NCBI RefSeq assembly: GCF_050920415.1
Contig: NZ_CP169309.1
Origin: Escherichia coli
GTDB lineage: Bacteria > Pseudomonadota > Gammaproteobacteria > Enterobacterales > Enterobacteriaceae
DNA length: 64,000 nucleotides
Direction: 5' to 3' (one strand)
Part shown: one piece after another, positions 1-64,000 of the stretch
Position numbering within the stretch: the first letter of the stretch is position 1
Layout of the letters: each line of letters opens with the position of its first letter
Translations under genes and position numbers: made by a program
Notes under the pieces: model-generated
Databases searched by the model: none
Told to the model about the DNA's origin: nothing
Seen by the model: only the letters and a program-made list of their open reading frames with translations

Positions 1-1081
1 TTAACCCTCTACAGAATAACAACAACTTCAAAGGGCGTAATGTTATTGTAATCTTTGCTGAGGGATTTTCATCGGAGATTATTGGTAATTCAAAAATGGC
101 GCATTTTCCAATTACGCCTAATTTAGATAAGTTATCTACTGAAGCACTAAGTTTTAAAAATTATTATAACCATACAGCAGTAACCTTTCGAGGTTTAAGA
201 GGCCAGTTAACTTCTGGCTATCAATTTCGTGATGGGTTAACTGATGCTGGTACTGGTATTGCACAATTATCTAACGTAGAAATTAATAATATTTATCTTC
301 ATCGTCAAACATCTTTGCCGAATATATTGAAAGAGTATGGCTATAAAAGTTATTTTATAGCGTCTACAGAAAAAATAGCCCACTCAACACTATGTTGAAA
401 ACGCTTAATTTTGATAAAGTTCTTGGTATGGGAGATTTTATTGGTTATCAACGCGACAGAATGACTGATAAGCAAACATTTAATGCACTGCAATATTTTT
501 TACGTTCTCAAGAAAATAAAAACGAACGCTTTTTTATTGGTGTGTACCCATCTGGTACTCATCATGGTCAAGATAGTCCAAATGAAAAATATTTTGATGG
601 TAGCAATCCTCTCTACAATAAATTCTATAACTATGATTTTCAGTTGGGGAAGTTTGTTGATTTTTTTCGGCGCAGTTCATTTTATGGCAATACGTTGTTG
701 ATAATTACATCGGATCATTCTACATTTCCTTCGACAGAATATAAGAAATCATTTAACAGCGATTCTCGTTATTTTGTGGACAAAATACCATTTCTGATCA
801 TTGGGAAAAATATTACGCCTGAAGTTTTAGATGCAGGAGGTGAAAATTCTTTAAGTTTCGCGCCAACAATATTGCACATGTTAGGGATTCAGTATTCAAT
901 GAATTATTTTTTGGGGTGTTCTCTTTTTGATAAGACGTGCACATCACCATTCTCACATCTTTCTGCTATTGGTAGTGATTATTTCAATACAGGCAAAGAA
1001 AATCATGTTGAACTAATTCAAAATAATAGTGGTAATGAATTAATAAAATTAGCCGAACGTTTTTATAACATTAGTGGCTAA
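1..1081 (+). pseudogene. Sulfatase / LTA-synthase-family transferase (phosphoglycerol- or phosphoethanolamine-transferase-like) at the end of the O-antigen cluster; 5' end lies outside the window and the frame is broken near 370-398
   Basis: The frame of ORF 96..398 is open back to nt 3 (NVIVIFAEGFSSE..., a typical sulfatase-fold N-terminal strand). It stops at 396-398. The protein continues in another frame as ORF 392..1081 (ITSDHSTFP, a sulfatase-type motif). Low GC, directly upstream of gnd. Confidence 0.6.
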
Positions 1082-1215
1082 ATATAAAAATGTACAAGTT
1101 ACAAGCAATTTCCTAATTAGGAAATATATGACTGTAAAAGAAGATATAAATTAAGCTATTCTTTATCTTCAATAAGCCGCAACCCCGCGGTGATCACCCC
1201 TGACAGGAGTAAACA

Positions 1216-2622
1216 ATGTCAAAGCAACAGATTGGCGTAGTCGGTATGGCAGTGATGGGGCGCAACCTTGCGCTCAACATCGAAAGCCGTGGTTATACCG
1301 TCTCTATTTTCAACCGTTCCCGTGAGAAGACGGAAGAAGTGATTGCCGAAAATCCAGGCAAAAAACTGGTTCCTTACTATACGGTGAAAGAGTTTGTTGA
1401 ATCTCTGGAAACGCCTCGTCGCATCCTGTTAATGGTGAAAGCAGGTGCAGGCACGGATGCTGCTATTGATTCCCTCAAGCCATACCTCGATAAAGGTGAC
1501 ATCATCATTGATGGTGGTAATACCTTCTTCCAGGACACCATTCGTCGTAACCGTGAGCTTTCTGCCGAAGGCTTTAACTTTATCGGTACCGGTGTCTCCG
1601 GTGGTGAAGAAGGTGCGCTGAAAGGTCCTTCCATTATGCCTGGTGGCCAGAAAGAAGCCTATGAACTGGTTGCACCGATCCTGACCAAAATCGCCGCCGT
1701 TGCTGAAGACGGCGAGCCATGCGTTACCTATATTGGTGCCGATGGTGCTGGCCACTATGTGAAGATGGTTCATAACGGTATTGAATACGGCGATATGCAG
1801 CTGATTGCTGAAGCCTATTCACTGCTTAAAGGTGGCCTGAGCCTCACCAACGAAGAACTGGCTCAGACCTTTACCGAGTGGAATAACGGTGAACTAAGCA
1901 GCTACCTGATCGACATCACCAAAGATATCTTCACCAAAAAAGATGAAGACGGTAACTACCTGGTTGATGTGATTTTGGATGAAGCAGCAAACAAAGGTAC
2001 AGGCAAATGGACCAGCCAGAGTGCGCTAGATCTCGGCGAACCGCTGTCGCTGATTACCGAGTCTGTGTTTGCACGTTATATCTCTTCTCTGAAAGATCAG
2101 CGTGTTGCCGCATCTAAAGTTCTCTCTGGCCCGCAAGGACAGCCAGCAGGCGACAAGGCTGAGTTCATCGAAAAAGTTCGCCGTGCGCTGTATCTTGGCA
2201 AAATCGTTTCTTACGCTCAGGGCTTCTCTCAGCTGCGTGCTGCGTCTGAAGAGTACAACTGGGATCTGAACTACGGCGAAATCGCGAAGATTTTCCGTGC
2301 TGGCTGCATCATTCGTGCGCAGTTCCTGCAGAAAATCACCGATGCTTATGCCGAAAATCCGCAGATCGCTAACCTGTTGCTGGCTCCTTACTTCAAGCAA
2401 ATTGCCGATGACTACCAGCAGGCGCTGCGTGATGTCGTTGCTTATGCAGTACAAAATGGTATCCCGGTTCCGACCTTCGCTGCTGCGGTTGCCTATTATG
2501 ATAGCTACCGTGCCGCTGTTTTGCCTGCGAACCTGATCCAGGCACAGCGTGACTATTTCGGTGCGCATACTTATAAGCGCATTGATAAAGAAGGTGTGTT
2601 CCATACCGAATGGCTGGATTAA
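1216..2622 (+). CDS. gnd: 6-phosphogluconate dehydrogenase, decarboxylating
   Basis: 468-aa ORF with an N-terminal Rossmann motif ([13 protein letters not shown]). Full length matches my recollection of E. coli Gnd. SD-like GGAG upstream. Sits between the O-antigen cluster and ugd. Confidence 0.98.
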
Positions 2623-2648
2623 TCTGATTTAACCAACAATAAATTGAA

Positions 2649-2678
2649 GCCCGGCGTGTATTGCGCCGGTTTTTTTTT
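2649..2678 (+). terminator. Rho-independent terminator after gnd
   Basis: GC stem CCGGCG / CGCCGG followed by a run of 9 T. Confidence 0.8.
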
Positions 2679-2859
2679 GCCGATTATCTTATAGACTAAA
2701 TTTCACTGCTTAATATTAACTTAATAAATATCAGCTATTCTTATAAAGAAAATCTGAATTGTTTTTTGTTGCGTTGACCATCTGACAACGTAGCGTTAAA
2801 ACTTTTAGCTCTTATCAGGATGCTAAAAACATCATGATTCACAGTTAAGTTAATTCTGA

Positions 2860-4035
<1,176 letters not shown>

Positions 4036-4181
4036 CATCCTGTTATCAGGGCGATTTTCGCCCTGATTCTCTCATGTTCCCTTTGTAATAATTCATTATT
4101 TTTATCATTTATCCTATAGCATTCATGGCGATTATCGCTAAACTATGGCGACTTAAAATTATTTCGTCCGTTAGGGTAATG

Positions 4182-5159
4182 ATGAGAGTAGAAAATAATA
4201 ATGTTTCTGGGCAAAACCATGACCCGGAACAGATTGATTTGATTGATTTACTGGTCCAACTATGGCGTGGCAAGATGACAATCATCATTTCTGTCATTGT
4301 GGCTATAGCTCTGGCTATTGGATATTTGGCAGTAGCGAAGGAGAAATGGACGTCAACAGCAATTATCACTCAGCCCGATGTGGGGCAAATTGCTGGCTAT
4401 AACAATGCCATGAATGTTATCTATGGTCAGGCTGCACCGAAAGTATCGGATTTGCAGGAGACGTTAATTGGTCGCTTCAGTTCTGCCTTCTCTGCATTAG
4501 CAGAAACGCTGGATAATCAGGAAGAACCAGAAAAACTTACCATCGAACCTTCTGTTAAGAACCAGCAATTACCATTGACTGTTTCTTATGTTGGGCAAAC
4601 TGCAGAGGGCGCACAAATGAAGTTGGCCCAATACATTCAGCAAGTTGACGATAAAGTGAATCAAGAGCTAGAAAAGGATCTCAAGGACAACATTGCTCTG
4701 GGACGGAAAAACTTGCAGGACTCTTTAAGAACACAGGAAGTGGTTGCGCAGGAACAGAAAGATCTGCGTATCCGTCAGATTCAGGAAGCGTTGCAGTATG
4801 CGAATCAGGCGCAGGTGACAAAGCCACAAGTTCAGCAGACTGAAGATGTGACACAAGATACGTTGTTCCTTTTGGGGAGCGAAGCGCTGGAGTCGATGAT
4901 TAAGCACGAGGCGACCCGTCCGTTGGTGTTCTCGCCAAACTACTATCAGACTCGTCAAAACCTGCTGGATATCGAAAACTTAAAGGTTGATGATCTTGAT
5001 ATTCATGCTTACCGTTATGTGATGAAACCGACGTTACCTATTCGTCGCGATAGCCCGAAAAAGGCAATTACCTTGATTCTGGCGGTGCTGCTGGGCGGCA
5101 TGGTTGGCGCGGGGATTGTGCTGGGGCGTAACGCGCTGCGTAATTACAACGCGAAATAA
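4182..5159 (+). CDS. wzzB: O-antigen chain-length determinant (polysaccharide co-polymerase, PCP-1)
   Basis: ORF 4125..5159, with the start moved to ATG 4182 (MRVENNNVSGQ...), as I recall for E. coli WzzB. An N-terminal and a C-terminal TM helix flank a long polar, coiled periplasmic region. Confidence 0.93.
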   Translation: MRVENNNVSGQNHDPEQIDLIDLLVQLWRGKMTIIISVIVAIALAIGYLAVAKEKWTSTAIITQPDVGQIAGYNNAMNVIYGQAAPKVSDLQETLIGRFSSAFSALAETLDNQEEPEKLTIEPSVKNQQLPLTVSYVGQTAEGAQMKLAQYIQQVDDKVNQELEKDLKDNIALGRKNLQDSLRTQEVVAQEQKDLRIRQIQEALQYANQAQVTKPQVQQTEDVTQDTLFLLGSEALESMIKHEATRPLVFSPNYYQTRQNLLDIENLKVDDLDIHAYRYVMKPTLPIRRDSPKKAITLILAVLLGGMVGAGIVLGRNALRNYNAK

Positions 5160-5181
5160 TATTATTGTGCATTTAAGAGAA

Positions 5182-5216
5182 ACGGGCAGGGTGGTGACAC
5201 CATGCCCGTTTTTTTT
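5182..5216 (+). terminator. Rho-independent terminator after wzzB
   Basis: Stem ACGGGCA...TGCCCGT followed by a T8 run. Confidence 0.8.
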
Positions 5217-5300
5217 GCCGGATGCGATGCTGGCGCATCTTATCCGGCCTACGTGTGTTGAGATAATGTGTAGGCACGATAAGCTTGCGCATCGGGCAAT
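5217..5300. repeat. REP/BIME element (two inverted REP units)
   Basis: GCCGGATGCG...GCGCATCTTATCCGGCCTAC and the inverted GTAGGCACGATAAGC..GCGCATC are classic E. coli REP consensus pieces. Confidence 0.85.
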
Positions 5301-5344
5301 GGCTCCGGGTGTGACAACAACATCACACCTGCTCAGCCCGCAAC

Positions 5345-5949
5345 TCACTGATGCCGTTTACGCAGGTTCTCAATTACCGTCGTTAAATCCAGATCCTGAT
5401 CCTGCAACAGCACCAGCAGGTGATACATCAAATCAGACGCCTCGTTGGTCAGCTCAAAGCGGTCATGTACCGTTGCTGCCAGTGCGGTTTCCACGCCTTC
5501 TTCGCCCACTTTCTGCGCAATGCGTTTAGTGCCGCTGGCATACAGTTTGGCGGTGTAAGAGGTTTCCGGGTCGGCAGATTTCCGTTCGGCGAGCAGTTGT
5601 TCCAGTTGATACAGGAACAGCCACTGGTGAGCGGTGTTGCCGAAGCAGCTGTTGGTGCCTTTGTGGCAGGTCGGGCCGATGGGATTCGCCAGCACCAGCA
5701 ATGTGTCGTTGTCGCAGTCCGGCGCAATGCTCACTACGTCGAGGAAATTGCCGGACGTTTCACCTTTGGTCCACAGTCGCTGTTTAGTGCGCGAGAAGAA
5801 GGTGACTTTGCCGCTTTCGATGGTTTTGTCCAGAGCTTCCGGATTCATATAGCCCAGCATTAGCACTTCGCCGGATACCGCGTGTTGAACAATTACCGGC
5901 ATCAATCCGTCGGTTTTTTCCCAGTCCAGTTCGCGACGTTGTTGTTCTG

Positions 5950-5956
<7 letters not shown>
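5345..5956 (-). CDS. hisI: Bifunctional phosphoribosyl-AMP cyclohydrolase / phosphoribosyl-ATP pyrophosphatase
   Basis: 203-aa ORF, last gene of the his operon. Its start overlaps the hisF stop. Confidence 0.97.
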
Positions 5957-8034
<2,078 letters not shown>

Positions 8035-8035
<1 letters not shown>

Positions 8036-9101
8036 TACAGCACTCCTTTAGACGAGGGCAGGGTATCGCCTTCCACGCGGATGGCCTGGCGCAGGGTGCG
8101 ACCAAAAGCTTTGAACAGGCTCTCTACACGGTGGTGATCATTTTTACCTTTGGTTTTCAGGTGCAGGGTCACGCCCATGGTGTATGAGAGCGAACGGAAG
8201 AAGTGCTCGATCATTTCGGTGCTGAGATCGCCTACACGCTGGTAGGTAAACTCGGCTTTATATTCCAGGTGCGGGCGACCAGAGATATCCAGCGCGCAGC
8301 GGGCAAGACATTCGTCCATCGGCAGCACAAAACCGAAGCGGCAAATACCGCGTTTGTCGCCAAGAGCTATTTTTAACGCTTCGCCCAGCGCCAGACCGGT
8401 ATCTTCGACAGTGTGGTGATCGTCGATATAGAGGTCGCCTTTAACGTTGATTTCCATCCGGAAGCCGCCGTGGGTAGCAATCTGATCCAGCATGTGATCA
8501 AAGAAGCCAACGCCGGTGTTAATCTTGCTGCCGCCTTCGCGATCCAGCCACACCTGAACGTCAATCTGCGTCTCTTTGGTATTACGCACTACGTGAGCGT
8601 AACGATCGCGTTTAGTGAGCTGTTCGCCAATCATTGGCCAGTTCAGGGTTTCGCGGTCGTAGCGTAAACCATTAATGCCCATGTTTTCCGCCAGTTGAAT
8701 ATCGGTCGCGCGATCGCCAATTACATAACTGTTAGCGCGATCCATCGCTTGCTCAGCCAGGTAACGTTCCACCAGTTTTACTTTCGGCTTACGGCAGTCG
8801 CACTCATCGGCGGGCAAGTGCGGGCAAATCAGCACTTCATCAAACTGCACGCCTTGCGAGGTGAAGATCTGCATCATCAGATTGTGCGGGCCATCGAAAT
8901 CCGCCTGCGGGAAACTTTGTGTTCCCAGACCATCCTGATTAGTGATCATCACCAGCTTGTAGCCCGCTTTTTGCAGCCTCAGCAGTTCCGGGATCACGCC
9001 CGGTTCAAAGGCGAGTTTGTCAAAACGGTCCACCTGAAAATCACTCGGCGGTTCGCTAATCAGGGTTCCATCGCGATCAATAAAAAGATACTTCTGACTC
9101 A

Positions 9102-9102
<1 letters not shown>
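8035..9102 (-). CDS. hisB: Bifunctional histidinol-phosphatase / imidazoleglycerol-phosphate dehydratase
   Basis: ATG at 9100-9102 ([14 protein letters not shown], a HAD DxDGT motif). It overlaps the hisC stop as ATGA. 355 aa. Confidence 0.97.
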
Positions 9103-11473
<2,371 letters not shown>

Positions 11474-11478
11474 GGCGA

Positions 11479-12378
11479 TCACTCCATCATCTTCTCAATC
11501 GGCAGGACCAGGATTGAACTGGCACCCAGCGCTTTCAGTTTTTCCATCGTTTCCCAGAACAGGGTTTCGCTGCTGACCATGTGCATCGCTACGCGCTGTT
11601 GATCACCCGCCAGCGGTAGAATGGTTGGGCGTTCGGCACCTGGCAGCAGGGCGATGACTTCATCCAGTCGGTCGGTTGGTGCGTGCATCATGATGTATTT
11701 TGATTCGCGCGCCTGGATCACGCCCTGAATACGCGTCAGCAGTTTGTCGATCAGTTGCTGTTTGGATTCTTCCATTTCGCCATCGCGTTGGATCAGGCAG
11801 GCTTTCGAGCGGTAGATAACTTCGACTTCGCGCAGGCCGTTAGCTTCCAGCGTGGCACCGGTGGAAACCAGATCGCAAATCGCATCCGCCAGTCCGGCGC
11901 GCGGCGCAACTTCGACAGAACCGTTCAGTAAGCAGGATTTAAAAGAGATGCCTTTCTGATCGAGATAACGCTTGAGCAGGTGAGGATAAGAGGTGGCGAT
12001 ACGTTTACCGTTTAAGGAGAGCGGGCCGTCCCAGGCTTCATCAACCGGCGTTGCCAGCGAAAGGCGGCAGCCGCCGAAATCCAGACGACGCAGGGTAAAG
12101 TAGCGAGGATCTTCACCCTGGGCGCGGCGGTTAAGCAGCTCTTCTTCCAGCACGTTTTCGCCGATAATCCCAAGGTCAACCACGCCGTCCATTACCAGAC
12201 CGGGAATGTCGTCGTCACGCACGCGCAGAATATCAATCGGCATGTTTTCTGCCATCGCGATCAGGCGCTGGGTGTGAAGATTAATTTTAATGCCGCAGCG
12301 CGCCAGTAATTCGCGTGAGTCATCACTTAAACGGCCGGATTTCTGCATAGCTATGCGTAAACGAGTGTTGTCTGTCAT
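11479..12378 (-). CDS. hisG: ATP phosphoribosyltransferase
   Basis: ORF 11479..12417, with the start at [17 protein letters not shown] (299 aa). First structural gene after the attenuator. Confidence 0.96.
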
Positions 12379-12423
12379 TTTCTTATTCCTCTTTAAACCT
12401 GTCTGAACCGTTATCAACCGCGC

Positions 12424-12460
12424 AATAAAAAAGCCCCCGGAAGGTGATCTTCCGGGGGCT
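12424..12460 (-). terminator. his operon attenuator (leader terminator)
   Basis: On the minus strand, a 12-bp GC-rich stem AGCCCCCGGAAG / CTTCCGGGGGCT followed by a U-run. Lies between hisL and hisG. Confidence 0.9.
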
Positions 12461-12523
12461 TTCTCATACGTTCATGCACCACTGGAAGATCTGAATGTCT
12501 TCCAGCACACATCGCCTGAAAGA

Positions 12524-12574
12524 CTAGTCAGGATGATGGTGATGATGGTGGTGTTTAAATTGAACGCGTGTCAT
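12524..12574 (-). CDS. hisL: his operon leader peptide
   Basis: The reverse complement reads ATG ACA CGC GTT CAA TTT AAA CAC CAC CAT CAT CAC CAT CAT CCT GAC TAG, giving MTRVQFKHHHHHHHPD with seven consecutive His codons. Confidence 0.95.
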   Translation of the reverse strand: MTRVQFKHHHHHHHPD

Positions 12575-12798
12575 AAAAGTCTCTGTGAATGTTTATTCAA
12601 CTGATGTCTTTTAACCTAAACCACTTTCACGTTAGAAAGCAAGGGCTTTTTTATATATTTTATGGCGATGGATTTGTTTAATGAATGAGCGGGGAAAGGA
12701 GAGGGCCAGGAGTGGCTACGTTAAAAAAGTAATCGTGAAAATATGTCTTTAAAACCCTCAAGAACATTGTGTTCTGTAACTAAAGTGGGCTTGGTTCC

Positions 12799-12897
12799 TG
12801 CCGGATGCGGCGTGAATGCCTTATCTGGTCTACAAATGTTGCCTAAATTCAATATATTGATGTTTTTGTAGGACTGATAAGCGGAGCGCATCAGGCA
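12799..12897. repeat. REP/BIME element
   Basis: TGCCGGATGCGGCGTGAATGCCTTATCTGGTCTACA and the inverted GTAGGACTGATAAGCGGAGCGCATCAGGCA match the REP consensus. Confidence 0.85.
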
Positions 12898-13000
12898 ATT
12901 GTATATTTGCTAACAGTTTCGATTTCATTCATAGAATGAATTGTCAGTTTTGATACGCTAGCGTAGCCTTATAGATCTAAGGTGTATCAGGAGATAACGG

Positions 13001-13825
13001 ATGAAAAAGGTCGCAATTGTCGGGTTAGGGTGGTTAGGTATGCCGCTAGCGATGTCACTTTCAGCGCGAGGCTGGCAAGTCACCGGGAGTAAAACCACAC
13101 AAGATGGCGTCGAAGCGGCCCGAATGAGTGGCATTGATAGTTATCTGCTTCGCATGGAACCTGAGTTAGTTTGCGATTCTGACGATCTGGATGCCCTGAT
13201 GGATGCTGATGCGCTGGTCATCACGCTTCCGGCACGTCGTAGCGGCCCCGGCGATGAGTTCTATTTACAAGCGGTACAAGAGTTAGTGGATAGTGCGCTG
13301 GCTCATCATATTCCCCGCATTATTTTTACCAGCTCAACGTCTGTCTATGGCGACGCACAAGGCACCGTTAAAGAAACGACCCCGCGTAATCCGGTGACCA
13401 ACAGTGGACGAGTATTAAAAGAACTTGAAGACTGGCTGCACAATTTACCCGGTACTTCAGTCGATATTCTGCGTCTTGCGGGCCTGGTCGGGCCGGAACG
13501 TCATCCTGGTCGCTTTTTTGCCGGAAAAACCGCGCCTGATGGTGAACATGGTGTCAATTTAGTCCATTTAGAAGATGTTATTGGCGCTATCACCCTGTTG
13601 TTACAGGCACCTAAAGGCGGACACATCTATAATATATGTGCGCCAGCTCACCCTGCGCGTAATGTTTTCTATCCGCAGATGGCCCGTTTACTGGGACTGG
13701 AACCTCCGCAGTTCAGAAATAGTCTGGACAGCGGCAAAGGTAAGATTATTGATGGCAGTCGGATTTGTAATGAACTGGGATTTGAATACCAGTATCCCGA
13801 TCCGCTGGTAATGCCGCTGGAGTAA
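13001..13825 (+). CDS. yeeZ: NAD(P)-binding Rossmann-fold epimerase/dehydratase-like protein
   Basis: 274-aa ORF with N-terminal VAIVGLGWLG. Synteny next to yeeY. Confidence 0.9.
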   Translation: MKKVAIVGLGWLGMPLAMSLSARGWQVTGSKTTQDGVEAARMSGIDSYLLRMEPELVCDSDDLDALMDADALVITLPARRSGPGDEFYLQAVQELVDSALAHHIPRIIFTSSTSVYGDAQGTVKETTPRNPVTNSGRVLKELEDWLHNLPGTSVDILRLAGLVGPERHPGRFFAGKTAPDGEHGVNLVHLEDVIGAITLLLQAPKGGHIYNICAPAHPARNVFYPQMARLLGLEPPQFRNSLDSGKGKIIDGSRICNELGFEYQYPDPLVMPLE

Positions 13826-13870
13826 ACGATCACGCCAGCAGGACGCCGCATGCACTGCAAGGGGGCGTGT

Positions 13871-14800
13871 ATGAAACCACTGCTGGATGTGTTGATGATC
13901 CTCGATGCCTTAGAAAAAGAAGGCAGTTTTGCGGCGGCGTCGGCCAAACTCTATAAGACGCCGTCTGCTCTGAGTTACACCGTTCACAAGCTGGAAAGCG
14001 ACCTTAATATTCAATTGCTTGATCGTAGCGGTCACCGCGCAAAATTCACCCGCACCGGAAAAATGTTATTAGAGAAGGGGCGGGAAGTTCTGCATACCGT
14101 GCGAGAACTGGAAAAACAGGCGATAAAACTGCATGAAGGCTGGGAAAACGAGCTGGTGATTGGCGTGGACGACACGTTTCCTTTTTCTCTGCTTGCGCCA
14201 CTCATTGAAGCTTTTTATCAACATCATAGCGTGACGCGCCTGAAGTTTATCAATGGCGTACTCGGTGGTTCATGGGATGCCCTGACTCAGGGGCGAGCGG
14301 ATATTATTGTTGGCGCGATGCATGAGCCACCATCTTCCAGTGAGTTTGGTTTCTCACGGTTGGGCGATCTTGAACAAGTCTTTGCGGTCGCGCCCCATCA
14401 TCCGTTAGCCCAGGAAGAAGAACCGTTAAACCGTCGTATCATTAAGCGATATAGGGCGATTGTGGTAGGGGATACTGCGCAGGCAGGCGCTTCTACGGCC
14501 TCGCAACTTCTCGACGAACAAGAAGCCATTACCGTTTTCGATTTTAAAACCAAGCTGGAGCTGCAAATTAGCGGCCTCGGCTGCGGCTATTTACCCCGTT
14601 ATCTGGCACAACGTTTTCTCGATAGTGGCGCGTTAATCGAGAAGAAAGTGGTCGCCCAAACTCTCTTTGAACCTGTCTGGATTGGCTGGAACGAACAGAC
14701 CGCAGGACTTGCCAGCGCCTGGTGGCGAGACGAGATTTTAGCAAATAGTGCGATCGCCGGTGTTTATGCAAAATCTGATGACGGAAAATCAGCCATTTAA
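13871..14800 (+). CDS. yeeY: LysR-family transcriptional regulator
   Basis: ORF 13850..14800, with the start at MKPLLDVLMILDAL (309 aa). N-terminal wHTH (FAAASAKLYKTPSALSYTVHKLE). Confidence 0.9.
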   Translation: MKPLLDVLMILDALEKEGSFAAASAKLYKTPSALSYTVHKLESDLNIQLLDRSGHRAKFTRTGKMLLEKGREVLHTVRELEKQAIKLHEGWENELVIGVDDTFPFSLLAPLIEAFYQHHSVTRLKFINGVLGGSWDALTQGRADIIVGAMHEPPSSSEFGFSRLGDLEQVFAVAPHHPLAQEEEPLNRRIIKRYRAIVVGDTAQAGASTASQLLDEQEAITVFDFKTKLELQISGLGCGYLPRYLAQRFLDSGALIEKKVVAQTLFEPVWIGWNEQTAGLASAWWRDEILANSAIAGVYAKSDDGKSAI

Positions 14801-15014
14801 AGAAAAATTATTATGACAAGCCTCTCATTCTCTTGTCATTTCCCCCCCATTTAGGCACAATGCGCCGCTGTCAAAAAATGACTAAAAACCGACGTTTAAT
14901 TAGCGTCGGTTATTTTTTGCTTCAAACCAATCATTCATACCAAGAGGCCGGGCTTCGTACCGGATAGATATTTACTAAAAATCGACAGTTGTTGTCGCTG
15001 AGGAATCCAAAAAA

Positions 15015-15077
15015 ATGGGGCAATTTTTTGCTTACGCGACGGTTATTACCGTAAAGGAGAATGACCATGTCGCATAA
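15015..15077 (+). CDS. yoeI: 20-codon upstream small ORF overlapping the plaP start ([20 protein letters not shown]); possibly the small protein YoeI
   Basis: An ATG at 15015 opens a frame that runs to TAA at 15075-15077. It overlaps the plaP ATG (15067) out of frame. I recall a 20-aa protein annotated in this K-12 intergenic region, but the sequence match comes from memory only. Confidence 0.45.
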
Positions 15078-16425
15078 CGTTACTCCAAACACCTCTCGCG
15101 TGGAATTGCGTAAAACGCTTACGTTAGTTCCGGTTGTAATGATGGGTCTTGCCTATATGCAGCCGATGACGCTGTTTGATACATTTGGTATCGTTTCAGG
15201 CCTCACGGATGGTCATGTGCCGACAGCCTATGCGTTCGCATTGATTGCGATCCTGTTTACGGCTCTGAGCTACGGGAAGCTGGTTCGCCGCTATCCTTCT
15301 GCTGGCTCTGCATACACTTACGCCCAGAAATCCATTAGCCCGACCGTCGGCTTTATGGTGGGTTGGTCTTCTCTGCTCGACTATCTGTTCGCGCCGATGA
15401 TCAACATTCTGCTGGCGAAAATCTATTTTGAAGCTCTGGTGCCTTCCATCCCATCGTGGATGTTTGTGGTGGCGCTGGTGGCCTTTATGACCGCCTTTAA
15501 CCTGCGTAGTCTGAAATCCGTAGCGAACTTCAACACCGTCATCGTGGTGTTGCAGGTAGTGCTGATCGCGGTGATTCTGGGCATGGTTGTTTATGGCGTA
15601 TTTGAAGGTGAAGGCGCTGGTACGCTGGCGAGCACTCGTCCGTTCTGGTCTGGCGATGCGCATGTTATTCCGATGATTACCGGGGCGACAATCCTGTGCT
15701 TCTCCTTTACCGGCTTTGACGGCATCAGCAACCTGTCGGAAGAAACCAAAGATGCAGAGCGCGTGATCCCGCGTGCGATTTTCCTGACCGCGCTGATCGG
15801 CGGCATGATCTTCATCTTTGCAACTTACTTCCTGCAACTGTATTTCCCGGATATCTCTCGCTTTAAAGATCCGGATGCGTCACAGCCTGAAATCATGCTG
15901 TACGTTGCGGGTAAAGCGTTCCAGGTTGGCGCGCTGATCTTCTCCACCATTACCGTACTGGCGTCCGGTATGGCGGCGCACGCAGGCGTGGCGCGTCTGA
16001 TGTACGTAATGGGTCGTGACGGCGTATTCCCGAAAAGCTTCTTCGGTTATGTGCACCCGAAATGGCGTACTCCGGCAATGAACATCATCCTGGTTGGCGC
16101 GATTGCTCTGCTGGCAATCAACTTCGACCTGGTAATGGCTACGGCGCTGATTAACTTTGGTGCGCTGGTGGCGTTCACCTTCGTTAACCTGTCGGTTATC
16201 TCGCAGTTCTGGATCCGTGAGAAGCGTAACAAGACGCTGAAAGATCACTTCCAGTATCTGTTCCTGCCGATGTGTGGTGCGCTGACTGTAGGTGCGCTGT
16301 GGGTTAACCTGGAAGAAAGCTCAATGGTTCTGGGGCTGATCTGGGCGGCAATCGGTCTGATTTACCTGGCTTGCGTCACCAAGAGCTTCCGTAACCCGGT
16401 TCCGCAGTACGAAGACGTTGCATAA
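15067..16425 (+). CDS. plaP: Putrescine importer, APC-superfamily amino acid/polyamine transporter
   Basis: ORF 15061..16425, with the start at [14 protein letters not shown] (452 aa). Roughly 12 hydrophobic helices. Confidence 0.93.
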
Positions 16426-16463
16426 TCTTACAAGCCGGATGACATAATCATCCGGTAAATCTC

Positions 16464-16496
16464 AAAAAGCCGGAGTTTGTCGCTCCGGCTTTTTTG
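16464..16496. terminator. Bidirectional terminator between convergent plaP and sbcB
   Basis: AAAAAGCCGGAG-tttgtcg-CTCCGGCTTTTTT: a stem flanked by an A-run and a T-run. Confidence 0.85.
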
Positions 16497-16498
16497 TT

Positions 16499-17926
16499 TC
16501 AGACGATCTCTTCCGCGTACTGCCAAAGCGCTTTTAACAGCGCCACTTTCTCTTTGTCATCGGCATATTGTTGTGCCAGCATCTGCAATTCATCTGCATA
16601 GCCCTGCAAAAACTCTGGCGTGAAGACCTGGCGGCGGTGCTCCAGCCAGCGTTGCTGCTCGGCATAATCCAGCGTCCCCGGGAAGTTGCGTGCTCGATAA
16701 TTGAACAACAGCTTTTCAATCCGTTTATCAACAAAAGTGATATCCAGTGCCGGTAAATTACGCGGCTCGGTTTCAAGCACAATTTTCATTGCTGCACGAT
16801 CGGCGTCACTGAAAAAGCCATTATAAAGCTGTGCATCCACGTTATCTGAAGGCGTAAACGGTTCGGCTTCGGCGAATATCGCCACCACTTTTTCACGCAC
16901 TTGCGGATTTTCACGCAGAATTTTCAGGTTATCGAGGCAATGCTGACGATTAATTCCCAGTCGGTCGGCATCTTCCGGGCGTAGCGTATTCGCCTGGGCC
17001 AGCACCGGACATTTATTGATATGCACCAGTTTAACCGGAACGGCGGCGTTATCGCCAAGATCGGCTTTTGCGGTATATAAACGCTCGCGCAATGTGTCGC
17101 TATCCAGCTCCAGTAATGGCGAAATGTCTCCTGCCAAATCCACCATAATTACGGCATTGCGATTTTCAGGATGCCACGCCAGCGGTGCTACCCAGCTGGT
17201 ATTGCCGCGCCATGCCCCAAACATTCCGGAAACGTGAACCAGGGGTTTCATCTGCGGAACATCAATCAACGCCATCAGTTTGTGTTTATTGCGATGGGTA
17301 AAGAGATAATCAAATAGGCGTGGCTGACGCATTTTTACCAGCTTTGCCATCGCAATAGTGGCGTACACATCAGCCATCGCATCGTGGGCGTTGCTATGTT
17401 CAATACCATTCGCTTTGGTTAAATGCTCAAGGCGAAAGCTCGGTAGACCGTCATCATTTTCAGGCCAGTTTATTCCTTCCGGGCGCAGGGCATAACAGGC
17501 ACGCATAACATCCAGTAAATCCCAGCGCGAGTTATCATGCTGCCAGCTCCAGGCGTAAGGATCGTAGAAATTACGATAAAAAACGTTGCGTGTGACTTCG
17601 TCGTCGAAACGCACATTGTTGTAGCCCAGAATACAGGTCTTCGGTACGGTAAAAAGCGAGTGAATACGGGCGGCAAACGCGGCTTCGTTTTCTCCTTTCG
17701 CCCGTGCTTCCTGCGGGGTAATACCGGTAATTAATACTGCTCCAGGCTGCGGTAAATAGTCATCCGCGGGCTTGCAGTAAAAAACTTCGGGTTCGCCGAT
17801 GACGTTGAATTCGTTATCAGTGCGAATGGCTGCGAACTGTGCAGGGCGATCTAACGCGGGGTGCGTTCCAAAGGTTTCGTAATCGTGAAACAAAAAGGTA
17901 GATTGTTGCTTACCGTCATTCATCAT
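16499..17926 (-). CDS. sbcB: Exodeoxyribonuclease I
   Basis: ORF 16499..17974, with the start at MMNDGKQQSTFLFHDYETFG (475 aa). DEDDh exonuclease motif. Confidence 0.96.
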   Translation of the reverse strand: MMNDGKQQSTFLFHDYETFGTHPALDRPAQFAAIRTDNEFNVIGEPEVFYCKPADDYLPQPGAVLITGITPQEARAKGENEAAFAARIHSLFTVPKTCILGYNNVRFDDEVTRNVFYRNFYDPYAWSWQHDNSRWDLLDVMRACYALRPEGINWPENDDGLPSFRLEHLTKANGIEHSNAHDAMADVYATIAMAKLVKMRQPRLFDYLFTHRNKHKLMALIDVPQMKPLVHVSGMFGAWRGNTSWVAPLAWHPENRNAVIMVDLAGDISPLLELDSDTLRERLYTAKADLGDNAAVPVKLVHINKCPVLAQANTLRPEDADRLGINRQHCLDNLKILRENPQVREKVVAIFAEAEPFTPSDNVDAQLYNGFFSDADRAAMKIVLETEPRNLPALDITFVDKRIEKLLFNYRARNFPGTLDYAEQQRWLEHRRQVFTPEFLQGYADELQMLAQQYADDKEKVALLKALWQYAEEIV

Positions 17927-18128
17927 TAGGTTAAATCCGTTATTTCTGCTGTCTGCCAGAGTATCAAATATCACCGTGCTAATCAGCTTTAGCGCGACAA
18001 TTTGGCAGCGAGTGGCAACAGATCATGTCAGATAAAAATGAGATAGTAGTCACATTTTCTTGCACTTTATTCCAGCCAGTTCATAAGTATTTCCGTAAAA
18101 AGAACAGCTATTTGAAACACCTGAGGGT

Positions 18129-19301
18129 TTGCTGTTGAAACGCCGTCTTATTATTGCTGCTTCTTTGTTCGTTTTTAACTTATCGTCTGGTTTTGCGGCG
18201 GAAAACATTCCTTTTTCACCTCAGCCTCCAGAGATTCATGCCGGGTCCTGGGTACTGATGGATTACACCACCGGTCAGATTCTCACCGCGGGTAATGAGC
18301 ATCAACAGCGCAATCCCGCCAGCCTGACAAAGCTGATGACGGGCTATGTTGTGGATCGCGCTATCGATAGTCATCGCATTACGCCAGATGATATTGTCAC
18401 CGTGGGGCGCGATGCGTGGGCGAAAGATAATCCGGTGTTTGTCGGTTCTTCACTGATGTTTCTGAAAGAGGGCGATCGCGTATCGGTACGTGATTTAAGC
18501 CGTGGTTTAATTGTGGATTCCGGAAATGACGCTTGTGTTGCACTGGCTGACTATATTGCCGGTGGGCAACGGCAGTTTGTTGAAATGATGAACAACTATG
18601 CCGAGAAGCTGCATCTCAAGGATACGCATTTTGAAACAGTGCATGGTCTGGATGCACCTGGCCAGCATAGCTCGGCTTATGATTTAGCTGTGCTTTCTCG
18701 CGCTATCATCCACGGCGAGCCCGAGTTTTATCATATGTACAGTGAGAAAAGCCTCACCTGGAACGGTATTACCCAGCAAAACCGTAACGGGTTATTGTGG
18801 GATAAAACCATGAATGTTGACGGCCTGAAAACGGGTCATACTTCTGGTGCCGGGTTTAATCTCATTGCTTCGGCTGTGGATGGGCAGCGTCGTCTCATTG
18901 CAGTGGTAATGGGGGCTGACAGTGCAAAAGGTCGTGAGGAAGAGGCAAGAAAATTACTGCGTTGGGGGCAACAAAACTTTACTACAGTGAAAATTTTGCA
19001 CCGTGGGAAAAAGGTCGGGACGGAACGTATCTGGTATGGCGATAAAGAAACTATCGCCCTGGGAACGGAACAAGAGTTCTGGATGGTGCTACCTAAAGCC
19101 GAAATTCCACATATCAAAGCCAAATATACCCTTGATGGTAAAGAACTCACTGCGCCAATTAGCGCCCATCAGCGGGTAGGGGAAATTGAACTTTACGACC
19201 GTGATAAACAGGTGGCGCACTGGCCGCTGGTTACCCTGGAATCTGTCGGGGAAGGCAGCATGTTTTCCCGCCTGAGTGATTATTTCCACCATAAGGCCTG
19301 A
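18129..19301 (+). CDS. dacD: D-alanyl-D-alanine carboxypeptidase (PBP6b)
   Basis: TTG start, signal peptide, and the SxxK (ASLTK), SGN and KTG motifs. Confidence 0.95.
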   Translation: MLLKRRLIIAASLFVFNLSSGFAAENIPFSPQPPEIHAGSWVLMDYTTGQILTAGNEHQQRNPASLTKLMTGYVVDRAIDSHRITPDDIVTVGRDAWAKDNPVFVGSSLMFLKEGDRVSVRDLSRGLIVDSGNDACVALADYIAGGQRQFVEMMNNYAEKLHLKDTHFETVHGLDAPGQHSSAYDLAVLSRAIIHGEPEFYHMYSEKSLTWNGITQQNRNGLLWDKTMNVDGLKTGHTSGAGFNLIASAVDGQRRLIAVVMGADSAKGREEEARKLLRWGQQNFTTVKILHRGKKVGTERIWYGDKETIALGTEQEFWMVLPKAEIPHIKAKYTLDGKELTAPISAHQRVGEIELYDRDKQVAHWPLVTLESVGEGSMFSRLSDYFHHKA

Positions 19302-19387
19302 CCTTTCTTTTGCAGCAGACTGGCAGGAGTGCGAGTCTGCTCGCATAATCAACACTCATTCCTTGTGGTTTTAATATTGCAACTATG

Positions 19388-19403
19388 CTGTATATAAAAA
19401 CAG
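19388..19403. promoter_or_regulatory. LexA (SOS) box upstream of sbmC
   Basis: CTGTATATAAAAACAG fits CTGT-N8-ACAG exactly. It lies 17 bp upstream of the sbmC ATG. Confidence 0.85.
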
Positions 19404-19419
19404 TATTAATGGAGGCGTC

Positions 19420-19893
19420 ATGAACTACGAGATTAAGCAGGAAGATAAACGTACCGTTGCAGGTTTCCATCTTGTTGGCCCGTGGGAGCAGACGGTAAAG
19501 AAAGGTTTTGAGCAGTTGATGATGTGGATAGATAGCAAAAATATTGTGCCGAAGGAGTGGGTTGCTGTCTATTACGACAATCCAGATGAAACACCCGCCG
19601 AAAAATTACGCTGCGACACCGTCGTGACGGTGCCGAATAACTTTACGCTCCCTGAAAACAGTGAGGGCATCATTCTGACAGAAATTTCAGGTGGTCAGTA
19701 TGCGGTGGCGGTGGCTCGTGTAGTCGGTGATGATTTTGCTAAACCCTGGTATCAGTTCTTTAATAGCCTCTTGCAGGACAGTGCTTATGAAATGTTACCA
19801 AAGCCCTGCTTTGAGGTTTATTTGAACAATGGCGCGGAAGAGGGGTACTGGGATATCGAAATGTATGTTGCGGTGCAGCCAAAACATCACTAA
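19420..19893 (+). CDS. sbmC: DNA gyrase inhibitor (GyrI)
   Basis: 157-aa ORF ([24 protein letters not shown]...) of the GyrI-like family, preceded by a LexA box. Confidence 0.95.
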
Positions 19894-20091
19894 TTCATCT
19901 CAGGGCGGTGTGTTAACGCGATGACCACTCTTTTTTTGAAAGCGAAAAGAGTAAGATGCGCCTTTCAAATTTTTCGCTCCTGCCGGGAAATTACACTGTT
20001 CCCGGTATGTCCGTCGGATAATTCAGAGGCGCGCCTTCTGGCCGACAGATGTGTTATGAGCGCTTTTAATCTTCATTAACGGAGTTTCTGC

Positions 20092-21150
20092 GTGCGTGCC
20101 GATAAGTCATTAAGCCCGTTTGAAATCCGGGTATACCGCCATTACCGCATTGTGCATGGTACTCGGGTCGCGCTGGCATTCCTGCTCACTTTTCTCATTA
20201 TCCGCCTGTTTACTATCCCGGAAAGCACCTGGCCGCTGGTCACCATGGTGGTGATTATGGGGCCAATCTCGTTCTGGGGTAACGTTGTCCCTCGCGCATT
20301 CGAACGTATTGGCGGTACGGTGTTGGGGTCGATTTTAGGTCTTATCGCTCTGCAACTGGAGTTAATCTCGTTACCGCTGATGTTAGTCTGGTGCGCGGCG
20401 GCTATGTTTCTTTGCGGTTGGCTGGCGCTGGGCAAGAAACCGTATCAAGGTTTATTGATTGGGGTGACGCTGGCAATTGTTGTTGGTTCCCCGACAGGTG
20501 AAATTGATACGGCGTTATGGCGAAGCGGCGATGTGATCCTCGGCTCTTTACTGGCAATGTTGTTTACCGGTATCTGGCCACAACGGGCGTTCATCCACTG
20601 GCGCATTCAACTGGCGAAAAGTCTGACCGAGTATAATCGGGTCTATCAATCTGCATTCTCACCGAACTTACTCGAACGCCCACGTCTGGAAAGCCATCTA
20701 CAAAAACTCCTGACCGATGCCGTGAAAATGCGTGGGCTGATTGCGCCCGCCAGCAAAGAAACCCGTATTCCCAAATCGATATATGAAGGTATCCAGACCA
20801 TTAATCGCAATCTGGTTTGTATGCTGGAGTTGCAAATCAATGCATACTGGGCCACGCGCCCCAGCCATTTCGTGTTATTGAACGCGCAAAAACTTCGTGA
20901 TACCCAGCACATGATGCAGCAAATACTGCTGAGCCTTGTTCATGCGCTGTACGAAGGTAATCCGCAGCCGGTTTTTGCCAATACGGAAAAATTGAACGAT
21001 GCTGTGGAAGAGCTGCGTCAGTTGCTCGATAACCACCATGACCTGAAGGTCGTGGAAACACCAATCTATGGCTATGTGTGGCTGAACATGGAAACGGCAC
21101 ATCAGCTTGAGTTGCTATCGAATCTGATTTGCCGGGCCTTGCGCAAATAA
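20092..21150 (+). CDS. yeeA: Inner-membrane protein, FUSC/aromatic-acid-exporter-like
   Basis: 352-aa ORF with GTG start. Hydrophobic N-terminal half and soluble C-terminal half. Synteny. Confidence 0.88.
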   Translation: MRADKSLSPFEIRVYRHYRIVHGTRVALAFLLTFLIIRLFTIPESTWPLVTMVVIMGPISFWGNVVPRAFERIGGTVLGSILGLIALQLELISLPLMLVWCAAAMFLCGWLALGKKPYQGLLIGVTLAIVVGSPTGEIDTALWRSGDVILGSLLAMLFTGIWPQRAFIHWRIQLAKSLTEYNRVYQSAFSPNLLERPRLESHLQKLLTDAVKMRGLIAPASKETRIPKSIYEGIQTINRNLVCMLELQINAYWATRPSHFVLLNAQKLRDTQHMMQQILLSLVHALYEGNPQPVFANTEKLNDAVEELRQLLDNHHDLKVVETPIYGYVWLNMETAHQLELLSNLICRALRK

Positions 21151-21321
21151 TTCCTGAACTTCAGAATCATCTTGCTGCTGCTTCGATTCAGCAAGGATAA
21201 AGGGTATGATAGTGAAAAGGGATAAAAGCATTGTCATCTGCGGCAGCTATGAGTAATGTTGGCCCTAACGAATAGCGGTTGCTTAAACGAATCCGACTCT
21301 CACATTATCAGGGGTATAAAA

Positions 21322-21651
21322 ATGGAAACTACCAAGCCTTCATTCCAGGATGTACTGGAATTTGTTCGTCTGTTCCGTCGTAAGAACAAACTGCAACGTG
21401 AAATTCAGGACGTTGAGAAAAAGATCCGTGACAACCAGAAGCGCGTCCTGCTGCTGGACAACCTGAGTGATTACATCAAGCCGGGGATGAGCGTTGAAGC
21501 AATCCAGGGCATCATCGCCAGCATGAAAGGTGACTATGAAGATCGCGTTGACGATTACATCATCAAAAATGCCGAGCTCTCCAAAGAACGCCGCGATATC
21601 TCCAAAAAGCTGAAAGCTATGGGCGAAATGAAAAACGGCGAAGCGAAGTAA
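21322..21651 (+). CDS. yeeX: UPF0265 family small basic protein
   Basis: ORF 21256..21651, with the start at [14 protein letters not shown] (109 aa). Confidence 0.9.
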
Positions 21652-21751
21652 TTCCTGTTTTATTCAATGAGGGTTGCCCGGTAACCCTCATTGCTCATTG
21701 TTTCTTTTCTGTGTATCACCGTCATCATTCCCATCTGATAACCTATTGAAA

Positions 21752-22048
21752 TTAGCGATAGCCTTCTTCTGTATGCAGCAAGGCAAAAAGTTCTGCAACT
21801 CCATTGTTATTAACCGCACTGGTTACTAACACATTGTGCGCTCCAGCTTCCCGTAACCAACTTTTCACCAAAGATATTTGTTCCATACTGGCTAAATCTG
21901 CTTTGGTGACTACTCCAATGACCGGGCGATTCATTGACGAGGTAAAGCCTGGCGAAAAAGGTGACCACGGTGCGTCCGCATTAAGTACCAGCGCGATAAT
22001 GTCTGCTTCGCAGGCACTGACTAACAGAGCACTGTAGAGGCTGCGGTT
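21752..22048 (-). pseudogene. yoeF: Remnant of a EutP/PduV-family GTPase gene (yoeF-like); N-terminal P-loop part missing or scrambled
   Basis: The minus-strand frame reads ...[53 protein letters not shown]...LLHTEEGYR. An in-frame stop lies at 22049-22051 and there is no GxxGxGKT. Weak upstream traces (..HRQKAG..) appear in ORF 22049..22270. Confidence 0.6.
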
Positions 22049-22519
22049 TTATCGGTGAGGACTGGCAGCAAGATTTCCAGCCTTTTGACGGTGGGCCTGT
22101 GCAATCGTTATCAGATTCGTATAGCGATTATTCAGTGCTGCTATTGATAGCAGCTGAAAGCGAGATATCCGTACCAGAATAGCTCCCTCATTCTGAGGGA
22201 ACGACGGTAATTTTGATTGCAGAACACAATGCCCGTTTGCTGAATGGTCCGGCTGGTGGGGCTGTAGCATTAATCCATTATTTGAATGAAATCAGTCATG
22301 CCAGAGAAACCGCTGTCAATGACGCATTTTGTCGGACGTTAACACGAGGAAGTCTGGCTATTCCGCAATGCCATCTTCTTTCGTAATGGATTGAGAATGC
22401 TGGATTTTTAATTATATTACGCGCAGTATTAATCGCGTAAATGTTTTGCGGTCAGCAACAGTGGGGGAACCATTGTTCTGTTCAATGAATACCATCATAC
22501 AATTGAATCAGGAGTCGGT

Positions 22520-23065
22520 ATGATGATTTTGGTGACAGGTGGAGCACGGAGCGGGAAGAGTCGCCACGCAGAGGCGCTTATTGGGGACTCTTCACAGGTT
22601 CTGTATATCGCCACCTCGCAAATCCTTGATGATGAGATGGCTGCACGGATAGAACATCATCGGCAAGGCCGCCCGGCTCACTGGCGCACAGTGGAGCGCT
22701 GGCAACATCTTGATGAATTAATTCATGCAGACATTAACCCGAATGAGGCTGTGTTGCTGGAATGCGTTACCACAATGGTGACTAATCTGTTGTTTGATTA
22801 TGGCGGCGATAAAGACCCTGATGAATGGGATTATCAGGCGATGGAACAGGCGATTAATGCTGAGATTCAGTCGTTGATTGCTGCCTGCCAACGTTGCCCC
22901 GCAAAGGTTGTATTAGTGACTAACGAAGTGGGAATGGGGATTGTGCCGGAGAGTCGTCTGGCACGACATTTTCGTGATATTGCCGGGCGGGTAAATCAGC
23001 AGTTGGCCGCTGCGGCAAATGAAGTATGGCTGGTGGTTTCGGGTATTGGAGTAAAAATCAAATGA
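22520..23065 (+). CDS. cobU: Adenosylcobinamide kinase / adenosylcobinamide-phosphate guanylyltransferase
   Basis: 181-aa ORF with P-loop GGARSGKS. Confidence 0.95.
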
Positions 23066-23805
23066 GTAAATTATTTTGGGCGATGCTCTCATTTATTACG
23101 CGTCTGCCTGTACCGCGTCGCTGGTCCCAGGGACTGGATTTCGAGCATTATTCTCGCGGTATTATTGCTTTTCCTTTAATTGGATTATTGCTTGGCGCGA
23201 TTAGCGGGCTGGTCTTCATGGTGCTGCAGGCATGGTGTGGCGTACCACTGGCGGCATTGTTTAGCGTACTTGTGCTGGCGCTGATGACCGGGGGATTCCA
23301 CCTGGACGGCCTCGCTGATACCTGTGATGGCGTATTTTCTGCACGTAGCCGCGATCGCATGTTGGAAATCATGCGTGATAGCCGTTTAGGCACCCACGGC
23401 GGTCTGGCATTGATTTTTGTTGTACTGGCAAAGATTCTGGTGTTAAGCGAGCTGGCTTTGCGTGGCGAACCGATCCTTGCATCGCTGGCGGCAGCATGCG
23501 CGGTCAGCCGCGGGACTGCCGCATTATTGATGTATCGTCATCGTTATGCCCGAGAAGAAGGGCTTGGCAATGTGTTCATTGGCAAAATTGATGGGCGACA
23601 AACCTGCGTCACACTCGGTTTAGCCGCTATTTTTGCTGCCGTATTATTGCCTGGTATGCATGGCGTGGCTGCTATGTTGGTGACGATGGTGGCGATCTTC
23701 ATCCTCGGTCAGCTTCTCAAACGGACTCTGGGCGGGCAAACCGGCGATACGCTGGGAGCAGCCATAGAGCTTGGTGAACTGGTCTTCCTGCTGGCACTGC
23801 TATAA
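23062..23805 (+). CDS. cobS: Adenosylcobinamide-GDP ribazoletransferase (cobalamin synthase)
   Basis: ORF 23026..23805, with the start at [18 protein letters not shown] (247 aa) overlapping the cobU stop. Polytopic membrane protein. Confidence 0.94.
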
Positions 23806-23816
23806 AGAGACGTGAC

Positions 23817-24896
23817 ATGCAAACACTTGCCAATTTACTGAATACGATCCCTGCCATCGATCCTGCCGCTATGTCGCGTGCACAACGGCATATTGACGGG
23901 TTGCTCAAACCTGTTGGTAGCCTGGGAAGGCTGGAGGCGCTTGGCGTACAACTGGCGGGAATGCCGGGGTTGAATGGCATACCGCATGTGGGCAAAAAAG
24001 CGGTACTGGTTATGTGTGCCGATCACGGCGTCTGGGAGGAAGGGGTCGCTATTTCCCCAAAAGAAGTGACAGCCATTCAGGCTGAAAATATGACCCGCGG
24101 AACAACCGGCGTGTGTGTGCTGGCAGCACAAGCGGGCGCTTACGTCCACGTAATTGATGTTGGTATTGATACTGCTGAGCCTATCCCCGGGCTTATCAAC
24201 ATGCGTGTCGCACGAGGTAGCGGCAATATTGCTTCAGCTCCGGCAATGAGTCGCCGTCAGGCTGAAACGTTGCTTTTGGACGTCATATGCTATACGCGGG
24301 AGCTGGCAAAAAACGGTGTCACGCTGTTTGGTGTAGGTGAACTGGGGATGGCAAACACGACACCGGCAGCGGCGATAGTGAGCACAATCACTGGCCGGGA
24401 TCCTGAAGAAGTGGTTGGGATTGGCGCAAACCTGCCGACAGATAAACTGGCTAATAAAATTGATGTTGTGCGACGGGCGATTACGTTGAATCAACCAAAT
24501 CCGCAGGATGGCGTTGATGTCCTGGCAAAAGTGGGTGGATTTGATTTGGTCGGAATGGCTGCCGTGATGTTAGGCGCTGCGTCCTGCGGTTTACCGGTGT
24601 TGCTGGATGGATTTCTTTCTTATGCTGCCGCGCTCGCAGCCTGCCAGATGTCTCCTGCAATCAAACCGTATCTCATTCCTTCTCACCTGTCGGCAGAAAA
24701 AGGGGCGCGTATAGCGTTGTCGCATTTGGGGCTGGAGCCTTATCTCAATATGGATATGCGTTTAGGTGAGGGAAGTGGCGCAGCTCTGGCGATGCCCATC
24801 ATCGAAGCTGCCTGTGCGATATACAACAGCATGGGCGAACTTGCTGCCAGTAATATTGTTCTACCGGGGAATACGACTTCTGATTTGAACAGTTAA
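23817..24896 (+). CDS. cobT: Nicotinate-nucleotide:dimethylbenzimidazole phosphoribosyltransferase
   Basis: 359-aa ORF, third gene of cobUST. Confidence 0.95.
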
Positions 24897-25694
24897 AAAC
24901 GAAAAGTCTGATAAAAGCTATACTTATCGGATAGTATTCGCGACTTAGGAAAGGGACATGATGCGTCGTGTAAATATTTTTTGCTCATTTGCTCTACTTT
25001 TTGCCAGCCATAATAGCCTGGCGGTAACTTATCCATTACCTCCAGAGGGTAGCCGTTTAGTGGGACAGTCGCTTACTGTAACTGTTCCTGATCACAATAC
25101 CCAGCCGCTGGAGACTTTTGCCGCACAATACGGGCAAGGGTTAAGTAACATGCTGGAAGCGAATCCGGGGGCTGATGTCTTCTTACCGAAGTCTGGCTCG
25201 CAACTCACCATTCCGCAGCAACTGATTTTGCCCGCCACTGTTCGTAAAGGGATTGTGATTAACGTCGCTGAGATGCGTCTTTATTACTACCCGCCAGACA
25301 GTAATACTGTGGAAGTCTTTCCTATTGGTATCGGCCAGGCTGGGCGAGAAACCCCGCGTAACTGGGTGACTACCGTTGAACGTAAACAAGAAGCACCAAC
25401 CTGGACGCCAACGCCGAACACCCGGCGCGAATATGCGAAACGAGGGGAGAGTTTGCCCGCATTTGTTCCTGCGGGGCCTGATAATCCCATGGGGCTGTAC
25501 GCGATTTATATTGGCAGGCTATATGCCATCCACGGTACCAATGCCAATTTTGGTATTGGGCTCCGGGTAAGTCAGGGCTGTATTCGTCTGCGCAATGACG
25601 ATATCAAATATCTGTTTGATAATGTTCCTGTAGGTACTCGTGAACCGCCCCGGAAATCCTGGAGACTAAACTTCCTGAGAAAGAGGTAAACAGG

Positions 25695-26021
25695 ATGACT
25701 AAAAATACTCGTTTTTCCCCCGAAGTCCGTCAACGCGCAGTTCGTATGGTTCTGGAAAGTCAGGGCGAATATGACTCACAATGGGCGGCAATTTGTTCCA
25801 TTGCTCCAAAGATTGGCTGTACGCCAGAGACTCTGCGTGTCTGGGTTCGCCAGCATGAGAGGGATACCGGGAGCGGTGATGGTGGGCTCACCACCGCTGA
25901 ACGTCAGCGTCTGAAAGAGCTGGAACGTGAAAATCGTGAACTGCGCCGCAGTAACGATATCCTTCGCCAGGCTTCCGCTTATTTTGCGAAGGCGGAGTTC
26001 GACCGCCTCTGGAAAAAATAA
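25695..26021 (+). CDS. IS3-family transposase OrfA (HTH)
   Basis: 108-aa ORF ([22 protein letters not shown]...). An A6 slippery run at 26013-26018 lies just before its stop. Confidence 0.92.
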
Positions 26022-26908
26022 TGCCACTGCTGGATAAGCTGCGTGAGCAGTACGGGGTCGGACCGGTATGCAGTGAACTGCATATTGCCCCGTCAACGTA
26101 TTACCATTGTCAGCAGCAGCGGCATCATCCTGATAAACGCAGTGCCCGTGCGCAGCGCGATGACTGGCTGAAGAGAGAGATACAGCGCGTATACGATGAA
26201 AATCATCAGGTGTACGGTGTGCGTAAAGTCTGGCGTCAGTTGTTACGGGAAGGAATCAGGGTGGCCAGATGTACAGTGGCGCGCCTCATGGCGGTTATGG
26301 GACTTGCCGGTGTTCTCCGGGGTAAAAAGGTCCGCACTACCGTCAGCCGGAAAACCGTTGCCACAGGTGACCGCGTAAACCGTCAGTTCGTGGCAGAACG
26401 TCCTGACCAGCTGTGGGTGGCTGATTTTACTTACGTCAGCACATGGCAGGGCTTCGTCTATGTGGCGTTCATCATTGATGTGTTTGCCGGATACATCGTG
26501 GGGTGGCGGGTCTCATCGTCTATGGAAACGACATTCGTGCTGGATGCGCTGGAGCAGGCGTTGTGGGCCCGTCGTCCGTCTGGCACCATCCATCACAGCG
26601 ATAAAGGCTCTCAGTATGTGTCACTGGCCTATACGGAGCGACTAAAAGAAGCAAAACTGCTGGCATCAACAGGGAGTACAGGCGACTCGTATGACAACGC
26701 GATGGCTGAGAGCATCAATGGTCTTTACAAAGCGGAGGTAATACACCGTAAGAGCTGGAAAAACCGTGCAGAAGTGGAACTGGCCACACTCACGTGGGTG
26801 GACTGGTATAACAATCGACGATTGCTGGGAAGGCTGGGCCATACTCCTCCGGCAGAAGCAGAAAAAGCTTATTATGCTTCCATCGGAAACAATGATCTGG
26901 CAGCCTGA
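26021..26908 (+). CDS. IS3-family transposase OrfB (DDE catalytic domain)
   Basis: 295-aa ORF in the -1 frame relative to orfA. DDE residues sit in the contexts WVADFTYV, HHSDKGSQY and DNAMAESING. Confidence 0.92.
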   Translation: MPLLDKLREQYGVGPVCSELHIAPSTYYHCQQQRHHPDKRSARAQRDDWLKREIQRVYDENHQVYGVRKVWRQLLREGIRVARCTVARLMAVMGLAGVLRGKKVRTTVSRKTVATGDRVNRQFVAERPDQLWVADFTYVSTWQGFVYVAFIIDVFAGYIVGWRVSSSMETTFVLDALEQALWARRPSGTIHHSDKGSQYVSLAYTERLKEAKLLASTGSTGDSYDNAMAESINGLYKAEVIHRKSWKNRAEVELATLTWVDWYNNRRLLGRLGHTPPAEAEKAYYASIGNNDLAA

Positions 26909-27228
26909 GTTCACAGATAAAACACTCTCCAGGAAACCCGGGGCGGTTCAACTCGTGTACAAATTATTGATCAGCCAGTGAAATACACAACGGAACCGGA
27001 TGGATCAAAGTGGCTGGAAGTTCATGAGCCACTGTCGCGCAACCGTGCGGAATATGAGTCAGACCGAAAAGTGCCTTTGCCAGTAACGCCATCTTTGCGG
27101 ACGTTCATTAACGGGCAAGAAGTTGATGTGAATCGCGCAAATGCTGCATTGCAGCGCCGATCAGGAATGCCTGTGCAAATTAGTTCTGGTTCAAGACAGA
27201 TGTTTTAAGAGCGTTGTTAATTAGAAAG

Positions 27229-27259
27229 CAAAAAGCCTGCTCGAAAGCAGGCTTTTTTG
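27229..27259. terminator. Bidirectional hairpin terminator between ldtA and asnV
   Basis: AAAAAGCCTGC-tcgaaa-GCAGGCTTTTTT. Confidence 0.8.
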
Positions 27260-27263
27260 AATT

Positions 27264-27339
27264 TGGCTCCTCTGACTGGACTCGAACCAGTGACATACGG
27301 ATTAACAGTCCGCCGTTCTACCGACTGAACTACAGAGGA
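27264..27339 (-). tRNA. asnV: tRNA-Asn (GUU)
   Basis: The reverse complement reads TCCTCTGTAGTTCAGTCGGTAGAACGGCGGACTGTTAATCCGTATGTCACTGGTTCGAGTCCAGTCAGAGGAGCCA. 76 nt, anticodon loop CTGTTAA, encoded CCA end. Confidence 0.97.
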
Positions 27340-27459
27340 ATCGTGTGAACGGGGCGCATATTAATGGCAGTGCATGGTGATGTCAAAGGGTGAAATGCAT
27401 TTTTTTGTTTGTTTGCTGCCAATTTCGACAAAATGGTGAGCTTTCAATCTTTTTGGTAA

Positions 27460-27476
27460 TGAACCATCGTGGTGCA
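27460..27476. promoter_or_regulatory. Candidate NtrC enhancer site upstream of nac
   Basis: TGAACCATCGTGGTGCA compared with the dyad consensus TGCACC-N5-GGTGCA has one mismatch. It lies ~130 bp upstream of the sigma54 promoter. Confidence 0.55.
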
Positions 27477-27592
27477 TACCTTTCTGTCTTGGGGCAGAGA
27501 ACGCGAGTTCTAATAAAAAGATCGAGTGACAAAACTATCATAATCTCTTATTTGACCGTTGGTTAGCTTGCATATCAACACAAAATTAAAAC

Positions 27593-27608
27593 TGGCAAGT
27601 ATCTTGCA
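27593..27608 (+). promoter_or_regulatory. Sigma54 (-24/-12) promoter of nac
   Basis: TGGCAAGTATCTTGCA fits TGGCAC-N5-TTGCA. It lies ~55 bp upstream of the nac ATG. Confidence 0.8.
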
Positions 27609-27663
27609 ATCTGGTTGTAAGTAATGGCGGCACTTGGGCCGATTCTTATAAACCGGAGGCAAC

Positions 27664-28581
27664 ATGAACTTCAGACGCCTGAAATACTTCGTAAAAATTG
27701 TAGATATTGGTAGCCTGACCCAGGCTGCTGAAGTGTTGCATATCGCGCAACCCGCGCTCAGCCAGCAGGTTGCCACGCTGGAAGGTGAGTTGAATCAACA
27801 ACTTTTGATTCGCACAAAACGGGGCGTTACGCCAACAGACGCCGGAAAAATTCTCTATACCCATGCGCGGGCCATTTTACGTCAGTGTGAGCAGGCCCAA
27901 CTGGCGGTGCATAACGTTGGTCAGGCATTATCGGGGCAAGTCTCGATTGGCTTTGCACCAGGAACAGCGGCCTCATCTATCACCATGCCTTTATTGCAGG
28001 CGGTTCGCGCTGAATTCCCGGAAATTGTTATTTATCTCCATGAAAATAGCGGTGCTGTGCTCAACGAAAAACTGATAAGCCACCAACTCGATATGGCAGT
28101 AATTTATGAGCATTCTCCTGTGGCTGGTGTTTCCAGTCAGGCTTTGCTGAAAGAAGATCTTTTCCTGGTAGGAACGCAAGATTGCCCGGGGCAAAGCGTT
28201 GATGTTAATGCTATTGCGCAAATGAACCTCTTTCTCCCCAGCGATTACAGTGCCGTTAGACTTCGTGTTGATGAGGCTTTTTCCCTACGGCGACTCACGG
28301 CAAAAGTCATTGGTGAAATTGAGTCTATTGCCACGCTTACCGCAGCAATTGCCAGCGGCATGGGCGTTGCAGTATTACCCGAATCGGCCGCGCGTTCGTT
28401 ATGTGGCGCAGTAAACGGATGGATGTCACGCATTACCACACCTTCAATGAGTCTCTCTTTGTCATTAAATTTACCCGCCAGAGCGAACTTATCACCACAG
28501 GCGCAAGCAGTGAAAGAGTTGTTAATGTCAGTGATGAGTTCTCCAGTGATGGAAAAAAGGCAGTGGCAATTGGTGAGCTAA
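27664..28581 (+). CDS. nac: Nitrogen assimilation control protein (LysR family)
   Basis: 305-aa ORF (MNFRRLKYFVKIVDIGSLTQAAEVLHIAQPALSQQV...) preceded by a sigma54 promoter. Confidence 0.95.
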   Translation: MNFRRLKYFVKIVDIGSLTQAAEVLHIAQPALSQQVATLEGELNQQLLIRTKRGVTPTDAGKILYTHARAILRQCEQAQLAVHNVGQALSGQVSIGFAPGTAASSITMPLLQAVRAEFPEIVIYLHENSGAVLNEKLISHQLDMAVIYEHSPVAGVSSQALLKEDLFLVGTQDCPGQSVDVNAIAQMNLFLPSDYSAVRLRVDEAFSLRRLTAKVIGEIESIATLTAAIASGMGVAVLPESAARSLCGAVNGWMSRITTPSMSLSLSLNLPARANLSPQAQAVKELLMSVMSSPVMEKRQWQLVS

Positions 28582-28682
28582 GCGTTATATCGGGATGGAA
28601 TAAGATGCGGGTTTTTATTATTTGTTATGCCGGGCATTAAACTTTAACAATAACGTGATATCTGAACTGCCCGGAGTTTACC

Positions 28683-29633
28683 GTGAATTTCCAACAACTA
28701 AAGATAATCCGCGAGGCTGCACGTCAGGATTACAACCTGACAGAGGTTGCGAATATGCTTTTTACCTCACAGTCAGGCGTCAGCCGTCACATTCGGGAAC
28801 TGGAGGATGAACTTGGCATCGAAATATTTGTTCGACGAGGTAAGCGACTGCTGGGCATGACTGAACCGGGCAAAGCATTACTGGTCATTGCAGAACGTAT
28901 TCTGAATGAAGCCAGTAATGTTCGTCGGCTTGCAGACCTGTTTACCAACGATACGTCTGGCGTTCTCACTATTGCAACGACGCATACTCAGGCACGTTAT
29001 AGCTTGCCTGAGGTCATTAAAGCTTTTCGCGAACTTTTCCCGGAGGTTCGGCTGGAGCTAATCCAGGGTACACCACAGGAAATTGCGACGTTGTTGCAAA
29101 ATGGCGAAGCTGATATTGGTATCGCCAGCGAGCGTTTAAGTAATGACCCGCAGCTCGTCGCCTTCCCGTGGTTTCGTTGGCACCATAGTTTGCTTGTTCC
29201 ACTCGATCATCCCTTGACGCAAATTATACCGTTGACGCTGGAATCAATAGCGAAGTGGCCGTTAATCACTTACCGACAGGGGATTACGGGGCGCTCACGT
29301 ATTGATGACGCATTTGTCCGCAAAGGTTTGCTGGCAGATATTGTATTAAGTGCGCAGGATTCTGATGTCATTAAAACCTATGTTGCACTCGGGCTGGGGA
29401 TTGGATTAGTTGCCGAACAATCCAGCGGTGAACAAGAGGAAAAGAATTTAATCCGTCTGGATACGCGGCATCTTTTCGATGCTAATACTGTCTGGTTGGG
29501 ACTCAAGCGAGGACAACTTCAGCGTAACTATGTCTGGCGCTTTCTGGAACTTTGTAATGCAGGACTGTCAGTTGAGGATATCAAGCGCCAGGTGATGGAG
29601 AACAGTGAAGAGGAAATTGATTATCAGATATAG
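28683..29633 (+). CDS. cbl: CysB-like LysR regulator of sulfonate-sulfur utilisation
   Basis: 316-aa ORF with GTG start (MNFQQLKIIREAARQDYNLTEVANMLFTSQSGVSRHIRELE...), a CysB paralogue. Confidence 0.94.
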   Translation: MNFQQLKIIREAARQDYNLTEVANMLFTSQSGVSRHIRELEDELGIEIFVRRGKRLLGMTEPGKALLVIAERILNEASNVRRLADLFTNDTSGVLTIATTHTQARYSLPEVIKAFRELFPEVRLELIQGTPQEIATLLQNGEADIGIASERLSNDPQLVAFPWFRWHHSLLVPLDHPLTQIIPLTLESIAKWPLITYRQGITGRSRIDDAFVRKGLLADIVLSAQDSDVIKTYVALGLGIGLVAEQSSGEQEEKNLIRLDTRHLFDANTVWLGLKRGQLQRNYVWRFLELCNAGLSVEDIKRQVMENSEEEIDYQI

Positions 29634-29634
29634 C

Positions 29635-29662
29635 AAAAAGCCCGCTATAAAAGCGGGCTTTT
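29635..29662. terminator. Hairpin terminator between cbl and asnU
   Basis: AAAAAGCCCGC-tataaaa-GCGGGCTTTT. Confidence 0.75.
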
Positions 29663-29670
29663 CAGAAATT

Positions 29671-29746
29671 TGGCTCCTCTGACTGGACTCGAACCAGTGA
29701 CATACGGATTAACAGTCCGCCGTTCTACCGACTGAACTACAGAGGA
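29671..29746 (-). tRNA. asnU: tRNA-Asn (GUU)
   Basis: 76 nt, identical to the asnV copy. Confidence 0.97.
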
Positions 29747-29906
29747 ATCGCTGTTGAGGCACATCTTAACGGCGAAAAATCTTTTGTCAAACCCGATTTT
29801 TAAATTTCCCAACTGTTTGCCGTTTCTATCAACAGTTTGTTGCATTTGCAGACAATTTGTTGGCGAAAATCTTTGCAGCTTTGCTGATTCTCCCTCATCA
29901 TTTGAA

Positions 29907-31394
29907 ATGTGGTTTCACTTTTTGCAATTAAGGTCGGCTTTGAATATCTCCTCTGCTTTACGCCAGGTTGTTCACGGCACTCGCTGGCACGCCAAACGCA
30001 AGAGCTACAAGGTGTTGTTCTGGCGCGAGATAACCCCGCTTGCTGTTCCTATCTTCATGGAGAATGCCTGTGTCCTGTTGATGGGTGTTTTGAGTACTTT
30101 TCTGGTCAGCTGGCTGGGAAAAGATGCGATGGCCGGCGTGGGATTGGCGGACAGCTTCAATATGGTCATTATGGCTTTTTTTGCAGCTATCGATCTTGGT
30201 ACTACTGTCGTTGTGGCATTTAGTCTCGGTAAGCGGGATCGACGACGAGCGAGGGTGGCGACGCGGCAGTCATTGGTGATCATGACGTTGTTTGCCGTAC
30301 TGTTGGCAACGCTTATTCATCATTTTGGCGAACAAATTATTGATTTCGTCGCAGGTGATGCCACGACAGAAGTTAAAGCACTGGCGTTGACTTATCTGGA
30401 GCTGACGGTACTCAGTTATCCAGCAGCTGCCATCACTTTGATTGGTAGCGGGGCACTTCGTGGTGCAGGGAATACGAAAATACCGCTACTGATTAACGGT
30501 AGCCTGAATATTCTTAATATTATTATTAGCGGCATATTGATTTACGGCCTTTTCTCCTGGCCGGGACTGGGATTTATCGGGGCTGGGTTGGGGTTAACCA
30601 TTTCTCGTTATATTGGCGCAGTGGCAATTTTGTGGGTGCTGGCGATTGGTTTTAATCCTGCGCTAAGGATTTCGTTAAAGAGCTATTTTAAACCGCTGAA
30701 TTTTAGCATTATCTGGGAAGTCATGGGGATTGGCATTCCTGCGAGTGTCGAATCAGTATTATTTACCAGTGGTCGGTTATTAACCCAAATGTTCGTTGCC
30801 GGGATGGGGACCAGTGTTATTGCCGGGAATTTTATCGCGTTTTCAATTGCGGCTCTTATCAACTTACCCGGAAGTGCGCTCGGCTCTGCTTCTACAATCA
30901 TTACAGGCCGAAGGTTGGGGGTAGGGCAGATAGCGCAAGCAGAGATTCAGTTGCGGCATGTGTTCTGGCTGTCCACTCTTGGATTAACGGCCATCGCCTG
31001 GCTAACGGCTCCCTTTGCTGGGGTTATGGCATCGTTTTACACCCAGGATCCACAGGTTAAACATGTCGTTGTGATTCTGATTTGGCTAAATGCTTTATTT
31101 ATGCCTATTTGGTCTGCCTCATGGGTGCTACCCGCTGGATTTAAGGGGGCTCGCGATGCCCGTTACGCCATGTGGGTTTCTATGTTGAGCATGTGGGGTT
31201 GCCGGGTTGTAGTCGGTTATGTGCTGGGAATCATGCTTGGCTGGGGTGTGGTTGGTGTCTGGATGGGAATGTTTGCCGACTGGGCTGTGCGGGCCGTGCT
31301 GTTTTACTGGCGCATGGTTACTGGACGTTGGCTGTGGAAATACCCTAGACCTGAGCCGCAAAAGTGTGAAAAAAAGCCAGTTGTGTCGGAATAA
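29907..31394 (+). CDS. yeeO: MATE-family efflux transporter
   Basis: ORF 29754..31394. The start at MWFHFLQLRS (495 aa) is preferred because the longer ORF would begin immediately next to asnU. 12-TM MATE pattern. Confidence 0.88.
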   Translation: MWFHFLQLRSALNISSALRQVVHGTRWHAKRKSYKVLFWREITPLAVPIFMENACVLLMGVLSTFLVSWLGKDAMAGVGLADSFNMVIMAFFAAIDLGTTVVVAFSLGKRDRRRARVATRQSLVIMTLFAVLLATLIHHFGEQIIDFVAGDATTEVKALALTYLELTVLSYPAAAITLIGSGALRGAGNTKIPLLINGSLNILNIIISGILIYGLFSWPGLGFIGAGLGLTISRYIGAVAILWVLAIGFNPALRISLKSYFKPLNFSIIWEVMGIGIPASVESVLFTSGRLLTQMFVAGMGTSVIAGNFIAFSIAALINLPGSALGSASTIITGRRLGVGQIAQAEIQLRHVFWLSTLGLTAIAWLTAPFAGVMASFYTQDPQVKHVVVILIWLNALFMPIWSASWVLPAGFKGARDARYAMWVSMLSMWGCRVVVGYVLGIMLGWGVVGVWMGMFADWAVRAVLFYWRMVTGRWLWKYPRPEPQKCEKKPVVSE

Positions 31395-31494
31395 ACGACA
31401 AAGTGCAGATTATTTCAGCAAACGATTTCAAATTTAAAAAACAGGCTTTGACATTAAGGATGGGCATCGCTAATATTCGCCTCGTTCTCACGAT

Positions 31495-31570
31495 TCCTCT
31501 GTAGTTCAGTCGGTAGAACGGCGGACTGTTAATCCGTATGTCACTGGTTCGAGTCCAGTCAGAGGAGCCA
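31495..31570 (+). tRNA. asnW: tRNA-Asn (GUU)
   Basis: 76 nt, identical to the other copies but on the plus strand. Confidence 0.97.
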
Positions 31571-32023
31571 AATTTTAGTTTTGAGACATCTCTATAAGTC
31601 TCAAAACAGTTAAAAAATAAAAATTATTTTTACCCGGTTACTTTGTAAAAAAGTGACCGGGTTTTTTGATTTCTGTGTTTCGTGCGCTTAATCGAGTCTC
31701 ACGCTTCAGTGAGCAAATTGCCCCTCCCCAACAGACATCACGATTCGCAAGGTCAAAAACTCTGTTCCATGAAGTACCGTACAAAGATAAAGAGAAAAAT
31801 GCCTTATGCGGGATGTCGCTATCGCGTCTTTATCGGGAAACTATGCGTAATTGCCACTTTGCCTTCTGTAATCAGAAAAAGAAGAACTGGAATTTTAATA
31901 AATATTATTTCTCTGGGACCGGTATTTTTATAATCAATATGACGAGTTGAATATTATGTTTATTATAAGATTTATATGAAATTAAAGAAATCTGCCATAA
32001 AGACAGATTTCTTTAAAATATAA

Positions 32024-32740
32024 TTAGAGATTTGCGACGTTATGATAAACTTTTTGAACATCGTCGTCATCTTCAAGGGCATCAACAAGCCCTTCAAAGA
32101 TTTCTAAATCTTCTGGGGAAAGCTCAACTTCAGATTGAGCAATCATTTCTAATTCTGTTGTTGAGAACTCAGTGATTCCAGCTGCTTTTAGAGCCGCGAT
32201 TCCTTTATGAAGGTCAGTTGGTTCAGTATAAATAACAATGTTACCTTCTTCTTCGGTCACATCGCGAACATCAACTTCAGCTTCAAGCAAAATTTCAAAA
32301 ATATGGTCCGGGTCTGTCCCTTTAAATACAATCACACCCGTATTGTCAAACATATAGCTGACAGAACCTGCCGCTCCGATATTGCCACCTTTTTTATTGA
32401 AAATTGTGCGAACGTTAGCAATTGTACGGTTAACATTGGAAGTCAATGTCTCGGCGATAATCATTGAGCCATTTGGACCAAAGCCTTCATAACGTCCCTG
32501 CACGAACGTTTCATCTCCGCCGCCTTTGGCTTTATCAATTGCTTTATCAATAACGTGCTTTGGAACTTGTGCCTGCTTCGCACGTTCAATAACGAATTTT
32601 AAAGATGTGTTTAATTCTGGATCGGGTTCACCTTGTTTGGCAGCAGCATAGATTTCTACACCGAATTTTGCATAAATTTTAGACGTTGCACCGTCTTTAG
32701 CCGTTTTTTTAGCAACAATATTGGCCCATTTACGTCCCAC
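32024..32740 (-). CDS. yeeN: YebC/PmpR-family probable transcriptional regulator
   Basis: 238-aa ORF ([27 protein letters not shown]...) of the YebC family. Low-GC gene. Confidence 0.92.
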
Positions 32741-33081
32741 TGGAATGATCTCCTCGAAAATTTATTTACATTACTGGTAAATCGTTAACATGCGTTAATT
32801 CGACATATTATATCATAACAGGAAAAATCTCGTCTATTAGAAATAAAAATATTCTAAATCCATAATCTTATATTTAATCTCATAAAAACTAATGTTGTTG
32901 GCGGATTTTTTTATAATTGTGTTTTGAAAGCATACTTGCTTTTAATATATGGAAATCATTAAGGCTATAATAAAACTTGTATCCGCCCCAGGAAGCAAAC
33001 AGCCTGCTTTATTGCAGGCTATTTGCTGGATGACTTACTAAATCCTTCACATCTATTCCTGATAAAAAGGAACAGAACTTA

Positions 33082-34536
33082 TTACCGGAACGGCGGTTCA
33101 TTAAAGGTTCGTAATTTACGTGAATGCAGTCGGTCGCCTTCTGCGCGCAGCAAATCGATCGCACGAATGCCAATTTGCAGGTGTTCGGAAATAGCGCCTT
33201 CATAAAAACGGTTAGCCTGACCGGGAAGTTTAATCTCACCATGCAACGGTTTATCTGAAACACACAGTAGTGTCCCGTATGGCACGCGGAAACGATATCC
33301 TTGCGCGGCAATAGTTGCACTTTCCATATCAATTGCTACGGCCCGGCTTAAGTTAAAACGAAGTGCAGAAGCTGAGTAACGTAATTCCCAGTTCCTGTCA
33401 TCTGTGGTTACCACAGTGCCAGTACGTAGCCGCTGTTTAACTTCCTCTCCGGGCCTGCCGCTGACTAACTTGGTAGCGTCATAAAGCGCACGTTGCACTT
33501 CAGCAATGCTCGGAATAGGAATATCGGGCGGCAGTACCGCATCAAGAACGTGGTCATCGCGTAAATAAGCGTGTGCAAGTACATAATCTCCAATGGCCTG
33601 GCTTTCACGTAAGCCACCACAGTGACCAATCATCAACCAGACATCCGGGCGCAGCACCGCCAGATGATCGCAGATGGTTTTAGCATTTGACGGTCCCACG
33701 CCAATATTCACCAGAGTAATACCCTGACCATCGGCGGTAATTAAATGCCATGCTGGCATCTGGTGTTTTTTCCATGCAAGGTCGGAAATGGCTTCTTCTG
33801 GCGCTTCGGTTTCGGCGGTGATCCAGTTCCCGCCAGCACAAGAAAGGGCAATGTAGGGACTATCAGGGTCGAGGATCTGGCTGCATCCCCAACGAACGAA
33901 TTCATCCACATAACGTGTGTAGTTGGTAAACAAGACGAACGGCTGAAAATGTTCAACTGGCGTACCGGTATAATGGCGCAACCGCGCGAGGGAGAAATCG
34001 ACGCGGCGCGCATCAAAATGCGATAGCGGGGAGAATTCAGTTGGATGATAAATGCCGTCTGCAGTTTCATCGCCAATTTGCGCCAGTTCTGTTGTCGGGA
34101 AGTAGCGAGTTAACCCAGCGCTCATTGAGCGATCAAGTGTCAATTCAGAGCCATCGATGACATAAGGATAAGGGATTTCATGCTGCGAGGGTTGCACCGA
34201 GATATGCGCACCATAATCCTGATACAGCAACGTAAGTTGTTCATTCAGATACGAACGAAAGAGAGTAGGGCGAGTAATCGTGGTGGTGTAGCTGCCTGCG
34301 TGAGTAAAACGACCAAATGCGCGCGTTTTGGGGGGATTTGTTGTGCTACCGTCCCAGGTTACGGTCAGTGATGGATAGACAAAAAGACCTTCTTTACGGG
34401 CATTTTCATCAGGTAATTCGCCACTTTTAATATAGTTGCCAATGGCATTGCGTAAAGCGACTACAGATTGCTCATACAGCGCGTCGAGTTTTTCCAGTGC
34501 CTGAGCTGGGGTCAGACCGGAGCCCTTATTATTCAT
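33082..34536 (-). CDS. amn: AMP nucleosidase
   Basis: ORF 33082..34692, with the start at MNNKGSGLTPAQALEKL (484 aa). Confidence 0.94.
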   Translation of the reverse strand: MNNKGSGLTPAQALEKLDALYEQSVVALRNAIGNYIKSGELPDENARKEGLFVYPSLTVTWDGSTTNPPKTRAFGRFTHAGSYTTTITRPTLFRSYLNEQLTLLYQDYGAHISVQPSQHEIPYPYVIDGSELTLDRSMSAGLTRYFPTTELAQIGDETADGIYHPTEFSPLSHFDARRVDFSLARLRHYTGTPVEHFQPFVLFTNYTRYVDEFVRWGCSQILDPDSPYIALSCAGGNWITAETEAPEEAISDLAWKKHQMPAWHLITADGQGITLVNIGVGPSNAKTICDHLAVLRPDVWLMIGHCGGLRESQAIGDYVLAHAYLRDDHVLDAVLPPDIPIPSIAEVQRALYDATKLVSGRPGEEVKQRLRTGTVVTTDDRNWELRYSASALRFNLSRAVAIDMESATIAAQGYRFRVPYGTLLCVSDKPLHGEIKLPGQANRFYEGAISEHLQIGIRAIDLLRAEGDRLHSRKLRTFNEPPFR

Positions 34537-34637
34537 GTGTGTCTCCTGTTCCATACAATTACCGCACTTCCGATAGTATGTCACAGGAATGTGAAACAAA
34601 AGTGTAAGGCGAAGATCGGATGATCTTCGCCTGACTA

Positions 34638-35954
34638 TCAAGCGTGTTGATTGTCTTTCATCAACAAAGCGGTCATTGCGGAAATCAGGCATCCAGCCAG
34701 TAAATAAATGGCGACGCTATGCCAGTTCCCGGCAAAGTAAGTGATAAGTGCAGCGGCAATGAAAGGTGTAAATCCACCGCCAACCACACTGGCAACCTGA
34801 TATCCGACTCCAGCGCCACTATAGCGATAACTGGCACCAAACATTTCGGTAAACATCGGTTGTTGCACGCACACCACCATGTCATGCGCAATGTTTGCCA
34901 GCATTATGGAGAAGAAAACTATCCAGAAAATAGATTGTGCTTCAAGCGCCATAAAGAAAGGAAATGCGCTCAACGTTCCGATTAACGCACCTGTGATATA
35001 AACTCTGCGGCGACCAAAACGATCGGCAAGCCAGGCAAAACAGGGAATTGTCAGACAGCTTAGTCCACCTACCAGCAAACCGATATTAAGGAAAAGTTCG
35101 CGCGGTAACCCCATATTTTGGGTTGAATAGTTAAGCGCAAAGGCGGTAACGATGTACATCGTCAGCAACTCGCACAGTCGTAGCGCAATAATCTTCAGAA
35201 AAGCACCGGGATGTCGTAACAGTGCTTCGATAACCGGGATGCGTTTTTGCGCTGCCGCTTGATTATGTTGCTGTTGTTCAAATTCCGCGGACTCCTCCAT
35301 GCCATTACGCACCCACAATGCTCCCAGCACCAGTACGATGCTAAACAGGAAAGGAATACGCCAGCCCCAGCTTAGAAACTGTTCGTCAGTCGTCATCATA
35401 CTGATCAGTGAAACCAGTCCGGTCGAAAGCAGTAAACCTACTCCGTAGCCAACTTGTACACCGCTACTGTAAAAGGCTTTTTTATTTTTCGGTGCACTTT
35501 CAACGGAAAGTAACGCCGCGCCTCCCCATTCGCCGCCGACGGCAAATCCCTGAATGGCACGCAGTGTCACCAGTAAAATGGGGGCCCACCAACCTATGGT
35601 CGAGAAGGAAGGAAGAATGCCAATCAAGGCTGTCGCGATGCCCATCATCCAGACGGTCAGCATTAACATGCGCTTACGTCCCAGTCGGTCGCCAAAGTGA
35701 CCGAAAATGACACCGCCGAGCGGACGGAACAGGAATCCGACACCAAAGGTGGCAAATGCGGCGAGCGTTCCCATAGCCGGGCTTACTTGCGGGAAAAACT
35801 CGCGATTAAACACCAGTGCGGCGGTAATGCCATAGAGTAAAAAATCATACCAGTCGACGACGGCACCAGCGAAACTGCCTAACGCAGCTCGTCGGGCGCG
35901 ACTTAACGAAAGCGTCCCTTCATCGGGACGAGTGGAGATGAGCGTGGAGTCCAT
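34638..35954 (-). CDS. shiA: Shikimate:H+ symporter (MFS)
   Basis: 438-aa ORF, 12-TM MFS with the GxLFRPLGGxxFGHxGDRxGRK loop motif. Confidence 0.94.
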   Translation of the reverse strand: MDSTLISTRPDEGTLSLSRARRAALGSFAGAVVDWYDFLLYGITAALVFNREFFPQVSPAMGTLAAFATFGVGFLFRPLGGVIFGHFGDRLGRKRMLMLTVWMMGIATALIGILPSFSTIGWWAPILLVTLRAIQGFAVGGEWGGAALLSVESAPKNKKAFYSSGVQVGYGVGLLLSTGLVSLISMMTTDEQFLSWGWRIPFLFSIVLVLGALWVRNGMEESAEFEQQQHNQAAAQKRIPVIEALLRHPGAFLKIIALRLCELLTMYIVTAFALNYSTQNMGLPRELFLNIGLLVGGLSCLTIPCFAWLADRFGRRRVYITGALIGTLSAFPFFMALEAQSIFWIVFFSIMLANIAHDMVVCVQQPMFTEMFGASYRYSGAGVGYQVASVVGGGFTPFIAAALITYFAGNWHSVAIYLLAGCLISAMTALLMKDNQHA

Positions 35955-36259
35955 AATGATCCTGTTTGTACTGTCTTTTTATAATTAGTATGGAAAAGGT
36001 AACTCACATTGCCGTCGATCTATAAACGAACCTTATGAGACTACCTCGACAGAGCGCATCTGCAAATGATTTTATGGCTGATTAACGGCAACATGAAAAA
36101 TTCGATGGAAGATGAAATCGCAGGAGTTGCATAAGGATTGAGCAGAGCACCTACAGTTTTGAGATATGAAACATAAAAGTCCGCATATGCACAAAATTGC
36201 ACCCTGATGATTCTGATAGACTGCATTGCATTTTAACCAGTAGGGAGGCGAGGTTAGGT

Positions 36260-37330
36260 ATGTTTTTAGCATCATTGTTGAGACGTATTGCATTTAGTTA
36301 CTACGATTATAAAGCTAATAATTTCAATATTGAAAAAACAGAGTTTGTTGTCATCCATATTCCCGATCAGATTGGCGATGCTATGGCTATCTTTCCAGTG
36401 ATTCGGGCGCTTGAATTGCATAAAATCAAGCATCTTTTAATTGTTACTTCGACAATTAATTTAGAAGTCTTTAATGCGCTCAAACTTGAACATACTAAAT
36501 TAACATTAGTCACAATGACTATGCAGGATCACGCAACATTAAAAGAAATAAAAGATTTAGCGAAGAACATAACACAGCGATACGGTACGCCGGATCTTTG
36601 TATAGAGGCGATGCGTAAAAAGAACCTGAAAACGATGTTATTTATCAGTCAGTTGAAAGCAAAAACGAATTTTCAGGTTGTCGGTTTAACCATGAAGTGC
36701 TATTCCCCTTTGTGTAAGAACGCCTCCCGGATGGATCAACATCTCCGGGCTCCCGTACCCATGACATGGGCGTTTATGATGCGTGAAGCGGGTTTTCCTG
36801 CAGTCAGGCCAATATATGAATTACCATTAAGCGAGCAGGTAATAAATGAAGTACGTGAGGAATTGTGCACTTTAGGATCTTACATTGCGCTTAATTTAGA
36901 TGGCAGCGTGCAGGAACGCACATTTTCGTTATCAGTAGCTGAGAAACTCATCGCCAAAATTCAAAGTGATAATGATATGCCAATAGTCATTGTTCATGGA
37001 CCAAAAGGGGAAGATAAAGCCCGGAAATTAGCGGGTTGTTATAATAATGTCTACCGGCTATCCTTATCACCCTCGATTAAACGTTCAGCAGCAATCATAA
37101 AAGATGCTTATATCGCAATAACCCCTGATACCTCAATATTACATATGGCAAGTGCCTATAATACCCCCGTCGTTGCAATTTATGCTGATTACAAAACGCG
37201 GTGGCCTGCGATGGCAGATATCTCGGAGTCAGTGGTCGTTGGGCAAAAAATTGATCATATAAGTTTGGATGAATTCGGAAAGGCGCTAAAAAGTGCTTTG
37301 GAGAGAGTATGTGTCAGTACTTACGTATAG
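36260..37330 (+). CDS. yeeL: Glycosyltransferase family 9 (heptosyltransferase-like) protein; uninterrupted here
   Basis: ORF 36197..37330, with the ATG at 36260 (MFLASLLRR) following AGG-rich SD-like sequence. Its IGDAMAIFPVIRALE N-terminal motif and ITPDTSILHMASAYNTPVVAIY C-terminal motif are typical of GT9. Low GC. Confidence 0.75.
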   Translation: MFLASLLRRIAFSYYDYKANNFNIEKTEFVVIHIPDQIGDAMAIFPVIRALELHKIKHLLIVTSTINLEVFNALKLEHTKLTLVTMTMQDHATLKEIKDLAKNITQRYGTPDLCIEAMRKKNLKTMLFISQLKAKTNFQVVGLTMKCYSPLCKNASRMDQHLRAPVPMTWAFMMREAGFPAVRPIYELPLSEQVINEVREELCTLGSYIALNLDGSVQERTFSLSVAEKLIAKIQSDNDMPIVIVHGPKGEDKARKLAGCYNNVYRLSLSPSIKRSAAIIKDAYIAITPDTSILHMASAYNTPVVAIYADYKTRWPAMADISESVVVGQKIDHISLDEFGKALKSALERVCVSTYV

Positions 37331-37616
37331 AGGGTAATGCCGATCTATGCTGAACAGGGGACATTAATACCCTGAGGTTGGTCAATCACCACAAAAAAAG
37401 CCTTTGAATCAAAGCAATACTCACCGAATAATAAGGCAACCTGAACTTAAATCCCCGTTAACTGCCATACATTATTATGACTTGCACTGATGTAATTAGC
37501 TAAACATTATCGTGATTTGACTAAATAGCAAAAATGATAGCTATTAAAAATAGCTCATATACTTTGTTTCCCGCTGCCGTAGAATAGATGGTCCTTCCAT
37601 GTTCAAGCATTTATTC

Positions 37617-37677
37617 AAAAAAAGGGGGCTCGACTGTCTTCAGATAAACAGAGAGGGATTGTAAAGTCGAGTGCCCC
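37617..37677 (-). terminator. Rho-independent terminator after yeeJ
   Basis: On the minus strand, stem GGGGCACTCGAC...GTCGAGCCCC followed by a T7 run. Confidence 0.75.
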
Positions 37678-37706
37678 TAATGGAGCACTCTATAAAAAAT
37701 CAACAA

Positions 37707-45695
<7,989 letters not shown>

Positions 45696-46107
45696 GCTTA
45701 CCTTCCCTGAACGAGCTAACATAAATGCGCCCTTTCTAGCACAGCGAAAAAATATAAATCCTGATAGCAATATGATTGAAAATTAATAACTTTTCGTTAA
45801 GCAGTTTTGGGTGTGAGTTGCAAGAGGGGAGACTACTGAATAACTCAGTTTAATAATTGAGGGGGCAATGGTGACGAATATAGGGACGGAGTAGAGAAGA
45901 TAGTGCTGAACTCTTTGCCAGCAGAAGGTTATGTGGCACAAAAATAACCGTAACTTCTCACTCTCGACAGGAAAGCTGTAGACGGCGTCCATAACAAAAC
46001 GCCCCCAACCATAAGGTCGAGGGCGCTTAAGATGACAAACCCGCTCTTCGTTAAAGAATCAATGCTTAATGTAGATGAGTTGCATTGCACGATAAAAGCG
46101 AATTTTT

Positions 46108-46128
46108 AGAATTTGGCTCCTCTGACTG
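46108..46128 (-). repeat. Partial tRNA-Asn 3' end (att-site direct repeat of the asnT islet)
   Basis: GAATTTGGCTCCTCTGACTGG is identical to 54382..54402, which covers the 3' end of asnT plus 5 flanking nt. Similarity to the tRNA stops after GACTGG. Confidence 0.9.
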
Positions 46129-46462
46129 GGATCGCCGTAGCCATTAACAGGCTGATTGGTAAAGCTAAAAAAATTTGAGTTTGTCAAGACCACCAGAATG
46201 ACCACCATTTTAAAGTAACATTTGAAGTTTACTCAGTAGCACCTTTAGCTTCACTTACAATCAATTAACCTGTGAAGATAGCTGTACCTACAATCGCAAT
46301 AACTTATTACAGATCCGACGACAAACATCACCTGTTATCCACTCTGGCACTACCGTGCATGATAATCAATAAGTCGGGTGCTGGCTTGCAAGGCAATTGC
46401 GTTGTAATGTACCAAATCCCAGTTCGCCTTCACTCTAAAATGCCCCGACGTTTCGAACGCGT

Positions 46463-47341
46463 TTACGGTAAATAATGCGTGACAATCTGCAGGAACTCAT
46501 CCCGCATCTGGTTGTCGATTTTCGGATTCCATGCCACACCAATGTTCCATATGATCTGCTTTCCCCACAGAGTAATCAGCTTGACTCCTACAGGTAAAAA
46601 ATTCTCGACGCTGGCGGGTAGCAGCGCGAGACCATTCCCTCCGGCTATCAATGCTAGCAGGGAATGAATATCATTCGTCGCAGAGATTGGCTCAATGATG
46701 AGTTCATTATCCCGCAGGAACGCAGTCGTTTGCTCCGCCAGACAAGGGCTGACCGCTGGATCCATGCATAAAATCGGATAGATTGCCAGCGTACGCTGGA
46801 GATCGGTGGGATCAATATCGACGGCTACCGGGACAGCCAACACCAGATTTTCTTTATTTATTAAGCGAGAGGCCAATAATTCTGTTACCGGCATACGAAC
46901 AAAACCAGCATGCAGTTCACCTTCCATCAACATCCTAGCTTGTACGCTGGAGGCAATTTGGCTGATAACAACGTCGCAGTCGGGAAATTTCTGGCGAAAA
47001 GTGTTAATCCAAACTGGTGTGCTTTTAAACGAAGATATACCAAATCCGAGCACCAGTTTACCCGTACTCCCCTTTTGGATTTCTCTGGCGTAGGTTAAAA
47101 AATCGTGGTGGGATTTCAGCAACTCATAAGCTTTAGCAAACAACTGCCTGCCAACCATCGTCAACACTGCCCCGTGGCGACCACGCAGGAAAAGCTGCCC
47201 TCCGGTCTTCTGTTCGAGCATCTTGATCTGCTTTGAAAGCGCAGGTTGTGTCAGAAATAAAGCTTCTGCAGCTTTATTGTAGTTTCCCTTTTCCGCCAGT
47301 GTCACAAATGCACGCAGCAGCCTTATATCTATTCCTGACAT
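46463..47341 (-). CDS. LysR-family transcriptional regulator, divergent from the islet operon
   Basis: 292-aa ORF with N-terminal wHTH (LRAFVTLAEKGNYNKAAEALFLTQPALSKQIKMLE) and a C-terminal substrate-binding domain. Confidence 0.88.
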   Translation of the reverse strand: MSGIDIRLLRAFVTLAEKGNYNKAAEALFLTQPALSKQIKMLEQKTGGQLFLRGRHGAVLTMVGRQLFAKAYELLKSHHDFLTYAREIQKGSTGKLVLGFGISSFKSTPVWINTFRQKFPDCDVVISQIASSVQARMLMEGELHAGFVRMPVTELLASRLINKENLVLAVPVAVDIDPTDLQRTLAIYPILCMDPAVSPCLAEQTTAFLRDNELIIEPISATNDIHSLLALIAGGNGLALLPASVENFLPVGVKLITLWGKQIIWNIGVAWNPKIDNQMRDEFLQIVTHYLP

Positions 47342-47567
47342 TTATTGAATCCTGAAAAATTGGAATTATACAAATACTCGCAACAGATGACATGATGCGT
47401 AAAATGATTTACGCCGAGATCCCCTTGGTTTGTCAAACTCAGAAACGCCATACCTGCTGCTCTTGGTTCTATTTAACACTCACTAATGCGCAGGTTATTT
47501 ATAAAAATTGACCTCATAAATCATTCAAAAACATTAATTATATAAATACAATAAGGATTAAATATTT

Positions 47568-48167
47568 ATGCCAAATATTGCCGTTCTCACTAATGACCTG
47601 CAGTATGAGTTTACCTACAAAATAACACGCTCTCCAGAAATTCTGGCGCAAAAACTCGTCCAGTTTAATCAGTTTCTCGATGGCATTCGCGCTCTGGATC
47701 AATCCATTATCCACCTGCAACTTATCAACGATCCTAATGACCCGGCGGTACAAAAGCGCTATCGCAACCGCGAAGCGGGCATTCCTGCACTAGCTGGTCG
47801 CCCGGAAAACCAGATTATCGATAAAGTATACCGCCCCACAGATCTGGTTGTAGTCAAGGGCAGAGACAGCGGTTTTTTTAATAACGATCTCGACGAAATC
47901 CTCCAGCAACTCGGGGTAAAAACCGTAATCGTTACCGGGTTGCAAACTCATGTTTGCGTGCAGACCACTGCAGCGGATGCCTTCTTTCGCGGCTATAACG
48001 TCTGGGTACCGGGCGACTGCGTGTTCGCTCCTTCGTCCGAAGATACAGAGCGTGCACTCGAGTGGCTTGCCAGCTATTGCGCAACTGTAGCACCTTCTGC
48101 GGAAATTTTATCAATATTGCAAAAACAGAACGATCTGCCTGAGCGCGGCGAAAGGGAAGCATCATGA
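47568..48167 (+). CDS. Isochorismatase-family (cysteine) hydrolase
   Basis: 199-aa ORF. The family Asp-Lys-Cys triad appears in its usual contexts: IAVLTNDLQYEF, VVVKGRDSGFF and VIVTGLQTHVCVQTTAADA. Confidence 0.8.
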   Translation: MPNIAVLTNDLQYEFTYKITRSPEILAQKLVQFNQFLDGIRALDQSIIHLQLINDPNDPAVQKRYRNREAGIPALAGRPENQIIDKVYRPTDLVVVKGRDSGFFNNDLDEILQQLGVKTVIVTGLQTHVCVQTTAADAFFRGYNVWVPGDCVFAPSSEDTERALEWLASYCATVAPSAEILSILQKQNDLPERGEREAS

Positions 48168-49195
48168 GCTTAACCCAGACGCTAAATCATGAAGAGGTCG
48201 TTGTACTGGATCATGGCACCGGGGCGAAATTAAGCCGCGAGTTGGTTGAAAAAATTGCTAGCATTCTCGGTGACACCTATCTGGGCGTGATGGAAGATAG
48301 CGCGGTGCTGGGGTTATCCACCAGGCGAATTGCCTTCACCACCGACTCCTTTGTTGCCACGCCGCTGATTTTCGGCAACGGTGATATTGGCAAAATCGCC
48401 GTATGCGGCACCGTTAACGATCTCGCTGTCAGTGGGGCTCGTCCCCTTTACATCACACTCAGTCTTATTATTGAGGAAGGTATGCCGATGGCTGATCTGG
48501 TCAGAATCATCGAGTCCGTACGTGAAACGGCTCGTGAGGCAGAGGTCAAGATTGTCGCTGGTGATACCAAGGTCGTAGGTAAAGGTGAAGCAGATCGGCT
48601 GTTTATCAATACTGCTGGCATCGGCGTGTTTGAACATCCGCCAGTCTCAGTTAAGAACGTGCGTCCGGGGCAGAAAATAATCCTGAGCGGATATATCGGC
48701 AATCACTCGATTCACCTGCTGTCGATGCGGGAAGGATTGGGGTTCGAGCGAAATATTCTTAGTGATTGCGCACCGCTGAACCACATTATTGACAAACTTA
48801 TCAGCAACATCCCTGAAGGCAAAATAGCGTCAATGCGAGACGTTACGCGCGGTGGGCTGTCCGCTGTTTTACACGAACATGCGCGCGCAACAAATTATCA
48901 GATTCATTTCGACCAGCCATCTTTGCCCATACAGCCGGAAACCGCCATGGCAGCTAATATGCTGGGTGTTGACGTCATTAATCTCGCTAATGAAGGTTGT
49001 TTGTGCCTGTTTGTTGAACCTGAGTATGCTCAGAAGGTACTACATTTGCTGCAGGAGCATCCTGTCGGCAAGCACGCGACAATTATCGGCGAGATCACCG
49101 CTGTCTCGGGTACTGAAGTCTATATGATTGAAGCTGATGGAACACACACAGAAGTCGAGGAATTATATGGCGCAGAATTACCCAGACTCTGTTGA
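48164..49195 (+). CDS. HypE-like PurM-superfamily protein (carbamoyl dehydratase-like) ending in ...PRLC
   Basis: 343-aa ORF alignable along its length to my recollection of E. coli HypE (FTTDSFV, GNGDIGKIAVCGTVNDLAVSGA, IVAGDTKVV, LFINTAGIG, RDVTRGG, NLANEG). The C-terminal PRLC corresponds to the canonical PRIC. Its start overlaps the upstream stop (ATGA). Confidence 0.85.
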   Translation: MSLTQTLNHEEVVVLDHGTGAKLSRELVEKIASILGDTYLGVMEDSAVLGLSTRRIAFTTDSFVATPLIFGNGDIGKIAVCGTVNDLAVSGARPLYITLSLIIEEGMPMADLVRIIESVRETAREAEVKIVAGDTKVVGKGEADRLFINTAGIGVFEHPPVSVKNVRPGQKIILSGYIGNHSIHLLSMREGLGFERNILSDCAPLNHIIDKLISNIPEGKIASMRDVTRGGLSAVLHEHARATNYQIHFDQPSLPIQPETAMAANMLGVDVINLANEGCLCLFVEPEYAQKVLHLLQEHPVGKHATIIGEITAVSGTEVYMIEADGTHTEVEELYGAELPRLC

Positions 49196-51545
49196 GCTTC
49201 ACGAGACGCCGGAAACCCGGCGTTACCGCATCTGTGGGGTCGTTCAGGGCGTTGGATTTCGTCCCTTTGTTCACCGACTGGCCCGCACCTATGGTGCCAC
49301 CGGCTGGGTGTTAAACGATTCAGAAGGCGTGTTGCTTGAGCTGCAGGCATCCGGCACGGTTATTGCCAGAATCATGGACAAACTGGTGACCGAGGCACCA
49401 CCACTGGCAAAAATCATCAGTACGCAGGAAGTTAGCCCAACGGATACCAGAGCGCACTATGAAACGTTCAGCATCCGTAAAAGCCGCGATCATACCAGCA
49501 TGGACACGATTATCCCGCCAGATACCAACGTCTGCAGCGATTGCCTGCGCGAGATAAGCGATCCTGATAATCATCGTTATCGTTACGCTTTCACCAATTG
49601 CACCAATTGTGGGCCGCGCTATTCCATTATTCTTGGTATGCCTTACGATCGTGCCCAGAGCACTATGCGTAAATTCCCTTTATGTCCAACCTGTGAGCGT
49701 GAATACAACGATATTGAGGATCGACGCTATCATGCCCAGCCCAATGCCTGCCCAGTTTGCGGCCCACAGTTGCAACTTACCGATCGACAGGGCACATCCG
49801 TTCACACAGATGATATTGTCAAATTTGCCATTACGAAACTAAAAGAAGGCGGAATTCTTGCAATAAAGAGCCTTGGTGGCTTTCATCTCGTGGCCGATGC
49901 TTGCAATGAGAATGCTGTCAATGAACTTCGGCAACGCAAGCGAAGAGACGCCAAACCTTTTGCAGTGATGGTCGCGGATGTGGAAAGCGCGTCGCGTATT
50001 GCTTTCATCCCCCCCTGTAATCACAAATTGCTGGAAAGCCCGCAGCGTCCCATTGTCTTGTTGTATAAGCGCAACGTCCTGCTGGCGAGTACCGTTGCGC
50101 CACATAATCCGAACATCGGTGTAATGCTGCCTTCAACGCCGCTTCAGCATTTATTGCTGGAAGACCCGTCTCTGCCGATCCTGATTATGACCAGCGGTAA
50201 TATTTCCGGTCATCCGATCGTCTTTGACAACGACATGGCAATTAAGCAACTCGGGAAAATCGCGGATTACTTCATTCTGAATAATCGCGATATTCATACG
50301 CGTGTTGACGATTCGGTGGTCCGCACGGTGTTTCTCAACGACGCCATTACCTCGCAGCTATCGTTTTTGCGCCGCTCCCGCGGTTACGCGCCATACCCTA
50401 TTCATCTACCTTACGCAGTGGATTCCGTTATCGCGCTCGGGGCGGAGCTAAAAAACACGATCAGCATCGGCAAAGGAAAACAGGTTTTTCTGAGCCAGCA
50501 TATTGGCGATCTTAAGAATAACGTGACTTTTAAATCACATATCGAATGTATTGATCATCTTCAAAACCTGCTGAACGTGAAGGCAAATGTCGTGGCCTGC
50601 GATTTGCATCCCTCTTTCCGCTCTACCCGGCATGCGCTGGAGAATTTAGAGCATCAGGTTGTTCAGGTTCAACACCATCACGCGCATATGGCATCCTGCA
50701 TGGCGGAAAATGGCCTGTCAGGTACTACTCTAGGCGTAATTTTTGACGGTACAGGATATGGCACCGACGGCACCATTTGGGGCGGTGAGTTTCTCGTTGG
50801 TGATTTCGAAAAATTCGAGCGTGCAGGATGCTTGCGTTCAATGACCCTGCCCGGAGGCGATCGGGCAGTTAAAGAGCCGCTGCGCGTCGGCATCTCCTTA
50901 CTGGTGGAAACCTTCGGCGAAGATATCAGTACGCTCGCAGTACCAGGCTTGCAGGCGCTCCAGCCTCAGCAGCGCGATATATTCAGTAAAATGGCGACCA
51001 GAAAAATCAACACCACCACGACCAGCAGCATGGGCAGACTATTTGACGGCATCGCCGCGCTGATGGGCGTTTGCACTCAGGTGGAGTACGAAGCCCAGGC
51101 GGCCATTGAACTGGAAGCGCTGCTGCAGTGTAAACTTCATATGACGGCTCCGTTCAGCTACATCATTGCCGATGTCGAGAATAAGCTCGAGGTGGATTAT
51201 CGCCCGATGATAAGGGAACTGGTGCAATGCTTCAGCCAGCCCGGTTTTGATATGGCCGAACTAAGTCGGCGCTTTCACTCTACCATCGTCGACATGATTT
51301 GCGAGGTCTGTAAACGTCTGGTGGCACGCTCAGGCACGCAACAAATTGTCCTGAGCGGCGGCGTGTTCTGCAATGAATTCATCCTCGTTAATTCTCTTAA
51401 CAGTCTGGAGTCTTGTGGATTCCGGCCTTACAGCCATCAGTTAGTTCCGACTAACGATGGTGGTATTTCATTGGGGCAAGTGGTTATTGCTACCGCATAC
51501 ACTCGCGCAACGCGCAATAAAAATCTGGAGAGAGAAAATGCATAG
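49167..51545 (+). CDS. HypF-like carbamoyltransferase with all four domains (acylphosphatase, 2 x Zn-finger, YrdC-like, Kae1-like)
   Basis: ORF 49128..51545, with the ATG at 49167 preferred (GAGG SD 6 nt upstream). Motifs: VQGVGFRPF (acylphosphatase); CSDC-x18-CTNC and CPTC-x18-CPVC; ILAIKSLGGFHLVADA (YrdC-like); QVQHHHAHMASC (Kae1/HypF metal site). Confidence 0.88.
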   Translation: MAQNYPDSVELHETPETRRYRICGVVQGVGFRPFVHRLARTYGATGWVLNDSEGVLLELQASGTVIARIMDKLVTEAPPLAKIISTQEVSPTDTRAHYETFSIRKSRDHTSMDTIIPPDTNVCSDCLREISDPDNHRYRYAFTNCTNCGPRYSIILGMPYDRAQSTMRKFPLCPTCEREYNDIEDRRYHAQPNACPVCGPQLQLTDRQGTSVHTDDIVKFAITKLKEGGILAIKSLGGFHLVADACNENAVNELRQRKRRDAKPFAVMVADVESASRIAFIPPCNHKLLESPQRPIVLLYKRNVLLASTVAPHNPNIGVMLPSTPLQHLLLEDPSLPILIMTSGNISGHPIVFDNDMAIKQLGKIADYFILNNRDIHTRVDDSVVRTVFLNDAITSQLSFLRRSRGYAPYPIHLPYAVDSVIALGAELKNTISIGKGKQVFLSQHIGDLKNNVTFKSHIECIDHLQNLLNVKANVVACDLHPSFRSTRHALENLEHQVVQVQHHHAHMASCMAENGLSGTTLGVIFDGTGYGTDGTIWGGEFLVGDFEKFERAGCLRSMTLPGGDRAVKEPLRVGISLLVETFGEDISTLAVPGLQALQPQQRDIFSKMATRKINTTTTSSMGRLFDGIAALMGVCTQVEYEAQAAIELEALLQCKLHMTAPFSYIIADVENKLEVDYRPMIRELVQCFSQPGFDMAELSRRFHSTIVDMICEVCKRLVARSGTQQIVLSGGVFCNEFILVNSLNSLESCGFRPYSHQLVPTNDGGISLGQVVIATAYTRATRNKNLERENA

Positions 51546-52278
51546 TTCTGCGAACCGTATTGCCGCTGTTTTATTCGATATGGATGGTGTCCTTATTGAT
51601 TCCAATGCGGTGATTGAGCGCGGCTGGGCTGAAGGCGCACAGATGTTTGGCAAGACGCTAACGGAAGAGGATATCGTCAGGCATATTCACGGACAGCCCG
51701 GCCCGCATACCATTCGCGCCCTGTTCAGCGACCTTTCCCTGGAAGATCAAAAGAAGGTCCAGTCACATATCATCCACGTTGAAAATACCGCTGATTACGA
51801 CCCGATCCCTGGAGTTAGCGAACTTATCCAGGCGTTGCATAAGGCTGGCATCAGTGTGGGGATTGTCACTAGCGGCTGGCGGTCGAAAATCGATCGTATT
51901 ATGGAGATGCTGCAAATCACGCCCTGTATTTCAGTGATTGTCGAACGTGATGATGTCGTGCGCGGCAAGCCTTATCCCGATCCTTATCTGCTTGCCGCAG
52001 AGCGGTTTCATCTTGCACCGTCCAGAACACTGGTCTTTGAGGATTCAAGAAGCGGCGTAACATCTGCTGTTACAGCAGGCGCAATTTGTGTTGGCATCGG
52101 TACAGACAGTCTGAAAGAGTGCGGTGCCGTGCTTGCAATTACAGATTTTCGTAATGTGAAAATCACCTCACAGACAGGCGAAAAAGTAGTGATTGCCTTT
52201 ACTCCAGAGCACCAGATGGAGATGGAAACTCAGAGCTCTCGTAAGAAAACATCCTGTACCACAAGAGAAGAGTGCTAA
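51538..52278 (+). CDS. HAD-superfamily hydrolase (subfamily IA, beta-phosphoglucomutase/sugar-phosphatase-like)
   Basis: ORF 51457..52278, with the ATG at 51538 (MHSSANRIAAVLFDMDGVLIDS) overlapping the hypF-like stop (ATGCATAG). HAD motifs: DMDG, TSG, K-x-PYPDPY, FEDS. Confidence 0.85.
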   Translation: MHSSANRIAAVLFDMDGVLIDSNAVIERGWAEGAQMFGKTLTEEDIVRHIHGQPGPHTIRALFSDLSLEDQKKVQSHIIHVENTADYDPIPGVSELIQALHKAGISVGIVTSGWRSKIDRIMEMLQITPCISVIVERDDVVRGKPYPDPYLLAAERFHLAPSRTLVFEDSRSGVTSAVTAGAICVGIGTDSLKECGAVLAITDFRNVKITSQTGEKVVIAFTPEHQMEMETQSSRKKTSCTTREEC

Positions 52279-53471
52279 TGAATATCACACAGAAGGGACG
52301 CTGGGCTGTCACTATGCTATTTTTTATCAATGGCTTCGTCACCGGAGGTTGGGCTGTGCAAATTGCACAGCTTGTACCACGCTTTGGCGTGACCGACAAA
52401 GTGATCGGCCATTTAATTCTGATCTTCGGATTCGGTGCACTAACCATGATGCCCATATCAGGCATTCTGATGGAAAAGATGGGGACACAAATCGTAACGC
52501 GTATTTTTGCCCTTGCAGCCTCCCTGGCATTAATTCCGGTTGGTTTAGCCACCACCCCATTAGTGTTGATGCCAGCGTTATTTGTTCTTGGTGCGATGAT
52601 TGGTGCCATGAATGTAGCGATGAACTCGAATGCCGTGGCGGTGGAGAGATCACTCTCACAAGCGATTTTATCCTCCTGCCATTGCTTCTGGAGTATCGGC
52701 CTATTTGCGGCGGGCTCGATAGGCGGCCATCTTGTTGAACAATTTGGCTTTTTGACGCATATCTTTTTGATTAGTGCCGTGGCCTTAATACTGACGCTGA
52801 TTATCGCTCCGGCCATTTTTAAAGACATACAGACGGTTAAATCCACCAGCAGACAGACCACCCGGTTGCCTCGTTCTCCGGCGATTTATCTGATTGGATT
52901 GATGGCTTTTCTGGCCATGATCCCTGAATGCGCTGTTGTTGACTGGTCGTCACGCTATTTGATTAAAAATCTCAATGCAAAAACAGAAATCGCCAGCCTT
53001 GCCTTCGCCTGCTTTGCTGTAGCAATGGCCTTGTTTCGCTTTATGGGTGACGTGATCCGCAACCGCTTCGGCGCAATATTAATTATACGAATCTCCAGCT
53101 TACTGGCAGGCGCTAGCCTATTGTTGAGCGCACTGGCACACAATCCCTGGCAGGCGATCTGCGCATTTACCTTAGCGGGAATCGGCATCGCCAACCTTGT
53201 GCCCATTGTCTTTTCCGCAGCGGGAAATCAGCCCAATATTTCCACCAACACAGGAATGAGCATTGCCACAACCATTGGGTATTTAGGCACGCTAATGGCC
53301 CCTGCGCCTATTGGCTATATTGCGGAAATAACCGGTTTTCCAGTGGTTTATTGCGGACTAGCTTTCATGTCGGGAATTATCTTTTTGCTGGCACCACTGG
53401 TTCGGGGGGCAGAAATCTCTGTACAGCGGCAGCGAGCCTCAAACAAACACCAGAATACCGGAGCGTTGTAA
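52278..53471 (+). CDS. MFS transporter
   Basis: ORF 52272..53471, with the ATG at 52278 overlapping the HAD stop (TAATG). Roughly 12 hydrophobic helices throughout. Confidence 0.85.
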   Translation: MNITQKGRWAVTMLFFINGFVTGGWAVQIAQLVPRFGVTDKVIGHLILIFGFGALTMMPISGILMEKMGTQIVTRIFALAASLALIPVGLATTPLVLMPALFVLGAMIGAMNVAMNSNAVAVERSLSQAILSSCHCFWSIGLFAAGSIGGHLVEQFGFLTHIFLISAVALILTLIIAPAIFKDIQTVKSTSRQTTRLPRSPAIYLIGLMAFLAMIPECAVVDWSSRYLIKNLNAKTEIASLAFACFAVAMALFRFMGDVIRNRFGAILIIRISSLLAGASLLLSALAHNPWQAICAFTLAGIGIANLVPIVFSAAGNQPNISTNTGMSIATTIGYLGTLMAPAPIGYIAEITGFPVVYCGLAFMSGIIFLLAPLVRGAEISVQRQRASNKHQNTGAL

Positions 53472-53922
53472 TTTCTGCCTGGCAAATACTGTGAAACGCT
53501 GACGCAAATTTTACTTTCCTGCGTATTGTCATCACAGGCCGTACAGACAGTGCGCGGTCTGTTGGCGGATCTGCCTGGTATTTTGCCGATGAACTGAGGG
53601 CGTCCTGCGGGATACGTATCGCCAGGGGCGTGAAACTAATTGATGAGGTGGCGGCATGATGCCGGCGGACTAGCATATCTGCCTTTCGCCGCCTGACATG
53701 TCCTTTGGGGCCGCTGTCAGTTCAGAGTAAAGGAGAAAAAGATCGATACCGAGGGGGGGCACGACGCCCCGGAGACACCCCTGTTTCGTCAGACAGTCTG
53801 TACCGCGTACAGCCTGAAACTCCCTAAACCTCAACAAACTGCCACTTCGACGTGAAGGTATCGTTCTGGCGCAGCCAAAAAGCACATGCCGGAGACTGTT
53901 TTTTTGGTTGTAGAGGGTAGTC

Positions 53923-54060
53923 ATGAGCAAATTAAGTAGTGAAATGAAGGCCCTGACGAAGAAAGCAGGCGGCAGCTTCAAAACGGTAAATGACCGTATC
54001 CATATTACAAAACGGTTCAGTGAGCATTTACGCGAACTGAACATCCAGATCCGGCGGGTA
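53923..54060 (+). pseudogene. Possible N-terminal stump of a second tyrosine-recombinase-type gene
   Basis: MSKLSSEMKALTKKAGGSFKTVNDRIHITKRFSEHLRELNIQIRRV resembles, from memory only, the N-terminal domain of a class of island or plasmid integrases. The frame then runs into antisense sequence of the P4-type integrase stump. Confidence 0.3.
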
Positions 54061-54225
54061 TGCGCCAAGACTGACTCTGGATTCTTTTCCGTTGAAACGA
54101 TATTTGAGATACCAGATGCGTGAACCGCCCGGATTGACGAGCAGATACAGACCGTGAGAGTCGGAGAGTTTTACCGGACGGGAAGAGGTTTTTAACTTGC
54201 GGATTTTAGAATCGTTTAAAGACAT
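54055..54225 (-). pseudogene. N-terminal ~57-codon stump of a P4-type (tRNA-associated) integrase
   Basis: MSLNDSKIRKLKTSSRPVKLSDSHGLYLLVNPGGSRIWYLKYRFNGKESRVSLGAYP matches the conserved DUF4102/Arm-type N-terminus of P4-like integrases. It starts ~160 bp from the asnT 3' end. No catalytic domain follows. Confidence 0.8.
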
Positions 54226-54386
54226 TTGGGGGTCACTCCAGAATCGAACCAAACTGACCCCAGATCTGACCACCAAATTATCCCGATGCGGAGAGAAAAC
54301 CAGATACGCACCGGGGAGGATTTTCACGCTAACTTACTGAACCGTAAACAAATAGAGATGTACAGATAAGCATGAAAACTTGAATT

Positions 54387-54462
54387 TGGCTCCTCTGACT
54401 GGACTCGAACCAGTGACATACGGATTAACAGTCCGCCGTTCTACCGACTGAACTACAGAGGA
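54387..54462 (-). tRNA. asnT: tRNA-Asn (GUU)
   Basis: 76 nt, identical to the other three copies. Adjacent to mtfA as in K-12. Confidence 0.95.
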
Positions 54463-54562
54463 ATCGTGTGAACAGGGCGCATGTTACTTAGCGGTACCTT
54501 GTCTGTCAACACTAAATTTCATAAGTCATTTCAATTGGTTAATTAATCTGCAAAGTTGTTAA

Positions 54563-55360
54563 TTAATGAACATTCGTCGCCGAAAACGAGTCTGTATCAT
54601 TAGCGTGATGCAGTCTCTGCAAAGGATCTTGTTGATAAAATTGGCAGAAACGTTGCCACAATGAAGGGAAACGAGGAGCAAAAAGCTCAGGGGCGCTAAA
54701 GAAATATTCAGAAAGTACGGCAAAACACTCAGCAGGATCACTGGCAGCATAAGCATCGATGCTCGCCGCATTCTCACCGACTAATTCGATCTCTTCCTGA
54801 ATGTTGTTCATTGCGGCATGAAGATCGTGTTCCCAGCCAGCAACCTCACGCAACGGAATAAAGGGAACTCCGCTGGCGCGATCGCCGTTACGGGTGTCCA
54901 GCTTATGAGCGACTTCATGAATAATCAGGTTAAAACCAGAAGCATCAAACGAATCTTGTATATCCAACCAGTTCAAAACGATTGGCCCTTGCTGCCAGCT
55001 CTGACCTGACTGAACAATACGTTGGTTATGCACTAAACCGATATCGTCTTCCCACTCATCATCGACTACAAATGGCGCAGGGTAAATTAAGACTTCATGA
55101 AAACCATCCAGCCATTCTAGCCCTAACTCCAGAACGGGCAGGCAAAATAGAAGGGCTATCCGGCAGCTTCTTAATGAATCCAGCTCAAAGCCCTGTAAGG
55201 GAACAAGCCGTTTTTGCTGTAAAAAACGTTCGGCAAGAGTGACTAATTTGCTTTGTTCCTGTTCTGTCAGGCACGTTAAAAGGGGAATCGATAGTGCTTC
55301 CTGCCAGGGAAGGGCAGTTTGATGTGCTGATTCTTGTACTTTCCAGGGCCACTTAATCAT
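54563..55360 (-). CDS. mtfA: Mlc titration factor A (zinc metallopeptidase-like)
   Basis: ORF 54563..55399, with the start at [14 protein letters not shown] (265 aa). HEVAH zinc motif. Confidence 0.93.
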
Positions 55361-55453
55361 CGTTTTGCTCGCAAACTCGTCACTTGAACAAAATTGCACG
55401 GACAGGGACTGTTAAAATGCCAAATTTCCTGGCATCATGGCAACCATCTGAAC

Positions 55454-55543
55454 GGAGAGATGCCGGAGCGGCTGAACGGACCGGTCTCGAAAACCGGAGT
55501 AGGGGCAACTCTACCGGGGGTTCAAATCCCCCTCTCTCCGCCA
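55454..55543 (+). tRNA. serU: tRNA-Ser (CGA)
   Basis: GGAGAGATGCCGGAGCGGCTGAACGGACCGGTCTCGAAAACCGGAGTAGGGGCAACTCTACCGGGGGTTCAAATCCCCCTCTCTCCGCCA. 90 nt with a long variable arm and anticodon CGA. Confidence 0.95.
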
Positions 55544-56126
55544 CTTTATCAATGACTTATCTCCCGACTTCCCGCCTTGCTTTTCCTAAACAGAACAATC
55601 GTAGAATATTCTTGAAGGGTTAGATCGTCACTGTTTTCTGTTCGATACTGTGACATTCAGCACTTGATTCGCTATGGATCAGACAGGAAGGTTTCGAGCG
55701 AAAATCTACTGTTATTCAGTCGTTTTCTTATCGGTCACCATTATTCTTCTCATCTTATGCTTTAGATATTGATCCTATGAAACCGATGTTACGTTAGTGG
55801 GCGGGAACTGAAGTTACGGAGTAAAAGGGTTAATAATTGAGCCAAAAAAGGAACGCGGCCGTCAGATTAAAGCCGCGGGACAAAGTCCATAATTTCCAAG
55901 AGTTGTTGAATTTCCCAGCTTTTTTGAAAGCCTTTGTATCATACTAACAAGTAAAAAAGGTTTAAATACCAAAATTAACCTGTATTTTTGATAAGTCTTA
56001 CCATTGTACGATTTACACAGTTTCTGCTCCTCCTTGTTGATAGTGGAAAGAGTGCGGTATGCACTTGCGTAAACATTTATGATGCGTTGATGTCCAGGGT
56101 TCACATTTCCTTGTCAGGGGATCGAC

Positions 56127-56657
56127 TTATTTGTGGCGAGGCATCATTCGTAACAGAGTATTATCTTTCTGAATGTAATGATGAAAGAGCGCTGCGCCAG
56201 CGTGGGCTGCGATTAAAAAGTAACCTATGTTCGCCCAGGTTTCGTGAATATTTTTTATCAATGCTTTAATTTCACTGTTTGGGGTAACAAAAGGCGGCAC
56301 ATTGAAACCAAGGAAACTCCACGATTTTCCACTATAAGCCATTAAAGCAATCCCCAACAGTGGAAGCGCAAGGAAGGTTATATAAAGCATGATGTGCATT
56401 AGCGAAGCCGCTTTCATTTGCCAGGCAGGTGGCGGTGGCACAATAGAGGGATCACTATAACGGTGTTTTATTATAAGGCGTGAAAACATTAACACCCAAA
56501 CGAAGATACCCGCATTGTAATGTGTTTCACGCATCAACAGATAAGTATTACTACCTTTGGGAAACCAGCCACGGAGTTCCATTGCGGCATAAGTGATTGC
56601 AATGAAAAGCAGCGTTATCCAGTGTAAATAAATTTGAGTTTTTGAGAATCGATTCAT
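56127..56657 (-). CDS. yodB: Cytochrome b561 homologue
   Basis: ORF 56127..56687, with the start at MNRFSKTQIYLHWI (176 aa). Four TM helices with conserved His residues. Confidence 0.9.
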   Translation of the reverse strand: MNRFSKTQIYLHWITLLFIAITYAAMELRGWFPKGSNTYLLMRETHYNAGIFVWVLMFSRLIIKHRYSDPSIVPPPPAWQMKAASLMHIMLYITFLALPLLGIALMAYSGKSWSFLGFNVPPFVTPNSEIKALIKNIHETWANIGYFLIAAHAGAALFHHYIQKDNTLLRMMPRHK

Positions 56658-57001
56658 TTTTATAGCTCCTGTAATTTTCACAGTCAAGCTATCCCACGAA
56701 CCTTAAAAATACCTTATACAGATGTGGTTTTAAGAATTTGTTATTTAAAAAATTGAAAAGGGTAAATTGTGAACAGTCAATATAAGCAATTGCCTGCGCC
56801 CAGTTATCTTACGCTGTTGGCAGTATTGTATATGGAGTCCGTTATTGATTAACCCTATGAGGGCTTGCTTATTAAGATGCAGACACGTCATAGCGATGAG
56901 CGTGTCTGCAGCTACCTTGCATTCAGTGGCGTTTGTGGATGGACCTGTGGCTGCTATGATAACTTAATAAAAACGGCATCGAGACGCTATTCATGGAAGA
57001 C

Positions 57002-57652
57002 TCAATGAGACATCATCTCCTCGACCACTTCTTCGCTACTCAACTGATAGGGATAATACGTTGGCCAGTTTTCCATTTCATTCAATAAAGATTGCTGTGA
57101 ATCATTACCCATAAAAATGTGAAAATGAGATGATTTTCGTGGTGCAATTATATGATCGCTAAATTGTATATATTTAGGGGCTTTGCTTTCAGGATCTTTA
57201 CATTCGAATAAGTAACGAACGCCTTTCTTGCCTGATTTATAGGTGAGTATTTTGTAGCCATCGTAATCATATTTACAGGATGTAGTTTCGTTATTTATAT
57301 GGAATTCAATAATGCCGTCCTCAATACCAATCATTTCGATATCTGTCGAGTAGCCTTTCTGATAATAATCTTTAACTTCTGCGAATGTTTTGGTTTTATC
57401 TGCATTCGCTTTCTTTCGAAAGACGGGGTCAAGCTTGCCATTTTGCAGTAAGGGATAAACGGATTGCCAGACTCCATCCCAGTCACTGAGCGTTCGGTTT
57501 TGTACATTGGCATCATCAAAAACACCGTTAGCCGCTTTTTGTTCGACCTCTGTTAAGGGTTTGCCGTGTGAGTGATGACCATGCGAAAAGGCAGGAGCGC
57601 TAACAATAAAGACACCTAAAGCAATAGCCAGTTTATTAAGACGAATCGCCAA
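57002..57652 (-). CDS. zinT: Periplasmic zinc/cadmium-binding protein
   Basis: 216-aa ORF with a signal peptide followed by a His-rich HGHHSHG stretch. Confidence 0.94.
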
Positions 57653-57688
57653 AACAGTTTCCTCCAGAGTTATTGTACATGACGTGTT

Positions 57689-57705
57689 ATGTTATATTGT
57701 AACAT
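57689..57705. promoter_or_regulatory. Zur box in the zinT promoter
   Basis: ATGTTATATTGTAACAT: the dyad ATGTTA-N5-TAACAT lies ~40 bp upstream of the zinT start. Confidence 0.75.
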
Positions 57706-57908
57706 ATGACGAAATGCAATAACTCTTAGGAAACAAGAGCATAGTTTTCTCAGGTGTATTTACCTATCTTATTGAAATGAAATAAATTATGTCGATGATT
57801 TGAGGTTGATGACAAACGAAACATAACTTGATGCGATCTGTGTGGGCCGGATAAGGCGCTCACACCGCATCCGGCAGGGATAACGCGTACTTTGTCGGCA
57901 ATATGAAG

Positions 57909-58544
57909 TTATAGAGATGATTTGTTGTGAACCTGCTTGCGTAATCGGTTGAAAAGGGAAAGTAGCTTTTTATACCGTAAGGCTAAAAGCAGTACAGCCA
58001 GCCCAGCGTAGATGAGTGGCTGCGGTGAAATAATCTTCACTGACCACAGATAATGTATTGGAGCCAGGATCGCGACAAGATAGACGAAGTTATGCAACTG
58101 TTGCCAGTGTTTGCCGAGTTTTCGCTGCATCGCCTGGGTTGAAGTGAACGCTAAAGCAAGCAAAATTACCCAACTAATAATACCTAACGTTAAATAAGGT
58201 CGGGTGATTAACTCCTTGCCTAATAACGCCAGATTATTCACGCCCAGCTCCAGTAATGCGTAACTGGTTAAATGCAGTGTCGCCCAGGCAAAGCACCATA
58301 AGCCTAACAGGCGTCGAGTCCGCATCAATAACGGCTGTTTTGCGTAACGTGCCAGAGGTGTAATTAACAAGGTCGCCAGCAAAAATTTCAGTGCAGTGCG
58401 TCCGGTAAAATGCTGAATATCTTTCACCGGATCGGCTCCTAGTCCACCGTGATTGATCGCCCAGGCAAGCCAGAGCAACGGCAACAATCCGGCAAGATGC
58501 AGGCAAAGTTTTAGCCATGTCACCTGTTTTGCTGTCAGACGCAT
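57909..58544 (-). CDS. msrQ: Methionine sulfoxide reductase haem-binding membrane subunit
   Basis: 211-aa polytopic ORF immediately downstream of msrP. Confidence 0.93.
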
Positions 58545-59555
<1,011 letters not shown>

Positions 59556-59651
59556 TCACACTGTTTTGTCGTTAACCAGTAAGAGATTGTTAATCTGTCA
59601 GGGAGTCTCCTCCCTAACAGTAGCAGAGATCTGCTTTTACATATTTACGCA

Positions 59652-60065
59652 TTAACTGCCACGATAGGTTGAATACCCATATTGGCTAAGTAACAAAGGT
59701 ACATGATAATGCTCGTTCACTTTATTAATTTGAAACTCAACAGGGATCTCAGGGAAGAAACTTTCAAGATTTTGTTTCTTAAAATATTCTCCAGTTTTAA
59801 ATACAACACGGTAATCGCCCGTGGTTGCAGTTTGCTCGGGCCACAGTGCCTTGATTCGTCCATCCTTATCTGTTTTGGCGGTATTAAGTTGTAACCAGCC
59901 GTTATCCGCTTTCTTTTCCAGAGTGACTGTCACGTCGGCAGCGGGTTTTCCTGTTTGCTGGTTCAAAATGTGCACGCTAAGAATGTTTTGTTGTGCGGCA
60001 TAAACCAAAGAAGGTAATGAAAATGCAGCCGTTGCAACCGAGAGTAGTAAATAACGCTTTAACAT
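59652..60065 (-). CDS. hiuH: 5-hydroxyisourate hydrolase (transthyretin-like)
   Basis: 137-aa ORF with a signal peptide and the C-terminal YRGS signature. Confidence 0.93.
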
Positions 60066-60134
60066 GTTTATATCCTTGTCATGTGAATGAGTTTTGAGGA
60101 TAGCGAAAAAACGTCTGTGATAACCTTACAGAAG

Positions 60135-60152
60135 CATTACAATTTTGTAATG
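60135..60152. promoter_or_regulatory. HprR/CusR-type response-regulator box between hiuH and hprR
   Basis: CATTACAATTTTGTAATG: the 8-bp perfect inverted arms CATTACAA/TTGTAATG match the recalled HprR/CusR box. Confidence 0.7.
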
Positions 60153-60197
60153 AACCAGGCTGTTTCTATAACATATGATTTATGGCATATTATTTTC

Positions 60198-60869
60198 ATG
60201 AAGATTCTACTTATTGAAGATAATCAAAGGACCCAGGAATGGGTAACGCAGGGGCTTTCAGAAGCAGGTTATGTCATTGATGCGGTTTCTGATGGCAGAG
60301 ATGGGCTTTATCTTGCGCTGAAGGATGATTATGCATTGATCATTCTGGATATTATGCTTCCGGGTATGGATGGCTGGCAGATCTTACAAACGTTACGAAC
60401 GGCAAAGCAAACCCCCGTTATTTGCCTTACAGCAAGGGATTCTGTCGATGACAGAGTCAGAGGGCTGGACAGTGGGGCAAATGATTATCTGGTAAAACCT
60501 TTTTCATTTTCTGAGTTGCTGGCGAGGGTTCGGGCACAATTAAGGCAACATCATGCGCTGAATTCAACATTAGAAATCAGCGGATTAAGAATGGACTCTG
60601 TCAGCCAAAGTGTGAGCAGGGACAATATCAGTATTACACTGACGCGCAAGGAGTTTCAGTTACTTTGGCTACTGGCCTCCAGAGCTGGCGAAATTATACC
60701 CAGAACGGTTATTGCGAGTGAAATTTGGGGAATCAATTTCGATAGTGATACTAATACGGTGGATGTCGCTATTCGCAGGCTCCGCGCAAAAGTTGATGAT
60801 CCTTTTCCTGAAAAGCTAATCGCTACAATCCGGGGAATGGGGTATTCATTTGTAGCGGTAAAAAAATAA
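60198..60869 (+). CDS. hprR: OmpR-family response regulator (H2O2/HOCl-responsive two-component system)
   Basis: ORF 60087..60869, with the start at MKILLIEDNQ (223 aa). Receiver Asp context LIILDIMLPGMDG. Winged-helix C-terminus. Confidence 0.92.
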   Translation: MKILLIEDNQRTQEWVTQGLSEAGYVIDAVSDGRDGLYLALKDDYALIILDIMLPGMDGWQILQTLRTAKQTPVICLTARDSVDDRVRGLDSGANDYLVKPFSFSELLARVRAQLRQHHALNSTLEISGLRMDSVSQSVSRDNISITLTRKEFQLLWLLASRAGEIIPRTVIASEIWGINFDSDTNTVDVAIRRLRAKVDDPFPEKLIATIRGMGYSFVAVKK

Positions 60870-62227
60870 TGAAAAGATTATCTATAACCGTCCGTTTAAC
60901 CTTGCTTTTTATATTGCTACTGTCTGTCACTGGCGCTGGAATTGTCTGGACTCTCTATAATGGCCTGGCAAGTGAGTTGAAATGGCGCGATGATACAACA
61001 CTCATTAACCGGACAGCGCAGATCAAGCAGTTGTTAATTGATGGGGTAAATCCAGATACGTTACCTGTGTACTTTAACCGGATGATGGATGTTAGTCAGG
61101 ATATCTTGATCATTCATGGTGATGGCATCAATAAAATTGTTAACCGGACGAATGTCAGTGATGATATGTTAAATAACATACCTACGACTGAGGCAATCAG
61201 TGCAGCTGGCATTTACAGAAGCATTATTAATGACACAGAGATAGATGCTTTACGAATTAACATTGATGAAATTTCGCCATCATTAACGGTTACTGTGGCT
61301 AAATTGGCTTCAGCCAGACATAACATGCTTGAACAGTATAAAATTAATAGCATTATAATTTGCATCGTCGCCATTATACTGTGCTCAGTATTAAGTCCGC
61401 TGTTAATCAGAACGGGATTACGAGAGATCAAAAAGTTGAGTGGGGTAACGGAAGCATTAAATTATAACGACACCCGAGAGCCTGTTGAGGTTATCGCACT
61501 ACCGAGTGAATTAAAACCTCTTGGTCAGGCGTTGAATAAAATGCACCATGCTTTAGTAAAAGATTTTGAGCGCCTTAGCCAATTTGCTGACGATCTCGCT
61601 CATGAACTTAGAACGCCAATTAATGCATTACTGGGTCAGAATCAGGTGACGCTCAGTCAAACCCGAAGTATCGCTGAGTATCAAAAAACAATTGCCGGAA
61701 ACATTGAAGAGCTGGAAAATATTTCGCGGTTAACAGAGAATATACTGTTTCTTGCCAGAGCAGATAAAAGCAATGTTTTGGTGAAACTGGATTCGCTCTC
61801 TCTTAACAAGGAAATTGGGAATTTGTTAGACTATCTGGAATACCTTTCAGAAGAGAAAGAGATTCGTTTTCAGGTCGAGTGCAATCAGCAAATCTTTGCG
61901 GATGAAATTTTACTTCAACGAATGTTATCGAATCTTATTGTTAACGCCATTCGATATTCACCAGAAAAATCGTGCATTCATATAACCAGTTTTCTTGATG
62001 CCAACGGCTCTCTTAATATTGATATCGCCAGCCCTGGATCGAAAATTAATGAGCCGGAAAAACTCTTCCGTAGATTTTGGCGGGGAGATAATTCGCGTCA
62101 TTCTGCAGGTCAGGGGCTTGGCCTTTCTTTAGTCAAAGCAATTGCCGAATTGCATGGGGGAAGTGCTACGTATCACTATTTAAATCAACATAATGTGTTC
62201 CGTATTACGTTACCGCAAAGAAATTAA
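60869..62227 (+). CDS. hprS: Sensor histidine kinase
   Basis: 452-aa ORF with two TM segments, an H-box (LAHELRTPIN), and N and G boxes. Its start overlaps the hprR stop. Confidence 0.92.
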   Translation: MKRLSITVRLTLLFILLLSVTGAGIVWTLYNGLASELKWRDDTTLINRTAQIKQLLIDGVNPDTLPVYFNRMMDVSQDILIIHGDGINKIVNRTNVSDDMLNNIPTTEAISAAGIYRSIINDTEIDALRINIDEISPSLTVTVAKLASARHNMLEQYKINSIIICIVAIILCSVLSPLLIRTGLREIKKLSGVTEALNYNDTREPVEVIALPSELKPLGQALNKMHHALVKDFERLSQFADDLAHELRTPINALLGQNQVTLSQTRSIAEYQKTIAGNIEELENISRLTENILFLARADKSNVLVKLDSLSLNKEIGNLLDYLEYLSEEKEIRFQVECNQQIFADEILLQRMLSNLIVNAIRYSPEKSCIHITSFLDANGSLNIDIASPGSKINEPEKLFRRFWRGDNSRHSAGQGLGLSLVKAIAELHGGSATYHYLNQHNVFRITLPQRN

Positions 62228-62334
62228 CCTATGGCTTCAGTACGCCACAGGTTAACCGTGAAAAAACGCAGCCACGCCGTGAGTACTCACGTGGCTGCGA
62301 TTGATTATGCGCTTACATTACAATGTAACAGGGA

Positions 62335-63186
62335 TTAACCCACGTAAGCTGCCAGCATTTCCTGTGCTGCCAGTTTACCCAACGCATTCGCTGCGAAAGG
62401 ACTGTCGCCGGTGAGAACTTTACGGTCCTTATGTACTCGCCCGGTGATGTCGTCATTAATGATGTTCATGCCCATTTTCTTCAGCTCTTCGCCGAAGTAC
62501 CAGGTGAGATGACCCGGCATATAGCCAATATCTGGCGTTTGTTTGTCTGCGGCGTCTGGGAATGCGCAAATGGAATAACCGTTCAGTGGGTTATCGCCGT
62601 GGCGAAGCGCCAGAAATGCCGCCGGGCCGTGGCAAAGGGAGATAACAAAACGGTTATTTTTGATTGCCCACTGCAAAGCGTTAGCCACGTCCTGGCTTTC
62701 AGGTAAACCAATAAGTGCGCCATGACCACCAGGAACAAAGATTGCTGCATATTCGCTGTCAGCATTGAGGCTGGCGACAATATCCGCGAGTTTCTTCGGA
62801 TTGCGGAACAACGATTTATGCTGCTCAAAGAACGGCATTACCTTTTCATCTTTGTGTGGCATAGCCCAGTATTCAAACTTGGTCATCAGGCCGGAAATGG
62901 TCGCCACTTCGAATTCGAAACCTGCCGCATGGAGATGATACAACGGCAGCAACGTTTCAATCGGATGATTACCGGTTGAGAACAATTTGCCATTGTCGGT
63001 CGGCAAATAACGTTCGTCCGCGGCGATCACCAGAATTTTGTGTTTACCGCGATACGGTTTTGGATAGTCCACGCCATCAAGATCAGAGACAGGACTGGTA
63101 TATTGGCTAAGCGAATATTCTGAAGGGAAGAATGCATTATCTTCAGCAGTATCGACCTGCGGATCTTTACTTTTTTGAACAGTCAT
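62335..63186 (-). CDS. hchA: Hsp31 glyoxalase III / protein deglycase (DJ-1/PfpI family)
   Basis: 283-aa ORF (MTVQKSKDPQVDTAEDNAFFPSEYSLSQY...) with the nucleophile-elbow Cys in VISLCHGPAA. Confidence 0.94.
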   Translation of the reverse strand: MTVQKSKDPQVDTAEDNAFFPSEYSLSQYTSPVSDLDGVDYPKPYRGKHKILVIAADERYLPTDNGKLFSTGNHPIETLLPLYHLHAAGFEFEVATISGLMTKFEYWAMPHKDEKVMPFFEQHKSLFRNPKKLADIVASLNADSEYAAIFVPGGHGALIGLPESQDVANALQWAIKNNRFVISLCHGPAAFLALRHGDNPLNGYSICAFPDAADKQTPDIGYMPGHLTWYFGEELKKMGMNIINDDITGRVHKDRKVLTGDSPFAANALGKLAAQEMLAAYVG

Positions 63187-63688
63187 AGTGTATTCCTTGT
63201 TGTTGCTTAGTTAGGTTAGTCACTATATTTGCGACTGAGCTGGTCGCTATTTTTAACCAGGCTGGAAAATTGAGTCAATATATCGAAAGCGGTAGGCGAC
63301 GAGGGAAAATATGTAATGATGATGCTGCACTGATGTTGAATGTTTCTCACGCCAAATTTTCCTTTTTGAGTCATGTGGTCACAAGTGACTTCAATGATTT
63401 TAGACCATTATTAGAGGTCTGGGACGACGATGAGAGATTTAGTGCTATGGAATATTGTTATTCTGTTGAATATTTATATCCCGGACTGCTATAGAAAAGG
63501 CTTTTTTTATGCACTATTTTTGCAAATATTTTTATATGGGAGGCGGTTTTGTTGCGGATTAATTCATAAAGAAATGCATTTGGGGTGGCTGGAAGAGTCG
63601 CTGGTAGATGTTATTGTGCCAGGAGGGGCAGGGTAAGGTGCTGTATCGATATGTTTGGCAATTGCGTGTGCCGTAGATGGAGATGAAA

Positions 63689-64000
63689 TGATCTTACCCA
63701 GTAATAGTGGACACTCGGATAAGTGAGTAAACTCTCAGTCAGAGGTGACTCACATGACAAAATCTGTATCAACCAGCAAAAAAGCACGTAAACAACATTC
63801 GCCTGAATTTCGCAGTGAAGCCCTGAAACTTGCTGAACGCATCGGTGTGCTGCCGCAGCCCGTGAACTCAGCCTGTATGAATCACAGCTCTACAACTGGC
63901 GCAGTAAACAGCAACATCAGCAGACTTCTTATGAACGTGAGCTGGAGATGCCCACCGGGGTTGCACGTCTCAAACGCCAGCTGGCAGAGCGGGATGAAGA
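63689..64000 (+). mobile_element. Left end of an IS3-like element (continues past the window); orfA appears frameshifted
   Basis: Begins TGATCTTACCCAGTAATAGTGGACAC..., an IS3-type IRL. orfA starts at the ATG at 63754 (MTKSVSTSKKARKQHSPEFRSEALKLAERIGV), then loses the expected ..TAAARELSLYESQLYNWRSKQQ.. reading. That text reappears in another frame. Confidence 0.75.

Follow-up and report, generated by a model that had tools for sequence, protein, structure and literature searches.

A probable degenerate integrative island at asnT of Escherichia coli carrying an intact HypE/HypF gene cassette

The high-pathogenicity island (HPI) is inserted at asnT, at asnV in ECOR31, and at all three asn copies in yersiniae, and the common E. 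coli HPI has retained its integrase and lost its right-hand repeat (PMC2606025). We analyzed a 64,000-nucleotide stretch of an E. coli genome (contig NZ_CP169309.1; here called the window), in which positions 46109-54402 very likely represent, as the best explanation of the evidence, a degenerate and immobilized integrative island with an intact cargo unit. In this island type, as in HPI, a P4-type integrase gene lies directly beside the tRNA gene; both islands use several asn copies (asnT and asnV for the island of the window), and both are immobilized in E. coli. The parallel with HPI drawn in an earlier note on this DNA proved closer than assumed: the sister island of NCTC9087 has an intact integrase with 71% identity to that of the LF82 HPI, blocks of the integrase-to-tRNA spacer are conserved, and the integrase family of the window is, as judged from sequence identity, a sister of the HPI integrase. 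Unlike HPI, the island of the window carries no yersiniabactin genes (its cargo is unrelated), retains both direct repeats while having lost the integrase, and has an additional second integrase-domain gene in its backbone.

The NCTC9087-type asnT islands, whose integrase end is present in about 500 E. coli genomes, match the window at 98% in the integrase, spacer, and att sequences and share with it the second integrase-domain gene and an ~80-bp distal end. They differ in that their integrase is intact and their cargo is wholly other (ABC-3C defence, DUF2169/DUF4150, and IS3; ABC-3C and T6SS-type cargo in NCTC9087 itself). These comparisons place the island in a family of Asn-tRNA islands of E. 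coli whose cargo is exchangeable and whose ends are conserved: one end has an HTH gene besides the integrase gene and the second integrase-domain gene, and the opposite end has the ~80-bp segment. The EARL/ROD21-like islands have repeats of 24 to 37 bp that extend 8 nt deeper into the tRNA (GTTCGAGTCCAGTC...; PMC6035254). The 285-nt attL+int query from that study matched the window in its tRNA part alone, and no H-NS-like, RDF, or conjugation genes were found in the island of the window, unlike in EARL/ROD21; given the differing repeats and the query result, we rejected identity with these elements.

The island type is ordinary; its six-gene cargo is a genuine lead. This cargo is intact and self-contained, consisting of a LysR-family regulator gene and a translationally coupled operon (hydrolase-HypE-HypF-HAD-MFS), with overlaps running through all five operon genes on the basis of their coordinates. 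The LysR gene (46463..47341, minus strand; Pfam HTH_1 and LysR_substrate; source annotation) is divergent from the operon, and its position is kept in Citrobacter, Sodalis, Burkholderia, and others. The 226-bp divergent intergenic region (47342..47567) is a presumptive control region; it contains sigma-70-like hexamers at 47524-47552 (+) and 47393-47365 (-), and a scan of this region returned sigma-70-like sites no more numerous than in shuffled sequence. The first operon gene (47568..48167, plus strand) encodes a 199-aa isochorismatase-family cysteine hydrolase (Pfam PF00857; E = 3e-32), whose nearest solved relatives (i.e., N-carbamoylsarcosine-amidase-like proteins, RutB, and biuret hydrolase) have substrates with carbamoyl or ureido groups. 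Its Cys130 is invariant (73 of 73 sequences), and Asp10 and Lys97 are conserved in most sequences. The hydrolase stop overlaps by 4 bp the start of a gene for a HypE paralogue (48164..49195, plus strand; 343 aa; TIGR02124, 415 bits) that ends in GAELPRLC. The next gene (49167..51545, plus strand; 792 aa; Pfam; TIGR00143, 788 bits) encodes a HypF paralogue with acylphosphatase, two HypF zinc finger, YrdC, and Kae1-like domains and an invariant HHHAH motif; each paralogue is 39% identical to its K-12 counterpart. A HAD-IA phosphatase (51538..52278, plus strand; 246 aa; Pfam HAD_2) with a DMDG motif follows, its nearest solved relatives being the sugar-phosphate phosphatase TM_1254 and beta-phosphoglucomutases, and an MFS transporter (52278..53471, plus strand; 397 aa; Pfam MFS_1; source annotation) is the final operon product. 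The identity of the cargo was missing from the earlier note, and we judged it the most interesting part of the locus.

Beyond E. coli, the six-gene cassette occurs at unrelated sites in Citrobacter, Sodalis, Buttiauxella, Escherichia sp., Salmonella diarizonae, Atlantibacter, and Enterobacter. In other genera, IS insertions or a split hypF have often left it decayed, which suggests that the cassette may be dispensable or costly. The hydrolase-HypE-HypF trio was found at about 70 loci in Proteobacteria, Myxococcota, and Actinomycetota, accompanied by NRPS, GST, and ABC genes, by aminotransferase and ATP-grasp genes, or by SIS, GlmS, GT2, Amidohydro_1, and CN_hydrolase genes. The HypE proteins of the trio group in a clade of their own and invariably end in GAELPRLC, in contrast to PRIC in canonical HypE, whereas the trio HypF is not cleanly monophyletic, with two canonical sequences inside its clade (both placements are from neighbor-joining trees without bootstrap support). 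The decRiPPter authors independently described hypE and hypF homologues in an ATP-grasp cluster of Streptomyces that had no further hyp genes, and they suggested a novel function (PMC7794033).

The HypE/HypF pair of the islet probably has a role other than hydrogenase maturation, and the gene content suggests that the cargo probably makes a small molecule by carbamoyl or cyanyl chemistry. Carbamoyltransferases of antibiotic pathways (the TobZ, NodU, and GdmN class) use a YrdC plus Kae1-like scaffold with carbamoyl phosphate and ATP to decorate small molecules via carbamoyl-AMP, acting directly on the small molecule; they are not known to need a HypE-like carrier/dehydratase or a cysteine hydrolase partner. 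For the islet, gene context points tentatively to a specific route from HypF through Cys343 of HypE, the hydrolase, and a small-molecule acceptor to the HAD and MFS proteins. As in the canonical system, HypF would carbamoylate the C-terminal Cys343 from carbamoyl phosphate and ATP, and HypE would dehydrate the carbamoyl group, giving a thiocyanate bound to the protein. The cysteine hydrolase (Cys130), which is always linked to the pair, would accept or process the one-carbon-nitrogen group and deliver it to a nucleophilic small molecule, not to the iron of HypCD; in the version found in Proteobacteria, this acceptor would probably be a phosphorylated amino sugar (e.g., glucosamine-6-phosphate). 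The HAD enzyme would dephosphorylate the product, the MFS protein would export it, and the LysR protein would control the system. We infer the acceptor, the product, and the role of the hydrolase solely from gene context.

Duplicated hyp genes occur on some hydrogenase megaplasmids, and the islet pair might be a spare or specialized maturation set that provides cyanide ligands for the host [NiFe] hydrogenases under particular conditions. Since HypE and HypF both score above the NCBIfam equivalog cutoffs and keep the canonical features (i.e., full domain sets in the same architecture, zinc fingers, the HHHAH motif, and the PRxC terminus with its cysteine), they could still serve hydrogenase maturation, and genuine HypE-HypF complexes are their closest solved structures. 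We nevertheless consider this role unlikely. Among the trio loci with annotated neighbors, no hydrogenase or hypABCD gene was seen; the pair is always next to the cysteine hydrolase, followed among the conserved partners by HAD/MFS or NRPS/ATP-grasp genes. The islet HypE falls in the separate clade with the fixed PRLC ending, and a canonical hypE, to whose product it is only 39% identical, is already core in E. coli (5,423 of 5,426 genomes).

It is quite improbable that the operon is catabolic or detoxifying. In that case the MFS protein would import a cyano, ureido, or carbamoylated compound (or its sugar conjugate), the hydrolase and HAD enzyme would degrade it, and HypE/HypF would assist or serve in salvage. 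Both Hyp enzymes activate groups at the expense of ATP and are not known to act in catabolism, and in myxobacteria and actinomycetes the trio lies in biosynthetic settings (i.e., NRPS and ATP-grasp clusters with exporters). These points stand against the resemblance of a LysR gene and a divergent operon with a transporter and two hydrolases to a typical catabolic arrangement, the relationship of the hydrolase to catabolic amidases (RutB, biuret hydrolase, and N-carbamoylsarcosine amidase), and the additional Amidohydro_1 and CN_hydrolase genes of the Burkholderia locus.

The island is bounded by the strongest direct repeat of the region, the 21-mer GAATTTGGCTCCTCTGACTGG, of which a sequence match search of the window found exact copies at 46109-46129 and 54382-54402 (both plus strand); none is expected by chance in the window. 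The earlier note had described this 21-bp duplication and placed the second copy correctly, but its first copy (46108..46128) was one base off. An intact tRNA-Asn(GTT) gene (54387-54462, minus strand; ARAGORN and source annotation) occupies the asnT position and adjoins mtfA and serU; the proximal att copy therefore comprises 5 nt of the 3' flank and the final 16 nt of the tRNA gene. Further matches at 27259 (exact) and at 29666 and 31555 (one mismatch each) are the 3' ends of the remaining three Asn tRNA genes, so that only the distal copy at 46109 stands apart from any tRNA. Between the att copies lie 8,252 bp (46130-54381), corresponding to the ~8.3 kb that had been suspected to be absent from K-12; in K-12, the tRNA-Asn gene directly adjoins yeeJ, with one copy of the 21-mer. 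At the left junction the window matches K-12 through the final base of the repeat before diverging, and at the right junction it matches K-12 from the first base of the repeat onward. This exact att duplication relative to the K-12 empty site bears out the proposed tRNA-targeting integrative element.

A P4-type integrase N-terminus had been placed ~160 bp from the tRNA; it starts 161 bp away from the 3' end of the tRNA. The remnant (54055..54225, minus strand) consists of the first 57 codons of a P4/HPI-type tyrosine integrase, covering the Arm DNA-binding domain (Pfam PF13356, Arm-DNA-bind_3; E = 5e-13), and shares 68% identity with the N-terminus of the HPI integrase; it is 98% identical at the DNA level to the intact NCTC9087 gene. 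The adjoining backbone (53684..54059, plus strand; 93% identical to NCTC9087 L003 20001-20376) contains the upstream region and the first ~45 codons (53923-54060) of the second integrase-domain gene (Phage_int_SAM_2, Pfam PF12834; E = 4e-18), which the source genome annotation lists as a pseudogene. From overlapping BLAST segments and an alignment, a deletion junction with 9-bp microhomology was placed at 54051..54059 (CCGGCGGGT in the window; in the intact sister island, CCAGCGGGT on either side), where a ~3.2-kb deletion joins the integrase to the 5' end of the oppositely oriented second gene. The integrase was truncated by this deletion and not by the erosion through point mutations implied by the integrase decay of the earlier note. 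The junction is common to 14 genomes. In this lineage the microhomology-mediated ~3.2-kb deletion together with a 0.7-kb loss took away the recombinase, leaving an element with two intact att sites yet incapable of moving by itself; the island would now persist through vertical inheritance or through recombination in its flanks, as demonstrated for HPI.

The host belongs to a rare E. coli lineage carrying this 8.3-kb asnT island. Comparison of the yeeJ-asnT interval detected the cargo in 16 of 5,426 complete E. coli genomes and an empty junction in 2,667, the empty allele having a single repeat copy, as att duplication predicts. A search of other asn tRNA loci located the same island (99.5% identity over 7.6 kb), with the same ends, in Z1323HEC0462 and NY1601 at the Asn tRNA gene next to nac, where it has its own distal att and the native terminator of that tRNA lies just outside; the integrase genes of these copies are nearly full-length but pseudogenized. 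The presence of one island at two tRNA genes indicates site-specific insertion at least twice, and it is from these two sites that its mobility is deduced, since all carriers of the cargo that were found lack an intact integrase. That the segment is ancestral DNA lost by K-12 and many other strains, the repeat being a by-product of tRNA-flank similarity among four near-identical Asn tRNA genes whose short 3'-end repeats are common in the window, is effectively refuted by these genome counts, the tRNA-free distal copy, the repeat-bounded island at the second tRNA, and the integrase remnants at the tRNA-proximal end.

The distal backbone end of the island (~80 bp; 46130..46211) is common to the NCTC9087 asnT island, which has unrelated cargo, and the Z1323HEC0462 island, with the cargo diverging beyond it. 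It contains GACCACC repeats, weakly above chance in number, which may be arm-type sites of the integrase. At the other end, the integrase-to-tRNA spacer (54226..54381), which forms the attL arm, has blocks conserved with NCTC9087 and partly with the LF82 HPI spacer.

The 21-mer GAATTTGGCTCCTCTGACTGG occurred in exact copies at 46109-46129 and 54382-54402, and a repeat scan ranked this pair as the top direct repeat of the region. An earlier note had described two exact 21-bp copies, which we recovered, but had placed the first of them one base off. ARAGORN called an intact tRNA-Asn(GTT) at 54387-54462 on the minus strand; taken with the position of the 21-mer, this call indicates that the proximal copy consists of 5 nt of 3' flank and the last 16 nt of the tRNA gene (i.e., asnT). 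The island begins 5 nt beyond the 3' end of a regenerated, intact tRNA-Asn gene. Elsewhere in the window, the 21-mer was present exactly at 27259 and with one mismatch at 29666 and 31555, in each case as the 3' end of one of the other three Asn tRNA genes. The copy at 46109 was the only match with no tRNA attached. Apart from the att pair, the repeat scan revealed no cargo-flanking repeats or IS scars inside the backbone.

In the source annotation, the interval is bounded by yeeJ (37707-45695) and asnT-mtfA-serU. In K-12, as the earlier note had stated, tRNA-Asn directly adjoins yeeJ, and the site carries a single copy of the 21-mer. A three-way alignment showed that the window tracks K-12 through the last base of the 21-mer at the left junction, with divergence thereafter, and tracks it again from the first base of the 21-mer at the right junction. 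Both junctions break at the edges of the repeat, which is the pattern predicted by att duplication. Just outside the island, an approximately 106-bp segment upstream of yeeJ (45875-45980) is missing in K-12 and in NCTC9087 (i.e., an E. coli strain with a sister island at asnT); this indel bears no relation to the att site.

We surveyed 5,426 complete E. coli genomes for the occupied and empty states. The cargo (47400-53500) was detected in 16 genomes, in every case on the chromosome and at ≥99% identity, and the entire 8,252-bp interval was found in 15; a synthetic query for the empty junction was matched (≥80% covered) in 2,667. The yeeJ-asnT interval is therefore polymorphic for presence and absence. 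Among the carriers, the island is located at asnT in 14 and at the nac-proximal Asn tRNA in 2. The integrase end alone is common to about 500 further genomes.

The tRNA-proximal end of the island retains a P4-type integrase remnant of 57 codons (Arm domain), 161 bp from the tRNA and in agreement with the integrase N terminus originally noticed about 160 bp away; sister islands carry the full-length gene. The NCTC9087 island (16.9 kb) encodes an intact 420-aa integrase and, in the opposite orientation, a second integrase-domain gene. The window matched this island in three segments: 54051-54480 (98%), 53684-54059 (93%), and 46130-46211 (an approximately 80-bp stretch that adjoins the distal att on the island side). 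Between them, the cargoes differ; that of NCTC9087 is unrelated and includes an ABC-three-component system, DUF2169/DUF4150 genes, and an IS3 element. On the integrase side, the two segments have 9 bp (54051-54059) in common, which read CCGGCGGGT in the window and CCAGCGGGT on both NCTC9087 sides, indicating that about 3.2 kb was lost by a microhomology deletion. The deletion left the second integrase-domain gene, cut at approximately codon 45, fused to the P4-type integrase at codon 57, and its junction is common to 14 genomes. In one of these carriers, WL297 (L098, 1930-6257), a further deletion has taken out the distal att, the genes for LysR and the hydrolase, and the 5' ends of both hypE and yeeJ, which indicates that erosion of the islet is ongoing.

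The backbone at 53684-54059 exhibited 91.5 to 93% identity to two sister islands, compared with 99.5% for the adjacent cargo and 98% for the integrase-att segment. On the basis of this contrast, the island is a mosaic with a breakpoint at 53683/53684. GACCACC/TGACCMCC motifs cluster by both island ends (46188-46206 and 54228-54274) and are kept in the integrase-tRNA spacer of the High-Pathogenicity Island (HPI). These motifs may represent candidate arm-type sites of the integrase, a suggestion to be read alongside the nonsignificant abundance of TGACCMCC in the window (6 matches versus 2.6 expected; 6 reached in 7 of 100 shuffles).

The earlier note had proposed a search for the same cargo at other Asn tRNA loci, and we found it beside nac in two strains. 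Z1323HEC0462 and NY1601 carry the cargo without the deletion junction, and their island lies at the Asn tRNA beside nac-cbl. It spans 11.9 kb in total, in the order distal att (CTGGCTCCTCTGACTGG), LysR gene, operon, HTH pseudogene, second integrase-domain gene, integrase, and tRNA. The second integrase-domain gene contains an internal stop, and the integrase is nearly full length but frameshifted. The distal att follows that tRNA's own terminator (identified by comparison with the context of the window tRNA at 27264). Window positions 46103-53683 matched this island at 99.5%, and 732 bp and approximately 2.9 kb of it are missing from the window. The presence of one island with both ends precisely in two different Asn tRNA genes is direct evidence of a formerly active site-specific element. 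None of the 16 carriers has an intact integrase, the genes of both long-form carriers being frameshifted or stop containing. The island of the window is doubly deleted and immobile, in keeping with the immobilized occupant described from the sequence.

Outside the distal att, ldtA and the native Asn tRNA terminator are separated by approximately 9 kb in Z1323HEC0462 (L100, 22979-32247) and NY1601 (L101, 1-5153); this block comprises two PTS systems together with RpiB, rpe, an SDR, and hxlB, and no further att copy was found. In the window, ldtA (erfK) beside an asnV-type tRNA (24960-27208) is split by a frameshifted IS3-family transposase (25697-26908). At 21754-22388, only a pdu/cob scar is left in the window (i.e., part of a EutP/PduV gene plus a pseudogene for cobalamin biosynthesis). 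The pdu operon of Z1323HEC0462 is complete at this position (L100, 1419-18652) and is accompanied by pocR and a cobalamin riboswitch.

Both the observation of the repeats and their interpretation as a tRNA-targeting island were correct, and the island can be placed among known families. Compared over the full length, the intact integrase of NCTC9087 shares 71% identity with that of the HPI in strain LF82 and is a related sister rather than the same integrase; the 57-aa remnant in the window is 68% identical to the HPI integrase N terminus. Blocks of the integrase-tRNA spacer are conserved, and the att holds the same tRNA-end core. The cargo differs: the HPI carries yersiniabactin genes (ybt, irp, and fyuA), with ybtS and ybtX adjoining the integrase in LF82, whereas the present island carries genes for LysR, cysteine hydrolase, HypE, HypF, HAD, and MFS proteins. 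The HPI targets asnT in nearly all ECOR strains, asnV in ECOR31, and all three asn copies in yersiniae; in E. coli, it was immobilized through loss of one direct repeat and spread by recombination of flanking DNA (PMC2606025). Our island is a new member of this HPI-type Asn-tRNA family and, as an island, an ordinary one. HPI-type integration machinery at Asn tRNAs is shared by a broader E. coli island family in which the cargo can be exchanged; the present member, frozen by one microhomology deletion, makes a clean teaching case.

Membership in the EARL/ROD21 family of Asn-tRNA islands was rejected. The repeats of that family are 24 to 37 bp long and start with GTTCGAGTCC, and its members are recognized by a BLASTn match to a 285-nt query composed of the ROD21 attL, the promoter, and the first 82 nt of the integrase gene (PMC6035254). 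This query hit only the tRNA portion of the window, and the distal repeat stops at CCAGTC, without GTTCGAGT; ROD21/EARL is a different lineage. A literature search on asnT islands returned known HPI and EARL work only.

The cargo is of more interest than the island. Pfam/NCBIfam searches and annotation identified a divergently transcribed LysR regulator gene (46463-47341, minus strand) and a plus-strand operon that encodes an isochorismatase-family cysteine hydrolase (PF00857; 47568-48167), HypE (TIGR02124, 415 bits; 48164-49195), HypF (TIGR00143, 788 bits; 49167-51545), a HAD-IA phosphatase (51538-52278), and an MFS transporter (52278-53471). Successive genes overlap by 4, 29, 8, and 1 bp, suggesting a single translationally coupled operon. 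A promoter/terminator scan of the islet gave counts no higher than those of shuffled sequence, and the divergent intergenic region is defined by its position alone. A defense-system cargo was ruled out, as none of the six proteins matched a PADLOC model for anti-phage defense.

HypF has the complete domain set (acylphosphatase, two zinc fingers, YrdC, and Kae1-like; i.e., all five domains), and HypE has an AIR-synthase fold and a C-terminal PRxC. Each is 39% identical to its K-12 counterpart and scores closer to the Caldanaerobacter HypE-HypF complex. Canonical hypE was present in 5,423 of the 5,426 E. coli genomes, so the carriers almost certainly have two sets. The nearest solved relatives of the hydrolase are N-carbamoylsarcosine-amidase-like proteins, RutB, and biuret hydrolase; its catalytic triad (Asp10, Lys97, and Cys130) aligns with the N-carbamoylsarcosine-amidase-like structures, and Cys130 was present in 73 of 73 sequences. 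The nearest relatives of the HAD enzyme are a sugar-phosphate phosphatase and beta-phosphoglucomutases.

The HypF paralogue served as query against a set with one genome for each species, and the hits were followed by tblastn synteny. The six-gene cassette is complete in Sodalis, Buttiauxella, Citrobacter, and another Escherichia species, and near complete in Burkholderia alba and one deltaproteobacterial metagenome-assembled genome. The hydrolase-HypE-HypF trio was found in this order at about 70 loci, in hosts that include Sorangium, Hafnia, Photobacterium, many Streptomyces, Nocardia, Kitasatospora, and Solirubrobacterales; canonical Geobacter-type loci, by comparison, have no hydrolase, and their hypE lies approximately 3.6 kb downstream of hypF. 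In neighbor-joining trees (no bootstrap), the trio-linked HypE sequences formed one clade without any canonical sequence sampled, and the trio-linked HypF sequences formed nearly one clade, less cleanly. The HypE terminus separated the two types perfectly, being GAELPRLC in every trio-clade sequence and PRIC in every canonical one sampled; the HHHAH motif of HypF was invariant.

The trio-type HypE clade occurs in at least three phyla and in biosynthetic clusters. The trio adjoins a giant NRPS, an ABC exporter, and a GST in Sorangium, and an NRPS, a GST, an ABC protein, and PALP and OCD proteins (SbnA/SbnB-like) in Cystobacter. It is accompanied by a class III aminotransferase in Micromonospora, and by a class III aminotransferase, an MFS protein, an M20 peptidase, and an ATP-grasp protein in Streptomyces bikiniensis. 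The Burkholderia locus contains HAD, SIS, Amidohydro_1, MFS, and CN_hydrolase genes, and that of Alteromonadaceae contains HAD, GT2 glycosyltransferase, MFS, and GlmS genes. Among the two ORFs that follow hypF at each of 61 loci, Aminotran_3 (10), ATP-grasp (10), and HAD (5) were the most frequent. Neither the islet in the window nor the annotated trio neighborhoods (i.e., about 15 loci with Pfam tables and the two downstream ORFs in each of the 61 loci) contained hydrogenase or hypABCD genes.

HypE and HypF are textbook single-purpose makers of the cyanide ligands of [NiFe] hydrogenase. The paralogues in the window (48164-51545) well exceed the TIGR02124 and TIGR00143 equivalog cutoffs, and annotation pipelines name both as hydrogenase maturation proteins. 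The separate clade and the gene context make this label a probable overannotation, affecting hundreds of genomes, and we consider a nonhydrogenase function of the islet HypE and HypF to be probable. The distinct clade, the fixed GAELPRLC, the constant hydrolase partner, and the biosynthetic clusters together suggest that carbamoyl-to-cyanyl chemistry was recruited for small-molecule synthesis. In the established chemistry, HypF converts carbamoyl phosphate and ATP to carbamoyl-AMP, the C-terminal cysteine of HypE is carbamoylated, and the carbamoylated cysteine is dehydrated to thiocyanate. In the family of the cysteine hydrolase, carbamoyl or ureido substrates give rise to S-carbamoyl-type intermediates. 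By analogy, the islet HypF would carbamoylate the C-terminal cysteine of its HypE via carbamoyl-AMP, and HypE would dehydrate the group to thiocyanate. From gene context, the most plausible role of the cysteine hydrolase would be to take up or process the group carried by HypE and to hand it to an organic nucleophile.

We tentatively propose, as a possibility short of an even chance, that the trio is a hydrogenase-independent module that turns carbamoyl phosphate into protein-bound thiocyanate (or thiocarbamate) and passes the cyano or carbamoyl group to organic acceptors. In the version with HAD and MFS proteins, the acceptor would be a phosphorylated amino sugar (SIS, GlmS, GT2, and NagA-like neighbors in other genera), and the product would then be dephosphorylated and exported. 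This full scheme, the later steps of which are drawn from gene context alone, is somewhat less likely still, and we regard it as rather doubtful in its specifics. If the general proposal is true, the trio would be a widespread, unrecognized route to N-cyano, nitrile, guanidino, or ureido groups in natural products, spanning Streptomyces and Sorangium clusters and a six-gene amino-sugar-type cassette on an E. coli Asn-tRNA island. A novel function was proposed in the decRiPPter paper, with no follow-up, for Streptomyces hypE/hypF homologues that lie beside an ATP-grasp gene without other hyp genes (PMC7794033). Our literature search, with subscription journals largely outside its coverage, found no description of the cassette. 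The intact cargo is an uncharacterized variant of the HypE/HypF system and a worthwhile experimental lead, for which the E. coli and Citrobacter carriers provide a genetically tractable, minimal six-gene version for product discovery.

Within Enterobacterales, the cassettes occupy unrelated sites, indicating a self-contained portable unit. Those of Atlantibacter and Enterobacter adjoin gor, and Salmonella diarizonae has its copy in an accessory region that also contains Hha, ParDE, and a ProQ-like gene. The Citrobacter cassette stops approximately 100 bp short of the 3' end of a tRNA-Asn gene and has the E. coli orientation (L084, 13965-16024; L007, 14373-14448). Citrobacter was rejected as a recent donor, since the cassette DNA is only approximately 68% identical and the locus has neither an integrase remnant nor a distal att. 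This locus may represent an ancient island that has eroded completely, or the point at which the cassette was first acquired by an Asn-tRNA island. The cassette is often decaying in other genera: hypF is split in one Citrobacter genome and N-terminally truncated in Atlantibacter (L085, 11609-13176; L104, 12209-13981), and the cassette of Enterobacter sp. E76 (L105, 11541-16657) is interrupted by two IS3-type insertions.

Follow-up and report, generated by a model that had tools for sequence, protein, structure and literature searches.

Paralogues of the hydrogenase maturation proteins HypE and HypF, linked to a cysteine hydrolase in an Escherichia coli islet, probably modify small amine metabolites

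Introduction

In canonical [NiFe]-hydrogenase maturation, the cyanide ligand is supplied by a pathway of HypF, HypE and HypC/HypD, for which the structures 3VTI, 2I6R and 3TSP are available. HypF has its YrdC-like and Kae1-like domains in common with TobZ, NovN and GdmN, carbamoyltransferases encoded in natural-product clusters, which use carbamoyl phosphate and ATP via carbamoyl-AMP. These enzymes, however, carbamoylate the metabolite directly and possess neither the acylphosphatase and Zn-finger domains nor a HypE-type carrier/dehydratase. In a Streptomyces cluster that also encodes an ATP-grasp ligase, decRiPPter has picked up a hypE/hypF pair without other hyp genes, for which a 'novel function' was suggested, in one paragraph without phylogeny, hydrolase partner, distribution outside Streptomyces or mechanism (PMC7794033).

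The locus analysed here lies in a 64-kb stretch of an E. coli chromosome (the window), for which a preliminary description had proposed an orphan HypF/HypE-like module in a five-gene operon with no known pathway. No characterised precedent for such a pathway was found, but the gene pair as such had already been noted in Streptomyces.

Results

The islet and its operon

The operon is located on an islet of ~8.3 kb at asnT, present in 16 of 5,426 complete genomes. An asnT islet had been proposed from the outset, and this is confirmed: it is flanked by a 16-bp direct repeat, TGGCTCCTCTGACTGG, with the proximal copy formed by the 3' end of the tRNA-Asn gene (54387–54462, minus strand; ARAGORN), the integration site, and the distal boundary copy at 46114–46129; all other copies recovered by exact-match search are 3' ends of Asn tRNA genes. 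A P4-type integrase has left fragments of its Arm DNA-binding domain next to the tRNA (53923–54327; Pfam PF13356 and RefSeq pseudogene annotations).

Five plus-strand genes encode an isochorismatase-fold cysteine hydrolase of 199 aa (47568–48167; Pfam PF00857, 112 bits), a HypE-type protein of 343 aa with PurM fold and the C-terminus ...GAELPRLC (48164–49195; TIGR02124, PDB matches and tree), a HypF-type carbamoyltransferase of 792 aa (49167–51545; Pfam, NCBIfam, 640 bits to PDB 3vth and tree), a HAD-IA phosphatase of 246 aa from a trio-linked subfamily (51538–52278; Pfam/NCBIfam profiles, DMDG motif in the translation) and, as the last gene, an MFS transporter of 397 aa (52278–53471; Pfam MFS_1, RefSeq start 52278). 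A LysR-family regulator (46463–47341, minus strand; Pfam HTH_1 and LysR_substrate, RefSeq WP_000014150.1) is transcribed divergently. Profile searches against Pfam and NCBIfam uphold the initial family assignments of these genes, and the gene overlaps described are exact: ATGA at 48164–48167 combines the stop of the hydrolase gene with the start of hypE, the hypF ATG at 49167 and the hypE TGA at 49193–49195 create a 29-nt overlap, and ATGCATAG and TAATG are found at 51538–51545 and 52276–52280, respectively. Starts and stops agree with those annotated by RefSeq in NZ_CP169399.1, a genome of 100% identity. The overlaps, together with the lack of an excess of promoter- or terminator-like sites within the operon, suggest co-transcription.

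The perfect 7-bp-arm dyad GCGTAAA-ATGA-TTTACGC described between lysR and the hydrolase gene is present at 47397–47414, just upstream of the -35 element of a sigma-70-like lysR promoter (ATGTCA-17-TATAAT, 47365–47393, minus strand) predicted by a 10/12 consensus match. Orthologous intergenic regions between lysR and the hydrolase gene in Salmonella, Enterobacter, Lonsdalea and Burkholderia do not, however, conserve this candidate operator; the sole conserved block of the enterobacterial regions contains the promoter-like -10. LysR orthologues 52–59% identical occupy the equivalent position in Salmonella, Enterobacter and Lonsdalea, and MFS orthologues are 58–62% identical in Salmonella and Lonsdalea.

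Retained features of the proteins

HypE, HypF and the hydrolase retain their catalytic hallmarks. HypE scores 415 bits against the TIGR02124 equivalog (cut-off 252) and keeps 53 of the 61 columns conserved in canonical HypE, with a C-terminal cysteine on a PRxC tail, while HypF (788 bits against TIGR00143, cut-off 466) possesses all five domains, acylphosphatase, two Zn fingers, YrdC-like and Kae1-like, with intact motifs. Unlike TobZ, NovN and GdmN, the module contains a full HypF together with HypE.

The hydrolase has an Asp10-Lys97-Cys130 triad, invariant in 33 homologues, and its AF2 model (pLDDT 91) has RutB, BiuH (biuret hydrolase), TrtA (triuret hydrolase), CSHase (N-carbamoylsarcosine amidase) and maleamate amidase as Foldseek neighbours. 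By fold, it is closest, among characterised proteins, to Cys amidohydrolases whose substrates carry a terminal carbamoyl or amide group. It resembles RutB, BiuH, TrtA and N-carbamoylsarcosine amidase in fold (TM ~0.78), triad and size, but identity is only 22–28%, every equivalog cut-off is far from being reached, a second invariant cysteine, Cys171, is present, and the protein belongs to a discrete subfamily found almost solely beside PRLC-type HypE. Among characterised proteins, the HAD phosphatase is closest to the sugar/hexitol phosphatase HxpA/YfbT (33%).

A separate clade of HypE and HypF

Relocation of the only hyp genes of the cell is ruled out: at a distance of 0.9 Mb, the identical E. 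coli genome carries the full canonical hypABCDE together with the hyc operon and hypF. The islet pair, ~40% identical to the canonical proteins of the host, is therefore an extra copy. In neighbour-joining trees of modest samples, the islet proteins fall outside the canonical clades into a monophyletic clade of their own, with bootstrap values of 188/200 (94%) for HypE and 183/200 (92%) for HypF and congruent topologies. A tblastn search of plasmids is bimodal, with ten records at 56–80% identity followed by 44% or less, and in a 50%-identity library one full-length representative scores 439 bits and the next 323 bits. Of the 120 closest homologues, 118 end in PRLC, as do all complete HypE sequences from metagenomes; among 150 canonical representatives, by contrast, 128 have PRIC. 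G41, N72, H184 and M262 are clade-specific residues. The clade is widespread, extending over Enterobacterales, Burkholderiaceae, Alteromonadaceae, rhizobia, myxobacteria and actinomycetes.

Gene order differs as well. In canonical loci, HypE is directly preceded by HypC and HypD motifs, whereas in the clade hypE is followed by hypF, often overlapping (the 29-nt overlap recurs in Enterobacter, Burkholderia, Sorangium and Alteromonadaceae), and the usual neighbour is the isochorismatase-fold hydrolase instead of HypC, HypD or a hydrogenase. As had been claimed, neither HypC or HypD motifs nor hydrogenase genes occur in the 64-kb window, and a search for HypC/HypD motifs in the clade loci and 80 metagenome loci gave a single exception in Paraburkholderia, the HupF/HypC gene of a neighbouring hup cluster.

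The hydrolase, HypE and HypF as the conserved unit

What is conserved as a unit is a trio, the cysteine hydrolase with HypE and HypF, and not the five genes that the preliminary description had put forward as a set. The full arrangement of divergent LysR and hydrolase-HypE-HypF-HAD-MFS does recur, on a Salmonella plasmid and several enterobacterial metagenome contigs, but HAD, MFS and LysR characterise one variant only; HAD-type loci without LysR and/or MFS, or with inserted genes, occur in Enterobacter, Burkholderia and an Alteromonadaceae genome. Likewise, the hydrolase, initially listed as one of several small-molecule-type partners, is of that type but is the linked core partner. Among 72,556 plasmids, the ten with the hydrolase are the same ten with the clade HypE (two-way co-occurrence 10/10). 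Metagenome hydrolases of 43% identity or more have a PRLC HypE adjacent in 27 of 31 loci, as opposed to none of 49 at 40% or less or partial; reciprocal look-ups starting from the hydrolase were positive. No HypE is visible in the available flanks of four metagenome loci that carry a clade-type hydrolase; for two of them, the flanks extend <0.85 kb downstream. A Lachnospiraceae MAG has HypE-HypF without a visible hydrolase on a contig ending after hypF. A sister group at 49% identity has the order hypF-hydrolase-hypE. With divergences rank-correlated (Spearman 0.90–0.98), there is a strong case for calling the hydrolase an obligate partner, its linkage being regular though not invariable.

Neighbours of the trio

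Genes next to the trio recurrently supply primary amines (diaminobutyrate, diaminopropionate or glucosamine-6-phosphate) or encode NRPS/PKS. A diaminobutyrate transaminase-family gene lies directly 3' of hypF in four fetched and six metagenome loci, ectB precedes the trio in Paraburkholderia, SbnA/SbnB equivalogs are found at the Cystobacter locus and an agmatinase-like gene at that of S. clavuligerus. The Burkholderia operon includes a GlmS isomerase-domain gene, and that of Alteromonadaceae is followed by a full glmS. NRPS or PKS-NRPS genes adjoin the trio in Sorangium, Cystobacter, Streptomyces and one metagenome locus. Several neighbouring transporters belong to the ABC_membrane/ABC_tran, MacB/FtsX-type (with a membrane-fusion protein) and EamA/DMT families, which commonly act as exporters.

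One variant, GNAT-hydrolase-HypE-HypF-diaminobutyrate transaminase (Paraburkholderia, GCA_049487195, Streptomyces, Micromonospora), resembles the ectoine pathway EctB-EctA-EctC in that a transaminase-family gene and a small GNAT gene flank the module; this arrangement suggests modification of the diaminobutyrate side-chain amine. EctC, on the other hand, is missing and the trio stands in its place, which would imply a one-carbon-one-nitrogen substituent rather than an acetyl-derived ring closure.

Discussion

The separate clade, the additional copy and the recurrence of the set elsewhere support the early suggestion that the chemistry has been repurposed away from hydrogenases, and it is highly probable that HypF, PRLC-type HypE and the hydrolase constitute a non-hydrogenase module. 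Its pathway is uncharacterised and probably places a carbamoyl- or cyano-type substituent on small amine metabolites. The operon would then be the LysR-controlled cargo of the asnT islet, its core trio having left [NiFe]-hydrogenase maturation for small-molecule metabolism. With carbamoyl phosphate and ATP as substrates, HypF would load a carbamoyl group onto the HypE C-terminal cysteine, and HypE, with ATP, would dehydrate the adduct to a protein-bound thiocyanate. By analogy, the hydrolase may take the place of HypC/HypD, offering a small-molecule pocket and a nucleophilic cysteine, and transfer or process the one-carbon-one-nitrogen unit onto the primary amine of a metabolite to give a cyanamide-, guanidine- or ureido-type group. 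As its known relatives hydrolyse carbamoyl groups, the hydrolase could also destroy the adduct and not transfer it. For the passage of the HypF/HypE-activated carbamoyl/cyano unit via the hydrolase to an amine metabolite as a whole, a probability of roughly 55% is estimated; the individual reactions, whether the pathway builds or degrades a compound, and which acceptor it uses are all inferred.

That the acceptor is an amine has, taken on its own, an even chance. In other lineages it would be diaminobutyrate or diaminopropionate, often on the way into NRPS/PKS lines. In the HAD-type variant of E. coli, a phosphorylated amine might be modified, after which the HAD enzyme would dephosphorylate and the MFS transporter export the product, although the latter could also be an importer. 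Glucosamine-6-phosphate is a doubtful, tentative candidate here: its link to the trio comes from two lineages only, Burkholderia and Alteromonadaceae, and the E. coli islet is without an amine-supplying gene of its own.

The amine-supplying neighbours would fit equally well if HypE were an S-carbamoyl carrier without nitrile formation and the hydrolase a transcarbamoylase working, as RutB, via S-carbamoyl-Cys, with N-carbamoyl (ureido) or cyclic-urea derivatives of diamino acids or aminosugars as products; the nearest characterised relatives of the hydrolase all act on H2N-CO-X through a Cys-bound intermediate. The conserved PurM-type ATP-dependent dehydratase body of HypE, with its 53 of 61 columns and equivalog-level score, would be superfluous in a mere carrier, which argues against this possibility, and for N- and O-carbamoylation there are simpler carbamoyltransferases of the OTCase or TobZ type, making it rather unlikely.

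The retained HypE/HypF chemistry could also serve to generate free cyanide or thiocyanate, the S-cyano adduct being released by the hydrolase as HCN, SCN- or cyanate to act as toxin, signal or diffusible reagent, for example for aminonitriles on NRPS products. Once CN- has left, the invariant C130 and C171 could serve to resolve a mixed disulfide, the nitrilase-superfamily gene in the Burkholderia operon and the GST genes in myxobacterial clusters could provide self-protection, and exporters are frequent neighbours. The supply genes for diaminobutyrate, diaminopropionate and glucosamine-6-phosphate beside the trio in many lineages and the need for a phosphatase in the E. coli variant would, however, remain unexplained, and the E. 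coli islet carries no cyanide-resistance functions, so that such a generator has a limited chance only.

Regulator, transporter, hydrolase and phosphatase are a layout typical of enterobacterial catabolic islets, and relatives of the hydrolase are catabolic enzymes. The MFS protein might thus import a carbamoyl-, ureido- or cyano-bearing compound to be degraded by the hydrolase, or the HAD enzyme handle a phosphate ester, with HypE/HypF as accessory proteins. Such a catabolic or detoxifying role is very unlikely, as two ATP-consuming activating enzymes have no obvious part in degradation, the trio elsewhere resides in NRPS/PKS clusters and beside building-block synthases, and several neighbouring transporters would, judged by family, be exporters.

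Least credible are spare or specialised maturation paralogues that feed CN to the HypC/HypD of the host or another Fe-CN cofactor: HypE and HypF do pass the equivalog models and are annotated as such, and the Paraburkholderia trio lies beside a hup cluster and is co-regulated with it by NifA, but the pair forms a separate clade with a changed C-terminal motif, stands regularly (not invariably) beside the cysteine hydrolase and not beside HypC/HypD, has NRPS, aminotransferase, phosphatase and exporter genes as context, and resides in hosts already holding canonical copies. In P. phymatum, the plasmid also holds a separate canonical hyp set (PMC8305402).

The module is dispensable, since the hydrolase is frameshifted in one E. 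coli strain and the Lonsdalea copy is decayed. At the same time, pN/pS within E. coli is 0.13–0.22, and in P. phymatum nodules a strong dependence on NifA is seen for hypE and hypF of the trio as well as for the ectB and GNAT genes that flank it (PMC8305402), both of which count toward a function that is maintained and expressed.

Gene organization and chromosomal location

The preliminary description assigned the six genes of the islet to a LysR regulator, an isochorismatase-family hydrolase, HypE- and HypF-like proteins, a HAD phosphatase and an MFS transporter. Profile searches uphold all of these assignments, placing the hydrolase by its isochorismatase domain and the phosphatase in the HAD-IA group, and the gene junctions given there are exact in the window, with identical RefSeq gene models. 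On the plus strand, the hydrolase and hypE genes share an ATGA at 48164-48167, hypF starts with the ATG at 49167 within hypE, the TGA of which follows at 49193-49195 (an overlap of 29 nt), hypF and the HAD gene are joined by ATGCATAG at 51538-51545, and the HAD and MFS genes meet in a TAATG at 52276-52280. Promoter- and terminator-like sites within the operon do not exceed chance expectation, and no terminator-like site was found 3' of the MFS gene.

The window is E. coli chromosomal DNA, and location in an asnT islet was likewise borne out. A 16-nt direct repeat matching the asnT 3' end exactly, with copies at 46114 and 54387, and integrase remnants beside the tRNA gene bound a tRNA-integrated islet of about 8.3 kb, with the gene of a yeeJ-type giant adhesin on one side and asnT on the other. 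Inserted at a tRNA 3' end, flanked by a direct repeat, accompanied by integrase remnants and carried by some strains only, the islet classifies as a tRNA-integrated genomic island. It occurs in 16 of 5,426 complete E. coli genomes, in all of them on the chromosome, and the asnT insertion site is common to the three genomes whose flanks were read; over the 7.2 kb around the operon the identity is at least 99.1%, and 100% in strain MFDS1022581 (NZ_CP169399.1). The base composition is unremarkable, and a GC content of 49.4% in the islet versus 47.9% in the window is uninformative as to a foreign origin. PADLOC models for anti-phage defence systems match none of the six islet proteins.

The HAD protein shows the DMDG motif and scores 113 bits against HAD_2, and only 114 bits against PRK11587 with its cut-off of 282; with the sugar/hexitol phosphatase HxpA/YfbT as nearest relative at 33% identity, it represents a discrete subfamily linked to the hydrolase, HypE and HypF, subsequently called the trio. 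The MFS protein gives weak subfamily matches only.

The perfect dyad at 47397-47414, pointed out earlier in the region shared with the divergent lysR gene, is exact in sequence but not conserved in the orthologous intergenic regions, which rules it out as a conserved LysR operator. The sole block conserved among the enterobacterial orthologues comprises the lysR -10 element and 5' leader, the former belonging to a promoter-like site by consensus match (ATGTCA-17-TATAAT, 47393-47365). As the dyad lies directly upstream of the lysR -35 element, its position plausibly fits a candidate operator, though an unconserved one.

A separate clade of HypE and HypF

The islet pair does not represent relocated hyp genes, the case in which the preliminary description would have lost its basis, as the canonical set of hypABCDE, hyc, hydN and hypF exists elsewhere on this chromosome: hypABCDE is annotated at 1,098,790-1,102,407 of the chromosome carrying the identical islet and hypF at 1,116,481-1,118,733, adjoining hydN/hyc in the usual arrangement. 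The islet proteins are 41% (HypE) and 40% (HypF) identical to their canonical counterparts in the host and closer in sequence to Caldanaerobacter HypE/HypF (PDB 3VTI/3VTH) than to E. coli's own. On the DNA level, blastn against E. coli genomes finds only a 77-bp zinc-finger patch, in some strains, common to islet and canonical hypF.

Both proteins belong to their families at equivalog level. HypE consists of the N- and C-terminal PurM-type AIRS domains (PF00586 and PF02769) and reaches 415 bits against TIGR02124 (cut-off 251.6). HypF possesses all five Pfam domains (acylphosphatase, two zf-HYPF, YrdC-like and Kae1-like), reaches 788 bits against TIGR00143 (cut-off 466) and aligns to 3VTH over its full length, with the acylphosphatase loop, the two CxxC-x18-CxxC fingers and the HHHAH motif intact. 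The clade keeps 53 of the 61 HypE columns that are at least 94% conserved in canonical proteins. Judged by these conserved columns and the intact HypF motifs, the machinery for carbamoylation and dehydration looks functional.

The clade is marked by the HypE C-terminus, GAELPRLC in the islet protein, where the cysteine of the flexible PR(I/V)C tail is retained, but the penultimate residue is leucine across the clade and isoleucine in canonical HypE. PRLC, mostly as GAELPRLC, terminates 118 of the 120 closest homologues (the other two are fragments) and all complete clade HypE from metagenomes, compared with PRIC in 128 of 150 canonical representatives; at the sequence level, the PRLC end is diagnostic of the clade. 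G41, N72 (glycine in canonical proteins), H184, M262 and L342 are the clade-specific invariant HypE residues. Neighbour-joining trees including the canonical copies recover the clade for both proteins, with bootstrap values of 188/200 in the HypE tree (56 sequences) and 183/200 in the HypF tree (16 sequences), congruent topologies and the E. coli canonical proteins far away. The canonical outgroup loci stem from a genome-contig scan with a single HypE; overly specific peptide patterns returned one close relative.

Homologues at 59-89% identity occur in Serratia, Enterobacter, Salmonella, Klebsiella, Citrobacter, Buttiauxella, Brenneria, Lonsdalea, Burkholderia, Trinickia, Sorangium, Cystobacter, Streptomyces and others. 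Among 72,556 plasmids, HypE identity is bimodal, with 10 records at 56-80% and canonical hyp-operon copies at no more than 44%, and a library clustered at 50% identity contains one full-length clade representative (439 bits; next match 323 bits). The 29-nt hypE/hypF overlap recurs in Enterobacter, Burkholderia, Sorangium and Alteromonadaceae (comparison loci L013, L015, L017 and L037). In Salmonella the overlap is 26 nt long, and in other lineages 7 nt long or missing.

The cysteine hydrolase

Encoded next to HypE is a protein with a PF00857 domain in which the triad Asp10, Lys97 and Cys130 (numbering of the 199-aa E. coli protein) and, in addition, Cys171 are invariant among 33 homologues. 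Its AF2 model (pLDDT 91.4) matches RutB, BiuH and CSHase with a Foldseek probability of 1.0, and fold and triad identify it as a member of the Rossmann-like isochorismatase-like cysteine hydrolase superfamily. The nearest characterised relatives, RutB, biuret and triuret hydrolases, maleamate amidase and N-carbamoylsarcosine amidase, are 22-28% identical, and no score comes near an equivalog cut-off, with 54 versus 378 bits for RutB and 51 versus 370 bits for BiuH; thus the protein is a superfamily member belonging to no named enzyme family. Cys171, located in a YCA motif, is also kept in a sister clade at 49% identity and replaced by glycine in the CSHase-related structure 3EEF; together with the catalytic Cys130 it could form a thiol/disulfide pair.

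Conservation of the trio and its gene neighbourhoods

Of the five-gene set proposed as the unit to look for in other genomes, the trio recurs broadly, but the HAD and MFS genes, like the LysR gene, are part of one variant, all six genes being found together on a Salmonella diarizonae plasmid as in E. coli. The evolutionarily conserved unit is hydrolase, HypE and HypF. A hydrolase gene of this type adjoins hypE in nearly all clade members with readable context, and at 13 loci identity to the E. coli copy is rank-correlated between the three proteins (0.90-0.98). The plasmids with a hydrolase of at least 43% identity are the same 10 of 72,556 that encode clade HypE (next hydrolase no more than 35%), and a look-up starting from the hydrolase retrieved the trio again in two unsampled lineages, Alteromonadaceae and Micromonospora. 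In metagenomes scanned with the hydrolase alignment as the only seed, 31 loci encode a full-length hydrolase of at least 43% identity; 27 of these have a PRLC HypE within approximately 270 nt, as does none of the other 49, where the hydrolase is more distant or partial.

The four exceptions represent three arrangements; at two of the loci the downstream sequence is shorter than 0.85 kb. A genuine exception is the clade-type hydrolase at L051:2764-3333, a metagenome locus without HypE in approximately 3 kb on either side; this hydrolase and those of the loci L060/L061 are 46-50% identical, with no HypE within the available flanks, and an agmatinase-like gene approximately 3.8 kb downstream in L061 recalls the divergent S. 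clavuligerus arrangement. Conversely, a Lachnospiraceae MAG (L021/L022:10001-13318) encodes a PRLC HypE-HypF pair that follows four small ORFs and a cluster for polysaccharide biosynthesis; the 10 kb upstream contain no hydrolase, and the contig ends approximately 70 bp past hypF. In the metagenome Ga0078972_1000130 (L091), a 35% identical hydrolase lies less than 8 kb from a HypF-like gene (35% identity over 95% coverage), and no HypE was detected; the two may have come together by chance or form a more remote version of the module.

Three classes of neighbourhoods can be distinguished. In the HAD-type class, to which E. coli belongs and which is found in Enterobacterales, Burkholderia and Alteromonadaceae, Enterobacter has a LysR gene and hydrolase-HypE-HypF-HAD, and Citrobacter plasmids carry hydrolase, HypE, HypF and HAD. 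In two lineages of this class glucosamine-6-phosphate synthase functions are associated: Burkholderia combines LysR and hydrolase-HypE-HypF-HAD with amidohydrolase, MFS and nitrilase-family genes and a GlmS isomerase-domain protein within the operon, with transposases on the flanks, and in Alteromonadaceae the operon is followed by a GT2 glycosyltransferase, an MFS protein and a bona fide glmS (855 bits). The second class has the order (GNAT)-hydrolase-HypE-HypF-diaminobutyrate transaminase, with transaminases exceeding the TIGR00709 cut-off, and is represented by Paraburkholderia symbiosis plasmids (ectB, GNAT and trio), the locus L029, Streptomyces, Micromonospora, a metagenomic PKS-NRPS locus with the trio following, and six metagenome loci. 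In the third class the trio is embedded in NRPS/PKS clusters, adjoining giant NRPS genes in Sorangium and Cystobacter, the latter with SbnA/SbnB equivalogs for diaminopropionate, and lying within an NRPS cluster in Streptomyces, where one locus includes SHMT and a glutamine amidotransferase. The trio furthermore occurs with DMT and ABC transporters on a Rhizobium leguminosarum plasmid, with agmatinase-like, ATP-grasp and DUF3865 genes on an S. clavuligerus plasmid, and at the locus L031. The recurring common denominator of the neighbourhoods is a supplier of primary amines together with an export function.

A sister group, with a PRLC-ending HypE 49% identical, has the order hypF-hydrolase-hypE (L033:2457-6472, JGI metagenome 3300032157), with a DegT-type aminotransferase gene ahead of it and a nucleotidyltransferase-like gene and ABC transporters behind. 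This seems to be a further variant, the substrate of which may be an aminosugar.

Proposed function and alternatives

In hydrogenase maturation, HypF turns carbamoyl phosphate via carbamoyl-AMP into an S-carbamoyl group on the C-terminal cysteine of HypE, which HypE dehydrates with ATP to S-cyano, and HypC/HypD take up the cyanide on iron; such a protein thiocyanate is an electrophilic cyanyl donor. The conserved residues suggest that the islet pair probably retains carbamoylation and dehydration, while the place of HypC/HypD would be taken by the hydrolase, a small-molecule-type cysteine enzyme acting as relay/transferase or as processing enzyme. The C1N unit would be delivered to the primary amine of a metabolite as a cyanamide, guanidine or ureido group. 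Given the amine-supplying neighbours, amine-directed C1N transfer is the most economical reading, with all chemical steps inferred. In the E. coli variant, the acceptor would be phosphorylated, with glucosamine-6-phosphate as the best guess, and the product would be dephosphorylated by the HAD protein and exported by the MFS protein under LysR control.

More specifically, the thiocyanate of PRLC HypE might serve as a 'CN+' donor to amines, with the hydrolase as cyanyl relay/transferase and N-cyano (cyanamide) intermediates leading to cyclic guanidines, a proposal to which we assign about one chance in four. Diaminobutyrate would then yield the 2-amino analogue of ectoine and glucosamine-6-phosphate, in the E. 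coli type, a 2-amino-oxazoline-type aminosugar, and cyclic-guanidine-type building blocks would be supplied to the NRPS/PKS clusters.

Among the alternatives, pure carbamoyl transfer by the trio is in line with the hydrolase relatives being cysteine amidohydrolases that attack terminal carbamoyl or amide groups, and would make no use of the dehydration machinery conserved in HypE. Release of free cyanide or thiocyanate would use that machinery and leaves the amine suppliers without a role. A catabolic operon could accommodate a hydrolase, and fits less readily with export functions and biosynthetic clusters. Spare hydrogenase maturation, suggested by the intact domains, is the weakest, as the islet HypF is outside any hyp/hydrogenase regulon and in a separate clade with the host hypF elsewhere, no hydrogenase, HypC or HypD was found across the whole 64 kb, and HypC/HypD motifs are lacking in the window, the clade loci (a neighbouring Paraburkholderia hup cluster aside) and 80 metagenome loci, while control canonical HypE loci show both directly upstream.

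Expression and decay of the module

In bean nodules of P. phymatum, hypE (Bphy_7271) and hypF (Bphy_7272) of the trio drop 5-8 log2 in a nifA mutant, as do the flanking ectB and GNAT genes, and the diaminobutanoate level is also lower (PMC8305402). The same plasmid harbours a separate canonical hyp set (Bphy_7253-7261), both sets being NifA-dependent in nodules, and all these genes are listed as hydrogenase genes by the authors (PMC8305402). On the pSym of Paraburkholderia phenoliruptrix (L024:1-5260), the trio is located approximately 4 kb from a hup [NiFe]-hydrogenase cluster, with a second, canonical hypE on the plasmid.

That the module is in use is also indicated within E. coli, where most of the changes separating two divergent alleles from the window are synonymous (pN/pS 0.13-0.22, from small counts). 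The module is dispensable, because in E. coli AST85 (L034:3669-4257) the hydrolase is split by a frameshifting 11-bp deletion and in Lonsdalea britannica (L002:10001-10822) hypE is truncated and no intact hypF is present, with hydrolase, HAD and MFS kept.

Significance

HypE and HypF are textbook single-purpose enzymes for the cyanide ligands of [NiFe]-hydrogenases, and, so regarded, every homologue is therefore labelled a hydrogenase maturation factor in databases. A horizontally mobile clade free of HypC/HypD and linked to a cysteine hydrolase of its own, ranging from E. coli, Salmonella, Citrobacter and Enterobacter to Burkholderia, rhizobial symbiosis plasmids, myxobacteria and actinomycetes, would correct the annotation in hundreds of genomes, the NifA-regulated 'hyp' genes of P. 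phymatum nodules being a case in point. Genome mining would gain a newly defined biosynthetic cassette in the trio, which has a real chance of revealing new enzymology; the chemistry, too, could be new, with amines cyanated or carbamoylated enzymatically by way of a protein thiocyanate. If HypE is indeed a 'CN+' donor, enzymes would reach C-N triple bonds or guanidine groups by a route not known before, and amines would be the first non-metal acceptor of the Hyp cyanation machinery. As the E. coli version is minimal, with five genes and a regulator in a tractable host, the question is directly testable.

The preliminary description knew of no characterised pathway with this gene set, and the openly accessible full-text literature yielded none. 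The one precedent there is a paragraph of the decRiPPter paper on Streptomyces hypE/hypF homologues that adjoin an ATP-grasp ligase, in the absence of further hyp genes, and for which a novel function is suggested (PMC7794033). What appears to be new is the delimitation of the clade with its PRLC signature and its hydrolase partner, its wide occurrence, E. coli and Salmonella among the hosts, and the amine-supplier theme.

Other features of the window

Upstream of cobUST, the pseudogene remnants at 21754-22388 are a fragment of EutP/PduV type and a gene for cobalamin biosynthesis that contains an internal stop. At 24960-27208, beside an Asn tRNA gene, a frameshifted transposase of the IS3 family interrupts the L,D-transpeptidase gene that occupies the ldtA/erfK position. 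A family-9 glycosyltransferase gene (36260-37330) is located between shiA and the yeeJ-type adhesin gene (37707-45770), which encodes 2,662-2,687 aa with Ig-like repeats and is frameshifted in strain AST85.

What the first reader, a model, noticed from the sequence alone, without database searches (positions are those of the whole stretch)
49167..51545. HypF-like protein retains every catalytic module of a bona fide HypF
Reading the translation directly shows all four modules:
- an acylphosphatase-type motif (ICGVVQGVGFRPFVHRLA)
- two C-x2-C-x18-C-x2-C zinc fingers (CSDC...CTNC and CPTC...CPVC)
- a YrdC-like segment (GGILAIKSLGGFHLVADA)
- the Kae1-like metal site QHHHAH

The protein is therefore not a truncated or decayed paralogue. 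It is predicted to be competent for carbamoyl-phosphate hydrolysis, carbamoyl-adenylate formation and carbamoyl transfer. It is about 40 residues longer than the ~750 aa I recall for canonical E. coli HypF.
Basis: partly seen in the sequence, partly recalled or inferred. Interest (0 to 1): 0.7.

Follow-up and report, generated by a model that had tools for sequence, protein, structure and literature searches.

The report
Second HypF in a non-hydrogenase operon
The gene is a fully intact second copy of the hydrogenase-maturation enzyme HypF, but it lies in a rare 8-kb E. coli islet next to its own variant HypE and a cysteine hydrolase, a trio found in many bacteria without hydrogenase genes nearby, so it probably supplies a carbamoyl- or cyano-derived group for something other than hydrogenase.

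Summary
Window 49167-51545 (+) encodes a 792-aa HypF. It scores 788 bits on NCBIfam TIGR00143 (cut-off 466) and matches the C. subterraneus HypF structure at E = 5e-191. Every known ligand is present, and 157 of 167 columns invariant in canonical HypFs are retained. The 42 extra residues are scattered small indels.

It is not the E. coli housekeeping HypF, to which it is 39% identical. It lies in an 8.27-kb islet at tRNA-Asn (asnT), present in 16 of 5426 complete E. coli genomes. The operon is LysR | cysteine hydrolase - HypE - HypF - HAD phosphatase - MFS transporter.

The hydrolase-HypE-HypF trio recurs in 65 of the 80 closest related loci fetched, from Enterobacterales to Streptomyces and Sorangium. 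None has hypC or hypD within 10 kb. Many sit beside amine-making genes (diaminobutyrate, diaminopropionate or amino-sugar routes), peptide ligases and exporters.

HypF itself is unspecialised. The associated HypE forms a separate clade (PRLC instead of PRIC, and the canonical Lys274 is lost).

Most likely the trio is a hydrogenase-independent module that passes a carbamoyl-phosphate-derived C-N unit to a small molecule. The product is unknown. I found no paper describing the trio.

The parts
46109..46134 (.). Left boundary of the islet: a degenerate direct repeat of the tRNA-Asn 3' end, resembling an attachment site.
   Evidence: It matches 54382-54407 at 24 of 26 nt, with a spacing of 8273 bp. 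In islet-free E. coli, homology to the yeeJ side runs straight into tRNA-Asn at this point.
46463..47341 (-). LysR-family regulator, divergent from the operon.
   Evidence: Pfam HTH_1 plus LysR_substrate. RefSeq annotates it the same way. It is conserved next to the operon in Enterobacterales and Burkholderia. dN/dS is 0.14.
47342..47567 (.). Divergent intergenic control region of 226 bp.
   Evidence: Promoter-like hexamers are present on both strands (47524-47552 +, 47393-47365 -). These are consensus matches only, and the count does not exceed shuffled sequence.
47568..48167 (+). Isochorismatase-like cysteine hydrolase (ILH, 199 aa), first gene of the operon.
   Evidence: Pfam Isochorismatase 3.2e-32. 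Its best solved relatives are an N-carbamoylsarcosine-amidase-related protein and RutB. D10, K97 and C130 are present. C130 is invariant in 66 of 66 trio ILHs. The subfamily is small: 7 representative clusters at E <= 1e-30 among 1.84 billion proteins. Its stop overlaps the hypE start.
48164..49195 (+). Variant HypE (343 aa), ending in PRLC.
   Evidence: NCBIfam TIGR02124 hypE scores 415 bits against a cut-off of 252. It is 39% identical to K-12 HypE. The DX4GAXP motif is present (DLAVSGARP). Clade-specific changes are PRIC>PRLC, FPGG>FGNG and NEGK>NEGC.
49167..51545 (+). HypF carbamoyltransferase (792 aa), the finding itself. It overlaps the hypE end by 29 nt.
49221..49475 (+). HypF acylphosphatase domain (aa 19-103), with R32 and N50.
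   Evidence: Pfam PF00708, 2.7e-16. Alignment to K-12 R23/N41.
49530..49760 (+). Two HypF zinc fingers (C123/126/145/148 and C173/176/195/198).
   Evidence: Pfam zf-HYPF, two stretches, 1.2e-31. Motif positions.
49839..50339 (+). HypF YrdC/Sua5-like domain (aa 225-391), the carbamoyl-adenylate-forming site.
   Evidence: Pfam PF01300, 1.2e-41. The motifs IKSLGGFHL, RKRRDAKPFAVM and TSGN align with K-12 and with 3VTH.
50421..51479 (+). HypF Kae1-like domain (aa 419-771), with metal ligands H503, H507, D527 and D764.
   Evidence: Pfam HypF_C plus HypF_C_2. Ligand positions.
51538..52278 (+). HAD-family (sugar-)phosphatase-like hydrolase. It overlaps the hypF stop by 8 nt.
   Evidence: Pfam HAD_2, 3.8e-32. 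The best NCBIfam matches are sugar phosphatase and the beta-phosphoglucomutase family, all below their cut-offs. It follows HypF in 9 related loci. dN/dS is 0.15.
52278..53471 (+). MFS transporter, last gene of the operon.
   Evidence: Pfam MFS_1. RefSeq start. Orthologues are present in Sodalis, Citrobacter and Escherichia sp..
53923..54225 (.). Two integrase pseudogene fragments.
   Evidence: RefSeq annotation of the identical islet lists a phage integrase N-terminal fragment and an Arm DNA-binding fragment, both marked incomplete.
54387..54462 (-). tRNA-Asn (GTT), the integration site and right boundary of the islet.
   Evidence: ARAGORN. Its 3' end carries the direct repeat.

Best explanation
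**Shown by sequence.** The ORF encodes an intact HypF. It is a horizontally acquired second copy, 39% identical to the E. coli core HypF. It is the third gene of a translationally coupled operon: cysteine hydrolase - HypE - HypF - HAD phosphatase - MFS transporter, with a divergent LysR regulator. The operon sits in an 8.27-kb integrative islet at tRNA-Asn (asnT).

**Inferred from family chemistry.**
1. HypF hydrolyses carbamoyl phosphate in its acylphosphatase domain.
2. It makes carbamoyl-AMP in the YrdC-like domain.
3. It transfers the carbamoyl group at the Kae1-like site to the C-terminal cysteine (C343) of the islet's own HypE.
4. HypE uses ATP to dehydrate the S-carbamoyl group to an S-cyano (thiocyanate) group.

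**Inferred from gene context.** The activated C-N unit is not delivered to the HypC-HypD iron scaffold. It goes to, or is processed by, the co-conserved cysteine hydrolase through its invariant Cys130, and ends up on a small molecule. The most likely acceptor is a primary amine, giving an N-cyano, guanidino or ureido product.

In the enterobacterial version the acceptor is probably a phosphorylated amino sugar such as glucosamine-6-phosphate. HAD would then dephosphorylate the product and MFS would export it. This last part is speculative.
For: **HypF is intact.**

**It is a second copy.** The canonical hypF is in 5425 of 5426 complete E. coli genomes. The islet is in 16 of 5426.

**The islet is a mobile insertion.** Direct repeats, tRNA-Asn and integrase remnants mark its ends.

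**The genes are under purifying selection.** dN/dS against Kluyvera is 0.08-0.15 for all five genes compared.

**The trio is conserved without hydrogenase genes.**
- 65 of the 80 closest loci from one-genome-per-species contigs have ILH, HypE and HypF within 6 kb of one another, usually adjacent, with no hypC or hypD within 10 kb.
- The 10 loci with hypA-B-F-C-D-E have no ILH.

**HypE, not HypF, is specialised.**
- The HypE tree splits trio from canonical in 50 of 50 bootstraps.
- Trio HypE ends in PRLC in 66 of 66 sequences. All 8 canonical genomic HypEs and all 4 solved HypEs end in PRIC.
- The canonical Lys274 is never kept, and FPGG becomes FGNG.
- Published work calls PRIC common to all HypE and needed for delivery to HypCD (PMC12130793).
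- HypF has only one group-discriminating site. One trio-clade HypF sits in a canonical hyp cluster.

**Neighbours make amines in four independent ways.**
- SbnA and SbnB, both above their NCBIfam cut-offs, in Cystobacter.
- A diaminobutyrate-transaminase-family gene in 18 loci. In one Streptomyces locus it is joined by Asp kinase and Asp-semialdehyde dehydrogenase.
- A GlmS isomerase-domain-only protein in Burkholderia.
- A GFO-family oxidoreductase plus a DegT sugar aminotransferase in a Saccharibacteria MAG.

**Other natural-product-type neighbours.** NRPS or ATP-grasp ligases, exporters, and a nitrilase-superfamily gene.

**The ILH cysteine matters more than the hydrolase triad.** All 8 Nocardia ILHs have lost the Asp and Lys of the triad but keep the Cys.
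Against: - No biochemical data exist for any member of the trio. The product and the role of the hydrolase are guesses.
- 27 of 65 trio loci have no recognisable amine, ligase or HAD neighbour. The small-molecule theme is therefore not universal.
- The E. coli islet contains no amine-making gene.
- HypF is indistinguishable from canonical HypFs, and E. coli has HypC, HypD and four hydrogenases elsewhere. Cross-talk with hydrogenase maturation cannot be excluded.
- In Paraburkholderia phymatum the trio lies beside the uptake-hydrogenase cluster and is co-regulated with it by NifA.
- Whole genomes were not checked for absence of hydrogenases.
- The canonical comparison set is small: 11 HypF and 8+4 HypE.
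Confidence: 0.55

Rival explanations
1. The pair is a spare or condition-specific cyanide-ligand supply for [NiFe]-hydrogenase maturation. The islet HypF and HypE would feed E. coli's own HypC/HybG-HypD scaffold under conditions sensed by the LysR regulator. The hydrolase, HAD and MFS genes would be unrelated passengers.
For: - HypF keeps 157 of 167 canonical-invariant columns and has only one discriminating site.
- HypE passes the curated hypE model and keeps the Pro, Arg and C-terminal Cys of the tail.
- A trio-clade HypF sits in a canonical hyp cluster in L071.
- In P. phymatum the trio lies next to hupSL and is NifA-dependent, as the hydrogenase genes are.
Against: - No hypC or hypD lies within 10 kb in any of the 65 trio loci.
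- The ILH-HypE-HypF order is conserved across phyla, often with overlapping reading frames.
- HypE forms a separate clade that lacks canonical invariants: Lys274, the Pro-Gly pair, and the Ile of PRIC.
- The neighbours are NRPS, ATP-grasp and amine-biosynthesis genes.
- P. phymatum pBPHY02 already has a separate hypF in its hydrogenase cluster and a second HypE match on the same plasmid.
- E. coli already has hypF in 5425 of 5426 genomes.
Confidence: 0.15
2. The trio generates a free small nitrogen-carbon species such as cyanide, thiocyanate, cyanate or cyanamide. The hydrolase cysteine would attack HypE-S-CN and release the product. That product would either act as a toxin or signal, or add chemically to pathway intermediates.
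For: - In Nocardia and several other lineages the trio stands alone, with no substrate-supplying neighbour. This fits a product made only from carbamoyl phosphate.
- A glutathione S-transferase sits next to the trio in Cystobacter. GSTs are known to react with organic thiocyanates; this is from my own knowledge.
- A nitrilase-superfamily gene is in the Burkholderia cluster.
Against: - Three ATP-consuming steps per molecule is costly compared with HcnABC-type cyanogenesis.
- The HAD phosphatase and dedicated exporters in the enterobacterial operon suggest an organic phosphorylated intermediate.
- The recurring amine-making neighbours are not explained.
Confidence: 0.15
3. The trio transfers a carbamoyl group only. 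HypE would act as a carbamoyl carrier protein without dehydration. The hydrolase would use its Cys to move or hydrolyse the thiocarbamate and make ureido compounds.
For: - The closest characterised relatives of the hydrolase act on carbamoyl or ureido groups: N-carbamoylsarcosine amidase, RutB and biuret hydrolase.
- The residue next to the catalytic Glu of HypE is changed (NEGK>NEGC/N), which could alter the dehydration step.
Against: - HypE keeps its PurM-type ATP site (DX4GAXP) and scores far above the hypE cut-off.
- Known N- and O-carbamoylations use far simpler enzymes. Examples are the OTCase-like and TobZ/NodU-type enzymes, the latter consisting of YrdC plus Kae1 alone (PMC6022934).
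- Keeping an ATP-dependent HypE would therefore be unexplained.
Confidence: 0.1
4. The islet is a decaying remnant of a foreign island, and the genes no longer do anything useful in E. coli.
For: - The integrase is reduced to two pseudogene fragments.
- The islet is rare, in 16 of 5426 genomes.
Against: - All reading frames are intact.
- dN/dS is 0.08-0.15 against Kluyvera at dS of about 0.6.
- The 16 E. coli copies are at least 99% identical to the window sequence, and 15 of them cover at least 80% of the 7.1-kb query.
- The same five-gene layout is found in Sodalis and Citrobacter, and without the MFS gene in Enterobacter and Buttiauxella.
Confidence: 0.03

Closest known systems
Canonical HypF-HypE of [NiFe]-hydrogenase maturation (E. 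coli HypF b2712 and HypE b2730; structures 3TSP, 3VTH/3VTI, 4G9I, 2I6R, 2Z1E)
   Same: - HypF has the same four-module architecture and all ligands. It matches 3VTH at E = 5e-191 and passes the curated HypF and HypE models.
- HypE has the PurM-type ATP motif and a C-terminal Cys on a Pro-Arg-x-Cys tail.
- The carbamoylation and dehydration chemistry is therefore very probably the same.
   Different: - Only 39% identical to the E. coli proteins.
- No hypA, B, C or D, and no hydrogenase genes, in the operon or within 10 kb in 65 related loci.
- Always paired with an isochorismatase-like cysteine hydrolase.
- HypE is a distinct clade with PRLC, FGNG and loss of Lys274.
- Embedded in natural-product-like or transporter operons.
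TobZ / NodU / CmcH-type O-carbamoyltransferases (fused Kae1-like and YrdC-like domains acting on small molecules)
   Same: They use carbamoyl phosphate through carbamoyl-AMP to decorate secondary metabolites, and they share the YrdC-like and Kae1-like catalytic domains (PMC6022934).
   Different: They lack the acylphosphatase and zinc-finger modules, have the opposite domain order, and carbamoylate the small molecule directly. Here the protein is a full HypF that passes the HypF equivalog model and is coupled to a HypE carrier/dehydratase.
Isochorismatase-like cysteine hydrolases acting on carbamoyl or ureido compounds (N-carbamoylsarcosine amidase, RutB, biuret hydrolase BiuH)
   Same: The operon's first gene has the fold and, in E. 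coli, the Asp-Lys-Cys triad. These enzymes are its best characterised matches.
   Different: - Scores are far below every curated cut-off, for example RutB at 54 bits against 378.
- It belongs to a very small subfamily tied to HypE-HypF.
- The Nocardia members lack the Asp and Lys but keep the Cys.
PurM-superfamily amide activation (PurL and PurM: iminophosphate intermediate attacked by a nitrogen nucleophile)
   Same: HypE belongs to this superfamily and uses the same ATP-dependent activation of a carbamoyl or amide oxygen (Pfam AIRS and AIRS_C). This gives a chemical precedent for forming amidine- or guanidine-type C-N bonds; the precedent is from my own knowledge.
   Different: No evidence here shows that the trio HypE accepts an external amine. 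This is an analogy, not a membership claim.

Membership tests
HypF carbamoyltransferase (NCBIfam TIGR00143) | Whole-protein score above the curated equivalog cut-off | tested here: met
   788.2 bits against a cut-off of 466.1, covering profile positions 2-740 of 741.
HypF carbamoyltransferase (NCBIfam TIGR00143) | N-terminal acylphosphatase domain with the catalytic Arg and Asn (E. coli R23, N41) | tested here: met
   Pfam PF00708, 2.7e-16. R32 and N50 align with R23 and N41.
HypF carbamoyltransferase (NCBIfam TIGR00143) | Two C-x2-C-x18-C-x2-C zinc fingers | tested here: met
   C123/126/145/148 and C173/176/195/198. Pfam zf-HYPF, two stretches.
HypF carbamoyltransferase (NCBIfam TIGR00143) | YrdC/Sua5-like nucleotide-binding domain | tested here: met
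   PF01300, 1.2e-41, aa 225-391. Its motifs are conserved against 3VTH and K-12.
HypF carbamoyltransferase (NCBIfam TIGR00143) | Kae1-like domain with the HxxxH + Asp + Asp metal site (E. coli H475, H479, D502, D727) | tested here: met
   H503, H507, D527 and D764. HypF_C plus HypF_C_2.
HypF carbamoyltransferase (NCBIfam TIGR00143) | Carbamoyl-phosphate-dependent ATP cleavage and S-carbamoylation of HypE | not testable with these tools
   Requires an enzyme assay.
Hyp machinery for [NiFe]-hydrogenase maturation (functional system) | Genomic association with hypC/hypD (and hypA/B or hydrogenase structural genes) | tested here: not met
   None are in the islet. None lie within 10 kb in the 65 related trio loci, whereas 10 canonical loci show hypA-B-F-C-D-E. 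E. coli has these genes elsewhere.
HypE carbamoyl dehydratase (NCBIfam TIGR02124), for the adjacent gene | Score above the cut-off, the PurM-type DX4GAXP motif, and a C-terminal Cys | tested here: met
   415 bits against a cut-off of 251.6. DLAVSGARP is present and the protein ends in Cys.
HypE carbamoyl dehydratase (NCBIfam TIGR02124), for the adjacent gene | C-terminal PR(I/V)C motif, described as common to all HypE | tested here: not met
   PRLC in the window and in 66 of 66 trio HypEs. PRIC in 8 of 8 canonical genomic and 4 of 4 solved HypEs. The motif is as stated in PMC4506123 and PMC12130793.
Isochorismatase-like cysteine hydrolases, for the first gene | Asp-Lys-Cys catalytic triad | tested here: met
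   D10, K97 and C130 are in the window protein. C130 is present in 66 of 66 sequences, Asp in 56 of 66 and Lys in 58 of 66. The exceptions are the 8 Nocardia sequences.
Known anti-phage defence systems (PADLOC) | Any operon protein matching a defence-system model | tested here: not met
   No hit at E <= 0.01 for the five proteins.

The most novel reading that the evidence does not exclude
The cysteine hydrolase - HypE - HypF trio is a previously unrecognised, hydrogenase-independent 'cyano-donor' module. It would build a protein-bound thiocyanate from carbamoyl phosphate and use it as an electrophilic C-N unit to N-cyanate or guanidinylate primary amines in natural-product pathways. Candidate acceptors are diaminobutyrate, diaminopropionate and amino sugars. 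The E. coli islet would be a minimal, exportable version acting on an amino-sugar phosphate.
Probability: 0.3. Interest if true: 0.85.

Novelty: new variant of a known kind. Interest (0 to 1): 0.62.

Why it matters
HypE and HypF are treated in the literature as dedicated makers of the cyanide ligands of [NiFe]-hydrogenases. A 2025 paper calls the PRIC tail 'common to all HypE proteins', and a 2025 review of the field had no match for 'secondary metabol', 'lacking hydrogenase' or 'other than hydrogenase'.

A conserved, selected and horizontally mobile HypE-HypF pair would mean this carbamoyl-to-cyano chemistry has been recruited for a second purpose. The pair has swapped the HypCD scaffold for a cysteine hydrolase, and it sits in peptide-ligase, NRPS and transporter clusters from E. 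coli to Streptomyces and Sorangium.

Three consequences would follow:
- A new enzymatic route to cyano-, guanidino- or ureido-bearing metabolites.
- A simple genome-mining handle: HypE ending in PRLC next to an isochorismatase-like gene.
- Correction of the routine annotation of these genes as 'hydrogenase expression/formation' proteins.

For E. coli, it marks a rare strain-specific operon that may export an unknown metabolite.

Tried and rejected
**Literature.**
- Nine full-text searches combined HypE/HypF with isochorismatase, cysteine hydrolase, nitrile, cyanamide, natural product, ATP-grasp, diamino acids, orphan/no hydrogenase and paralogue names.
- No paper describes the trio. The only hit is the P. 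phymatum NifA transcriptome, which lists the genes in a table without comment.
- The two HypF structure papers are not in the held library. Residue numbers rest on my memory, checked against motif positions.

**Anti-phage defence.** No PADLOC hits.

**Separate HypF clade.** Only partly true. The triad/canonical split is absent from the NJ tree and from all 50 bootstraps. One canonical-context HypF (L071) nests inside the trio clade, and only one residue discriminates the groups. The specialisation is in HypE, not HypF.

**Cys279 as a resolving cysteine.** I considered that the Cys replacing Lys274 in HypE releases cyanide by disulfide formation. I dropped this as a general mechanism, because only 53 of 66 trio HypEs have Cys there and the rest have Asn or Ser.

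**Extra 42 residues as an added module.** Rejected. They are scattered indels.

**Plasmid carriage in Citrobacter.** The 82-kb 'plasmid' carries housekeeping genes and is probably a chromosomal piece. Carriage on Paraburkholderia, Streptomyces and Salmonella plasmids does look real.

**Promoter and terminator scans.** They gave no more sites than shuffled sequence.

**Structure prediction.** Not run, because a solved homologue covers residues 16-777 at E = 5e-191.

Full report
**1. The observation**

Window 49167-51545 (+) is an open reading frame of 792 codons starting with ATG. A longer TTG-initiated ORF starts at 49128. RefSeq annotates the same coordinates as hypF in an identical E. coli islet.

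- Pfam finds an acylphosphatase domain, two HypF zinc fingers, a Sua5/YrdC domain and the two HypF Kae1-like subdomains, with E-values from 1e-16 to 1e-76.
- The curated NCBIfam equivalog model for HypF scores 788 bits against a cut-off of 466.
- The best solved relative is the Caldanaerobacter subterraneus HypF (3VTH), at E = 5.5e-191 over residues 16-777. The Thermococcus and E. coli HypF structures follow.

**2. Are the catalytic residues there?**

I aligned the protein to K-12 HypF. The E. coli residue numbers below are recalled from the published structures, and I checked them against motif positions.

| E. coli HypF | Islet HypF | Role |
|---|---|---|
| R23, N41 | R32, N50 | acylphosphatase catalytic residues |
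| C109/112/131/134 and C159/162/181/184 | C123/126/145/148 and C173/176/195/198 | two zinc fingers |
| H475, H479, D502, D727 | H503, H507, D527, D764 | Kae1-site metal ligands |

As a test that does not depend on memory, I aligned 11 HypFs from canonical hyp clusters. Of the 167 invariant columns, the window protein keeps 157. The 10 differences are conservative: R>H, P>A, T>S, A>V, Y>F, and V/L>I.

The 42 residues by which it exceeds K-12 HypF are 14 scattered indels of at most 9 aa. The median length of its 120 closest relatives is 785 aa.

The length remark has no significance.

**3. Where it sits**

The window is E. coli chromosome. The protein is only 39% identical to the core E. coli HypF. 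That core gene is present in 5425 of 5426 complete genomes, while the region studied here is in 16 of 5426.

The region is an 8.27-kb islet inserted at tRNA-Asn, between mtfA and the yeeJ-like adhesin.
- Its right edge is the 3' end of the tRNA (54387-54462, minus strand).
- Its left edge is a 24/26-nt direct repeat of that end, at 46109-46134.
- Two integrase pseudogene fragments lie next to the tRNA.
- In islet-free strains yeeJ abuts the tRNA.

The islet carries a divergent LysR regulator and one operon of five genes whose starts and stops overlap:
1. isochorismatase-like cysteine hydrolase (ILH)
2. HypE
3. HypF
4. HAD phosphatase
5. MFS transporter

There is no hypA, B, C or D and no hydrogenase gene in the islet. 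Against the Kluyvera orthologues (84-89% amino-acid identity, dS about 0.6), dN/dS is 0.08-0.15 for all five genes compared: LysR, ILH, HypE, HypF and HAD. The genes are therefore maintained by selection.

**4. The same trio elsewhere**

The closest relatives of this HypF (60-86% identity) come from Kluyvera, Sodalis, Buttiauxella, Citrobacter, Enterobacter, Salmonella, Burkholderia, Trinickia, Gilliamella, Sorangium and Cystobacter.

I fetched the 80 best loci from one-genome-per-species contigs and searched their ORFs with the window proteins and the K-12 Hyp proteins.
- **Trio loci:** 65 have ILH, HypE and HypF within 6 kb of one another, usually adjacent, and no hypC or hypD within 10 kb.
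- **Canonical loci:** 10 show the hypA-B-F-C-D-E order and no ILH. These are Geobacter-type, a Burkholderiales MAG and a Clostridiales MAG.
- **Unclear:** 5 are cut by a contig end or are ambiguous.

Trio hosts include Streptomyces, Kitasatospora, Nocardia, Solirubrobacterales, Hafnia, Photobacterium, Paraburkholderia and a Saccharibacteria MAG.

The trio-type HypE also occurs on plasmids of Salmonella, Paraburkholderia, Rhizobium and Streptomyces. There is a clear identity gap (at least 56% versus at most 44%) to ordinary plasmid-borne HypEs.

The ILH subfamily is very small: 7 representative clusters at E <= 1e-30 among 1.84 billion proteins.

**5. Which protein is specialised?**

Not HypF. 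Only one position discriminates trio from canonical HypFs. In a neighbour-joining tree, one HypF from a canonical hyp cluster (L071) nests inside the trio clade.

HypE is specialised.
- The trio/canonical split is recovered in 50 of 50 bootstraps.
- All 66 trio HypEs end in PRLC. All 8 canonical genomic HypEs and all 4 solved HypEs end in PRIC.
- The FFPGG motif becomes F-G-N-G.
- The Lys after the conserved Asn-Glu-Gly (K274 in E. coli) is never retained. It is Cys in 53, Asn in 12 and Ser in 1.

Published work describes PR(I/V)C, or PRIC, as common to all HypE proteins and needed for handing cyanide to HypCD (PMC4506123; PMC12130793).

In the ILH, Cys130 is invariant (66 of 66). The Asp and Lys of the hydrolase triad are replaced by Gly and Arg in all eight Nocardia sequences. 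This suggests that the cysteine, rather than classical amide hydrolysis, is the conserved requirement.

**6. What the neighbours say**

Accessory genes differ by lineage but repeat a theme.

| Lineage | Neighbours of the trio |
|---|---|
| Cystobacter | NRPS, glutathione S-transferase, ABC exporter, SbnA and SbnB (2,3-diaminopropionate synthesis, both above NCBIfam cut-offs) |
| Sorangium | NRPS and ABC exporter |
| Streptomyces | Asp kinase, Asp-semialdehyde dehydrogenase, diaminobutyrate-transaminase-family enzyme, three ATP-grasp amino-acid ligases, glutamate mutase, exporters |
| Hafnia, Photobacterium | ATP-grasp ligase, the same transaminase family, EamA-family protein |
| Burkholderia | HAD, GlmS isomerase-domain-only protein, amidohydrolase, MFS, nitrilase-superfamily enzyme |
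| Saccharibacteria MAG | GFO-family oxidoreductase and DegT sugar aminotransferase |
| Enterobacterales | LysR, HAD and usually MFS |

Counting over the 65 loci:
- 22 have a recognisable amine-supplying gene.
- 18 have ATP-grasp ligases.
- 9 have the HAD gene.
- 27 have none of these (including all eight Nocardia loci). Two of the 27 are the Sorangium loci, where my NRPS query failed its coverage filter although an NRPS lies directly upstream.

The association is therefore suggestive, not universal.

**7. Most likely mechanism**

*Shown:* an intact HypF and a HypE with an ATP site and a C-terminal Cys, co-translated with a Cys-bearing hydrolase-fold protein, a phosphatase and an exporter.

*Inferred from family chemistry:* HypF converts carbamoyl phosphate via carbamoyl-AMP into S-carbamoyl-HypE, and HypE dehydrates this to S-cyano-HypE.

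*Inferred from context:* the hydrolase-fold protein replaces HypCD as the recipient or processor of this group, and the C-N unit ends on a small-molecule amine.
- The product would be an N-cyano, guanidino or ureido compound.
- In enterics the acceptor may be an amino-sugar phosphate that HAD then dephosphorylates and MFS exports.

My confidence:
- about 0.85 that HypF is a working HypE carbamoyltransferase
- about 0.55-0.6 that the operon serves a hydrogenase-independent small-molecule function
- about 0.3 for the amine-cyanation or guanidinylation detail

**8. Rivals**

- **(a) A spare cyanide supply for hydrogenases.** HypF's ordinariness, L071, and the P. phymatum plasmid support this. On that plasmid the trio abuts the hup cluster and is NifA-dependent. 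Against it: that plasmid has a separate hypF in its hydrogenase cluster and a second HypE match, and the HypE changes and contexts point elsewhere.
- **(b) Release of free cyanide, thiocyanate or cyanamide.** This fits the stand-alone trios.
- **(c) Carbamoyl transfer without dehydration.**
- **(d) A decaying remnant.** The selection data contradict this.

**9. Novelty**

The conserved hydrolase-HypE-HypF trio, with its PRLC-type HypE and non-hydrogenase contexts, is not described in any paper I could find in nine searches. A 2025 review of [NiFe]-cofactor biosynthesis had no match for 'secondary metabol', 'lacking hydrogenase' or 'other than hydrogenase'.

I rate it a new variant of a known kind. 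Absence from the held library does not prove that it is unpublished.

Noticed in passing
L094 (Paraburkholderia phymatum pBPHY02, record 18316-25618): On this symbiotic plasmid the cluster ectB - GNAT - cysteine hydrolase - hypE - hypF lies divergently next to the hupSL/hyp uptake-hydrogenase cluster. A second diaminobutyrate transaminase is listed at the next locus number. The hydrogenase cluster has its own hypF. Published RNA-seq tables list ectB, GNAT, hypE and hypF of this cluster as strongly NifA-dependent in nodules (PMC8305402).
   Followed up: partly
L071 (Burkholderiales MAG), 9959-16083: A HypF belonging to the trio clade sits beside a canonical, convergently oriented hypE-D-C-B-A cluster with no cysteine hydrolase. 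This suggests that HypF is interchangeable between the two systems.
   Followed up: partly
L036, L044, L045, L046, L048, L051, L055, L072 (Nocardia): All eight Nocardia copies of the trio hydrolase have Gly and Arg in place of the catalytic Asp and Lys, but keep the Cys. In L036, the one Nocardia locus whose neighbours I scanned with Pfam, the trio stands alone among apparently unrelated genes.
   Followed up: partly
L058, L059, L062-L065, L070, L073, L074, L084 (Solirubrobacterales): A leucyl-tRNA-synthetase-like gene (853 aa) lies immediately upstream of the trio and divergent from it in ten loci. It could be housekeeping, or a resistance copy against the pathway product.
   Followed up: no
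window 37707-45770 (-): A very large Ig-like-domain inverse-autotransporter adhesin (YeeJ-like; 2687-aa ORF, annotated as 2662 aa in the matching genome) borders the islet. Most other E. coli genomes match the boundary stretch tested (window 45000-46129, which includes the 5' end of this gene) at only 90-95% identity.
   Followed up: no
window 27264-27292, 29671-29699, 31542-31570: Three further exact copies of the tRNA-Asn 3' end lie upstream. They are presumably the other asn tRNA genes of this region, which is a known hot spot for island insertion in E. coli (from my own knowledge).
   Followed up: no
window 57652-57909 versus L001 23343-24571: The matching genome NZ_CP169399.1 has an IS2 between zinT and msrQ that the window lacks. 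The window therefore comes from a different islet-positive strain.
   Followed up: no
L093 (NZ_CP056259.1, labelled a Citrobacter freundii plasmid): This 82-kb 'plasmid' carries housekeeping genes (ndh, nagZ, thiK, lpoB, hinT) around the LysR-hydrolase-hypE-hypF-HAD-MFS operon and is typed non-mobilizable. It looks like a chromosomal segment. In Citrobacter the operon sits at a different chromosomal site from E. coli.
   Followed up: no
L092 (Kluyvera cryocrescens), 5281-12911: The closest orthologous operon (86% HypF identity) lies next to amn and the cobUST genes. It has a MatE exporter on the opposite strand instead of the MFS gene, and no integrase gene among those called in the 18-kb locus.
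   Followed up: no
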